A stretch of DNA of 35,848 nt from a candidate division WOR-3 bacterium (GTDB lineage: Bacteria; Hydrothermota; Tepidihabitantia; Tepidihabitantales; DTDR01), in assembly GCA_039801845.1 (NCBI GenBank), contig JBDRVL010000001.1, forward strand, positions 1 to 35,848, read 5' to 3'. This document shows positions 1-35,848 of this stretch, one piece after another. Each line of letters starts with the position of its first letter. Position 1 is the first letter of the stretch. Under the pieces are notes generated by a model. That model did not search any database and was not told the DNA's origin. It was given only the letters and a program-made list of their open reading frames with translations. Both the position numbers and the translations under genes were made by a program.

Positions 1-507
1 ACCAAATATTCCTGTTTGGGGAGCAATTTCAATCGTTAAAGCCGAATAATTTACACCTTCCCGTGTATGATGGAAAAAGCAACAAGATTTTCCATCAGGG
101 AACATTCCAAAAGTTACATATCCTGCTCGATAATTACCACTTGCTTGAACACCCATTCCTAATTGGACAGTATCATCAAAATAGGCATTATAATAACAAT
201 AACGATTAGGATAAGAAGAACTGGAATCAGGAGAATGCATCCAATCAAATCCCCAAGTATTGTTGGCAAATTCTATTCTTGAACCAAGGGTGCCATTTGA
301 TTGATAATCAATAAATGTTTTAGAAAGAAGGGTTCCGGGTGAAATAGTAAAAGTAGGAGAAATAATAGTTGGTAAAGAAATTTTTTCAAAACCTGTAGAA
401 AAGGGAAGAGGAGAGTAAAGTTGGCGATATCCGGAGGTTAAAAAATCAGGTTTTGGTAAAGAAAATAAAAAAGAAACTAAAAAAATAAAAATAATCATTT
501 TTTTCAT
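1..507 (-). CDS. exported hypothetical protein, 5' part only (ORF runs off the left edge)
   Basis: Absent from the ORF track because it is open at the window edge. I read the minus-strand frame (plus-strand triplets from position 1) and found no stop between the ATG (507..505) and position 1, giving 169 codons. GGAGG (rc of 513..517) lies 5 nt upstream of the ATG. The N-terminus MKKMIIFIFLVSFLFSLP looks like a signal peptide. The gene starts 13 nt after the tonB stop, so it is probably co-transcribed. Confidence 0.5.
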   Translation of the reverse strand, partial: MKKMIIFIFLVSFLFSLPKPDFLTSGYRQLYSPLPFSTGFEKISLPTIISPTFTISPGTLLSKTFIDYQSNGTLGSRIEFANNTWGFDWMHSPDSSSSYPNRYCYYNAYFDDTVQLGMGVQASGNYRAGYVTFGMFPDGKSCCFFHHTREGVNYSALTIEIAPQTGIFG

Positions 508-520
508 ATTCTCCTCCTTT

Positions 521-1138
521 TTATTTTAATCTAAATTTATAAGGAATACTAACCCAAACTCTTACCGGCATATCTCTTTGTTTTGCTGGTGTAAATTTTG
601 CTTGTCGGGCAGCATCCATCGCTGCTTTATCTAATTCCGGATTTCCCGATGATTTTAAAATTCTTACATCAGCAACACTTCCATCTATATCTACCAAAGC
701 TTCAACTACTACATCACCTTCATGACCTAATTGACGAGCAATTTCTGGATATACTGGTTTTGGTAAATAAACTTCTTTTGGTTTTACTTCTACTTTCCAA
801 AAAGGAACAATTGGTATTTCTACTTCTTCTGTTTTTTTATATATCTCTGTAAATTCAGTTTTTCCAATGGAAGTAACTTCTTCTGCTTCTTCACCAGCTT
901 GTGCTTCAGAAACTACGGCAATTTTGGGTCTTTCCACAGGCGGTGGTTCGGCAATTTGTTCTAATTCCGGCGGCAGCTGTTCTAAAACAATTCCTACTTC
1001 TTTTTTAGGAATATAGGGGCGATAGAAAAATTCCTTAGGGAAAATTATAAAAACCAATAAGACAAATGCTAGAGCTATTATTAAACCCACCCGAAACATT
1101 ATTGAATAATATTCATCCCATTCAAAAACTTTATTCAT
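521..1138 (-). CDS. tonB: TonB-family energy transducer
   Basis: Has an N-terminal TM helix (VGLIIALAFVLLVFIIF) and a Pro/Glu-rich spacer (PPELEQIAEPPPVERP). The C-terminus carries a TonB_C-like block (GHEGDVVVEALVDIDGSV...KSSGNPELDKAAMDAARQAKFTPA). It is the last gene of an exbB-exbD-exbD-tonB run. Confidence 0.8.
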   Translation of the reverse strand: MNKVFEWDEYYSIMFRVGLIIALAFVLLVFIIFPKEFFYRPYIPKKEVGIVLEQLPPELEQIAEPPPVERPKIAVVSEAQAGEEAEEVTSIGKTEFTEIYKKTEEVEIPIVPFWKVEVKPKEVYLPKPVYPEIARQLGHEGDVVVEALVDIDGSVADVRILKSSGNPELDKAAMDAARQAKFTPAKQRDMPVRVWVSIPYKFRLK

Positions 1139-1140
1139 AA

Positions 1141-1557
1141 TTAACCTCCAATTTTCTTATATTCAGTAGCAAAAACAACTTTAAAAGCTTGAGCCTCTTT
1201 TAGCGCTTCTAAAATATCGTTTATTCTTCCATACTCCACATCGCTATCAGCCATAATCTCTGCCACTAATTCGGGATTATCAGCTATTTTTAAAATCATC
1301 ACATTAGTTACTCCGGTGGGGTCTAACACATTATCATCTACTGTGATTTTTCCTGTTTTATCTACCCAAATATGAGCAACATTTCTTCTTTTTATCAATC
1401 TTTCAGTTGCTTCTGCTGATGGCAAATTTACTTTTAATCCTATTTCTGTTCTTAGAACTGTGGTAAGCATAAAGAAGATAATTAAAAGAAAAGCAATATC
1501 ACCAGTAGATGCACTTGGTATTTCTGGGTTTTCTCTTTTAATTAAAAATTTTTTCAT
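1141..1557 (-). CDS. exbD: ExbD/TolR biopolymer transport protein
   Basis: 138 aa with a single N-terminal TM. The DIAFLLIIFFM motif is typical of ExbD/TolR. Paralogous to the next gene, with a 2-nt gap. Confidence 0.85.
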   Translation of the reverse strand: MKKFLIKRENPEIPSASTGDIAFLLIIFFMLTTVLRTEIGLKVNLPSAEATERLIKRRNVAHIWVDKTGKITVDDNVLDPTGVTNVMILKIADNPELVAEIMADSDVEYGRINDILEALKEAQAFKVVFATEYKKIGG

Positions 1558-1559
1558 AA

Positions 1560-1961
1560 TTATTCCTCCTTCACAGGAGTTAGACTAATTTTTTCAGCCT
1601 TTGCTAATTTTAATTGATCAAAGGCGTCAATCATAATTTTATAAGGAGCCTTTCTAGAGACTTTTAAAGCAACAACCAACTCAGGATTTTTGTTTAAAGC
1701 TTCCTGCACAATAGATTTGATTTCCGGAATAGTTATCTTTCGGTCACCAATTAATACTTCACCATAAGGATTTACAGTTACTATTAAAATATTTTCTTTT
1801 TTTACTTTAACTTCCGCTCCCTTTGGTGGCAAGACGATTTTTAAACCTTTTTCGCGAGAAAAAATAGAAGTTACCATAAAGAAGATAATCAAAAGGAAAG
1901 CAATATCACCAGTAGAAGCTGTAGGAATAGAAATTTTTTGCTCGCTTTTTCTTTTAAACAT
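1560..1961 (-). CDS. exbD: ExbD/TolR biopolymer transport protein
   Basis: 133 aa with the same STGDIAFLLIIFFM signature as the neighbouring paralogue. Lies directly downstream of exbB. Confidence 0.85.
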   Translation of the reverse strand: MFKRKSEQKISIPTASTGDIAFLLIIFFMVTSIFSREKGLKIVLPPKGAEVKVKKENILIVTVNPYGEVLIGDRKITIPEIKSIVQEALNKNPELVVALKVSRKAPYKIMIDAFDQLKLAKAEKISLTPVKEE

Positions 1962-1962
1962 A

Positions 1963-2571
1963 TTATTGTCGTTTTGTTAAATATTCAATTAAAGTGGCTG
2001 CTGATGTTTCCAAATCACGGGTGTAGCTGTTGATTTTCATTTGGTAAAGAATGTGAATAATTGCTAACGGAGCAGCAATCATTAACCCCCATTTGGTTGT
2101 AATTAATGCTTCTGAAATTCCTGAGGCTACTACTGCTGGTTCCACCTCACCTACCGCTGCTACTGCTGCAAATGCCCGAATCATACCGGTAACAGTTCCT
2201 AAAAAACCAAAGAAAGGAGCAACCATCGTGAGGCCACCCATCAAATTCATCCCTCGGTCAAGAAAACCAAGTTCGCTAACACCTGCTCTTGTTACTGCTT
2301 CTTCCATCGTAGTTTTCCCTTCATTTACTTTTTCTAAAGCTGCTAAAAGAACTCGTGCTACCGGACTTTTTGTCCTTTGACAAAATTTAATTCCACTTTC
2401 TACTCCTTCTTTTTCAATTATAGAAATAAGCTCGCGAGTGAATTTTTTAGCATTTAAAGAAGCAACGATAAAAAGAGTAATAAACCGTTCAATAACTAAG
2501 GCAATGCCTAAAATGGCACAGGCTAATAAAAACCACATTATACCACCACCTTTAATGAATTCCTGTATCAT
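1963..2571 (-). CDS. exbB: MotA/TolQ/ExbB proton-channel protein
   Basis: 202 aa with 3 TM segments. The conserved C-terminal half (APFFGFLGTVTGMIRAF...SGISEALITTKWGL) matches the ExbB/TolQ family. GGAGG RBS is present. Confidence 0.9.
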   Translation of the reverse strand: MIQEFIKGGGIMWFLLACAILGIALVIERFITLFIVASLNAKKFTRELISIIEKEGVESGIKFCQRTKSPVARVLLAALEKVNEGKTTMEEAVTRAGVSELGFLDRGMNLMGGLTMVAPFFGFLGTVTGMIRAFAAVAAVGEVEPAVVASGISEALITTKWGLMIAAPLAIIHILYQMKINSYTRDLETSAATLIEYLTKRQ

Positions 2572-2597
2572 TTTTCCTCCTTCATTTTATTTTAATA

Positions 2598-2626
2598 AAT
2601 ATAAATAAAAATAATGATAAAGTCAA
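2598..2626 (-). promoter_or_regulatory. sigma70-like promoter of the exbB operon
   Basis: Minus strand reads TTGACT (rc of 2621..2626), 17 nt, TATATT (rc of 2598..2603). A 26-nt leader containing GGAGG precedes the exbB ATG. Confidence 0.4.
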
Positions 2627-2631
2627 TAAGA

Positions 2632-4125
2632 TTAAATCTCTTCCAAAAATTTGTATTCGTCATATTTAAATTTGAAATCTATTTTTAATTCCAGATGAAC
2701 ACCAATTTTTTTGATAAGTTGGCTTAATCTTTCATTCCATTCATTTGCTAAGAATTCATAAAGATAAGGTGAAAGTACTAAAAGAATTTTCTTCCCTTTT
2801 AATTTTTCAGTTTTATCTGTTAATTCATTTTCAATTTTTAAACAAATTTCATAACGGTCTAAAATCCGCCCCTTTCCTTTGCATGCTGGACATTCTTCAC
2901 AAAGAGTAAAAAATAAACTTGGACGAATTTTTTCACGGGTCATTTCTACTAATCCAAAACGACTTAATTTACCAAAATCAGCTTTCGCCCGGTCGTTCGC
3001 CAAACATAATTTTAATTCTTGATATACCCGTTCCCGGTTTTTTGACTCTCGCATATCAATAAAATCAATAATAATTAAACCGGATAAATCTCGCAATCTA
3101 ATTTGGCGGGCAATTTCGGCAGCTGCTTCCAAATTGGTTTGTAAAATTAATGTTTCGGGGTCTTGTTCGGATGCGAAACTTCCAGTATTTACATCAATAG
3201 TCACAAGCGCTTCGGTTTGGTCAATGGTAATAAACCCACCGCTTTTTAAAGGAATTTCCCGTTCCAGTGCTTTTTCTAATTCTTCATCAATTTTGAATTT
3301 CTTAAAAAGTTTGTCTTTTTCTTCGTAAAGAATAATTTTATCCTTATCAAATAATTCTGGAGTATAATTTTTTATGTAGTTACTTATTTCATAATAAAGA
3401 TTTCGATCATCCACATAAATGGCTTCGGTGTCTGTAGTATACAAATCCCGGATAATTTTTAATGCTAATTTCGGTTCTTTATAAAGCAACCGGGGAGCAC
3501 GAGATTTTTGAAATTCTCTTTCAATTTCTTCCCATTTACCTTCTAAATAGTGATAATCGCGGACAATTACTTCTTCCGGCATATTTTCGGCAGCAGTTCT
3601 AATTATTAATCCTCGATTTGCTTTTTTTAATTTCTTGGCAATTTCTTTTAACCGAGTTCTTTCTTTTTTATTATTAATTCGTTGAGAAACACCAATTCGT
3701 GAAATAGTAGGAAAAAAAACCACATATTTACCTGGTAAATGAATAAAGGAAGTCAACCGGGCACCTTTGTCACCAATTTGTTCTTTAACAACTTGACAAA
3801 AAATTTGGTCACCAATATTTATTGGTAATTCTTCTTTTTTACTCTTTCTTACTTTTTCCTCTTCCTCTTCTAAATCAATTCCAAATATTTCCTCCGGTAT
3901 TTCAGCTAAAGGCAAAAATCCATTTTTTCTTAAACCGATATTTACAAAAGCTCCCCGTAACCCCTTTACAATATTTTCTACTCTTCCTTTAAAAATTTTT
4001 CCAACATTATTTTCAATCCCTTCTCGTTCAATATAAAATTCTACTAAGCGGCCATTTTCTAAAATTGCTACTCGGGTATCGTTAAATTTATGAGTAATCA
4101 GAATGGTAATTTTAAATTTAATCAT
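2632..4125 (-). CDS. rng: Rne/Rng-family ribonuclease (RNase G-like)
   Basis: 497 aa. N-terminal S1-like fold (GKIFKGRVENIVKGLRGAFVNIG). Catalytic-core motifs GGFITIDQTEALVTIDVNTG and LSGLIIIDFIDM. Zn-link-like CPACKGKG. Confidence 0.85.
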   Translation of the reverse strand: MIKFKITILITHKFNDTRVAILENGRLVEFYIEREGIENNVGKIFKGRVENIVKGLRGAFVNIGLRKNGFLPLAEIPEEIFGIDLEEEEEKVRKSKKEELPINIGDQIFCQVVKEQIGDKGARLTSFIHLPGKYVVFFPTISRIGVSQRINNKKERTRLKEIAKKLKKANRGLIIRTAAENMPEEVIVRDYHYLEGKWEEIEREFQKSRAPRLLYKEPKLALKIIRDLYTTDTEAIYVDDRNLYYEISNYIKNYTPELFDKDKIILYEEKDKLFKKFKIDEELEKALEREIPLKSGGFITIDQTEALVTIDVNTGSFASEQDPETLILQTNLEAAAEIARQIRLRDLSGLIIIDFIDMRESKNRERVYQELKLCLANDRAKADFGKLSRFGLVEMTREKIRPSLFFTLCEECPACKGKGRILDRYEICLKIENELTDKTEKLKGKKILLVLSPYLYEFLANEWNERLSQLIKKIGVHLELKIDFKFKYDEYKFLEEI

Positions 4126-6484
4126 CTTCTAAGGGAGTTATTAATTTATCATTATTTATTAAATATTGTTCGACTCTTTTGATGGGCAAAGATCTTACAA
4201 TTTCTTCTGGCAATCCCAAAATCTTAGTGAGAGTAGAATAGAGCTTAACTCCCGGTTGAAAAGGCAAAAGGATTTCTCCCAGATTATCATAAATTCGAAA
4301 ATAATAAGAAGAAGTATCTAAATTTATTCTTTTAAAAATTTGTGGAGATAAAGAAATTTCATATTTTAGAAATTTAATTGATTTTCCTAAACTCGGTTTA
4401 TCTTTTTTTATCTCTTTAAAATCAACTATTATTAAATCCTTGGGCATAAAATTACCTAAATCTTTTATTAAATTATCATTATAATCAATTTTTAAGAAAA
4501 TGTCAAAATATTCGCTTTCAGAAATTACTCCTACTGGCAAAGGCGGACCAAAAGACACTAAATACCGAGGAGAAAAGCCAGCAGAATGAAGGACAGGTAA
4601 ACAAGACCGTCTGATTGTTCGATAGATTGCTCGAACAATATCTAAATGAGAAGCAAAACGGAAGTTTTCTCCTACCTTAAATTTTACTCGGAACCTTTTA
4701 TAAAGAGGAGAAAAAGATATCTGTTTTTGAAAAGGAGAGAATTTTTTAGATAAAGAAGGTTCTCTCTTATCAAATTTAAAGGAATCGGAATTTACTATTT
4801 CTTGATAAGATAAAGCTTTTTGATAATTTTCGATTAGAAAATTTTTTGATATACCCACATCAATAAATTCCCAGGGCAATGGTTCATTTATCTTTTTTTC
4901 TTTTAAATAATTTTTACTCTCAATCTGGTTTTTAAGGAAACTTTCAATCCAAATTTGATATTTGAAATGTTCTGTCCAATCTTGAAAGAATCCTTGATTT
5001 CTAAATACTTCTTCAATAACTGAGGATAATTTTTCATCGCCTCTTGCTAAAATTGCCTGAATTTCTGCTTGTTCTAAATTTTCATATTTTATTCGGATAT
5101 TTTTAAATTTTATTAGATTTTTTAATGTTTTAATTTTTTCTAAAAGCACTTTTTTATCTTCAAAACCACAAAATTGAAAAGGAGTATGGGGCTTAGGAAC
5201 AAAAGGAGAAATAGAAATTCGTAGCTGTTTAGGATTAGCGATTTTTCCCAGAAAATTTAAAAAGTAAGCAATTTCTTTTATATCTTCTTCTTTTTCTGTG
5301 GGCAAACCAATCATAAAATAAAATTTAATTCCCTGCCAATTATTATTTATTAAATTTTCTACTGCTTGAACAATTTTTTCATTAGAAATTTCTTTATTGA
5401 TAACCTTTTTTAAACGTGGAGAAATAGTTTCGGGAGCGAAAGTTATTCCAGTTTTTTTAATAAGACGAAGTTGATTCACAATTTCTTCATTGAGATCTTC
5501 GCCACGGAGAGAAGGGAGAGAGAGGGCAACCAAATAAGGATGTAAAATTTCGTTTAAAGAATTTAAGAGAGAAGCAAGATTAGGATAATCGCCTGCCGAA
5601 AAAGAGAGTAAGGAAATTTCTTCGTATCCTGATGCTTTTATTGCGCGGAGCGCTAATCTTTTAATATCTTCTATTGGCCGAATTCTTACTGGTCGATTAG
5701 TAAATCCTGCCTGACAAAAACGACATCCCCGACCGCAACCACGAGAAATCTCAATTGTTAAATGGTCATGAACAATTTCACAAATAGGTACCAGAGGTGG
5801 AAAAGGAAAATCATCTTCTTTTAATTCTTTTATGTATCTTCTTTTTATAATTTTTTCTCTTCTATGGATTAATGGAACATAGATACCTTCTAAATTTGCT
5901 AAATTCTCTAAAAGCGCCTTTTTGTTATTTTTATAGTTTTGATAGATTTCCACAATTTCTAAAATTGCTTCTTCACCATCACCGATAACAAAAGCATCAA
6001 TAAATGGTGCCATTGGCAAAGGATTCACAGAGCAAGGTCCGCCAGCAATAATTAATGGATAATTGCCATTAAGACGTTCTTCGGTACGAATAGGTATTTT
6101 GCCTAACGATAGACAATATAAAACATTGGGATAATTTAATTCCGATTGTAAAGAGAAACCGATAATGTCGAATTTAAATAAAGGTAATTTATTTTCTAGG
6201 GAAAATAGAGGTATAGCATACTCTTTTAATTTTTTGCCAAAATCAAGAGCAGGTGCATAACTCCTTTCACAAATAGTGTTTTCATGATGATTTAATTTTG
6301 AATAAAGAATTTTTAATCCATAATTAGACATACCAATTTCATAAATTTCCGGAAAAATTAAACAAACTTTAATTGTTTCTTTTTTAATAAAGAGAGGAAA
6401 AAGATTGTATTCGCCACCAGTATACCTAATAGGTTTTGTGACGAGCGGCAAAAGGTTCAAAAATTTTTTATTATTTTTATTCAC
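4118..6484 (-). CDS. radical SAM protein, fused TIGR03960-like N-terminal and DUF2344/TIGR03936-like C-terminal parts
   Basis: 788 aa. Has a B12-binding-like N-terminal region and a radical SAM cysteine motif (SRGCGRGCRFCQAG). The C-terminal half (RFASHLDIVRAIYRTIRR) resembles the radical-SAM-linked DUF2344 family. Overlaps rng by 8 nt. Confidence 0.7.
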   Translation of the reverse strand: MNKNNKKFLNLLPLVTKPIRYTGGEYNLFPLFIKKETIKVCLIFPEIYEIGMSNYGLKILYSKLNHHENTICERSYAPALDFGKKLKEYAIPLFSLENKLPLFKFDIIGFSLQSELNYPNVLYCLSLGKIPIRTEERLNGNYPLIIAGGPCSVNPLPMAPFIDAFVIGDGEEAILEIVEIYQNYKNNKKALLENLANLEGIYVPLIHRREKIIKRRYIKELKEDDFPFPPLVPICEIVHDHLTIEISRGCGRGCRFCQAGFTNRPVRIRPIEDIKRLALRAIKASGYEEISLLSFSAGDYPNLASLLNSLNEILHPYLVALSLPSLRGEDLNEEIVNQLRLIKKTGITFAPETISPRLKKVINKEISNEKIVQAVENLINNNWQGIKFYFMIGLPTEKEEDIKEIAYFLNFLGKIANPKQLRISISPFVPKPHTPFQFCGFEDKKVLLEKIKTLKNLIKFKNIRIKYENLEQAEIQAILARGDEKLSSVIEEVFRNQGFFQDWTEHFKYQIWIESFLKNQIESKNYLKEKKINEPLPWEFIDVGISKNFLIENYQKALSYQEIVNSDSFKFDKREPSLSKKFSPFQKQISFSPLYKRFRVKFKVGENFRFASHLDIVRAIYRTIRRSCLPVLHSAGFSPRYLVSFGPPLPVGVISESEYFDIFLKIDYNDNLIKDLGNFMPKDLIIVDFKEIKKDKPSLGKSIKFLKYEISLSPQIFKRINLDTSSYYFRIYDNLGEILLPFQPGVKLYSTLTKILGLPEEIVRSLPIKRVEQYLINNDKLITPLEDD

Positions 6485-6821
6485 CTTCGATACTTTCTAA
6501 ATAATAATTATCACCTTTTTTAAAAACAATTTTTAAAGAATTACATTTCGGACAGATATAAGGAGATTCCGAATTTCCTTTTCCGCAGTAACCACAATTT
6601 TTACATTCTATCTCTGGCTTTTCTTCAAAAGTATTTATTTGGCTATTTTCGATAAGAATATCCTTTAAACCTTCTTTTAGCCAGAAAATAAATTGTTCTT
6701 TATTAATTAACGTAAGACTACCAATTTTTATATTTATTTTATAAATTTTTTTAATCTGATATTTTTCACATACTTGATTGATTATTTTGATAAGATGTTG
6801 GGCACAAGCAAACTCATGCAT
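6477..6821 (-). CDS. hypA: hydrogenase/urease nickel-incorporation protein HypA
   Basis: 114 aa. Has the MHE N-terminus that forms the Ni site. Two CxxC pairs (CKNCGYCG and CPKCNS) form the Zn site. Overlaps hypB by 8 nt. Confidence 0.8.
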   Translation of the reverse strand: MHEFACAQHLIKIINQVCEKYQIKKIYKINIKIGSLTLINKEQFIFWLKEGLKDILIENSQINTFEEKPEIECKNCGYCGKGNSESPYICPKCNSLKIVFKKGDNYYLESIEGE

Positions 6822-7485
6822 TTTTTAGAAAATTTATTATCCTCTCAATACCTTCGCCCTTTTTAGCATTTGTTTCAATAATTAGCACCGAAGGCTTAAT
6901 TTTTTTGATATCTTTTTTTAATTTAATTAAAGACACTCCCATTTCTTTTGCTAAGTCAATTTTATTAATGAGTACCATATCAGCTTCTTTAAAAATATAA
7001 GGATGTTTTATCACCGTATAAGGACCTTCGGTACAAGAGAAAATAACAATTCGCAAGTGTGCACCCAAAGGAAATTCTGCTGGACAAATAAGATTACCAA
7101 CATTTTCAATAAAAAGTAAATTAATATCTTTTAAAGGCAGATTTTTTATTGCTTCACTCACTAATTTAGCATCTAAATGACATTCTTTTCCTGTGTTAAT
7201 TTGAATCACTTTGGCACCATTTTTTTTAATTAATTCAGCATCAATTTTAGTAGTTAAATCGCCGGCAATTACTGCAATTTTATATTCTCTTCTTAGTTTC
7301 TTAACAATTTGACAGATTAAAGTTGTTTTTCCGCTACCAATAGAGCCAAGAATATCAATAGCTTTTATATTATATTGATCAAAAATTTTTTTATTTTCTT
7401 CGGCCAGTTCCTTATTTTTTCTTAATAGACTTTCTTCTAATTCAATATCAAAAATTTCGCTGTTTTTTGGTTTAATAATTTTCAT
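6814..7485 (-). CDS. hypB: nickel-insertion GTPase HypB
   Basis: 223 aa. P-loop GSIGSGKTT, the ENVGNLICPAEF signature and an NKIDL G4 motif. Confidence 0.85.
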   Translation of the reverse strand: MKIIKPKNSEIFDIELEESLLRKNKELAEENKKIFDQYNIKAIDILGSIGSGKTTLICQIVKKLRREYKIAVIAGDLTTKIDAELIKKNGAKVIQINTGKECHLDAKLVSEAIKNLPLKDINLLFIENVGNLICPAEFPLGAHLRIVIFSCTEGPYTVIKHPYIFKEADMVLINKIDLAKEMGVSLIKLKKDIKKIKPSVLIIETNAKKGEGIERIINFLKNA

Positions 7486-7491
7486 AGTTAA

Positions 7492-7519
7492 ATTTTAATA
7501 ATAAATTGACTTTTTTCAA
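7492..7519 (-). promoter_or_regulatory. sigma70-like promoter of hypB operon, positioned for a leaderless transcript
   Basis: Minus strand reads TTGAAA (rc of 7514..7519), 16 nt, TAAAAT (rc of 7492..7497), 6 nt, ATG (7485). No RBS is possible in that space. Confidence 0.4.
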
Positions 7520-7534
7520 TAATAAAATTATAAT
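7506..7534 (+). promoter_or_regulatory. sigma70-like promoter of nnr operon, positioned for a leaderless transcript
   Basis: TTGACT (7506..7511), 17 nt, TATAAT (7529..7534), 6 nt, ATG (7541). Interdigitated with the divergent hypB promoter. Confidence 0.45.
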
Positions 7535-7540
7535 TTGTAA

Positions 7541-9115
7541 ATGAAACGAATAGTAAATCAAAAAGAGATGTCAGAAATAGACCGAGAATCTTCCGAAAAA
7601 TTAAATATATCCACAATAATTTTGATGGAGAACGCGGGTAGAAGTGTTGTAGAATATTTACAGAGAATTTTTAATATTAATGAAAAGGATTTTCCTAATA
7701 AAGGTTTTTTAATTTTTTGTGGCAAAGGAAATAATGGTGGCGACGGTTTTGTTACTGCCCGTTTTTTGTTAAATAAGAAGGCAAATGTTAAGGTAATTTT
7801 ATTAGGTAAGCTTGCTGAACTAAAAGGAGATGCCAAGATAAATGCCGAAAGATATAAAAATATGGGTGGCGAGATAATTGAGTTAGAAAGAGAAGATTTT
7901 CCGTTAGTTTCTCTTCTTTGGGGAAATAAAAAAGAGACATATATAATTGATGCTATTTTTGGAACAGGATTTAAAGGAGAAGTAACCGGAATATATAAAA
8001 AAGTTATTGAGTTTATTAATCAAACCAATCTTCCAATAATTGCGGTAGATATCCCTTCGGGAGTAATGGACGATGGAAAAATTGCTAATATATGTGTAAA
8101 AGCAGATTTTACAATAACAATGGGGTTTGTAAAAAGAAATTTGGTTTTACCACCTGCTCGAGATTTTGCTGGAAAAATATTTATTGGTGATATTGGAACT
8201 TTTTATGATTATTTTAATAACAAAGGTAATACTTATTTAATAGAAGAGGAAGATATAAAAGAGTTTCTCCCTAAAAGAGTAAGTTGGGGACATAAAGGAA
8301 CTTTTGGTAATTCTCTAATAATTGCTGGTTCAAGAGGTTACAGTGGAGCCGCTTGTCTTACTGCCTTAGGAGCTTTAAAAATTGGCTCCGGTTTAGTATA
8401 TTTGGCTTCACCAAAAACAATTATTGATGTTATAGAAACCAAACTTACGGAAGTAATAAAAATTCCTTTAGATTGGGAAGAAGGGTATGCTTTAAACAAT
8501 TTAGAGAAAATTAATAATATTTTACCAAAAATTGATGTTTTAGCAGTTGGTCCGGGTATTGGAATTACTGAGAAAACAAAAGAGTTTATAAAGAAATTTC
8601 TACTCTCAATTAGCGAAAGAAAAATTCCCGTGGTTATTGATGCTGATGGGATTAATTGTTTAAGTGAAGAAATTGATTTATTAAAAGATTTTGCTAAAGA
8701 TAACCAAATAATTTTAACACCCCACCCCGGAGAACTTAGTCGGTTAATTAAAATTTCGCCAGAAAAAATTAATGAAAATAGAATAGAAATTGCCCGTTCT
8801 TTTAGTGAAGAATATGGTGTTTATTTAGTTTTAAAAGGTTCGCCTACTATTATTGGAACTCCCAAAGGAATTGTTTATCTTAATCCCACAGGAAATTCCG
8901 GATTAGCAAGTGGTGGCACTGGTGATGTTTTAACGGGTTTCATTACCGGCTTATTAGCCCAGAAATTAACACCCGAAAAAGCAGCAATAGTTGGTGTCTA
9001 TCTTCATGGATTGTCAGCTGATTTAGCCTTAGAAGATAGAACAGAATATGATTTTATCGCCTCCGATATTTTAACTTATCTTCCAAAGGCAATAAAAAAA
9101 GTTTTGAATGTTTAA
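7541..9115 (+). CDS. nnr: bifunctional NAD(P)H-hydrate repair enzyme (epimerase plus ADP-dependent dehydratase)
   Basis: 524 aa. The YjeF_N part carries GKGNNGGDG. The C-terminal carbohydrate-kinase part carries GPGIG and GGTGDVLTG. Confidence 0.9.
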   Translation: MKRIVNQKEMSEIDRESSEKLNISTIILMENAGRSVVEYLQRIFNINEKDFPNKGFLIFCGKGNNGGDGFVTARFLLNKKANVKVILLGKLAELKGDAKINAERYKNMGGEIIELEREDFPLVSLLWGNKKETYIIDAIFGTGFKGEVTGIYKKVIEFINQTNLPIIAVDIPSGVMDDGKIANICVKADFTITMGFVKRNLVLPPARDFAGKIFIGDIGTFYDYFNNKGNTYLIEEEDIKEFLPKRVSWGHKGTFGNSLIIAGSRGYSGAACLTALGALKIGSGLVYLASPKTIIDVIETKLTEVIKIPLDWEEGYALNNLEKINNILPKIDVLAVGPGIGITEKTKEFIKKFLLSISERKIPVVIDADGINCLSEEIDLLKDFAKDNQIILTPHPGELSRLIKISPEKINENRIEIARSFSEEYGVYLVLKGSPTIIGTPKGIVYLNPTGNSGLASGGTGDVLTGFITGLLAQKLTPEKAAIVGVYLHGLSADLALEDRTEYDFIASDILTYLPKAIKKVLNV

Positions 9116-10526
9116 TTTTTTATTATTTTTTACTTTCACAATTTATAATGAAAAATTATGGATAAATTATTTAGCTTTTGATACAGCTTTAACAATAACC
9201 GGAAACGAGAAAATAGTCTATGTGGGAACTGCCAATGGAATTTTATTATTTGATGCACAGAAGATAAAATACCTTAAGACATTGACAAAATTTGATGGAG
9301 TTTTAGAAAATTTGAAATTTGTTGCTTACGACCGGGAGATAAACTCTCTGTGGATGGTGGATAATTCTTCTAATATGATGAATTACCATCCTTTTACTAA
9401 GAAAAAAGAATCCTTTAAGTTGAGTATAATACCAAAGGCGCTAGGTGTTGGTAAGCAATTTTTATACTTCGTGGCTAACGGCGATACTTATCAGTGGGAC
9501 AAAAAAAGGAAAAAGTTATTAAAAATTGAAAAAACGAAAGATACTACAATCTTTTGGTATGGTGAGAAGAAAAAATATTTACCACAAAATTTTCCTTTTC
9601 TTGCCCCTTATTACTATATGGATGATAATTTGGATAAACATTTTTATAAAGAAATATTTTTAGTAAATAGAAATTTATGGGTGAGTGCTAATGGTTATGG
9701 GATTTTGGTTTTTGATAGAATAACTAAAAATTTGATAAAAGTTTTTCCCTTTAACAGTAGTTTAGGTAAAATTAAAAAAATCTTAAAATTCGGAGAAAAT
9801 ATTTGGCTATTGAATGACAACTTTTTTATAAAGACTGCTGATAATATTTCGGAATGGCGCTTTTTCCTAATCAGGTATAACAAATTTTATGAAGAAAATG
9901 AACCTTTGTTAAAAGATAAATTTTTGGAGATATTTTTTAAAAGAAGTATTTCCAATTTTGCTTACTTTAAAAATTCTTTTGCCTGCGCTTTTGAGAATAA
10001 TATTTATCTTTTTTTAGAAGACTATTCTGAGCCGATGGTGATTGAAAGTCGTTCGGGAGTAGAAAATCTATATTTTTTAAGAGATACTTTAATAATTTTG
10101 ACCCAAGAAGGTGTTTATTTGTTTGATTATAAAACTAATAATTTTTTAGATTTTGTTGACCAGCCGCCAGACGCAAAATTTGGTGTTTTTTCTTTTTTAC
10201 CAATAAAAAATGACTGGTATTTGGGAGTGCGGGGAGGGTTTTTGGTATACAGAAATCAAAAATGGGAAAAAGTAATCATTCCGGGAATTGACTTATCAAT
10301 ACCAATTAAAGATTTAACTAATTTTGATAATTATTTGATAACCAATATAAATAATCAAATTATCTTTTTTGATACAAGAAAAAAATTGTTTCAATTTCTA
10401 ACAAAAGAAGATGGTTTCATCGGTGAAAATATTTACTCTTTAAAAGTGGATAATAACAAATTATGGATTGCTCATGAAAAAGGTATTTCTCTTTATGATT
10501 TAACTTTCTGGAAGAGAAAAGAATAA
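9108..10526 (+). CDS. hypothetical protein, possibly beta-propeller-like, hydrophobic N-terminus
   Basis: 472-aa ORF overlapping the nnr stop by 8 nt. Has recurring short GI/GV-L-x-FD and W-I/V strand-like motifs. I recognise no family. Confidence 0.45.
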   Translation: MFNFLLFFTFTIYNEKLWINYLAFDTALTITGNEKIVYVGTANGILLFDAQKIKYLKTLTKFDGVLENLKFVAYDREINSLWMVDNSSNMMNYHPFTKKKESFKLSIIPKALGVGKQFLYFVANGDTYQWDKKRKKLLKIEKTKDTTIFWYGEKKKYLPQNFPFLAPYYYMDDNLDKHFYKEIFLVNRNLWVSANGYGILVFDRITKNLIKVFPFNSSLGKIKKILKFGENIWLLNDNFFIKTADNISEWRFFLIRYNKFYEENEPLLKDKFLEIFFKRSISNFAYFKNSFACAFENNIYLFLEDYSEPMVIESRSGVENLYFLRDTLIILTQEGVYLFDYKTNNFLDFVDQPPDAKFGVFSFLPIKNDWYLGVRGGFLVYRNQKWEKVIIPGIDLSIPIKDLTNFDNYLITNINNQIIFFDTRKKLFQFLTKEDGFIGENIYSLKVDNNKLWIAHEKGISLYDLTFWKRKE

Positions 10527-10527
10527 A

Positions 10528-11577
10528 ATGAGAAAAAAAATATTTATTATTTTCTTATTAGTTTTTCTTCTGATTTTAGGTTTGCTTATTTTATATCAAA
10601 AAAATAATAAAATTCTGCCAATAAAATATCCTACATATCATTCTACCTTAAAAAATAAAGTAAATATTCTTTTGGTAGCAAAAGATGCCCGAATAATTAG
10701 GAAGAAAAAATTGCCAGATGGAAAAGAAGAACCAATATTAGAAAAAAAATCAAGGAGTGATATTATTAATATTATCCACATAGATTTTGATAATGGAAAA
10801 GTTAAAATTTTAAATATTCCCAGAGATATGTTGGTGAGTATTCCTAATTATACCAAAGAAAAATCAAAGAAAGATTTTAATAATTTGGACAAAATAAATC
10901 ATAGTTATTTTTATGGAAAAGAAGAGTTATTGATAAAAACGATAAAAAGGAATTTTGATATTGATATAGATCGTTACATAACGATTGATTTTGTGAGGTT
11001 TCCGAAGTTAATAAGTTTTTTAAAACCTTTTGTAAAAGTTTTTCGAGTAAGAAATGTTGAAGCGACTGAACCAACAGCTATTCAGAAACTTTTGAGAAGT
11101 CGGTATTGTTATCCCCATGATGATATTGACCGAAGTCGTAACTCCTTATTTTTTATTAAATATGTGTGCGAGAAAATCTATCCCCAAATTAATCCGTTAA
11201 ACTTTCCAATTTTTAAAAAAATCTTTTGGGAAGTTTTTAAAGAAGCAACGGATTTAACCGATGATGACATAATTAAAATCTTTGTGGAGTTAAAAGAAAA
11301 AAATTTTGACCCTAAAAATATGGAATTAGGAGTAATGATTGGTTATCAAGCTTATGTCTATTTAAATCGTTTTTCCCAAAACCTTTCTTGTTATTTGCCA
11401 ATTTACGAGGAAATAGAGAAGCAGATAAAATATTTTATTTATGATTCAGTAAATATAACTCCTAAATTTTATCTGGATGATAAGGAGAAATTTTTTGTTC
11501 CGGAATATGTGAGAAAGAATTATACTTTATTTTTGGATACAATTAGTTTGAAAATCAAAGTAGAGATCCCCAAATAA
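10528..11577 (+). CDS. LytR-CpsA-Psr (LCP) family protein
   Basis: N-terminal TM segment. LCP core pattern NILLVAKDAR...SRSDIINIIHID...VKILNIPRDMLVSIPN. Starts 1 nt after the previous stop. Confidence 0.6.
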   Translation: MRKKIFIIFLLVFLLILGLLILYQKNNKILPIKYPTYHSTLKNKVNILLVAKDARIIRKKKLPDGKEEPILEKKSRSDIINIIHIDFDNGKVKILNIPRDMLVSIPNYTKEKSKKDFNNLDKINHSYFYGKEELLIKTIKRNFDIDIDRYITIDFVRFPKLISFLKPFVKVFRVRNVEATEPTAIQKLLRSRYCYPHDDIDRSRNSLFFIKYVCEKIYPQINPLNFPIFKKIFWEVFKEATDLTDDDIIKIFVELKEKNFDPKNMELGVMIGYQAYVYLNRFSQNLSCYLPIYEEIEKQIKYFIYDSVNITPKFYLDDKEKFFVPEYVRKNYTLFLDTISLKIKVEIPK

Positions 11578-12173
11578 CCACTGGTTATAAAGATAACAAT
11601 TACTATTGACCGCCTTTAATACCTCTGTCAAAAATAAAAAAGTGGTAATCTACGAAAGTAATTTTCCGTGTTTTATATAAAGGGAAGAATTATATTAAGG
11701 AAGGCTTTTAATTATAAAAACTGCGTTAATTTAAATCCAATATGCTTATATATCTTCGGCAATGCTTTTTAGAAAACTTTTTAAAAGATTTAATAAATTA
11801 AAAACTTAATGAAGGAAGACCCAAAAATAGGGATAGAAGGCATCCTACAAGATAAGGCTACCTAATAGGACTTACTATGATTTTAGAAAAAATACAAATA
11901 ATGAAACCGAAAGAGCAAGAAATAAAGATTTTTGGAAACTTTTTATTAATGATTCTTCTAATTTTTTATTAAAGTTTTCTTTCAAAGATTTAGCAAGATA
12001 GCCTACTAATTTTGTTTTTCTTTAATTTGGAAGAAGTAATTGGAAAATATCAAAAAAGATTAACCAATTCAAAGGAAAAGTAAAGAAACATAATTTGCTA
12101 CACATCTTATTAGATTAAAATATCAATTTTTAATGAAATCTGATAGATAATTTAACACATTTACTTACTTTTA

Positions 12174-12201
12174 TTGACAATTAAAAATTTACTATTATAA
12201 T
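12174..12201 (+). promoter_or_regulatory. sigma70-like promoter of thrS-infC-rpmI-rplT-pheS
   Basis: TTGACA (12174..12179), 16 nt, TATAAT (12196..12201), 8 nt, GTG (12210). Confidence 0.45.
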
Positions 12202-12209
12202 AATATATT

Positions 12210-14063
12210 GTGAAAATATTTAATTTATTTAATGACAAAAGAGTTGTAGCAGGAAAGATGGGTGGGAAATTAGTTGATTTATCTTTGGAGATTAATGAAG
12301 AGGATAAAGATAAGATTGAGCCGATATATTTTGATAGCGAAGAGGGTAAAAGTATCTTTTGGCATTCTTCTGCTCATCTCTTAGCCCACGCAGTAAAATC
12401 TCTTTTTCCTTCGGTAAAATTAGGAATTGGACCAGCGGTAGAAGATGGTTTTTATTATGATTTTTATAAAATTCCACCTTTTTCAGAAGAAGATTTCTCT
12501 TTGATCGAAGAGAAGATGAAAGAGATTGTGGAATTAGATTTGCCAATTGAGCATTTATATTTAGATAGAGAAGAGGCGATTAAATATTTTAAGGAAAAAG
12601 GAGAGGATTTTAAATTAGAGATTTTAAGTGAGATACCTGATGAAAAGATTTCCGTATATAAACAGGGTGATTTTATTGACCTTTGTTTAGGTCCTCATTT
12701 ACCGAGCACAGGAATGATTAAAGCTTTTAAACTTTTGAGTGTTGCTGGTGCCTATTGGAAAGGGGATGAGAGAAATCCAATGTTATCAAGAATATATGGA
12801 GTCTCTTTTCCGACAAAAGAAGAATTAGAAGAATATTTAAAATTTTTAGAAGAAGCAAAAAAAAGAGACCATCGGAAATTAGGTGCCTCTTTAGAACTTT
12901 TTTCTTTTTTTGAAGAGGCTGGTAGTGGTTTGGTTTATTGGTTGCCAAAAGGAGCAATTTTAAGAAGGATTATTGAAGAATATTGGATAGAAAAACACTT
13001 AGAAAAAGGTTATCATCTTGTTTATACTCCCCATATTGCTCGGGAAGGATTATGGCAGATTTCAGGTCACACAAAATATTATAAAGAGAATATGTACTTT
13101 ATTCCTCAGGAGAATGAAAATTATGTATTAAAACCAATGAATTGTCCTGGGCATATTTTAATTTATAAATCAAAGGTTAGAAGTTATAAAGATTTACCTT
13201 TAAGAATTTGTGAGTTAGGCACAGTTTATCGGCAAGAGAGGAGCGGTGTTCTATATGGTACTTTAAGAGTAAAAGGTTTTACCCAAGATGATGCCCATAT
13301 TTTTGTAACTCCGGAAATGGTGGAGGAAGAGATTATTAATATTTTAAATTTTTCTTTAGAAATGTTAAAAGATTTTGGTTTTAAAGATTTTAATTTTGAA
13401 CTTTCTTTACGAGATTTATCAGAAAAAGAGAGATATATGGGAAGGGAAGAAGAATGGGAAATGGCGGAAAGGTCATTAATAAATGCCTTAAAAAGGTTAA
13501 ATCTTTCTTACAAAGAAGCCTATGGTGAGGCAACTTTCTATGGACCGAAGATTGATTTAAAATTACAAGGATTTATAAAAAGAGAACAGGCAACGACAAT
13601 TCAGTTTGATTTTAATCTTCCTAAACAGTTTAGGGTTACTTATATGGGAAAAGATGGTTATCATCACGAAACAGTAATTCTTCACCGAACAATTCTTGGC
13701 TCTTTGGAAAGATTTTTAGGAGTGTTGATTGAGTATTACGGCGGTATTTTTCCGGTTTGGCTTTCACCTATTCAAACGGTTGTAATGACAATAACCGAAA
13801 AAGAAATTCCTTACGCCCAAAATATTTATGAAAAGATAAAAAAAGAAAAAATAAGGGTAGAGACTGATTTTCGTTCAGAAAAAATTAATTACAAAATTGC
13901 TGAACATGAACGGATGAAGATTCCTTATATGATAATAATTGGCAAAAGAGAGGTAGAGAATAACTGTGTTAGCATTCGAAAAAGAAGAGAAGGTGATTTA
14001 GGAAGAATGGATTTAGAAGGATTTATTAGAATGATAAAAGAAGATATTGAAAAAAGGAGGTAG
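12210..14063 (+). CDS. thrS: threonine--tRNA ligase
   Basis: 617 aa. Editing-domain motif HSSAHLLAHA, class II core (MNCPGH, FTQDDAHIF, HRTILGSLERF) and a C-terminal anticodon-binding domain. GTG start, and the N-terminal TGS domain looks truncated. Confidence 0.95.
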   Translation: MKIFNLFNDKRVVAGKMGGKLVDLSLEINEEDKDKIEPIYFDSEEGKSIFWHSSAHLLAHAVKSLFPSVKLGIGPAVEDGFYYDFYKIPPFSEEDFSLIEEKMKEIVELDLPIEHLYLDREEAIKYFKEKGEDFKLEILSEIPDEKISVYKQGDFIDLCLGPHLPSTGMIKAFKLLSVAGAYWKGDERNPMLSRIYGVSFPTKEELEEYLKFLEEAKKRDHRKLGASLELFSFFEEAGSGLVYWLPKGAILRRIIEEYWIEKHLEKGYHLVYTPHIAREGLWQISGHTKYYKENMYFIPQENENYVLKPMNCPGHILIYKSKVRSYKDLPLRICELGTVYRQERSGVLYGTLRVKGFTQDDAHIFVTPEMVEEEIINILNFSLEMLKDFGFKDFNFELSLRDLSEKERYMGREEEWEMAERSLINALKRLNLSYKEAYGEATFYGPKIDLKLQGFIKREQATTIQFDFNLPKQFRVTYMGKDGYHHETVILHRTILGSLERFLGVLIEYYGGIFPVWLSPIQTVVMTITEKEIPYAQNIYEKIKKEKIRVETDFRSEKINYKIAEHERMKIPYMIIIGKREVENNCVSIRKRREGDLGRMDLEGFIRMIKEDIEKRR

Positions 14064-14067
14064 TTTT

Positions 14068-14637
14068 ATTCACAATAAAAATTGGCGAATAAACGAAAAT
14101 ATAAAAGCTTTGAAAGTAAGGGTGATTGATGAAAATAAGAAAAATTTAGGAATTATGTCAACAAAAGAAGCTTTAAAATTGGCACGAGAAAAAAATTTAG
14201 ATTTAGTAGAAGTTGTGCCTCATGCTTCGCCGCCGGTCTGTTATATTGTTGATTATGGTAAATTTAAATATGAACAACAGCAAAAAGAAAAAGAATTAAA
14301 AAAGAAACAACTTGCTTCAGTTTTAAAAGAAATAAGACTTTCCCCAAAAATAAATGAACATGATTACCAAACAAAATTAACCCAAATAAAAGAATTTTTG
14401 GAAGCAAAGCAAAAGGTGAGAGTAACTATTGTAATGCGAGGTCGGGAGGCAATTCATAAAGAATTAGGATTTAATTTGATAGAAAGACTTATTAAAGATG
14501 TTGAAGAATTTGGTTATTTAGAGAGTAAACCAAAGTTTTTAGGAGAGGGTGGTTATGTGATTCAATTGACTTTCTTACCAGGCAAAAAAATTGTTAAAAA
14601 GGAAGAGGAGAAAGAAAATGAAGTTAAAAACACATAA
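14068..14637 (+). CDS. infC: translation initiation factor IF-3 (probable ATT start; the ORF track's TTG at 14047 is the alternative)
   Basis: IF-3 signature RINENIKALKVRVIDEN...LDLVEV...PPVCYIVDYGKFKYE. An in-frame ATT at 14068 lies 7 nt after GGAGG (14056..14060) and 5 nt after the thrS stop. Confidence 0.85.
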   Translation: MHNKNWRINENIKALKVRVIDENKKNLGIMSTKEALKLAREKNLDLVEVVPHASPPVCYIVDYGKFKYEQQQKEKELKKKQLASVLKEIRLSPKINEHDYQTKLTQIKEFLEAKQKVRVTIVMRGREAIHKELGFNLIERLIKDVEEFGYLESKPKFLGEGGYVIQLTFLPGKKIVKKEEEKENEVKNT

Positions 14638-14812
14638 AGGTTTAAAAAAGAGGATTAAAATTACCGGCAGTGGGAAAATTTTACATTGGCGAGCCGGTAA
14701 ATCTCATTTATTGGCAAAGAAAACAAAAAAAAGAAAGAGAAAATTGTCCTTAAAAAAGGAATTTAGTAAAAAGGATGAAAAAAGAATTAGAAGGTTAATA
14801 CCGGGAATTTAA
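14618..14812 (+). CDS. rpmI: 50S ribosomal protein L35
   Basis: MKLKTHKGLKKRIKITGSGKI is the canonical L35 N-terminus. The ATG at 14618 lies 7 nt after GGAG. The ORF track's TTG at 14591 adds an implausible extension. Overlaps the infC 3' end by 20 nt. Confidence 0.9.
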   Translation: MKLKTHKGLKKRIKITGSGKILHWRAGKSHLLAKKTKKRKRKLSLKKEFSKKDEKRIRRLIPGI

Positions 14813-14824
14813 GGAGGTGAAATT

Positions 14825-15181
14825 ATGCCGAGAGTAAGAACCGGATCCTATACAAGAAAAAGAAGAAAGAAATGGTTAAAGTATGCGAAAGGTTATTGGG
14901 GCGGTAAACATCGATTGTATAAAAGTGCGCGCTTACAAGTAATGAAGGCTTGGCTTTCTGCCTATCGAGAAAGAAAACGTAAAAAAAGAGTTTTTAGGAG
15001 GTTATGGATTATCCGACTTAATGCGGCTTTAAAACCTTATGGAATTAATTATTCTAAGTTTATTCATGGTTTAAAACTTGCTAATATTTCTCTTAATCGA
15101 AAAGTCCTCTCTGAGATGGCGATCAATACTCCAGAAGAATTTGAAAAAATTGTTGAATTAGTAAAAGAAAAGTTAAATTGA
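14825..15181 (+). CDS. rplT: 50S ribosomal protein L20
   Basis: MPRVRTGSYTRKRRKK...GYWGGKHRLYK is the canonical L20 sequence. AAGGAGG RBS is present. Confidence 0.95.
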   Translation: MPRVRTGSYTRKRRKKWLKYAKGYWGGKHRLYKSARLQVMKAWLSAYRERKRKKRVFRRLWIIRLNAALKPYGINYSKFIHGLKLANISLNRKVLSEMAINTPEEFEKIVELVKEKLN

Positions 15182-16182
15182 TTGAAGAATTAGAAAAAAT
15201 TATTCAGGAAGCAGAAAAAGAATTTTCTTTAATAGATAATTTAACTGATTTAGAAAACTTCCGAATTAAATATCTGGGAAGAAAGGGTTTATTAACAACC
15301 TTTTTAAGAAAAATAAAAGATTTATCAATTGAAGAGAAAAGGAGCATTGGGAAAAGGGCTAACGAATTTAAGGAATATTTAGAGAAAATAATTGAAGAAA
15401 AAAAGGTTTCTTTAAAAGAAGAGAAAATAGAAATTTCTTTTGATTATACTTTACCAGGAAGGAAATTTTGGCTGGGGCATAAGCATCCAATAACCCAAGT
15501 GATGGAAGAATGTATTGATATTTTTGTGCGGATGGGTTTTAAAGAAGAACAAGGACCGGAAATAGAAGATGAATGGCACAATTTTACTGCTTTGAATATT
15601 CCGCCTTTACATCCGGCAAGGGATATGTTTTCCACATTTTATCTTCCGGATGGTAGATTATTAAGAAGTCATACTTCACCAGTTCAAATAAGAGTAATGG
15701 AAAGAGAGAAGCCACCGATAAGAATTATTGCTCCGGGAAGAGTCTTTCGGCCAGATGATTTTGATGCTTCCCATTCGCCGGTTTTTCACCAAATTGAAGG
15801 ACTTTATGTTGATACGGATGTTACTTTTTTAGAACTAAAAGCAACTTTAGAGGAATTTTGTCGAATTCTTTTTGGTAAGGAAGTGATTATAAAATTTACT
15901 CCTTCTTATTTTCCTTTTACTGAGCCAAGTGCCGAAGTTTCCATTTCTTGTTTAAATTGTTTGGGAAAAGGATGTGAGCGGTGTCGGAATAAAGGTTTTT
16001 TAGAAATCTTGGGTTGTGGAATGGTTCATCCGCAAGTTTTAAAAAATGTAAATATTGACCCAGAAATTTATAGTGGTTTTGCCTTCGGTTTAGGAGTAGA
16101 AAGATTAGCAATGATAAAATTTCAAATTGATGATATAAGACTTTTTTATCAGAATGATATTAGATTTTTATCCCAATTCTAA
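15178..16182 (+). CDS. pheS: phenylalanine--tRNA ligase alpha subunit
   Basis: 334 aa with class II motifs (HPARDMFSTFY, RSHTSPVQIR, FPFTEPSAEV, GFAFGLGVERLAM). TTG start overlapping the rplT stop (TTGA). Confidence 0.95.
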   Translation: MIEELEKIIQEAEKEFSLIDNLTDLENFRIKYLGRKGLLTTFLRKIKDLSIEEKRSIGKRANEFKEYLEKIIEEKKVSLKEEKIEISFDYTLPGRKFWLGHKHPITQVMEECIDIFVRMGFKEEQGPEIEDEWHNFTALNIPPLHPARDMFSTFYLPDGRLLRSHTSPVQIRVMEREKPPIRIIAPGRVFRPDDFDASHSPVFHQIEGLYVDTDVTFLELKATLEEFCRILFGKEVIIKFTPSYFPFTEPSAEVSISCLNCLGKGCERCRNKGFLEILGCGMVHPQVLKNVNIDPEIYSGFAFGLGVERLAMIKFQIDDIRLFYQNDIRFLSQF

Positions 16183-17057
16183 AATCCGTAAACAGTTTTT
16201 TTAATAAATTGGATATCTTTTCGCCAATTTTCTTTTACCTTTATCCAAAGTTCTAAATATATTTCTTTACCTAAAAAAGCCTCAATCCTTTTTCTTGCCA
16301 TTTCTCCTAATCTTTTAAGGGCTTTTCCGTCTTTGCCAATAATAATCTTTTTCTGGGATGGCTTCTCTACATAAATAGTTGCTCTAATATAATCCTTTCC
16401 CTTTTCCCTTTCTTTAAATTCTTCTACTTCAACAGTAGTGCAATAGGGAATTTCTTCGCCATAAAGATTAAAGATTGCTTCCCTAATAAATTCACTAACA
16501 AAAAATCTTTCGTTTTTTTCGCTAATCATATCCGGTTCATAATAGGGTTCTCCTTCTTTTAGATATTTAACAATTCCTTCTTTCAATTCTTCAATGCCAA
16601 TATTTTTTAAAGCCGAGATTGGATAGATTTCTAAAAATCCCATTTTATTATAAGTTTCAATTAAAGGTAAAATTAAATCTTTCTTTACTAAATCAACTTT
16701 ATTTATTACTACTAAAGAGGTTTTTTCCCTTTCTTTTATTTTTTCTATTATTTCCTTTTCTAAATCATCAGGCGGACCAAAAGGTTCGCAAACAAAAAGA
16801 GCAATATCACATGATTCTAAACTCTCCTCAATCTCTTTCACCATAAATTCCTGTAATAGGTATTTTGGTTTTAAAACTCCCGGAGTATCTAAAAAGATAA
16901 TTTGGTAATCTTTTTCGGAAAGAATACCTAAAATTTTATGGCGGGTTGTTTGGGGTTTTTGTGAGACTGCTGATAAAGGAGTATTTAATAAACGGTTTAA
17001 AAGTAAAGATTTACCAACATTTGGTTTACCAAAAATTCCACAATATCCTACTTTCAT
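16179..17057 (-). CDS. era: GTPase Era
   Basis: GKPNVGKSLLLN P-loop, DTPG and NKVD motifs, and a C-terminal KH domain (IIIGKDGKALKRLG). Confidence 0.95.
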   Translation of the reverse strand: MKVGYCGIFGKPNVGKSLLLNRLLNTPLSAVSQKPQTTRHKILGILSEKDYQIIFLDTPGVLKPKYLLQEFMVKEIEESLESCDIALFVCEPFGPPDDLEKEIIEKIKEREKTSLVVINKVDLVKKDLILPLIETYNKMGFLEIYPISALKNIGIEELKEGIVKYLKEGEPYYEPDMISEKNERFFVSEFIREAIFNLYGEEIPYCTTVEVEEFKEREKGKDYIRATIYVEKPSQKKIIIGKDGKALKRLGEMARKRIEAFLGKEIYLELWIKVKENWRKDIQFIKKTVYGF

Positions 17058-17980
17058 ATCCCCATTTTTCTAAATTTCTCAATCCGCTCATTTAGAATTT
17101 CCTCTTTTGAAAGTTTTATTATCGCTCTTAAATTTCTTAAAATTGCTTCTTTTAAAATTTTTGCTGCTTCTTCCCAATTTTGATGAGCGCCACCTAAAGG
17201 TTCTTTAACAATCTCATCAATAATACCAAATTCTAAAAGTTCATGGGCAGTTAGTTTAAGCATCTCCGCAGCCTTTTCTGCTTTAGAACCATCCCGCCAT
17301 AAAATAGAAGCACATCCTTCTGGTGAGATAACAGAATAAATGGCATTTTCCATCATTAATACCCGATTACCAATAGCAATTGCCAAAGCACCACCTGAGC
17401 CACCTTCGCCAATTATCACAACAATAATTGGAACAGTTAATAATGACATCTCTTTAATAGTTTCGGCAATTGCCTCAGCCTGTCCTCTTTCTTCCGCACC
17501 AATTCCTGGAAAGGCACCAGGTGTATCAATAAAACTAATTATTGGTAAGTTATATTTCTCGCCAAGTTTCATTATTCTTAATGCCTTACGATAACCTTCC
17601 GGATGGGGCATCCCAAAATTTCTTTTCAATTTCTCTTTTGTGTCTCTTCCTTTTTGATGACCAACAATTACACAACTAATATCTTCAATCTTTCCTAAGC
17701 CACCAATTATTGCCAAATCATCGCCAAATCTTCTATCACCATGAAGTTCAATAAAATCTTCGGTTATCCTTTCAATATAATCTAAAGTATAAGGTCTTTG
17801 GGGATGTCTTGCTAATAATACCCTTTGCCAAGGAGTGATTTTCTCAAAAATCTTTTTCTTAACTTTTATTAAGGCATTTTCCAATTTTCTTAATTTATCT
17901 TCGTTGCCATTTTTCTTTGCCTCTTCAATCTTTTCTATTAATTTCACAATTGGCTTCTCAAAATCTAAATATTCTTTCAT
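17054..17980 (-). CDS. accA: acetyl-CoA carboxylase carboxyltransferase alpha subunit
   Basis: 308 aa. LDFEKPI N-terminus, HPQRPYTLDY, FIDTPGAFPGIGAEERGQAEAIA and GEGGSGGALA motifs. Confidence 0.95.
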   Translation of the reverse strand: MKEYLDFEKPIVKLIEKIEEAKKNGNEDKLRKLENALIKVKKKIFEKITPWQRVLLARHPQRPYTLDYIERITEDFIELHGDRRFGDDLAIIGGLGKIEDISCVIVGHQKGRDTKEKLKRNFGMPHPEGYRKALRIMKLGEKYNLPIISFIDTPGAFPGIGAEERGQAEAIAETIKEMSLLTVPIIVVIIGEGGSGGALAIAIGNRVLMMENAIYSVISPEGCASILWRDGSKAEKAAEMLKLTAHELLEFGIIDEIVKEPLGGAHQNWEEAAKILKEAILRNLRAIIKLSKEEILNERIEKFRKMGI

Positions 17981-18810
17981 TTTATTTTTCCAAAAGTGAT
18001 ACCAAAATGATGAGAAGAAGGTAAGGATTTAAAAATTCGGTAGGCATAAGAGATTTTTAGAATTTTTTCTTTTAAAGGTTCTATTGAAAAACCAATATTA
18101 AAACTTCCATTATAAAAATTATAACCACTTTTTAAATCAATTATTGGATGGGGTTTCAATTCTAAACCCAATTTTAAATAATTCTCTTTTTCCCTTAAAT
18201 CTCGGCTAAATTCTAAGTAATTTTTTAAAAAATCTATCGGTGAAAGTTTTAAAGTTAAATTTAAATTGTTTGGCGGATAGAAATTTTGAGAGATATAATG
18301 TAAAGGTAAAGAGAAATTAGTAAAACTTATAGAACTTGTTAAGTATTTAATTGGTGAATAATCTACTCCCAAATCAAAACCGAAAGAATAATCGGAATAA
18401 ATATATAAGGTTGAATAATAAAATTTTAAAGAGAAACCAATATTAAAATTTTGAGAAATTTTTTTACTTGTTAAAAAAGAAATAATAAAATCCTCAGGAG
18501 AGTAATAACCCCAGAAATCAGAAGGAAATTTTCCCCTTCTTTCAATTCCACCATATTTAAAATTTACAATTTCTAACCCGTAATTAATTAAATTTGTTTC
18601 TCTTAAAAGAAGAAGAGAAATTTGAGAAGTTGATAAGAGATAAGAACTATAATTTGTTTCTATTAAAAAGTTTTTATAATTGGCATATTTGGCAGGATTA
18701 TGAGCAAGAGAGCCCAAAGAGATTTCCTCTAAAGTAATACCATTATTTAAAAAACTGAAAGCAAAAAGGAAATTTAATAATAAAAATTTAAACTTCAATA
18801 ATCTCAACAT
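17977..18810 (-). CDS. exported hypothetical protein, possibly an outer-membrane beta-barrel
   Basis: Signal-peptide-like N-terminus (LLLNFLFAFSF). The body is Tyr/Ser/Asn/Phe-rich with alternating strand-like segments. It has a weak NPA motif (LAHNPAKYA) reminiscent of PorV/PorP-type barrels. The family call is tentative. Confidence 0.4.
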   Translation of the reverse strand: MLRLLKFKFLLLNFLFAFSFLNNGITLEEISLGSLAHNPAKYANYKNFLIETNYSSYLLSTSQISLLLLRETNLINYGLEIVNFKYGGIERRGKFPSDFWGYYSPEDFIISFLTSKKISQNFNIGFSLKFYYSTLYIYSDYSFGFDLGVDYSPIKYLTSSISFTNFSLPLHYISQNFYPPNNLNLTLKLSPIDFLKNYLEFSRDLREKENYLKLGLELKPHPIIDLKSGYNFYNGSFNIGFSIEPLKEKILKISYAYRIFKSLPSSHHFGITFGKIK

Positions 18811-19918
18811 TTGCCCGTGGAATAATTACCCTTCTTTTATCTTCTAATTCTACTTCTAAAACCCTTACATAAGATTCGGTTTCAATCTTTTGTAATTCTA
18901 CTGGCAGAGAAACTACCTTGCCAATCATTCCAAAATAAGGTTCCCTTATTATTCTTACTGGAGTGCCAATTTCCAATCCTTGGGAATAGTTAAAAGAATT
19001 TTCTCTTTTACTTTTATTAACTCCATCTTTTTGGACGACAATCACTTCGGGTCTAATAACACCTGCTCGGATTTGGGTAGCACCATTTATAGAAGCGGTT
19101 TTGCCTTCCAATGATTTTAATAAAGAAAATGTTCTATCTGCCATTTTCATTCTGCCAAATCCTTCCGTAATTACCAAAGTTAAATTACAATTCTCTTGAC
19201 CAGTAATTGCGACACCAATATCATAACCAAGAAAATTTTTTATTGTCTCATCCTCAATGCCACCAACCACAATCCCTTTTACGCCAAATTCCCTTGCCTT
19301 CTTTAATGCCTCAGAGGTAACCAAAGAACCACCAACCAAAATTTTCCCTTTACAATCTTCATTAATATTCTCTTCGGTTAAAACTTCATTAGGATTAGAA
19401 GCAACTATTTTTAAAATTCCTCTTGTCTCACCACCAATACCAAAAATTCCTTGAACTAAACTAGCATAGGTTTCAATAATAACACCTTCCTTTTGAATAA
19501 TCTCTTTTACAACACCATCAATATAAGCACTAACTTGGACAGGTTGTGGTGGTTCACGGATAATAACTTGCCCAGTGATTTCTGAAATATTTTCAATCTT
19601 TCCTTTAACCGGACTTCTCACATAAGATTTAAAGAGACCAAAGAAACTTTTAGTATAGGCAATAACTTCATCTTTCTCAACTTCATCGCCTTCCTTCTTT
19701 ATCATTACTTCCCTTATATCTTCTGGTGGAATATTTAACAGACCAGCAACATTAACCGTCTGAACATTACCAGGAAGATAAGTTTTCGCAACAATATCCT
19801 CACCTTTAACTTCCTCACCAATTTTGACTAAAATCTCACCAGGTAAAGGAAGCCTTCTTTCCTTTCTAATTAAAGTGAAATCAGTTACTTTCAGCCCAGG
19901 AATATATGCATGAGCCAT
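18788..19918 (-). CDS. conserved-looking hypothetical protein (barrel-sandwich-hybrid-like N-terminus, KOW-like C-terminus)
   Basis: 376-aa ORF and first gene of the operon ending in accA-era. The N-terminal GEILVKIGEEVKGEDIVA resembles lipoyl/biotinyl-type hybrid barrels. The C-terminal GTPVRIIREPYFGMIGKVV resembles a KOW motif. I can assign no function. Confidence 0.45.
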   Translation of the reverse strand: MAHAYIPGLKVTDFTLIRKERRLPLPGEILVKIGEEVKGEDIVAKTYLPGNVQTVNVAGLLNIPPEDIREVMIKKEGDEVEKDEVIAYTKSFFGLFKSYVRSPVKGKIENISEITGQVIIREPPQPVQVSAYIDGVVKEIIQKEGVIIETYASLVQGIFGIGGETRGILKIVASNPNEVLTEENINEDCKGKILVGGSLVTSEALKKAREFGVKGIVVGGIEDETIKNFLGYDIGVAITGQENCNLTLVITEGFGRMKMADRTFSLLKSLEGKTASINGATQIRAGVIRPEVIVVQKDGVNKSKRENSFNYSQGLEIGTPVRIIREPYFGMIGKVVSLPVELQKIETESYVRVLEVELEDKRRVIIPRANVEIIEV

Positions 19919-19924
19919 ATAATA

Positions 19925-19952
19925 AAAATAATAAAATTTCCTAAAAAGTCAA
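19925..19952 (-). promoter_or_regulatory. sigma70-like promoter of the 376-aa gene operon, positioned for a leaderless transcript
   Basis: Minus strand reads TTGACT (rc of 19947..19952), 16 nt, TATTTT (rc of 19925..19930), 6 nt, ATG (19918). Confidence 0.35.
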
Positions 19953-20012
19953 CCTAAAAAGAAATACAAAAAAATGAGATATTTGTTAAGATTAAATTAT
20001 AAGAAGAAAAAA

Positions 20013-20029
20013 TTTGCATATCATGCAAA
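20013..20029. promoter_or_regulatory. perfect palindrome TTTGCAT-atc-ATGCAAA (possible operator)
   Basis: 7-bp perfect inverted arms with a 3-nt spacer. Lies in the 518-bp non-coding stretch at the left border of the island. Confidence 0.2.
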
Positions 20030-20095
20030 AAATTTTTAGACAGAAAAAATTTCTAAGTCCTTGTATTTCAAATACTTATTTAAAATTTGTGATAA

Positions 20096-20126
20096 AGATA
20101 GGGAGCGTCTCCCTCCTATCTTTTAT
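20096..20126 (+). terminator. GC-rich stem-loop followed by a T-run (terminator-like or structured RNA element)
   Basis: AGATA-GGGAG-cgt-CTCCC-(tcc bulge)-TATCT followed by TTTAT. The GGGAGCGTCTCCC core stands out in this AT-rich DNA. It lies inside the doubtful 90-aa ORF. Confidence 0.25.
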
Positions 20127-20376
20127 GTTCGTCTTAAGAAATATCCTAATCTTCGTCTTATTAATTATCTTTATGATGGACTTATGAGAGGTTTTATTGT
20201 TCTACTTGTGAAGGGTCTTATCAAAGGATCTGATAAGACTTTTATCGTTCATTTTCATAAGCATCTTGCTGTTAATTTGTCGAAGTATACTCCTGGCGAT
20301 AGTGGTAAGTCTTGGATGTTAAATCTTTTGTAAATATAAAATTGTTAATACATCTTAACATCTTTACTTTTTCTTC

Positions 20377-20405
20377 TTGACATTTCATAAATTTTTAAGT
20401 AATAT
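20377..20405 (+). promoter_or_regulatory. sigma70-like promoter of the TPR-CHAT gene
   Basis: TTGACA (20377..20382), 17 nt, TAATAT (20400..20405), with a 31-nt leader. Shares the 15-mer TTGACATTTCATAAA with the promoter at 23025. Confidence 0.45.
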
Positions 20406-20436
20406 TTAAACATTAGAAATTGAAAGAAAGGTTAAA

Positions 20437-23028
20437 ATGGATGAGTTATCAAAATTGGTTTTAGAGTTAGTTGATAAGTTTTCTGAGTCGGAAGATTTCA
20501 TTAAGGCGGTTGAGGATAAATATAGTCATATTTCAGAAAAGGAAAAGGGAGATTTATTTTTAGAAATTGGTATTCGGCTTTATAACTTCTCTTATTTTCG
20601 TTTGGCGATAGAGGTTTTAAATAAGGCACTTTCTTATTATTTTAAATATAAAGATAAGGCGGGCGAAGGTAAATGCTACACAAATCTTGGCGAGGCTTAT
20701 AGAAATCTTGGTGAATTTTATAAGTCGATAGAGTATCAAGAGAAGGCATTAGAGATATTTAAAGAGATAGGAGATAGGCGAGGAGAGGGTGATTGCTACA
20801 GAGGTCTTGGCAATGCCTATTTTTTTCTTGGTGATTTTTATAAATCAATAGAGTATCTAGAGAAGGCATTAGAGATATTTAAAGAGATAGGAGATAGGCG
20901 AGGAGAGGTTAAATGCTATATAGGTCTTGGTAATGCCTATAATTCGTTAGGTGAATTTGGTAAGTCGATAGAATTTTATAACAAGTCATTAGAGATACGT
21001 AAGACAATAGGAGATAGGCTGGGAGAGGGTGCTTGCTACACAAATCTTGGCACTGCCTATTATTCTCTTGGTGATTTTTATAAATCGATAGAGTATTATA
21101 ACAAGGCATTAGATATAGATAAAGAGATAGGATATAGGCAAGGAGAGAGTAAATGTTACAGAAATCTTGGCAATGCCTATCTTTCTCTTGGTGATTTTTA
21201 TAAATCGATAGAGTATTATAACAAGGCATTAGATATATCTAAGACAATAGGAGATAGGCGAGGAGAGGGTGCTTGCTACACAAATCTTGGCACTGCTTAT
21301 TATTTTCTTGGTGATTTTTATAAATCGATAGAGTATTATAACAAGGCATTAGATATATTTAAGGCGATAGGAGATAGGCTGGGAGAGGGTGCTTGCTACA
21401 TAAATCTTGGCGAGGTTTATAGAAATCTTGGTGAATTTTATAAATCGATAGAGTATCAAGAAAAGGCATTAGAGATATGCAAGGAAATAGGAGATATTTA
21501 TGGTGAAAAAATATGTCTTGATAACCTTGGCTGGATATATTTAGGAAAAGAAGATTATCTTAAAGCAGAGGAATATTTTGAAGAAGGTATTAAAAAATAT
21601 GAAGAGTTAACAAGAGATAAACTACCAAAAGACCCAAAAGAGAGGAAAGATTTTTTGAAGGGAAGCATTTCTCTTTTTGATGGTATGGTAATAACCCAAA
21701 TAAAATTAGGGAATAAAGAGAAGGCATTAGAATATTCGGAAATGGGAAAAGGAAGGACGATTTTAGATTTCATTATTTATAAAGGAATAGAGAAAGAAGA
21801 GGTTAAACAATCATTAAACTTTCAGAGGATAAAAGATTTAGCAAAGGAGATTGGAAGGACAATTCTCTTATTTAGGATTACTGAGAAAGGGAGTTATACA
21901 TTTATTATTAAACCAAGAGATGGTTTTGAATTTATAACTATTCCGGAATTTAATAGCAAAAGATTAGATGAGATAATGGTAAAGTATGAAGATAATAAGC
22001 CAGTGGATGGTTGGGTTTATAGATATTCTAAATATAAAAATATGGTCAGTAATTTTGTAAGGTTTGCTTTCGAGAGAGGAGAGAAGGAGGCAAAGGAAAT
22101 CTTGGAGAAGGAGAGAGATAATTGGTTTAACACCTTAAAGCCTTTATATGAGGAGTTATTGGCAGAGGTTTTTGAAGGTAAAATATTTGAGAAAGGTGAG
22201 AAGATTGTAATCATTCCCAATAAAGGGTTAAATATCTTGCCTATTCATGCCTGTCAAAAAGAGGATGGCAAGTATCTCATTGATGAGTATGAGATAACCT
22301 ATGCTCCCAACTGTTCTCTTTTGGATTTATGTTATCGAAGGGAGAAGGAAAGGAAAAGGGATAGTTTCTTTGCCATTGCTAATCCAACAGGCGACATTCC
22401 TTTTTCTGAGACAGAGGTAAAAGAGATTGAGAAATTATTCATTAATAAAGAGATACACAGAGAGAGGATAGTAAAAGATATTTTGCTGAATAATGTAGAT
22501 AAATATAATATAATTCATTTTTCAACGCATGGTACTTATCATTTAGGTTCTGCTTTTAATTCCCTTTTATATTTAGGGGTTAATGAGTATTTAACCCTTT
22601 CTGAGATTTTTGAGAAGGTGAAACTTCCCAATAGTTGGCTTGTTTCCCTTTCTGCTTGTGAGACTGCTTTAATTGATTATCGTGATATTGCTGATGAGAG
22701 TATTGGTTTACATACTGGTTTTCTCTATGCCGGAGCACCAACTGTGATTGCCACTCTTTGGACAGTTGCTGATATTTCAACTGCCTTAATTATGATAAGG
22801 ACCTATGACAATATATTTAATAAGAATATGGGTAAGGGAGAGGCATTAAGGAAAGCCCAGTTATGGTTAAAGGAGGCGACAAAGAAAGAATTAATAGATT
22901 GGGCAAAAGGGAAATCATCGTATATTTTAGGGTTATTAACAAGTTCTCTTTCTCTATTTAAGGATAATGATAAACCCTTTTCCCATCCTTATTACTGGTC
23001 GGGTTTCCAATGCTTTGGTACTCATTGA
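20437..23028 (+). CDS. TPR-repeat / CHAT-domain (caspase-fold) protease
   Basis: 863 aa. Residues about 76-355 are seven near-identical 40-aa TPR units (GEGxCYxNLGxAYxxLGDFYKSIEYxxKALxIxKxIGDRx) flanked by degenerate units. The C-terminal CHAT-like domain has HFSTHG (His698, nt 22528..22530), SLSACETA (Cys741, nt 22657..22659) and a terminal HPYYWSGFQCFG. Confidence 0.9.
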   Translation: MDELSKLVLELVDKFSESEDFIKAVEDKYSHISEKEKGDLFLEIGIRLYNFSYFRLAIEVLNKALSYYFKYKDKAGEGKCYTNLGEAYRNLGEFYKSIEYQEKALEIFKEIGDRRGEGDCYRGLGNAYFFLGDFYKSIEYLEKALEIFKEIGDRRGEVKCYIGLGNAYNSLGEFGKSIEFYNKSLEIRKTIGDRLGEGACYTNLGTAYYSLGDFYKSIEYYNKALDIDKEIGYRQGESKCYRNLGNAYLSLGDFYKSIEYYNKALDISKTIGDRRGEGACYTNLGTAYYFLGDFYKSIEYYNKALDIFKAIGDRLGEGACYINLGEVYRNLGEFYKSIEYQEKALEICKEIGDIYGEKICLDNLGWIYLGKEDYLKAEEYFEEGIKKYEELTRDKLPKDPKERKDFLKGSISLFDGMVITQIKLGNKEKALEYSEMGKGRTILDFIIYKGIEKEEVKQSLNFQRIKDLAKEIGRTILLFRITEKGSYTFIIKPRDGFEFITIPEFNSKRLDEIMVKYEDNKPVDGWVYRYSKYKNMVSNFVRFAFERGEKEAKEILEKERDNWFNTLKPLYEELLAEVFEGKIFEKGEKIVIIPNKGLNILPIHACQKEDGKYLIDEYEITYAPNCSLLDLCYRREKERKRDSFFAIANPTGDIPFSETEVKEIEKLFINKEIHRERIVKDILLNNVDKYNIIHFSTHGTYHLGSAFNSLLYLGVNEYLTLSEIFEKVKLPNSWLVSLSACETALIDYRDIADESIGLHTGFLYAGAPTVIATLWTVADISTALIMIRTYDNIFNKNMGKGEALRKAQLWLKEATKKELIDWAKGKSSYILGLLTSSLSLFKDNDKPFSHPYYWSGFQCFGTH
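20662..21501 (+). repeat. intragenic tandem repeat, 7 x 120 bp (TPR units)
   Basis: Exact 120-bp periodicity. A 52-nt block is identical at 21066..21117, 21186..21237 and 21306..21357. Units 1 and 7 resemble each other closely, as do units 4 and 6. Confidence 0.9.
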
Positions 23029-23052
23029 CATTTCATAAAATTGGTTTATAAT
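23025..23052 (+). promoter_or_regulatory. sigma70-like promoter of the three downstream cassette genes
   Basis: TTGACA (23025..23030, overlapping the TPR-CHAT TGA stop at 23026..23028), 16 nt, TATAAT (23047..23052). A 20-nt leader with GGAGG follows. Confidence 0.45.
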
Positions 23053-23072
23053 TTTTTAAATGGAGGAAAATT

Positions 23073-23525
23073 ATGAAAAAGAAATTATATTGTCCAAAAG
23101 ATGGAAGTTTGTTAGAAGAGATTAAAGTTGGAAAGACAGTTGTTGACCAATGTCCTAAATGTCAAGGTGTTTGGTTTGATTTTAAAGGCGACGAACTTAT
23201 CAAAATTCTTGCGTTGGGATATGATAATTTACCGGAAAAATTGAAAGAGAGTTGGGAAGAAGGAGGTGGACAACTAACATTAACTGAAAATAGAGAATAT
23301 AAATGTCCCCGCTGTGGCAATGAACTTTCTACTTATTGGTATCTTGGAGAAAAAGATAGAACTTTTCTTGTTGATGGCTGTTTAAAAGGGTGCGGAGTCT
23401 GGCTTGATGATGGAGAATTAAAAAAGGCTTATCAATTTATAAAACCTTCTGTATCAGAGATAAAAGAAAAAGAAATAAAAGAGGGAATTTTTAAAAAGTT
23501 ATGGAATTATTTGAGAGAAAGATAA
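23073..23525 (+). CDS. tandem zf-TFIIB-like zinc-ribbon protein
   Basis: 150 aa with two copies of the pattern CPxC...L......vDxCxxCxGvWxDxgEL. Copy 1 is CPKDG...DQCPKCQGVWFDFKGDEL, with a degenerate first knuckle. Copy 2 is CPRCGNEL...VDGCLKGCGVWLDDGELKKA. Strong GGAGG RBS. Confidence 0.7.
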   Translation: MKKKLYCPKDGSLLEEIKVGKTVVDQCPKCQGVWFDFKGDELIKILALGYDNLPEKLKESWEEGGGQLTLTENREYKCPRCGNELSTYWYLGEKDRTFLVDGCLKGCGVWLDDGELKKAYQFIKPSVSEIKEKEIKEGIFKKLWNYLRER

Positions 23526-23536
23526 AAGGAGGAAAA

Positions 23537-23917
23537 ATGGATACAGAAATGGTTGTGTATTTGTTAGAAGAGAGGTTAGAAGAAATAAAGAAGAATCTCG
23601 CTGATTTCTGGCAAGAATTTCTCAAGGAATTGAAGAGCCTTTCGGAGGATTTAATTGCTGATAAAAAAGACTTAGAAAAATGGACGGAAAATATGATTCG
23701 GCTTCTTAAAAAATATGAATATACTTGTGGTCTTTTAGAAGGGTTTAATACGAGAATCCGTTTTATCATAAGGGGAATACCAAGCGCATTAGAAACTTAT
23801 CAGCCTGAGGAGATTCCTGATATTCCCAGTGGCAAAATTTCTGCTTCAAAAAAATATGAAGAAGAAATTGTTAACCGAATAAAGAATATCGTTAAAAAAG
23901 CCGAGGAATTAAAATAA
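23537..23917 (+). CDS. small helical hypothetical protein (about 126 aa)
   Basis: The ATG at 23537 lies 5 nt after AAGGAGG. The ORF track's 23501 start overlaps the previous gene and lacks an RBS. The sequence is charged and heptad-like (LEERLEEIKKNLADFWQEFLKELKSL). I recognise no family. Confidence 0.55.
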   Translation: MDTEMVVYLLEERLEEIKKNLADFWQEFLKELKSLSEDLIADKKDLEKWTENMIRLLKKYEYTCGLLEGFNTRIRFIIRGIPSALETYQPEEIPDIPSGKISASKKYEEEIVNRIKNIVKKAEELK

Positions 23918-23926
23918 AATTAAAAA

Positions 23927-25231
23927 GTGCTCATTAAAGACCCAACCTTATATCAATTTATTTTTCTTTTTCGTTGGCATTCATTGGAAAAAAAAGAGGA
24001 ATTTGAATGGCATAAAGAAGCAATCAGAAATTTCTTTTTAGAAGCTTGGGAAAAAGTAGGTCCGAAAGCACCGTTTCCGGAGGCAGAGGTAGATAAATTT
24101 TTAAACGAAACAGAGAATTTTCTTTTTGCCCACGAAAAAATCGAAAATTTATTTAAGGATATTCGGATATTGAATTCGGGAGTAAAAAGCGGCGATCAAC
24201 CAAATTTAAAATTAGAATTGGAAATTCGTGCTTACGATGATGCTGTCCGAATAGAAATTAGTTATCTTTTAGAAGGAGAATATCCTCCCAATTCTTTTTT
24301 AATAATAAAAAACGAACTTTTAGATACAAGCAAATTGAAGAAAGAGCCGAGTGGTCGTCACGTTTATATTGGTGAAACCTATTATCCAGCATTCCAAATT
24401 GAAAAGTGCGAAGAGCAAGAAGCAAGAAAAATTGCCTCAGAAATTATGAAATATCTTAGTTATCCAGAAGACGAATTTAATATTCTGGAATTTAATTGGG
24501 GGTATTTAGCCATCAACCAAAGTAAGAAAGAGAATCCGATAATTCTTTATTGGGATGAGAATGAAAATAAATGGTTGATAGCTAAACTTGTCCATAAGAT
24601 TTTTTCTTTTCTCTTTTTAAATCGTTACAAATTCTTTTATATTCTAAAATCTTATTTTGACTTACAAGATAAACTTAATAGAGAAGAGCGGGAGATAAAT
24701 GATTTATGTATTCGGGCTTTAAAAGAGGTGGAACTAAAAAGAAGTGAAAAAGATATTAATATTTTAAAAAGGATGGAAGCAAGTACTGTAGAATTAAGCC
24801 AAGTTCTTACCGGTTATGTTCAAAATCTTGCCATCCTTAAAGGATATATAAAAGAGGTTGAAGTTTTATTAGAAGGAATAGAGAAACTTTTAGGAGAGAG
24901 TTCTTTGCGAGAGAAAAATAATTCTTTGGTTGATTTTTGGACGAAAGATATAAAATCTACCAAAGAACAATTAAATACGAATTTAAATTTCTATTGGCTG
25001 ACAAAAGAAACCGGCGATTCTACCTTAGATTTTCTTTATAAAATAGCCGAAATAAGAGATAGTCAATGGGATAGATTTACTAATTTTTTAGTCGGAATTC
25101 TTTCCGCTTGGGCAATCCTTGATGTATTTGAAGCCAACCTATCCTGGTGGATAAGAATTATTCTATTGTTTATACTTGCTCCTGCTTTCTATTTTCTTTT
25201 GCCAAAACTTCGTATCTGGTTAAAAATGTAG
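23927..25231 (+). CDS. hypothetical protein with coiled-coil middle and C-terminal two-TM hairpin (candidate membrane effector)
   Basis: 434 aa, with a GTG start 9 nt after the previous stop (start uncertain). The last 52 aa (nt 25073..25228) contain two hydrophobic helices, FLVGILSAWAILDVF and WWIRIILLFILAPAFYFLLP. I recognise no family. Confidence 0.55.
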   Translation: MLIKDPTLYQFIFLFRWHSLEKKEEFEWHKEAIRNFFLEAWEKVGPKAPFPEAEVDKFLNETENFLFAHEKIENLFKDIRILNSGVKSGDQPNLKLELEIRAYDDAVRIEISYLLEGEYPPNSFLIIKNELLDTSKLKKEPSGRHVYIGETYYPAFQIEKCEEQEARKIASEIMKYLSYPEDEFNILEFNWGYLAINQSKKENPIILYWDENENKWLIAKLVHKIFSFLFLNRYKFFYILKSYFDLQDKLNREEREINDLCIRALKEVELKRSEKDINILKRMEASTVELSQVLTGYVQNLAILKGYIKEVEVLLEGIEKLLGESSLREKNNSLVDFWTKDIKSTKEQLNTNLNFYWLTKETGDSTLDFLYKIAEIRDSQWDRFTNFLVGILSAWAILDVFEANLSWWIRIILLFILAPAFYFLLPKLRIWLKM

Positions 25232-25237
25232 GTATTA

Positions 25238-25269
25238 TCAATATCGTAATTTTACTCAATATCGTAATT

Positions 25270-25273
<4 letters not shown>
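25238..25273. repeat. perfect 18-bp tandem duplication (TCAATATCGTAATTTTAC x2)
   Basis: The copies lie at 25238..25255 and 25256..25273. They sit in the 38-bp convergent gap, and the second copy includes the purM stop codon plus 1 nt. Confidence 0.9.
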
Positions 25274-26236
<963 letters not shown>

Positions 26237-26247
<11 letters not shown>

Positions 26248-27985
26248 TAGCAGTTATTTTGTGAGTTATCGCTTTTAAAAATTTGATAAGTTTATTATAA
26301 TCCCAGGTGTTGATAACATCTTCTTTTTCAAGCCATCCTCTTCTTGCAATACCGACGCCAAATCGCATCCATTCTAAATCTCTAACAGCATGGGCATCGG
26401 TATTGATGGCAATTTTTATTCCCATTGATTTTGCTTTTCTTAAATGTAATTCGTCTAAATCAAGTCTATCTGGATAGGCATTGAGTTCTAAAACCTTATT
26501 ATATTTTTGAGCATATTCTAAAACCTTTTCAATATCAACCTCATATCCTTCTCTCTTAGAAATCAATCTTCCTTGAGGATGGGCAATGATATGGACATAA
26601 GGATTTTTAATTGCTTCAATTAATCTTTCAGTAACCTTCTTTTTAAACCCTTGATGAATAGCAGCAACCACAATATCACATTCCTTTAATATTTCATCAG
26701 AAAAGTCTAAGCCTCCATCCGGTAGAATATCTACTTCAATTCCTTTTAAGATTTTTATATCTTTATATTTTTTAGATAATTTATCTATCTCCTCCCATTG
26801 TTTTTTTAATCTTTCTTCATCTAAGCCATGGGCATATTTAGCGAATTTAGAATGGTCGGTTATTGCAATATATTGATAACCAATTTTTCGGCAGGCATTT
26901 ACCATTGTTTCTAACTCATCCAAACCATCGGAATAAGTAGTATGAATTTGGAAGTCTCCTTTTATATCTTTTAATTCAATTAATTTTGGCAATTGTCCTT
27001 TTTGGGCTGCTTCAATTTCGCCACGGTCTTCTCTTAACTCCGGCGGAATCCAAACCAAACCAATTGCTTTATATACCTCTTCTTCAGTTCTACCAGCAAT
27101 CATTTTATCTCCTTTAAATACGCCATATTCAGAAATTTTTAATCCTTTATCTTTGGCAATACTTCTTAGTTTAATATTATGGGCTTTTGAACCAGTAAAA
27201 TATTGTAGGGCAGCACCATAGGATTCTTCCGGTACAATTCTTATATCTACCTGTCTTGCTTCTTTACCTTCACCAATCATTACTGATGCCTTTGTTTCGC
27301 CAGCAGCAAGAATTCTTGATACTTTTGGATACTTGGTAAAATATTCAATTATTTCTTCTCTATCTTTATCGTCACAGGTGACAAGAATATCAATATCACC
27401 AATTGTCTCTTTCCATCTTCTTAAAGAGCCTGATGGGCAAACTTCTTTTACTTTTTTATTTTTCTTTAAATATTCAACAACATTTTCGGCAATTTCTAAA
27501 GCGGTATCAATTGGTATTCTTGCTTGTGATTGTTCATATAACTCAATACCTTTTTTAATATTTTCAACCTTTTTCTCACCCATTCTAAATAATTTTGCCA
27601 ATGAGCCATCTTCAATCACTCTTTTTAGGTCTTCTAAATTTTTTACACCAAGTTCTTTATGTGCTAAAGCCAATGTTTTTGGACCAAGATTTTGGATTGA
27701 TAGAAGTTCTAATAACCCTTCAGGAATTCCTTCTAAGGCTTCTTCATACTTTTTCATTTTACCGGTTTCCAAATATTCCTTAATCTTTTTTTCAATCCCT
27801 TCGCCAATTCCTGGTATTGAACGTAATTTCCCTTTTTTATAAAGTTCTTCAATATCTTCGGTTAATTCTTCCAATACCCTTGCTGCTTTCCGGTAGGCAA
27901 TAACTTTGAATTGTAACTCACCCTTATATTCTAAGGCATCAGCAATGGTGTCAAAAATTTTTGCCAATTCTTTATTTTTGCTCAT
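26237..27985 (-). CDS. polX: family X DNA polymerase with C-terminal PHP domain (PolX)
   Basis: 582 aa. The N-terminal 8-kDa/HhH part carries IADALEYKG...FKVIAYRKAA...IPGIGEGI. A GDIDIL nucleotidyltransferase motif is present. The PHP domain carries DFQIHTTYSDG and INTDAH. Confidence 0.9.
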
Positions 27986-28196
27986 AACATTCCCAATTAT
28001 TATTTGGCAATTTAGTTATCTTATAATATTTTTGATTACAGAAACATAAGAAAATAGTCTTTCTTTCTCGGGTTTTAAAATCTTCCACAATCTCTTTATA
28101 TAAAATTTTTTCAATGAGAAATTCTTTGCCATCAATTAAAATTGCCCTTGGTCTTTCTTCTCCTTTATAACCAGAATAAATTTTTACTTCCAGCAT
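27972..28196 (-). CDS. small hypothetical protein (74 aa)
   Basis: Sits co-directionally between two genes and overlaps the polX start by 14 nt. I recognise no family, so coding status is uncertain. Confidence 0.35.
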   Translation of the reverse strand: MLEVKIYSGYKGEERPRAILIDGKEFLIEKILYKEIVEDFKTRERKTIFLCFCNQKYYKITKLPNNNWECYEQK

Positions 28197-28204
28197 TAAT
28201 TTGT

Positions 28205-30268
28205 TTATCTGATGAAAAGGATTTTTCTTGCATCCTTTCTATCCTTGGAGATGATAAAATAAATACCCGGTTTAACTTTTTCTTTATTTAACTTTTTCCC
28301 TAAGGGATCAAAGATTGAATAATCTTTTTCTAAATAAATTAACTCTTTTTTAAAAAAGACTGTTTTCGTATTTTTACTAAAAATTGGCTTAAATTTATTT
28401 TCCTCTATTCCAATTGGTCTTTCTCGATAAGAATAAAATAGGGTTGTTTTATTTCCCAGAATAAAGAAGAAGGTTTGGAAATCAGGAACATAAACCATTG
28501 AACTTCCTTTTGTTTTATTTATTGGTAATGAGTCAATGAGATACCAACTATCTCCTTGGGTATATTGCCAGAATTGGGGAGTCCCCCCTTTTAGACAATA
28601 AATTTTACCATCTTTATAAGCAAGGGCAGTGCCGTTTTTTGGTTTTTTCTTTTTGCTACTATTTGGTGGTGCATCGGGAAGAGAGGATAATTGGACAAAA
28701 GAATCGGTAAAGATATTATATTTATAAAAATCACCATATTTTCCTTTTAAAATATAAATATTATATCTACCATCATAGGCTAAACAACTTCCTTCGTCCA
28801 TTGGTTTACCACTGGGATTTGTTGGAGTATTATTTCTTTTTATCCAAGTATCCCGTTCAATATGATAGGAATATAAATTGTTAGTCTTGGAACCGTAAAG
28901 GAGATAGATAAAACTGGAATCTAATTTTTTCACATAAACCATATCACAACCACTTTTTAATTTTGCCTCTTTTTGCGAAGGATATTTAAAACCATAAGGA
29001 ACATCCTTTTTTCTTTCCCATTTTCTTTGGGAAATATCATATCGCCAGAATTCCAAAGTATTACCACCTTTGATGAGATAGATATAATTAGAATTATCGC
29101 TTACTAAGGCGCACCCTTTTTTTACTTTCTTTTTCTTTTCTCCACCGGGAATAGTTTCTAATTTTTGCCAGTTATCACTTAAAATATCATAAAGAATAAA
29201 ATTATTGGTTTTACTACCAGTTATCGCATAAATAAATCTCGGAGGTAAGTAAGTCATATCGCTTCCATCTTTAATCGGTTTCTCAGCAATCAAATCCTTT
29301 CTTTTTTTCCATCCTGGTTCAGGAAGACTGTAAGTAAAAATTGTATCATAATAGACAATTATTGGATTACGGTCATTTGTTATAAGCGAACAGATTACTG
29401 GATGGATACCAGAAGTTAAAGTAATATTTTCAAAAATAACTGTGTCATAAGCAGGATAATAAATAGCGGAAGAAAGATGACCACTTCTTCGAAAGGTATT
29501 TTCACCGATTTTAATTGTTAAAAGATAATCTCGGGAGAAGAAGGAATCATTTCTCGTGATAACTTTTAGATTAAAAGGCACCTCGGCAAAAATTGTTTCC
29601 GGTGTAATTTTTTCAATATAAAAATAATAAGGAGTAAAAGTATCAATAAGATTAATAGTATCTTTAATTTTATTAGAAATCGTCCAGATATAAGGTCCAA
29701 AATAATTAGTATCCCAAACAGTTGTTAATGTTTGATATTTTAAAAAATCTCCTTCCCTTCGCCAAACTTTAATTACTAAAGTATCATAAGGTTGAATTTC
29801 TAATGACTTTAGATTTAAAGCATAATAGTTCCAAAGATTACCTTGTTGCGGAGTTAATTGGCAAGAATCAATTATAAACTTGTTATTTCTTTTTAAATAG
29901 GCTTTCATATAAGCAATTGGTGATAGAGGTTCATAAGGCAGAATATTAGAGATAATAAAAGTTACCGCATTGGGATAGATATCAAATATTAAATTACTTT
30001 CACTTTTTCTAAAATTTTTAATCCGAAAACTTAATGTTTCCTGAAAATTAGAAAGAATGCCAATCGTCTCTCCTAAAACATCGGCAAAAAATTGATATCG
30101 GGCAAAACCATTACCTAATCTAAAAATTTCGGCATAAATTGTGTCAGGAGTATTTTGGGTATATACTTTGATTGTTTCGATTTCTACCTCTGGTTCAATA
30201 CGAACAAAACCAATCATCAATTGAGAAAAAGCAAAGGGAGCAATAAATAAAATAATCAAATATCTCAT
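28205..30268 (-). CDS. secreted Kelch-like beta-propeller protein with T9SS-type C-terminal sorting tail
   Basis: Signal peptide MRYLIILFIAPFAFSQ. At least five Kelch-like blades (for example IYLIKGGNTLEFWRYDISQRKWERKKDVP and IYILKGKYGDFYKYNIFTDSFVQLSSLP). The C-terminal PGIYFIISKDRKDARKILFIR resembles Por/T9SS type A sorting domains. Confidence 0.55.
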   Translation of the reverse strand: MRYLIILFIAPFAFSQLMIGFVRIEPEVEIETIKVYTQNTPDTIYAEIFRLGNGFARYQFFADVLGETIGILSNFQETLSFRIKNFRKSESNLIFDIYPNAVTFIISNILPYEPLSPIAYMKAYLKRNNKFIIDSCQLTPQQGNLWNYYALNLKSLEIQPYDTLVIKVWRREGDFLKYQTLTTVWDTNYFGPYIWTISNKIKDTINLIDTFTPYYFYIEKITPETIFAEVPFNLKVITRNDSFFSRDYLLTIKIGENTFRRSGHLSSAIYYPAYDTVIFENITLTSGIHPVICSLITNDRNPIIVYYDTIFTYSLPEPGWKKRKDLIAEKPIKDGSDMTYLPPRFIYAITGSKTNNFILYDILSDNWQKLETIPGGEKKKKVKKGCALVSDNSNYIYLIKGGNTLEFWRYDISQRKWERKKDVPYGFKYPSQKEAKLKSGCDMVYVKKLDSSFIYLLYGSKTNNLYSYHIERDTWIKRNNTPTNPSGKPMDEGSCLAYDGRYNIYILKGKYGDFYKYNIFTDSFVQLSSLPDAPPNSSKKKKPKNGTALAYKDGKIYCLKGGTPQFWQYTQGDSWYLIDSLPINKTKGSSMVYVPDFQTFFFILGNKTTLFYSYRERPIGIEENKFKPIFSKNTKTVFFKKELIYLEKDYSIFDPLGKKLNKEKVKPGIYFIISKDRKDARKILFIR

Positions 30269-30275
30269 TTAATTA

Positions 30276-30304
30276 ATTATGAATATATTTTTTTAAAAAA
30301 TCAA
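30276..30304 (-). promoter_or_regulatory. sigma70-like promoter of the Kelch-like gene operon, positioned for a leaderless transcript
   Basis: Minus strand reads TTGATT (rc of 30299..30304), 17 nt, CATAAT (rc of 30276..30281), 7 nt, ATG (30268). Confidence 0.3.
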
Positions 30305-30312
30305 TATTAAAA

Positions 30313-31437
30313 TTAGGTAATTTTGTATTGATAAACCCGATATTTTTTATAAAGTTTAACTCCCCAGGTTTCTATCGGTCTAATTATTTCGATATTATCC
30401 TCTAAAATCCAAGATACTTCTCCCCATTCATAACCAAGTTTTTTACCACCTAAAAAGGTTTCGTAGTAAAGTAAGGCATCAACTCCGATTTTTCTATATT
30501 TCTTTTTTACTCCCAATGCCCAAAGTCGACCACTTTTAATCTTTCTTTGATAATATAAAAATTTAAAAATCCCAAAGGGGAAAAGTTTACCATTGAGATG
30601 AATTAAAACTTCATTATAATTAGGTAGAGCAATACTTATTCCGGCTGGTTCACCATCTATTTCAACAATGGGAATTATTTCGCTTTTGGCAATCGGTTTT
30701 AATTTCTTTCCTAAATAATTGATTTCTTCATCAGTTAGGGGAGTAAAATCCCAATTTTCTTGCCAGGCATCATTATATATTTCTTTTATCTTTCTTAATT
30801 CGACATCTAATATTTTTAAGTTTACATTTCTCACTTGGAATCTTTCTTTCTTTTTTAATTTTTCAATTAGGTTGGCAATTTTTTGAGGCACAAATTGGTC
30901 TAAATTAATATAATAGGCATATAAATCCTTTGCCTTCTCCATTCCGTATCTTTCAGCAAATTCTAAATAATAAGGAGGATTATAGGACATCTTTATAACT
31001 GGCGGAGAATCAAATCCTTCATAAAGAAAAGCACATTCATCGTTTAAAGCCGGGTTGGCTGGACCAACCATCAGTTCCATTCCTTTTGATTTTAACCATT
31101 CTTTGACAGTATCAAATAAAGCACAGGCTACATCAAAATTGTTTACTACTTCAAAGAAACCAAAAAAACCAACATTTTTTTTATGATGGTTGATATAATT
31201 ATAATCAATAATACCAGCAATTCTACCAACTATCTCGTTTTTAAAATAGGCTAAAAAAAGTTCAATATCAGCATGGCGGAAATAGGGATTTTTATTTTTA
31301 GAGACAGTTTCTTTCACATCACTAATAAGAGGCGGAACAAAATTCTTATCACCTTGGTAAATTTTAAAAGGTAATTTTGCAAATAAATCTAAATCATTTT
31401 TATTTTTAACCTTTTCAATTTTTATTAATTCTCTCAT
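30313..31437 (-). CDS. GNAT-like N-acyltransferase (374 aa), function unknown
   Basis: Size and pattern fit the long GNAT-family proteins (C-terminal RKIGVDALLYYE resembles acyl-CoA-binding motif A, R/Q-x-x-G-x-G/A). The ATGA overlap indicates translational coupling to the upstream SPT-like gene. The family call is moderate. Confidence 0.5.
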   Translation of the reverse strand: MRELIKIEKVKNKNDLDLFAKLPFKIYQGDKNFVPPLISDVKETVSKNKNPYFRHADIELFLAYFKNEIVGRIAGIIDYNYINHHKKNVGFFGFFEVVNNFDVACALFDTVKEWLKSKGMELMVGPANPALNDECAFLYEGFDSPPVIKMSYNPPYYLEFAERYGMEKAKDLYAYYINLDQFVPQKIANLIEKLKKKERFQVRNVNLKILDVELRKIKEIYNDAWQENWDFTPLTDEEINYLGKKLKPIAKSEIIPIVEIDGEPAGISIALPNYNEVLIHLNGKLFPFGIFKFLYYQRKIKSGRLWALGVKKKYRKIGVDALLYYETFLGGKKLGYEWGEVSWILEDNIEIIRPIETWGVKLYKKYRVYQYKIT

Positions 31438-32609
31438 AAGTATTTTGTCAATTTTTTAAATACCTCTAAAGCAAACTCAATATCTTCTTCGGTATGAATT
31501 GCCATGTAACTGGTTCTAATTAGTGAACGGTTAGGCGGAACTGCCGGTGGAATAACGGGATTGGCAAATATTTGATTTTCAAATAGCAAATGCCAGAATT
31601 TTAAGGTTTTCATATCTTCGCCAATGATTATGGGAATTATTGGTGTGACACTTTCACCCGTATCATAACCAAGTTTTTTTAAACCTTCCCGCATTTTTTC
31701 AGTAATCTTCCAAAGGTGTTTTCTTCTTTCTGGTTCCTTTTGGATTATTTCTAATGCTTTAGAAGCAGCGGCCACTGAGGCCGGTGGCAAAGCCGCAGAA
31801 AAAATAAGGGAACGGGCATTGTGACGAATATAACTAATTACTTTCTTCTCACCAACAACAAATCCACCAATTGTGGCAAAGGATTTGGAAAAGGTGCCCA
31901 TTATTAAATCAACCTTATTTTCTAAACCAAAATATTCAACAGTACCGCGACCATTTTCACCCATCACACCTACTGCGTGGGCTTCGTCAACTAAAATTCG
32001 GGCATTATATTTCTCTGCTAAATTGACAATTTCTGGTAGATTACAAAGGTCGCCTTCCATACTAAAAACGCCATCAACCACAATAAGTTTTCCAGAATTT
32101 TTTGGAAGGGATTTTAAAATTCTTTCCAAACTTGCCATATTATTATGGGGAAATCTTTTCACATTACCAAAAGATAATTTACAGCCATCAATAATAGAAG
32201 CATGGTCAAGTTTATCGGTAATCACATAATCATTTTTACTTACTAAAGAAGAGATGATGCCCAAATTAGTTTGGTAACCGGTAGAAAAAACAATACAATC
32301 GTCGCGATTAAAGAATCTTGCCAATTTTTCTTCTAATTCTAAATGTAAATCTAAGGTGCCGTTTAAAAATCTTGAACCAGTGCAACCGGTTCCATATTTT
32401 TTTATTGCTTCAATTGCTGCTTCTTTTAATCTTGGGTCATTAGTTAATCCTAAATAATTATTAGAACCAAGCATTAAATATTTTTTACCATTAATTATTA
32501 CCCAATTATTAGTTTCTGATTCAATTGGTGTGAAATAAGGATAATAACCTTTGGTTATTGCCTCTTCTACCTTTTTATAATAGATTTCACATTTATCAAA
32601 TAAATCCAT
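31434..32609 (-). CDS. PLP-dependent alpha-oxoamine synthase, serine palmitoyltransferase-like
   Basis: 391 aa. Motifs GTGCTGSRFLNGT, IVFSTGYQTNLGIISSL, DHASIIDGC, VDEAHAVG, the lysine motif GTFSKSFATIGGFV and LIFSAALPP. From memory, GTFSKS plus the flanking blocks resemble Sphingomonas SPT more than BioF or Kbl (GTF/LGKA). Confidence 0.8.
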   Translation of the reverse strand: MDLFDKCEIYYKKVEEAITKGYYPYFTPIESETNNWVIINGKKYLMLGSNNYLGLTNDPRLKEAAIEAIKKYGTGCTGSRFLNGTLDLHLELEEKLARFFNRDDCIVFSTGYQTNLGIISSLVSKNDYVITDKLDHASIIDGCKLSFGNVKRFPHNNMASLERILKSLPKNSGKLIVVDGVFSMEGDLCNLPEIVNLAEKYNARILVDEAHAVGVMGENGRGTVEYFGLENKVDLIMGTFSKSFATIGGFVVGEKKVISYIRHNARSLIFSAALPPASVAAASKALEIIQKEPERRKHLWKITEKMREGLKKLGYDTGESVTPIIPIIIGEDMKTLKFWHLLFENQIFANPVIPPAVPPNRSLIRTSYMAIHTEEDIEFALEVFKKLTKYL

Positions 32610-32612
32610 AGT

Positions 32613-34031
32613 TTAATAAGCCCGGGCGTAATAAATTATCAATTTAGTCTTTTTGCCACAAACAATACATTTTCCTTCTTTTTTTTCAAAAGGGATACAA
32701 CGGGGAGTTGTTTTTGTTTCATTTTTAATCTTCTCTTCGCATTCCTTTTTTCCGCACCAAAAGATTTTCGCCATCCCTTTTCTCTCTAATATTTCCTTTT
32801 TCATTTTCTCCAATTCTTCATAAAAAAAGATTCTTTCTTTTAAAAAATTTTCTGCTTTTAAATAAAGATTTCTTTGGGTTTTATCTAAAATAATTTTTAA
32901 ATTTTCTTTTAAATTATTCCATTTTATATTTTCTTTAATCTGATAATCCCGACTCACCACTCTTACTTCTTCTTTTTCTAATTCTTTTTCTCCAATTTCA
33001 ATTCGTAAGGGCACACCTTTTAATTCCCATTCGTTAAATTTCCAACCCGGAGTATATTCTCTCCGGTCATCCAAATGGGTTCTAAACTCCTTTTTTACCT
33101 CTTCTTTTAAAATATTACATTTTTCAAGAATTTTCTCATCTTTTTTACCATAAAGGATGGGAATAATAACAATTTGAATTGGCGCAATTCGGGGAGGCAA
33201 AATAAGACCATTATCATCACCGTGCGTCATAATTAAAGCACCGATTAACCTAGTAGAAACTCCCCAAGAAGAACCCCAAGCATATTTTTCTTTATTATCT
33301 CTATCAAGAAATTTAATATTAAAAGCCTTAGAAAAATTCTGTCCCAAGTTATGGGTAGTTCCCGATTGCAAGGCTTGACCATCAGGCATTAAGGCTTCTA
33401 CCGTGTAAGTTCTTAAAGCACCGGCAAATCTTTCGGAAGGTGGTTTGAGACCGGCAATTACCGGCAAAGCGAGTTCTTCTTTTAAAAATTCAATATAAAT
33501 ATTTAAAATTAGTTTTGCTTCTTTTTCGGCTTCTTCAAAGGTTTCGTGTAAAGTATGACCTTCTTGCCATAGAAATTCGGTAGTTCTCAAAAATAATCGG
33601 GTAGTTTTTTCCCAGCGGACAATGTTGCACCATTGATTAATTAGAATTGGTAAATCCCGATAGGATTTTACCCATTTGGCATACATACTGCAGATAATCG
33701 CTTCGGAAGTTGGTCTAACTGCTAATTTTTCAGATAAATCTTCTTCGCCACCTTTCATTACCCAGGCTACTTGAGGAGCAAAACCTTTCACATGTTCTGC
33801 TTCTTTTTTTAAAAAACTTTCAGGAATAAAAAGAGGAAAATAGGCATTTTGATGTCCGGTTTCTTTAAATCTTTTATCCAAGGATTTCTGAATATTCTCC
33901 CAAATATTATAACCATAAGGTCTAATTACCATACAACCTTTTATTGGTGCATAATCTGCTAACTCAGCTTTCAAAATCACTTGGGTATACCATTCGGAGA
34001 AATTTTCGCTTTTCTTAACCAACTCTTTCAT
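32613..34031 (-). CDS. proS: proline--tRNA ligase (archaeal/eukaryote-like type with C-terminal Zn-binding domain)
   Basis: 472 aa. FSEWYTQVILKAELADY N-terminus and class II motifs (RPTSE, FLRTTEFLWQEGH, SWG). The C-terminal Cys cluster CGKKECE...CIVCG and the YARAY end are present. There is no bacterial-type INS editing domain. Confidence 0.95.
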   Translation of the reverse strand: MKELVKKSENFSEWYTQVILKAELADYAPIKGCMVIRPYGYNIWENIQKSLDKRFKETGHQNAYFPLFIPESFLKKEAEHVKGFAPQVAWVMKGGEEDLSEKLAVRPTSEAIICSMYAKWVKSYRDLPILINQWCNIVRWEKTTRLFLRTTEFLWQEGHTLHETFEEAEKEAKLILNIYIEFLKEELALPVIAGLKPPSERFAGALRTYTVEALMPDGQALQSGTTHNLGQNFSKAFNIKFLDRDNKEKYAWGSSWGVSTRLIGALIMTHGDDNGLILPPRIAPIQIVIIPILYGKKDEKILEKCNILKEEVKKEFRTHLDDRREYTPGWKFNEWELKGVPLRIEIGEKELEKEEVRVVSRDYQIKENIKWNNLKENLKIILDKTQRNLYLKAENFLKERIFFYEELEKMKKEILERKGMAKIFWCGKKECEEKIKNETKTTPRCIPFEKKEGKCIVCGKKTKLIIYYARAY

Positions 34032-34034
34032 ATT

Positions 34035-34796
34035 TTAAAAGATACGTAAAATTTTTAAATTGTCAATAAGAAGAAGAATAAAAAGAAAAAAGAGATAATA
34101 ACTAAAATAATAAAACTTTCTCTTGATTACTAAATATTTTAAGAAATAAAGGGCAAAAAGTCCAAAAAGAAAAGAAGAAAGAAACCCAAAAAAATAAGGA
34201 AGAGTGAATAAGAGGGAAGTATTTTTATAAAATTCTAAAACATTGGCACCGATAATTGTTGGCAGTCCTAAGAGAAAAGAGAAATAAAATCCTTCTTCTT
34301 TTTTAATTCCTAAATATAAAGCACCAGCAATCGTTGAGCCTGAACGAGAAATTCCCGGAAAAATTCCCAAGGTTTGAAAAATTCCGATAACTAAGGATTG
34401 AAAATAATTAATTGAAAAAAATTTTTCTTTGGTATATTTGGTAAAAAATATTAAGAGACTGCTTATTAAAAAGAAATAGGGCAGGAAATAAAAATTAGAA
34501 AAAGTCTTTTCAATAATATTTTGAAAAGGTAATACGATTATTATAATGGGGATTAAAGCAATAATAATTTTTAATAAAAGAAAATAATTTTTATTTTTTA
34601 TTTCTTTTTTAATTAAGCTAAAAAGGAAAAAGATTAATGAAAAAGTTGTTCCTAAATGGAGATAAAGAATAAAAGGGATATCCGGGTTTAATTTCAAAAT
34701 TTTTTGAAATATTAATAAATGACCGGAACTGGAGATGGGAAGAAATTCAGTCAATCCTTGTAAGGCGCCTAAAAAAATTGCTTTGAAAATATCCAT
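34035..34796 (-). CDS. uppP: undecaprenyl-diphosphate phosphatase
   Basis: 253 aa and polytopic. Has the BacA motifs LTEFLPISSSGHL and PGISRSGSTI. Confidence 0.9.
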   Translation of the reverse strand: MDIFKAIFLGALQGLTEFLPISSSGHLLIFQKILKLNPDIPFILYLHLGTTFSLIFFLFSLIKKEIKNKNYFLLLKIIIALIPIIIIVLPFQNIIEKTFSNFYFLPYFFLISSLLIFFTKYTKEKFFSINYFQSLVIGIFQTLGIFPGISRSGSTIAGALYLGIKKEEGFYFSFLLGLPTIIGANVLEFYKNTSLLFTLPYFFGFLSSFLFGLFALYFLKYLVIKRKFYYFSYYLFFLFILLLIDNLKILRIF

Positions 34797-35848
34797 TTAA
34801 AAATAATAAGTATAACCAAAATAAATTCTTGCGTCAAAGAGATTTGCTCCGATTGGTAAGGCAAAGGTTAGATAAAAAATACCATTTTTTGTGAAGAATT
34901 CCGAGCCTAAACCATAACTCGTTAAAGAAATCGGTTTTTCATTTTTCCCATATCCGTAATCAATAAAAAGATAAGGGAAGAAGAGATTTTTATATAGATA
35001 TTTAAGGTGATTGCGAAACACTAATAAAAAAGGAGAGAGATATTTATTTTCCGAAAAACCCCGGACATTATTTTTCCCACTTATTGAAAATTTTTCGTAA
35101 TCATAAAGGGTATCTTTTAGGAAAATATTGCCTAAGAAAAGTTCGGAATGGAGAAGAAAATTTTCTTTTAAAAAGGAGAAGAGAAATTCTAATTTCATTT
35201 CGGTTTTTAATTTTAGGTTATTTGGTCGGTTGGCAATTTTTCTTTCGCCGGCTAATGCTTTTAAGGAAAGATAAAATCCTTGCTGGTAATTACTAATTTT
35301 ATTATTAAAAATTAATTCCTGACCAATGGAAAAAGTTTGTGAAGAGGGATAGGTTAATAAACGGGAGTTATTAAGTTCCTTTTGGAAGATAAAATTTAGT
35401 GTGAACTCATCAATTTTTGTTGGCAAATAAAAGTTAAAATCTAAATTAAAAACAGAATAACTGGTATCAAAGTTTTTAAAATAAGTAGAAAATAAGATCT
35501 TTTTAAATATAAAAAGGTAAGGCTGTTGATAAGAGAAGGAGTAAAAATTTTTGCTCTGCTCTTTTTCTATTGCTAAATTAAATTCTTCTAAATTATTTAA
35601 AAAATTAAAAATTCTTAAACTTAAATTTAGGAAAAGAATTTTTTCATTAGGAAGATAAGAAAAAAGAAAGAAAAAATTGTTTTTCCTTTGATTAGGAAAG
35701 GAAAAGGTTAAAGAGTATTTTTTTTCCTCGTTGAGAATAAGAAAATAATTATCAATATCAAGATTAAGATTTCTTTTAATATTTTTTTTCATCTTTTCAA
35801 TTAAACTTTTTTGGAAATAGAAGGGTTTAACAAATCTTGCTCCTTTTT
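34797..35848 (-). CDS. outer-membrane beta-barrel protein, possibly Omp85/BamA-like; probably 5'-truncated by the window edge
   Basis: Strand-rich and aromatic-rich, ending in the beta-signal-like YFGYTYYF. The ORF-track start M (35792) has no RBS. The frame stays open upstream to position 35848 (I checked the 18 triplets and found no stop). The gene therefore likely extends beyond the window. Confidence 0.4.
   Translation of the reverse strand, partial: KGARFVKPFYFQKSLIEKMKKNIKRNLNLDIDNYFLILNEEKKYSLTFSFPNQRKNNFFFLFSYLPNEKILFLNLSLRIFNFLNNLEEFNLAIEKEQSKNFYSFSYQQPYLFIFKKILFSTYFKNFDTSYSVFNLDFNFYLPTKIDEFTLNFIFQKELNNSRLLTYPSSQTFSIGQELIFNNKISNYQQGFYLSLKALAGERKIANRPNNLKLKTEMKLEFLFSFLKENFLLHSELFLGNIFLKDTLYDYEKFSISGKNNVRGFSENKYLSPFLLVFRNHLKYLYKNLFFPYLFIDYGYGKNEKPISLTSYGLGSEFFTKNGIFYLTFALPIGANLFDARIYFGYTYYF

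Follow-up and report, generated by a model that had tools for sequence, protein, structure and literature searches.

In type III-E CRISPR, the TPR-CHAT protease Csx29 of the Craspase complex cleaves a co-encoded partner to produce a response, and bacterial gasdermins are switched on by caspase-like or CHAT proteases encoded beside them. A TPR-CHAT module tied to phage defence is also found in Myxococcus, in the transmembrane anti-sigma factor DdvA, for which autoproteolysis in a flexible linker has been proposed (PMC11506125), and the SAM-AMP-activated CorA effectors associated with CRISPR provide a precedent for CorA-type membrane effectors in immunity (PMC10600005). The CATRA class is a computational prediction by Burroughs and Aravind (2020), as cited by PMC8195603 and PMC12657218. 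Here we describe an unannotated cassette of four co-directional genes, g1-g2-g3-g4, on the plus strand at 20437–25231 of the window, by which we mean the whole 35,848-nt stretch analysed, from an uncultured hot-spring bacterium.

Gene content and organisation of the cassette

The genes are separated by gaps of 44 (g1/g2), 11 (g2/g3) and 9 nt (g3/g4). The flanking genes (16179–19918 and 25270–35792), among them the housekeeping genes era, accA, purM and PolX, lie throughout on the minus strand, opposite to the cassette. The original prediction had described this layout, as well as a TPR array joined to a CHAT domain with its dyad in g1, a double zinc ribbon in g2 and a soluble N-domain with a C-terminal two-TM hairpin in g4, all of which were borne out (Table 1). 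It had also seen no cas gene or gasdermin; neither was found in the window, and a nuclease is likewise absent.

Table 1 Features of the cassette in the window.
Feature	Coordinates	Strand	Basis or remarks
Promoter-like site P1, TTGACA-17-TAATAT	20377–20405	+	Upstream of g1; 10/12 consensus positions
g1, putative cytoplasmic TPR-CHAT caspase-like protease, 863 aa	20437–23028	+	Pfam TPR_12 9.7e-73, CHAT 2.3e-49
TPR array in g1, 7 x 120-nt units (40-aa repeats)	20652–21496	+	81% DNA identity
CHAT domain of g1, residues 567–861	22135–23019	+	Pfam CHAT 2.3e-49
Promoter-like site P2, TTGACA-16-TATAAT (perfect)	23025–23052	+	12/12 consensus positions; overlaps g1 stop codon
g2, double Zn-ribbon (PF13453) protein, 150 aa	23073–23525	+	Two Zn_ribbon_TFIIB stretches, 8.7e-17
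g3, small helical protein, 126 aa	23537–23917	+	Invariant partner directly upstream of g4
g4, membrane protein, 434 aa	23927–25231	+	Alpha/beta N-domain (residues 1–209), three-helix stalk, two-TM hairpin
C-terminal two-TM hairpin of g4, residues 384–431	25076–25219	+	Family hydropathy scan and column conservation

The dyad of g1 is intact, with His698 (22528–22530) located within HFSTHG and Cys741 (22657–22659) within SACET, and both motifs are retained by the g1 homologues of the related loci L004, L006, L008, L010 and L021. Judged by its sequence, g1 is a putative, active-looking TPR-CHAT protease. The units of its TPR array differ from each other at a few recurring positions. In g2 the first knuckle reads CPKD in the window and CPKC in two relatives. 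Model searches assigned no protein family to g3, in which the invariant basic residue R79 opens a linker with the motif R-G-I-P-S.

The two promoter-like sites noted in the original prediction are present and kept in relatives, P1 in L020 and P2 in all five diverged sequences of an alignment of the window with L003, L004, L006 and L008; the region contains 25 such sites against 24 expected, which is no more than chance. The start of g3 was placed at 23537 on the basis of the Shine-Dalgarno sequence AAAGGAGG and of homologues, and a 138-aa reading frame from 23501 was rejected. The g4 gene starts with GTG in the window, and the N-terminus (M)LIKDPTLYQ is kept among homologues. No Shine-Dalgarno sequence accompanies the g4 start, GTG or TTG, in the window, L008 and L006; L003 and L004 use ATG. 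Such a start would fit a dangerous product that is made in small amounts, which favours a role of g4 as an effector in defence.

The g4 family and its conserved pairing with g3

The two-TM hairpin is kept throughout the g4 family, as revealed by a hydropathy scan of the whole family. Column by column, R383 is present in 73 of 76 members, position 399 is polar, F401 and W407 are conserved, and TM2 is followed by an R or K. The g4 protein itself matched no Pfam, NCBIfam or PADLOC model. Two models, Pfam CATRA-C (PF20270) and the NCBIfam BN6_48550 family (NF038357), which is probably CATRA, were compared with the g4 family consensus. The consensus matches CATRA-C with 27.7 bits (5e-06), above the gathering cut-off of 24.6, and is collinear with the full length of the BN6_48550 model (5.3e-07), under the cut-off of that model. 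Individual CATRA-C matches were obtained for 9 of 97 family members, and no CATRA-N match was found. The family consensus and these weak individual matches, which fall within a helix-rich region, suggest a link of g4 to CATRA. The original prediction mentioned CATRA but held that the partner set corresponds to no system that can be named; this did not stand, CATRA being the closest described class.

The AlphaFold2 model of g4 is confident (pLDDT 91.3). CorA/Mrs2 proteins account for 13 of its top 14 Foldseek matches, with probabilities mostly of 0.75–0.99, and the similarity is weak (E 7.5e-3 to ~1e-2, TM-score 0.27–0.35). The GMN motif is absent from g4, the loop reading F-E-A-N-L-S in g4 and Q-x-F-P-E in the family, and no match of g4 to Pfam CorA or to a gasdermin fold or model was obtained.

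Wherever a related locus extends far enough upstream, a g3 homologue lies directly 5' of the g4 homologue (~45 loci, down to ~20% identity). These loci come from Bacteroidota, Calditrichota, KSB1, Cloacimonetes, Acidobacteriota and hot-spring metagenomes. The adjoining large gene nearly always encodes a TPR protein. This is usually a TPR-CHAT protein of the g1 type; in some loci the TPRs are joined to a Ser/Thr kinase or to a STAND NTPase instead (the latter in L027), and at one locus a histidine kinase and a REC-CHAT protein substitute for the TPR protein. In L010, L021, L026 and L029 a g1-type TPR-CHAT gene adjoins g4 homologues that are only ~20% identical, and the TPR-CHAT protein of L010 shares 31% identity with g1 (E 8e-104). 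On a Nostoc plasmid, with IS elements on the flanks, a g1-like CHAT gene comes first, then a small gene, then one that resembles g4. The order g1-(g2)-g3-g4 is kept in all five close clusters, and the recurrence of the four-gene order across independent assemblies shows that the arrangement is not a chance one; the cassette is a real, conserved system. The linkage of the partners to CHAT genes elsewhere, on which the original prediction had made itself depend, was thus found.

The four genes are of unequal standing. g3 and g4 form an invariant pair, the core module. g2 is present in L003, L004, L005 and L008, lost in L006/L020 with a remnant left, and absent from all distant loci; it is confined to the WOR-3 clade as an accessory gene, whose product may be an adaptor or an additional sensor or substrate.

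Proposed mechanism and alternative readings

From the gene content, active-site residues, synteny, family relationships and predicted fold established here we infer the biochemical steps, the direction of signalling and a role in defence. Our best explanation of the whole, which we put forward tentatively, is that the TPR-CHAT protease g1 gates a g3-g4 membrane effector in defence; that g4 is a membrane effector is plausible. The TPR array would dock onto the g3-g4 module, bind a trigger (for instance, a protein of a phage), or both, and so turn on the CHAT protease. The protease would cut a partner, most likely g3 at the exposed linker beside the invariant R79, and this cleavage would free the g4 oligomer to open or insert, to dissipate the membrane potential and thus to arrest the infected cell. 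In related lineages a Ser/Thr kinase or STAND NTPase linked to TPRs would take the place of the protease at the g3-g4 module. As in the original prediction, the TPR array would be the sensor, CHAT the executor and g4 the abortive-infection effector; its picture of the downstream proteins as substrates is weakened, because the partners are unequal and CHAT can be replaced by a Ser/Thr kinase or STAND NTPase.

The gating of g3-g4 by g1 in defence is favoured by the different chromosomal sites of the cassette among related WOR-3 MAGs (the gene that follows it is purM in the window and a tRNA synthetase gene in L003) and by relatives that adjoin type I restriction-modification genes and STAND NTPases, besides the conserved synteny, the intact dyad of g1, the family-wide hairpin of g4, its confident model with CorA/Mrs2 as top matches, and the matches of the family to CATRA-C and BN6_48550. 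Against it count the failure of g4 itself to match a CATRA model, the weakness of the CorA similarity, the exchange of CHAT for a kinase or NTPase, which suits a signalling module as well as an effector module, the unremarkable base composition of the region and its housekeeping flanks, the lack of a PADLOC model match or a classical toxic domain in the cassette, the lack of a homologue on viral contigs, and a searchable literature without experiments on this or any CATRA system.

A reversed polarity is doubtful but has points in its favour. The g3-g4 pair would then be a membrane sensor or tripwire guarded by the TPR array and triggered by membrane or ion disturbance or by a phage protein acting at the membrane, and the enzyme would be the output, with CHAT, kinase or STAND NTPase cleaving or modifying targets of the cell or phage, possibly with g2 among them. 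CHAT proteases can themselves serve as effectors (Craspase literature). The STAND NTPase-TPR protein of L027 could be activated by binding g3 or g4 and could not modify them chemically through its NTPase. What varies in a conflict system is typically its output, and here g3-g4 and the TPR are constant across lineages while the enzymatic head varies. However, CHAT, kinase and NTPase are signalling domains rather than typical toxins, the four genes include no other candidate effector, and CBASS, Pycsar and type III CRISPR systems commonly use two-TM proteins as their terminal effectors.

Alternatively, g4 might be a regulated CorA-like ion channel or envelope-stress transducer in physiological signalling or transport, tuned by g3 and by TPR-linked protease, kinase and two-component proteins. 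Such a role outside immunity is unlikely. It accords with the housekeeping neighbourhood of normal composition, with no mobile-element marks around the cassette in the window, with relatives that adjoin chemotaxis-type, histidine kinase, response regulator and Ser/Thr kinase genes, and with ion channels as the best structural matches of g4. The distribution of the cassette, however, is very patchy, with 5 clusters at 90% identity in a set of 5.8 billion proteins and 94 representatives of the wider g4 family at 50%. In addition, insertion sites differ among related MAGs, the GMN selectivity motif is missing, an IS-flanked conjugative plasmid carries one copy and others lie near restriction-modification and STAND genes, and diversifying receptors typically have TPR arrays as regular and as recently homogenised as that of g1.

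Mere adjacency, with g1 as one of the many stand-alone TPR-CHAT proteins, is highly improbable: TPR-CHAT genes without g3-g4-like partners are indeed frequent on cyanobacterial and Chloroflexota plasmids, but synteny across deep divergence and the co-occurrence of the g1 and g4 families already contradict it, as do gaps that are short or replaced by overlaps and the conserved internal promoter-like site P2.

Comparison with known systems

Like DdvA, the cassette would couple a TPR-CHAT module to the membrane. In DdvA, however, this module is periplasmic and shares its polypeptide with a zinc-binding anti-sigma domain, and DdvA partners an ECF sigma factor, whereas g1 has no TM segment or anti-sigma domain and no sigma factor nearby. 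As with gasdermins, a protease gene adjoins a membrane-acting protein that cleavage would free, but g4 is an integral two-TM helical protein and gasdermins are beta-barrel pore-formers with an inhibitory C-terminal peptide. With CorA/Mrs2, g4 shares a predicted cytoplasmic alpha/beta domain, long helices, and a stalk helix that continues as TM1, with TM2 following after a short outer loop; it differs in the missing GMN motif and Pfam CorA match and in its weak Foldseek scores, and, unlike the SAM-AMP CorA system, the cassette has no nucleotide-signal synthase.

Craspase (Cas7-11/gRAMP, Csx29, Csx30, Csx31, RpoE) likewise combines a TPR-CHAT protease with a co-encoded partner, and Csx29 TPR-CHAT proteins are the nearest solved relatives of the g1 CHAT domain (E 5e-11). 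The NCBIfam Csx29 model, however, scores g1 at 84 bits (9.2e-24), far under its 300-bit cut-off, the TPR order differs, g1 having N-terminal regular TPR_12 repeats, and the window contains no Cas7-11, CRISPR array or sigma factor. No PDB chain resembles g3 or g4, and Csx30 should be among these chains if it has been deposited.

With CATRA, as described in the citing papers, the cassette shares a CHAT/caspase protease fused to TPRs beside a dedicated ~400-aa partner and a restricted, patchy lineage distribution. It differs in that g4 and its clade escape every current model, in the lack of an identifiable third 'effector' domain like the GT4 of PMC8195603, and in the replacement of CHAT by a kinase or STAND NTPase in some g3-g4 relatives. 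Measured against CATRA as known here through citing papers and models, the invariant g3, the two-TM hairpin of g4 and the Zn-ribbon gene g2 of this clade are further differences. Because the g4 consensus matches CATRA-C and is collinear, below cut-off, with BN6_48550, the cassette is best read as a divergent, membrane-anchored variant of the predicted CATRA class rather than as a categorically new kind of system.

Organization of the cassette and its flanks

The cassette consists of four co-directional ORFs separated by gaps of 44, 11 and 9 nt: g1 (a TPR-CHAT protease), g2 (a double zinc ribbon), g3 (a small helical protein) and g4 (a two-TM protein). The start of g3 was set at 23537, not 23501, because of a strong Shine-Dalgarno sequence, AAAGGAGG, and because all homologues agree. 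The opposite strand carries era, accA and two genes without assignment to the left and purM, PolX and a Kelch-repeat protein gene to the right. The flanking genes on both sides are housekeeping genes transcribed opposite to the cassette, as had been proposed from the sequence, and base composition shows no difference between cassette and flanks.

Coordinates of the cassette genes and neighbouring features in the window
Feature	Position	Strand	Remarks
Two genes left of the cassette	17977-19918	-	277 aa (signal-peptide-like N-terminus) and 376 aa
Conserved non-coding element	20010-20215	+	about 200 nt, single copy in the window
Terminator-like hairpin and T run of this element	20100-20124		AGGGAGCGTCTCCCT
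Sigma-70-like site, upstream (putative promoter)	20377-20405	+	10/12 consensus positions
g1	20437-23028	+	863 aa
Sigma-70-like site, internal (putative promoter)	23025-23052	+	12/12 consensus positions; overlaps g1 stop codon
g2	23073-23525	+	150 aa
First zinc knuckle of g2	23091-23102		residues 7-10
g3	23537-23917	+	126 aa; mechanical ORF begins 23501
g3 segment compared with RIPK1	23555-23734		residues 7-66
g4	23927-25231	+	434 aa, GTG start
Perfect 18-nt direct repeat	25238-25275		TCAATATCGTAATTTTAC, 2.1 copies; located in the 38-nt gap between the convergent g4 and purM stops

The proposal that two promoters drive the genes was upheld in part. The number of sigma-70-like sites in this AT-rich region is no greater than expected by chance, but all five diverged relatives retain the internal site and the upstream site is conserved in L020, one of the numbered loci that bear g4 or g1 relatives in other assemblies and metagenomes, and this conservation makes both sites credible as putative promoters. 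The L020 contig (CALHIP010000017.1, labeled "uncultured Patescibacteria group bacterium") shows 69-75% nucleotide identity to the window and is probably mis-binned. The start of the 376-aa gene also lies at its left edge, so that the left neighbour is the same there as in the window; neither this gene nor the 277-aa gene matched a Pfam family at E≤1e-5.

The non-coding element recurs at about positions 100-330 of L020 and L006 and at 3982-4194 of L008. It lies 5′ of g1 in the window and L020, yet 3′ of the g4 homologue in L008, and may represent a cassette boundary, a small RNA or a leader. A search of Rfam with the whole window and with the region upstream of g1 gave no match and the fold z-score of the element was -0.41; an ncRNA partner for the cassette is not supported.

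The Pfam matches of g1 are to CHAT, at the C-terminus (2.3e-49), and TPR_12 (9.7e-73). The TPR array is extremely regular, comprising seven units of 120 nt with 81% DNA identity that differ from one another at few recurring positions, and the CHAT domain harbors the catalytic dyad His698 and Cys741. Among solved proteins, g1 is closest to the Csx29 TPR-CHAT proteins of type III-E CRISPR (E 5e-11). The closest plasmid relatives of its CHAT domain are cyanobacterial. g2 is composed of two PF13453 zinc ribbons in tandem and is restricted to the WOR-3 clade. The residues of its first zinc knuckle are CPKD in the window and L008 and CPKC in L003 and L004. In the L006/L020 lineage g2 is deleted, leaving a 34-aa remnant ORF (L006 2740-2800), and the internal promoter site is retained.

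The alignment of the g3 family revealed an N-terminal helical part (LLE..L..I...LG..W..F, then Y.YT.GLL.GF), a linker and a C-terminal helix. The linker opens with an invariant basic residue (Arg79 in the window) in the contexts R-G-I-P-S, R-L-L-S-S or R-S-V-S-S, and this exposed, conserved basic-x-x-x-Ser site could reasonably be a target for the CHAT protease or for a basophilic kinase. Thus, the descriptions of g1 as a regular TPR array joined to a CHAT domain with the caspase dyad, of g2 as a double zf-TFIIB-like ribbon and of g3 as a small helical protein all agree with the profile, repeat and alignment data. In hot-spring metagenome variants (L040 1395-1874, L042, L044 and L045) the linker unit RLSQSPAQTLTDEQ is tandemly duplicated, making it a candidate for a repeated modification site. 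Matches of g3 to an ISL3 transposase (1.4e-4, below the cut-off) and to the ZorA tail (2.8e-3 in PADLOC, 5.5e-3 in NCBIfam) were dismissed as coiled-coil or compositional noise. Among PDB sequences, the g3 profile also matched the RIPK1 death domain marginally (E about 0.05, not significant), a match that no Pfam death-like model backs; it is intriguing beside a caspase-like protease and was retained as a lead only.

Relatives of g4 and their genomic context

A contig of a candidate division WOR-3 MAG matches an 11.5-kb stretch of the window at 95% identity. A search of 5.8 billion clustered proteins found only five relatives of g4 (96-45% identity), and all five lie in the order CHAT gene, optional Zn-ribbon gene, small gene, g4 homologue. 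The gene after the cassette is a tRNA synthetase gene, not purM, in another WOR-3 MAG, so the cassette resides at different chromosomal sites. A six-sequence g4 profile searched against 1.84 billion representatives yielded 94 proteins, 44 of them with E≤1e-10, from Bacteroidota, Calditrichota, KSB1, Cloacimonetes, Acidobacteriota and metagenomes. Lengths are 400-450 aa in nearly all cases, every protein is annotated as hypothetical, and two hydrophobic C-terminal helices are found in nearly all full-length members. Homologue searches with a 42-sequence alignment and with the family member P0021 (word-indexed) added almost nothing, viral contigs contained no g4 relative, and a tblastn search of plasmids with the family consensus gave no match.

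We examined the contexts of seven distant family members and of thirty further loci from a metagenome scan, annotated with our own HMMs and Pfam. Wherever upstream sequence suffices, a g3 homologue (115-160 aa) lies directly 5′ of the g4 homologue, in most cases with an overlap (HMM E 2e-13 to 6e-3; four loci missed by the HMM were recovered with tblastn). The large gene adjoining this pair almost always encodes a protein with TPRs. L010, L021, L026 and L029 have a g1-type TPR-CHAT (that of L010 is 31% identical to g1, E 8e-104), L013 and L015 a Ser/Thr kinase-TPR and L027 a STAND NTPase-TPR, and in L038, L040 and L047 the TPR proteins run off the contig end. At L017 a histidine kinase, a receiver protein and a REC-CHAT stand in place of the TPR protein. 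The synteny of partner homologues with CHAT genes elsewhere, put forward as a check in the original prediction, was thus observed in the five close relatives and at four distant loci. That the genes are merely adjacent is contradicted by this conserved synteny and is very improbable.

Our data define a compact, apparently complete cassette in which g3 and g4 form an invariant two-gene core. This core carries no annotation in any of the databases consulted, and searches of Pfam, NCBIfam and PADLOC with either protein were blank. The exchange of protease, kinase and NTPase on one TPR scaffold suggests that one membrane module is read by several signalling chemistries, which, if confirmed, would generalise how such systems are built.

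At two unrelated Bacteroidota-like loci (L013 1305-2615 and L015 12578-13344), DUF1598 proteins occur together with TPR-Ser/Thr kinases near g3-g4, a recurrence suggestive of a larger system variant of the kinase type. In two independent assemblies (L004 4126-4449 and L005 4090-4260) a second TPR-CHAT N-terminus begins 42 nt after the g4 homologue, and both contigs end inside the TPR repeats; the cassette may be duplicated in tandem, the element may be a small circle of ~4.4 kb, or the assembly may be broken there.

A related cassette is located on pC052_C, a conjugative plasmid of the cultured cyanobacterium Nostoc sp. C052 (L055, NZ_CP040275.1, 62490-67944), between IS630 and IS110 transposases. 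Here the gene for a CHAT protein of 1163 aa is followed by genes for two "hypothetical" proteins, of 111 and then 507 aa. The 507-aa two-TM protein is related to g4 (hhalign probability 94.9%, E 4.5e-8; local HMM 39 bits), and similarity of the 111-aa protein to g3 was not detectable. This cassette is a possible experimental model.

Structural model of g4 and proposed mechanism

The AlphaFold2 model of g4 built on the 42-sequence alignment has a pLDDT of 91.3 and a pTM of 0.83; an earlier six-sequence model had a pLDDT of 71. It comprises an α/β domain (residues 1–209), helices spanning residues 212–269 and 276–324, and a 73-residue helix (328–400) that continues into TM1, followed by TM2 at 407–433. 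Together with the hydrophobic helices of the family, the model agrees with the predicted N-domain, long helices and C-terminal two-TM hairpin. Residues Asp5, Asp105, Lys235, Glu284, Gln348, Arg383, Trp407 and Arg/Lys410 are conserved family-wide. At the outer end of TM1 the family carries a polar residue followed by x-F-P-E, and the loop of g4 itself reads LDVFEANLSWW. A cytoplasmic location of both termini is suggested by the basic residues that follow TM2.

When the model was compared with the PDB using Foldseek, CorA/Mrs2 proteins made up 13 of the 14 top matches (probability mostly 0.75–0.99). A cytoplasmic α/β domain, a stalk helix continuous with TM1, and TM2 are features of the CorA/Mrs2 fold that the model may share, but the scores are weak (E 7.5e-3 or worse, about 1e-2; TM-score 0.27–0.35) and the GMN motif of CorA/Mrs2 at the outer end of TM1 is missing from g4, which matches no Pfam family, CorA included, at E<1. 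The predicted likeness to CorA thus concerns architecture, with homology not established. The best BFVD match was similarly weak, and PDB sequence searches with the g4 and g3 profiles returned nothing meaningful, only coiled-coil noise.

The pairing of a caspase-like protease with a membrane killer is a theme common to bacterial and animal immunity, and to our knowledge almost nothing of this coupling has been tested outside gasdermins and Craspase. The account we favour, tentatively and with somewhat less than even confidence, is abortive infection. In this mechanism the TPR array would dock on g3-g4 and/or a trigger, the CHAT protease would become active and cut g3 (or g4 or g2), and the freed g4 oligomer would depolarise the membrane. 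The confident g4 model points to a channel-like effector, and a more specific version is possible, if on balance doubtful: g3-g4 would form an immune membrane module of a so far unrecognised type, a CorA-like oligomeric channel or pore that is restrained by g3. Interchangeable enzymes docked by way of TPRs would open it through post-translational modification; in this cassette the enzyme would be the caspase-like protease, and in other phyla a Ser/Thr kinase or STAND NTPase. The reverse polarity, in which g3-g4 would be a membrane tripwire guarded by the TPR protein with CHAT as the output, appears rather unlikely, and it is still less probable that the genes constitute a non-immune regulatory channel module. 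Residues with which the protease-based mechanism can be tested are His698 and Cys741 of g1 and Arg79 in the g3 linker.

Relation to Craspase, gasdermins, DdvA and CATRA

The cassette differs from Craspase in several respects. The NCBIfam Csx29 model NF041237 gives g1 84.3 bits, far under the cut-off of 300. Cas7-11/gRAMP and a CRISPR array are absent: ORFs in the 35.8-kb window reach at most 863 aa and spaced repeat arrays are lacking. A CRISPR association was rejected. Homology to Csx30 or Csx31 was not found in the NCBIfam and PDB profile searches with g3 and g4. Unlike gasdermin systems, the cassette has no gasdermin-fold neighbour by Pfam or PADLOC, and the membrane part of g4 is all-helical in the model. 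The window is accordingly free of cas genes and gasdermin-like proteins in the Pfam, PADLOC, ORF and repeat scans, as had been noted from the sequence. In contrast to DdvA, a TPR-CHAT anti-sigma factor with a TM helix and a zinc-binding anti-sigma domain, g1 contains no anti-sigma domain, its Pfam matches being TPR-type and CHAT only, and shows by eye no hydrophobic N-terminal segment that would indicate a TM helix; the ECF sigma partner of DdvA likewise has no counterpart among the scanned cassette neighbours.

The closest comparison is with CATRA, short for "caspase and TPR repeat-associated". Burroughs & Aravind (2020; cited in PMC8195603 and PMC12657218) predicted these conflict systems, which are ternary and include a variable effector-domain component such as GT4 (PMC8195603). 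A CHAT protease fused to TPR repeats is present here as g1. CATRA-C is the only Pfam family repeatedly matched by the g4 family, weakly and in 9 of 97 members (best E 2.8e-4); P0021 matched it at 7.2e-3 and ten other sampled members gave no match. The consensus of 76 full-length members scored 27.7 bits against CATRA-C (PF20270; gathering score 24.6, E 5e-06, profile positions 28–137 of 137), although a consensus is no real protein and the aligned region is helix-rich. Positions 30–346 of this consensus are also collinear with positions 24–343 of 344 of NCBIfam BN6_48550_fam, N-domain included, at 29.4 bits (E 5.3e-07), well under the cut-off of 90. Against CATRA-C, g4 itself gave nothing at E<1, nor did the consensus sequences of its close clade and of a second subfamily (A7), and CATRA-N gave no match with g4, family members or consensus sequences. 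We accordingly regard the g4 family as a putative remote branch of the CATRA/BN6_48550 superfamily, unrecognised at present; profile-level evidence supports this placement, which is not demonstrated for g4 of the window.

The original prediction that the partner set matched no nameable system was consequently not sustained, whereas the cassette itself proved a genuine finding, with support beyond what a first reading could know. It departs from CATRA in that the variable effector-domain component has no counterpart: g2 and g3 show no recognisable effector domain, and only the two-TM hairpin of g4 is effector-like. The cassette is most plausibly a divergent variant of an already predicted class, not a categorically new system. 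Should the channel reading be true, the CATRA class would gain its first mechanism: an ion channel, gated by a protease, would act as a death effector in a way unlike both gasdermins and nucleotide-gated CorA.

Follow-up and report, generated by a model that had tools for sequence, protein, structure and literature searches.

A 434-residue predicted membrane protein of CorA/Mrs2-like architecture in a protease-linked gene insertion of a candidate division WOR-3 bacterium

The window, meaning the whole stretch of 35,848 nucleotides analyzed here, carries a cassette of four genes whose last member, with 434 codons, is the gene under study. The host of the cassette is an uncultured WOR-3 bacterium. 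The elements of the cassette are as follows:

20377..20405, + strand: TTGACA-17-TAATAT, a site resembling a promoter, in front of the TPR-CHAT gene (consensus scan, 10/12)
20437..23028, + strand: TPR-CHAT caspase-like protease, 863 aa (Pfam CHAT 2.3e-49, TPR_12 9.7e-73)
23025..23052, + strand: perfect sigma-70 consensus TTGACA-16-TATAAT, overlapping the protease stop codon (12/12 matches)
23073..23525, + strand: soluble protein of 150 aa, two TFIIB-type zinc ribbons plus a basic amphipathic tail (Pfam PF13453 in two stretches, 8.7e-17)
23537..23917, + strand: 126-aa helical partner protein, CATASP-like by position (homologous small genes in 15 aligned loci)
23927..25231, + strand: 434-aa membrane protein of CorA/Mrs2-like architecture, the gene under study
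25238..25273, no strand assigned: perfect 18-bp tandem duplication, two copies, AATATCGTAATTTTACTC (read from the sequence)

The protease is composed of about seven TPRs and a C-terminal CHAT domain, which, according to the dyad alignment, retains both catalytic motifs, HFSTHG and LSACET, in intact form. The promoter-like site in front of its gene lies within cassette-specific DNA, the left edge of which was placed near 20287 by mapping the flanks against genomes G005 and G001; an Rfam search at this left border found nothing. The perfect consensus at the end of the protease gene is, judging from its sequence, likely the promoter of the three downstream genes. The double zinc-ribbon gene was seen only in the WOR-3 subfamily of the cassette (loci L001, L002, and L003), and a CxxC-rich equivalent was not found in the other loci. 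The 126-aa partner gene is preceded by the ribosome-binding site AAAGGAGG, and its product bears the motif L..IK.NLGD.W..F, conserved at the N-terminus, together with R79, an invariant Arg within a Ser-rich linker. Pfam returned no family match for this protein or its homologues, and its matches to ZorA (E ~3e-3) were judged to be coiled-coil noise. A weak Pfam match to an ISL3 transposase was also set aside as such noise.

The reading frame at 23927..25231 (+) is uninterrupted for 434 codons and represents a real gene without prior annotation. A preliminary description of this DNA had doubted its GTG start; the doubt is resolved because TAA stops occur in frame at 23915 and 23921, such that a start upstream of the GTG is impossible, the N-terminus IKDPTLYQ.IFLFRWH is kept in all close homologues, and D5 is conserved in 98% of the family (45 members). 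The gap between the stop codon of the preceding gene and the 434-aa gene is only 9 nt and, in relatives, the small partner gene and the gene of the 434-aa family overlap, which suggests that the two are translationally coupled.

The family is rare. An exhaustive profile search yielded 94 cluster representatives, nearly all of 400-470 aa and matched over their full length, and the close subfamily comprises only five clusters, with a candidate division WOR-3 MAG as the single named source. A word-indexed homologue search with the 45-sequence profile contributed almost no further sequences, owing to its word filter. Scans of the 434-aa protein against Pfam (to E<=10), NCBIfam, and PADLOC gave no match, and a profile search of the PDB sequences with the family returned coiled-coil noise only. 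In a viral fold library, only a giant-virus protein matched weakly over the full length (E 0.013, probability 0.96), together with generic helical bundles.

The AlphaFold2 model of the protein (45 sequences) reached a pLDDT of 92.7 and a pTM of 0.84. Combined with the hydropathy profile and the family alignment, it divides the protein into the following regions:

23927..24556, + strand: N-terminal alpha/beta domain, predicted to be cytoplasmic, aa 1-210 (AlphaFold2 secondary structure)
24560..25075, + strand: three long antiparallel helices, aa 212-269, 276-324, and 328-383 (AlphaFold2, periodicity, conservation)
25076..25129, + strand: TM1, aa ~384-401, FTNFLVGILSAWAILDVF (hydropathy and family alignment)
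25145..25228, + strand: TM2, aa 407-426, and the basic tail PKLRIWLKM, predicted to be cytoplasmic (hydropathy and family alignment)

As had been proposed from the sequence, residues 1-210 form a mixed alpha/beta domain, modeled with eight strands and four to five helices; its family-conserved residues in the 45-sequence alignment are D5, E99, R101, D105, G149, and G192. The heptad-like helices proposed for residues 240-380 are also present in the model, over a slightly wider stretch (212-400). The peptide given as an example of the heptads crosses the 270-275 loop. The long helices are modeled as a bundle of antiparallel helices and not as an established coiled coil. Amphipathic periodicity of 3.5-3.67 is significant in helices 1 and 2 (8/2000 and 16/2000 shuffles, respectively, reached the observed value), and the conserved residues of this region are K235, E284, which is invariant, Q348, and R383. 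The third long helix (328-400, including part of TM1) passes unbroken into TM1. The loops between the long helices, 270-279 (pLDDT 74) and 325-327, were modeled with lower confidence, and the exposed loops of the protein contain no conserved motif in the 45-sequence alignment.

The proposed two-helix hydrophobic hairpin at the C-terminus is well supported by hydropathy, by shuffling, and by the family. The mean Kyte-Doolittle hydropathy of residues 384-432 is 1.42 versus -0.28 for the whole protein, a value reached by none of 5000 shuffles, and two separate hydrophobic 17-mers within the last 60 aa were obtained in 34/5000. The hairpin is common to 69 of the 74 full-length family members, along with the basic tail and an acidic/aromatic loop. 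TM1 ends in the family with the motif (D/Q)xF(P/S)E, the loop between the two helices reads EANLS (aa 402-406), and TM2 has the conserved residues W407 and R410. From the positive-inside rule, the N-terminal domain and the C-terminus are both expected in the cytoplasm. According to the model, the protein folds as one integrated unit, with no break between the stalk helix and TM1.

We compared this fold with known structures. In Foldseek searches of the PDB with two independent models, chains of Mrs2 and CorA ranked first (human, Chaetomium, yeast, Thermotoga, Methanocaldococcus, E. coli, and Campylobacter), with E-values from 1e-4 to 3e-2 and probabilities up to 1.0, at low TM-scores of 0.2-0.36 and an rmsd of 12-18 A. 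The match is not due to the TM hairpin alone, since structures of only the soluble CorA domain (8zak, 5n77) are among those retrieved. The order of elements predicted for the 434-aa protein is also that of CorA, Mrs2, and Alr1: an alpha/beta domain in the cytoplasm, three long helices with the last running on into TM1, a short loop on the outside, TM2, and a C-terminal tail rich in basic residues. However, CorA carries GMN at the end of TM1, as YGMNF, where the 434-aa protein has DVFEANL and its family FEANL or FPE; the helices are about 1.5 times longer than in CorA; and the gene is accessory and protease-linked, unlike those of the CorA/Mrs2/Alr1 superfamily. For comparison, 26 CorA sequences of the same phylum were chosen by GMN in the last 90 residues, and those listed read YGMNF; hhalign of the family profile against this set gave a probability of 6.7%. 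The Pfam model of CorA (PF01544) did not match the protein at E<=10, and a PF01544 search of its own genome misses the gene. Because both the Pfam and the hhalign results were negative, the protein was not filed as a member of the CorA family, in which the missing GMN would also be expected; the likeness, as far as the models go, is one of architecture only.

The free hairpin on a SLATT, CBASS-2TM, or gasdermin-type stalk that the preliminary description had in mind does not agree with the integrated fold, nor with the CorA/Mrs2 channels being the best structural matches. A SLATT, CBASS 2TM, or Pycsar TM effector was rejected given a different architecture and no Pfam or PADLOC match; a PycTM match was obtained in one of 35 distant family members (E 0.011). 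A bacterial gasdermin was likewise rejected: there was no sequence-family match, the C-terminus is a TM hairpin, and gasdermin was not found among the Foldseek matches listed for the models.

The four genes constitute a clean insertion of about 5 kb, since in G001 the two flanks of the cassette are only 18 bp apart; four of five sister genomes are without it, and G005 has a different gene at the same site. The 18-bp tandem duplication sits at the right junction, includes the purM stop codon, and the right flank begins at about 25268-25277. Members of the 434-aa family are present in 3 of 31 related genomes, the gene being absent from 4/5 genomes of the same genus and 24/25 of the same order. 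At one further locus (L004), the cassette adjoins a type I restriction-modification system and an nSTAND gene. The clean accessory insertion and the patchy distribution indicate that this is not a housekeeping gene.

In each of the 15 loci that were aligned, the family gene is directly preceded by a homologous small gene for about 125 aa. In fact, the pair of small and 434-aa-type genes is constant in every locus examined (about 16, from distant bacteria) and it is the third partner that varies. The commonest is a TPR-CHAT protease, which adjoins the family gene in the window and in L001, L002/L003, L022, L056, L057, L060, L069/L070, and L071. A Ser/Thr kinase replaces the protease in three loci; its fusion partner is a set of TPRs in L021 and an FGE-sulfatase (FGS-type) domain in both L023 and L024. 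Such a replacement agrees with a sensor-enzyme whose target stays constant. Nine of ten partner proteases retain the CHAT catalytic dyad, the L001 protease having Tyr at the position of the catalytic His. Small proteins that have a kinase as partner carry the invariant Arg as well.

From these data, the 434-aa protein is best explained as the unvarying membrane part of a CATRA-type, caspase-linked conflict module. The preliminary description had named it the effector of the cassette, possibly released or activated by CHAT cleavage. The first part stands insofar as the protein is a conserved membrane component of the CHAT-protease cassette, and membrane effector is its most likely role, from an architecture that fits a channel or pore. 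Cleavage of the 434-aa protein itself is disfavored, as its exposed loops have no conserved motif and a kinase replaces the protease in some relatives; the small partner, with the invariant Arg in its linker, seems from sequence a better candidate for the target. Our main reading, to which we assign a probability of about 0.5, is that the 434-aa protein is an oligomeric channel or pore effector controlled by the protease through the small partner. Under this reading, the protein would assemble in the inner membrane as an oligomeric, probably pentameric, channel or pore, and the co-translated partner of about 125 aa would hold it closed or help to set its state. The protease would sense a trigger by its TPR array, perhaps aided by the double zinc-ribbon protein, and, once activated, would cut a component of the membrane complex, with the Arg-containing linker of the small partner as the best candidate site; in relatives, the kinase would phosphorylate that component instead. 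Opening of the channel would then cause ion leak, membrane depolarization, and growth arrest or death. A broader version is more tentative, namely that a stand-alone immune module employs a channel of CorA architecture as its effector of death or dormancy, and that this channel is gated by enzymatic modification of a dedicated small subunit rather than by a ligand, be it cleavage by TPR-CHAT or phosphorylation by the FGE-sulfatase (FGS-type)- or TPR-bearing kinase.

The roles could also be reversed, with the 434-aa protein and its small partner forming a membrane sensor or anchor that holds the TPR-CHAT protease inactive until it detects a disturbance, for instance an ion flux, damage to the envelope, or the entry of a phage, the released protease or kinase then being the effector on cellular targets. 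The constancy of the small and large pair, against an enzyme that varies between CHAT and kinase, speaks for such an arrangement, and CorA itself senses cytoplasmic Mg2+ in a ligand-gated manner. Furthermore, the constant core is usually regulatory in the ternary conflict systems described (PMC7159879), and caspase-like proteases can be killing effectors themselves (cited in PMC12642450). However, the variable partners are suited to a sensor-transducer role because they bear sensor-type domains of their own (TPR, FGE-sulfatase/FGS), a kinase is unlikely as a terminal killer, and L001 retains the cassette despite the His-to-Tyr change in its protease; on balance, we regard this arrangement as rather unlikely.

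Two other explanations appear weaker. If CHAT were to cut the 434-aa protein, the helices and hairpin might be freed from an autoinhibitory N-terminal domain to form pores like those of the bacterial gasdermins and EACC1, which are precedents (PMC12642450), and the lower-confidence loops between the long helices would offer places for the cut. Yet neither loop has a family-conserved residue, the continuity of the stalk helix with TM1 in an integrated fold and a hairpin that is probably membrane-resident before any cut are at odds with such a release, and it would be impossible in the kinase-partnered relatives, which makes the proposal improbable. We give still less weight, and only a very small chance, to a divergent CorA-type transporter of Mg2+ or another ion that is regulated by proteolysis and has no conflict role. 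The CorA/Mrs2-like architecture would suit a physiological channel of this kind, as would the fact that no canonical CorA was found in the approximately 30 genomes of the window's order, but a transporter of this sort is hard to reconcile with the lack of GMN and of a Pfam CorA match, the absence of the gene from most genomes of its genus and order, its clean insertion at a variable site, and its being always tied to a protease or kinase with sensor repeats.

Caspase-like proteases are emerging as common switches of bacterial immunity, but the list of their known targets is short (gasdermin, EACC1, Pepco, the MBL nuclease, and Csx30). To this list the 434-aa family would contribute a target unlike the others, a resident membrane protein of ion-channel architecture with a dedicated small subunit, and the wiring of the same pair to protein kinases hints at a general logic of modifying the subunit to open the channel. 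If true, this would represent a new control mode for the CorA architecture and a bacterial counterpart of caspase-controlled membrane permeabilization. It provides the computationally predicted CATRA-type systems with a concrete, testable structural hypothesis and extends them to uncultured small-genome lineages (WOR-3), where defence is almost unstudied.

Among the systems described so far, the CATRA/CATASP ternary system comes closest. CATRA stands for CASPASE and TPR Repeat-Associated protein and CATASP for CATRA-associated small protein; the original description is reportedly that of Burroughs and Aravind in J Bacteriol, 2020. This conflict system is known from comparative genomics only and is represented in Pfam by PF20270, CATRA-C (PMC8195603, PMC12642450). 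It shares with the window a tightly linked trio of a TPR caspase-like protease, a protein of about 430 aa, and a small protein of about 125 aa, and the gene neighborhood that defines CATRA, a CHAT protease with TPRs, is found in the window, the kinase-partnered loci L021, L023, and L024 being exceptions. Six of 80 family members have weak matches to CATRA-C (best E 2.8e-4); that of P0067 covers model positions 18-137, falls on the long-helix region, and scores 16.4 bits against a cut-off of 24.6 bits. No family member reached the cut-off, the 434-aa protein of the window had no match at all, and PF20270 had none above cut-off in its own genome and 272 genomes of the phylum. Other CATRA-type or CATASP-type Pfam models were not listed for any family member or small partner, and the homologues of P0067 had no precomputed Pfam domains. 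The window further differs from CATRA/CATASP in that the protease gene is first and an extra double zinc-ribbon gene is present. Type III-E Craspase consists of Cas7-11 with the TPR-CHAT protease Csx29, Csx30, Csx31, and RpoE, and resembles the window in pairing a TPR-CHAT protease with small uncharacterized partners; it was rejected as an identity for the cassette, the NCBIfam Csx29 model giving the protease 84 bits, below its 300-bit cut-off, and the insertion having no Cas7-11, CRISPR array, or sigma factor.

A precedent for a CorA-type membrane protein as immune output comes from type III CRISPR defence, in which SAM-AMP activates a membrane effector of the CorA family (PMC12255297). There, Cas10 supplies the nucleotide signal that controls the effector, whereas the partner in the window is a protease, or a kinase in relatives, and no CRISPR, cyclase, or nucleotide-signal genes are found in the four-gene insertion. 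The protease-licensed pore formers, EACC1-caspase, Pepco-trypsin, and bacterial gasdermin (PMC12642450), also have a defence-type protease beside a non-enzymatic protein predicted or shown to permeabilize the membrane. These are small soluble propeptides that insert after cleavage (PMC12642450); in contrast, the 434-aa protein has a resident TM hairpin, a channel-like fold, and a separate small partner.

The 434-aa protein is encoded by a GTG-initiated open frame of 434 codons, which is the last gene of a four-gene cassette.

Genes of the cassette
20437..23028, + strand: TPR-CHAT protease (CHAT match, 2.3e-49), catalytic motifs HFSTHG and LSACET intact
23073..23525, + strand: soluble protein with two TFIIB-type zinc ribbons
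23537..23917, + strand: 126-aa helical protein (the small partner), with a strong ribosome-binding site
23927..25231, + strand: the 434-aa protein

No Shine-Dalgarno sequence was found at the GTG, and the preliminary description had considered the true start uncertain. We uphold it, since in-frame TAA codons at 23915 and 23921 permit no longer frame and the N-terminal residues are kept in every homologue (D5 is conserved at 98% in 45 sequences); in addition, strand 3-15 has a pLDDT of 96 in the AlphaFold2 model. The gene starts 9 nt past the stop of the small partner gene, and in relatives the two genes overlap, which suggests that their translation is coupled. A perfect 12/12 sigma-70 consensus, TTGACA-16-TATAAT (23025-23052), overlaps the stop codon of the TPR-CHAT gene, such that the last three genes may have their own promoter. 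The 15-mer TTGACATTTCATAAA, common to this site and to positions 20377-20391 ahead of the TPR-CHAT gene, suggests from the sequence that the cassette is read as two transcription units under similar control.

The flanks, mapped on five congeneric genomes, set the limits of the cassette. Between a 376-aa gene and purM, the DNA specific to the cassette occupies about 20287 to 25268. The gap between these two genes (19919-25270) is a hotspot whose content varies across the genus: it holds the four-gene CHAT cassette in genomes G000 and G002, the latter carrying it at the same site as in the window, and is empty in G001 (L019 ~5440-5480); the left-right flank distance is 18 bp in G001, 587 bp in G004 and 828 bp in G005. 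Only 3 of 31 related genomes yielded a member of the family, and in a WOR-3 genome of another family in the same order (locus L001) the same four genes adjoin valyl-tRNA synthetase. The cassette is accessory and mobile, and the four genes are its entire content.

At the cassette site, G005 has a different 260-aa gene (L012 5832-6614), unknown apart from a weak, sub-threshold match to the UDG superfamily (E 0.006). At the right junction (25238-25273), a perfect 18-bp tandem duplication, AATATCGTAATTTTACTC in two copies, takes in the stop codon of purM. Since these copies lie together at one end, they do not flank the insert in the manner of a classical target-site duplication. On the left lies a dispersed repeat of ~150 bp (20009-20165, within 19985-20200), which encloses the hairpin GGGAG-CGT-CTCCC and is not matched by Rfam. 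The incomplete genome of the window has four copies (73-80% identity), and over 20 occur in genomes of the genus; G004 and G005, both without the cassette, carry the repeat at the corresponding intergenic position, so it is resident DNA outside the insertion.

The 434-aa protein did not match any Pfam (scanned to E<=10), NCBIfam or PADLOC model. A word-indexed search of 5.8 billion clusters retrieved five close homologues (45-96% identity), the sole source-named one from a candidate division WOR-3 MAG. An exhaustive profile search of 1.84 billion representatives gave 94 proteins at E<=1e-3, nearly all of them 400-470 aa long and matched over their full length; 44 reach E<=1e-10. The distant subfamily around the member P0067 is populous (107 clusters at 90% identity, on contigs of up to 3 Mb). 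Several JGI records label its members 'DnaJ-domain-containing protein 1', a name that looks spurious, since the family members scanned have no DnaJ domain.

An AlphaFold2 model from a 45-sequence alignment (pLDDT 92.7, pTM 0.84; five of five models above 90) has an alpha/beta domain at residues 1-210, three long helices at 212-269, 276-324 and 328-400, the third of them unbroken into the first hydrophobic segment, and a final helix at 407-432. Both the mixed alpha/beta N-terminal domain and the C-terminal two-TM hairpin proposed in the preliminary description are real. Mean hydropathy of the last 49 residues is 1.42, against -0.28 for the whole protein, a value reached in 0 of 5000 shuffles; two separate hydrophobic 17-mers within the last 60 residues were seen in 34 of 5000, and the hairpin was found in 69 of 74 full-length relatives. 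The heptad-like helices described there also exist, with significant amphipathic periodicity in long helices 1 and 2, but they form a packed antiparallel bundle and a coiled coil is not demonstrated. Positions conserved across the family fall within structured elements: D5, E99, R101, D105, G149 and G192 in the N-terminal domain, K235, E254, the invariant E284, Q348 and Y355 in the long helices, R383 directly ahead of TM1, and F401, W407 and R410 at the outer mouth.

For shallow and deep models alike, the top Foldseek matches in the PDB were the Mrs2 and CorA magnesium channels (chains from human, Chaetomium, yeast, Thermotoga, Methanocaldococcus, E. coli and Campylobacter), including crystal structures of the isolated CorA soluble domain, with E 1e-4 to 3e-2, probability up to 1.0 and TM-scores of only 0.2-0.36. 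The modelled protein and CorA share one succession of elements, namely an alpha/beta domain, three long helices, a stalk helix continuous into TM1, a short outer loop, TM2 and a basic tail. We call the protein CorA-shaped, an architectural resemblance only, and not a member of the CorA family, because those TM-scores are low, the GMN signature of CorA is replaced by FEANL (family consensus (D/Q)xF(P/S)E), Pfam CorA (PF01544) does not match it, and hhalign of its family against 26 CorA sequences of the same phylum gave a probability of 6.7%, aligning only the stalk segment directly before TM1. Canonical CorA (PF01544) was found in 41 of 151 genomes of a phylum sample and in none of about 30 genomes of the window's order (G001-G030).

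In all 15 aligned loci, the gene directly upstream of the family gene encodes a small homologous protein (117-144 aa). This protein carries the motif L..IK.NLGD.W..F and a third helix with Y.YT.GLL.GW. It also has an Arg, kept in 14 of the 15 sequences, that precedes an acidic linker rich in Ser/Thr. The third partner of this pair varies. TPR-CHAT is encoded upstream of the pair in the WOR-3 subfamily, to which the zinc-ribbon gene is specific among the loci compared, and downstream in L022, L056, L057, L060, L069/L070 and L071. Elsewhere the partner is a Ser/Thr kinase, fused to an FGE-sulfatase (FGS-type) domain (L023 4883-6316; L024 4840-6324) or to TPRs (L021 4222-5436); in L004, a locus next to nSTAND and type I restriction-modification genes, the neighbours are uncharacterised. 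Of the CHAT partners, 9 of 10 retain the catalytic dyad. The exception is L001 (~810-830, WOR-3 MAG GCA_039801905.1), where the catalytic His is Tyr (STYG instead of STHG); the Cys motif is intact there, as are the three remaining genes of the cassette. This could reflect an inactive protease, early decay or an assembly error.

Each variable partner joins a protein-modifying enzyme (protease, kinase) to a sensor-type repeat or a domain that binds ligands (TPR, FGS), and the constant pair is a membrane protein of channel-like fold with a small subunit. On these grounds the most economical reading, to which we give a probability of about 0.5, is that the sensor-enzyme modifies a constant membrane effector complex. 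The small subunit would be the candidate modified target, favoured because of its conserved Arg in a flexible linker and because no exposed loop of the large protein is conserved; upon its modification an oligomeric channel would open and the membrane potential would collapse, oligomerisation and all later steps being our inference. There are precedents in defence: a CorA-family effector is activated by SAM-AMP in type III CRISPR systems (PMC12255297), and the pore formers EACC1 and Pepco are licensed by proteases (PMC12642450).

The same arrangement could be read with the roles inverted, the membrane pair sensing and restraining while the protease or kinase is the output; we regard this main rival as possible, if rather doubtful. 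The preliminary interpretation is supported in part: its membrane effector is kept in the sensor-enzyme reading, but its proposal that CHAT cuts the 434-aa protein to release a pore-forming hairpin appears improbable, as the exposed inter-helix loops have no conserved residue in the family alignment. A housekeeping cation channel, for all the CorA-like shape, is the least credible alternative and very unlikely.

Among described systems, the nearest is the ternary CATRA/CATASP system ('caspase and TPR repeat-associated'), in which CATASP is the small partner of CATRA; it is known only from comparative genomics (PMC8195603, PMC12642450). The family has the gene neighbourhood by which CATRA is defined. 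The 434-aa protein itself does not match CATRA-C (PF20270) at all, and no CATRA-N-type or CATASP-type model matched; CATRA-C matches were obtained in only 6 of 80 family members, all sub-threshold (best E 2.8e-4), such as P0067, whose residues 228-349 match CATRA-C positions 18-137 with 16.4 bits against a cut-off of 24.6. The recurrence of this weak match, consistently placed within the long helices, suggests a distant kinship with CATRA. The type of system had already been predicted, and the family is structurally informative, its putative function being read from sequence and model. What distinguishes the family is its sub-threshold sequence and CorA-like two-TM architecture, and what distinguishes the cassette is the reversed gene order and the added double zinc-ribbon component.
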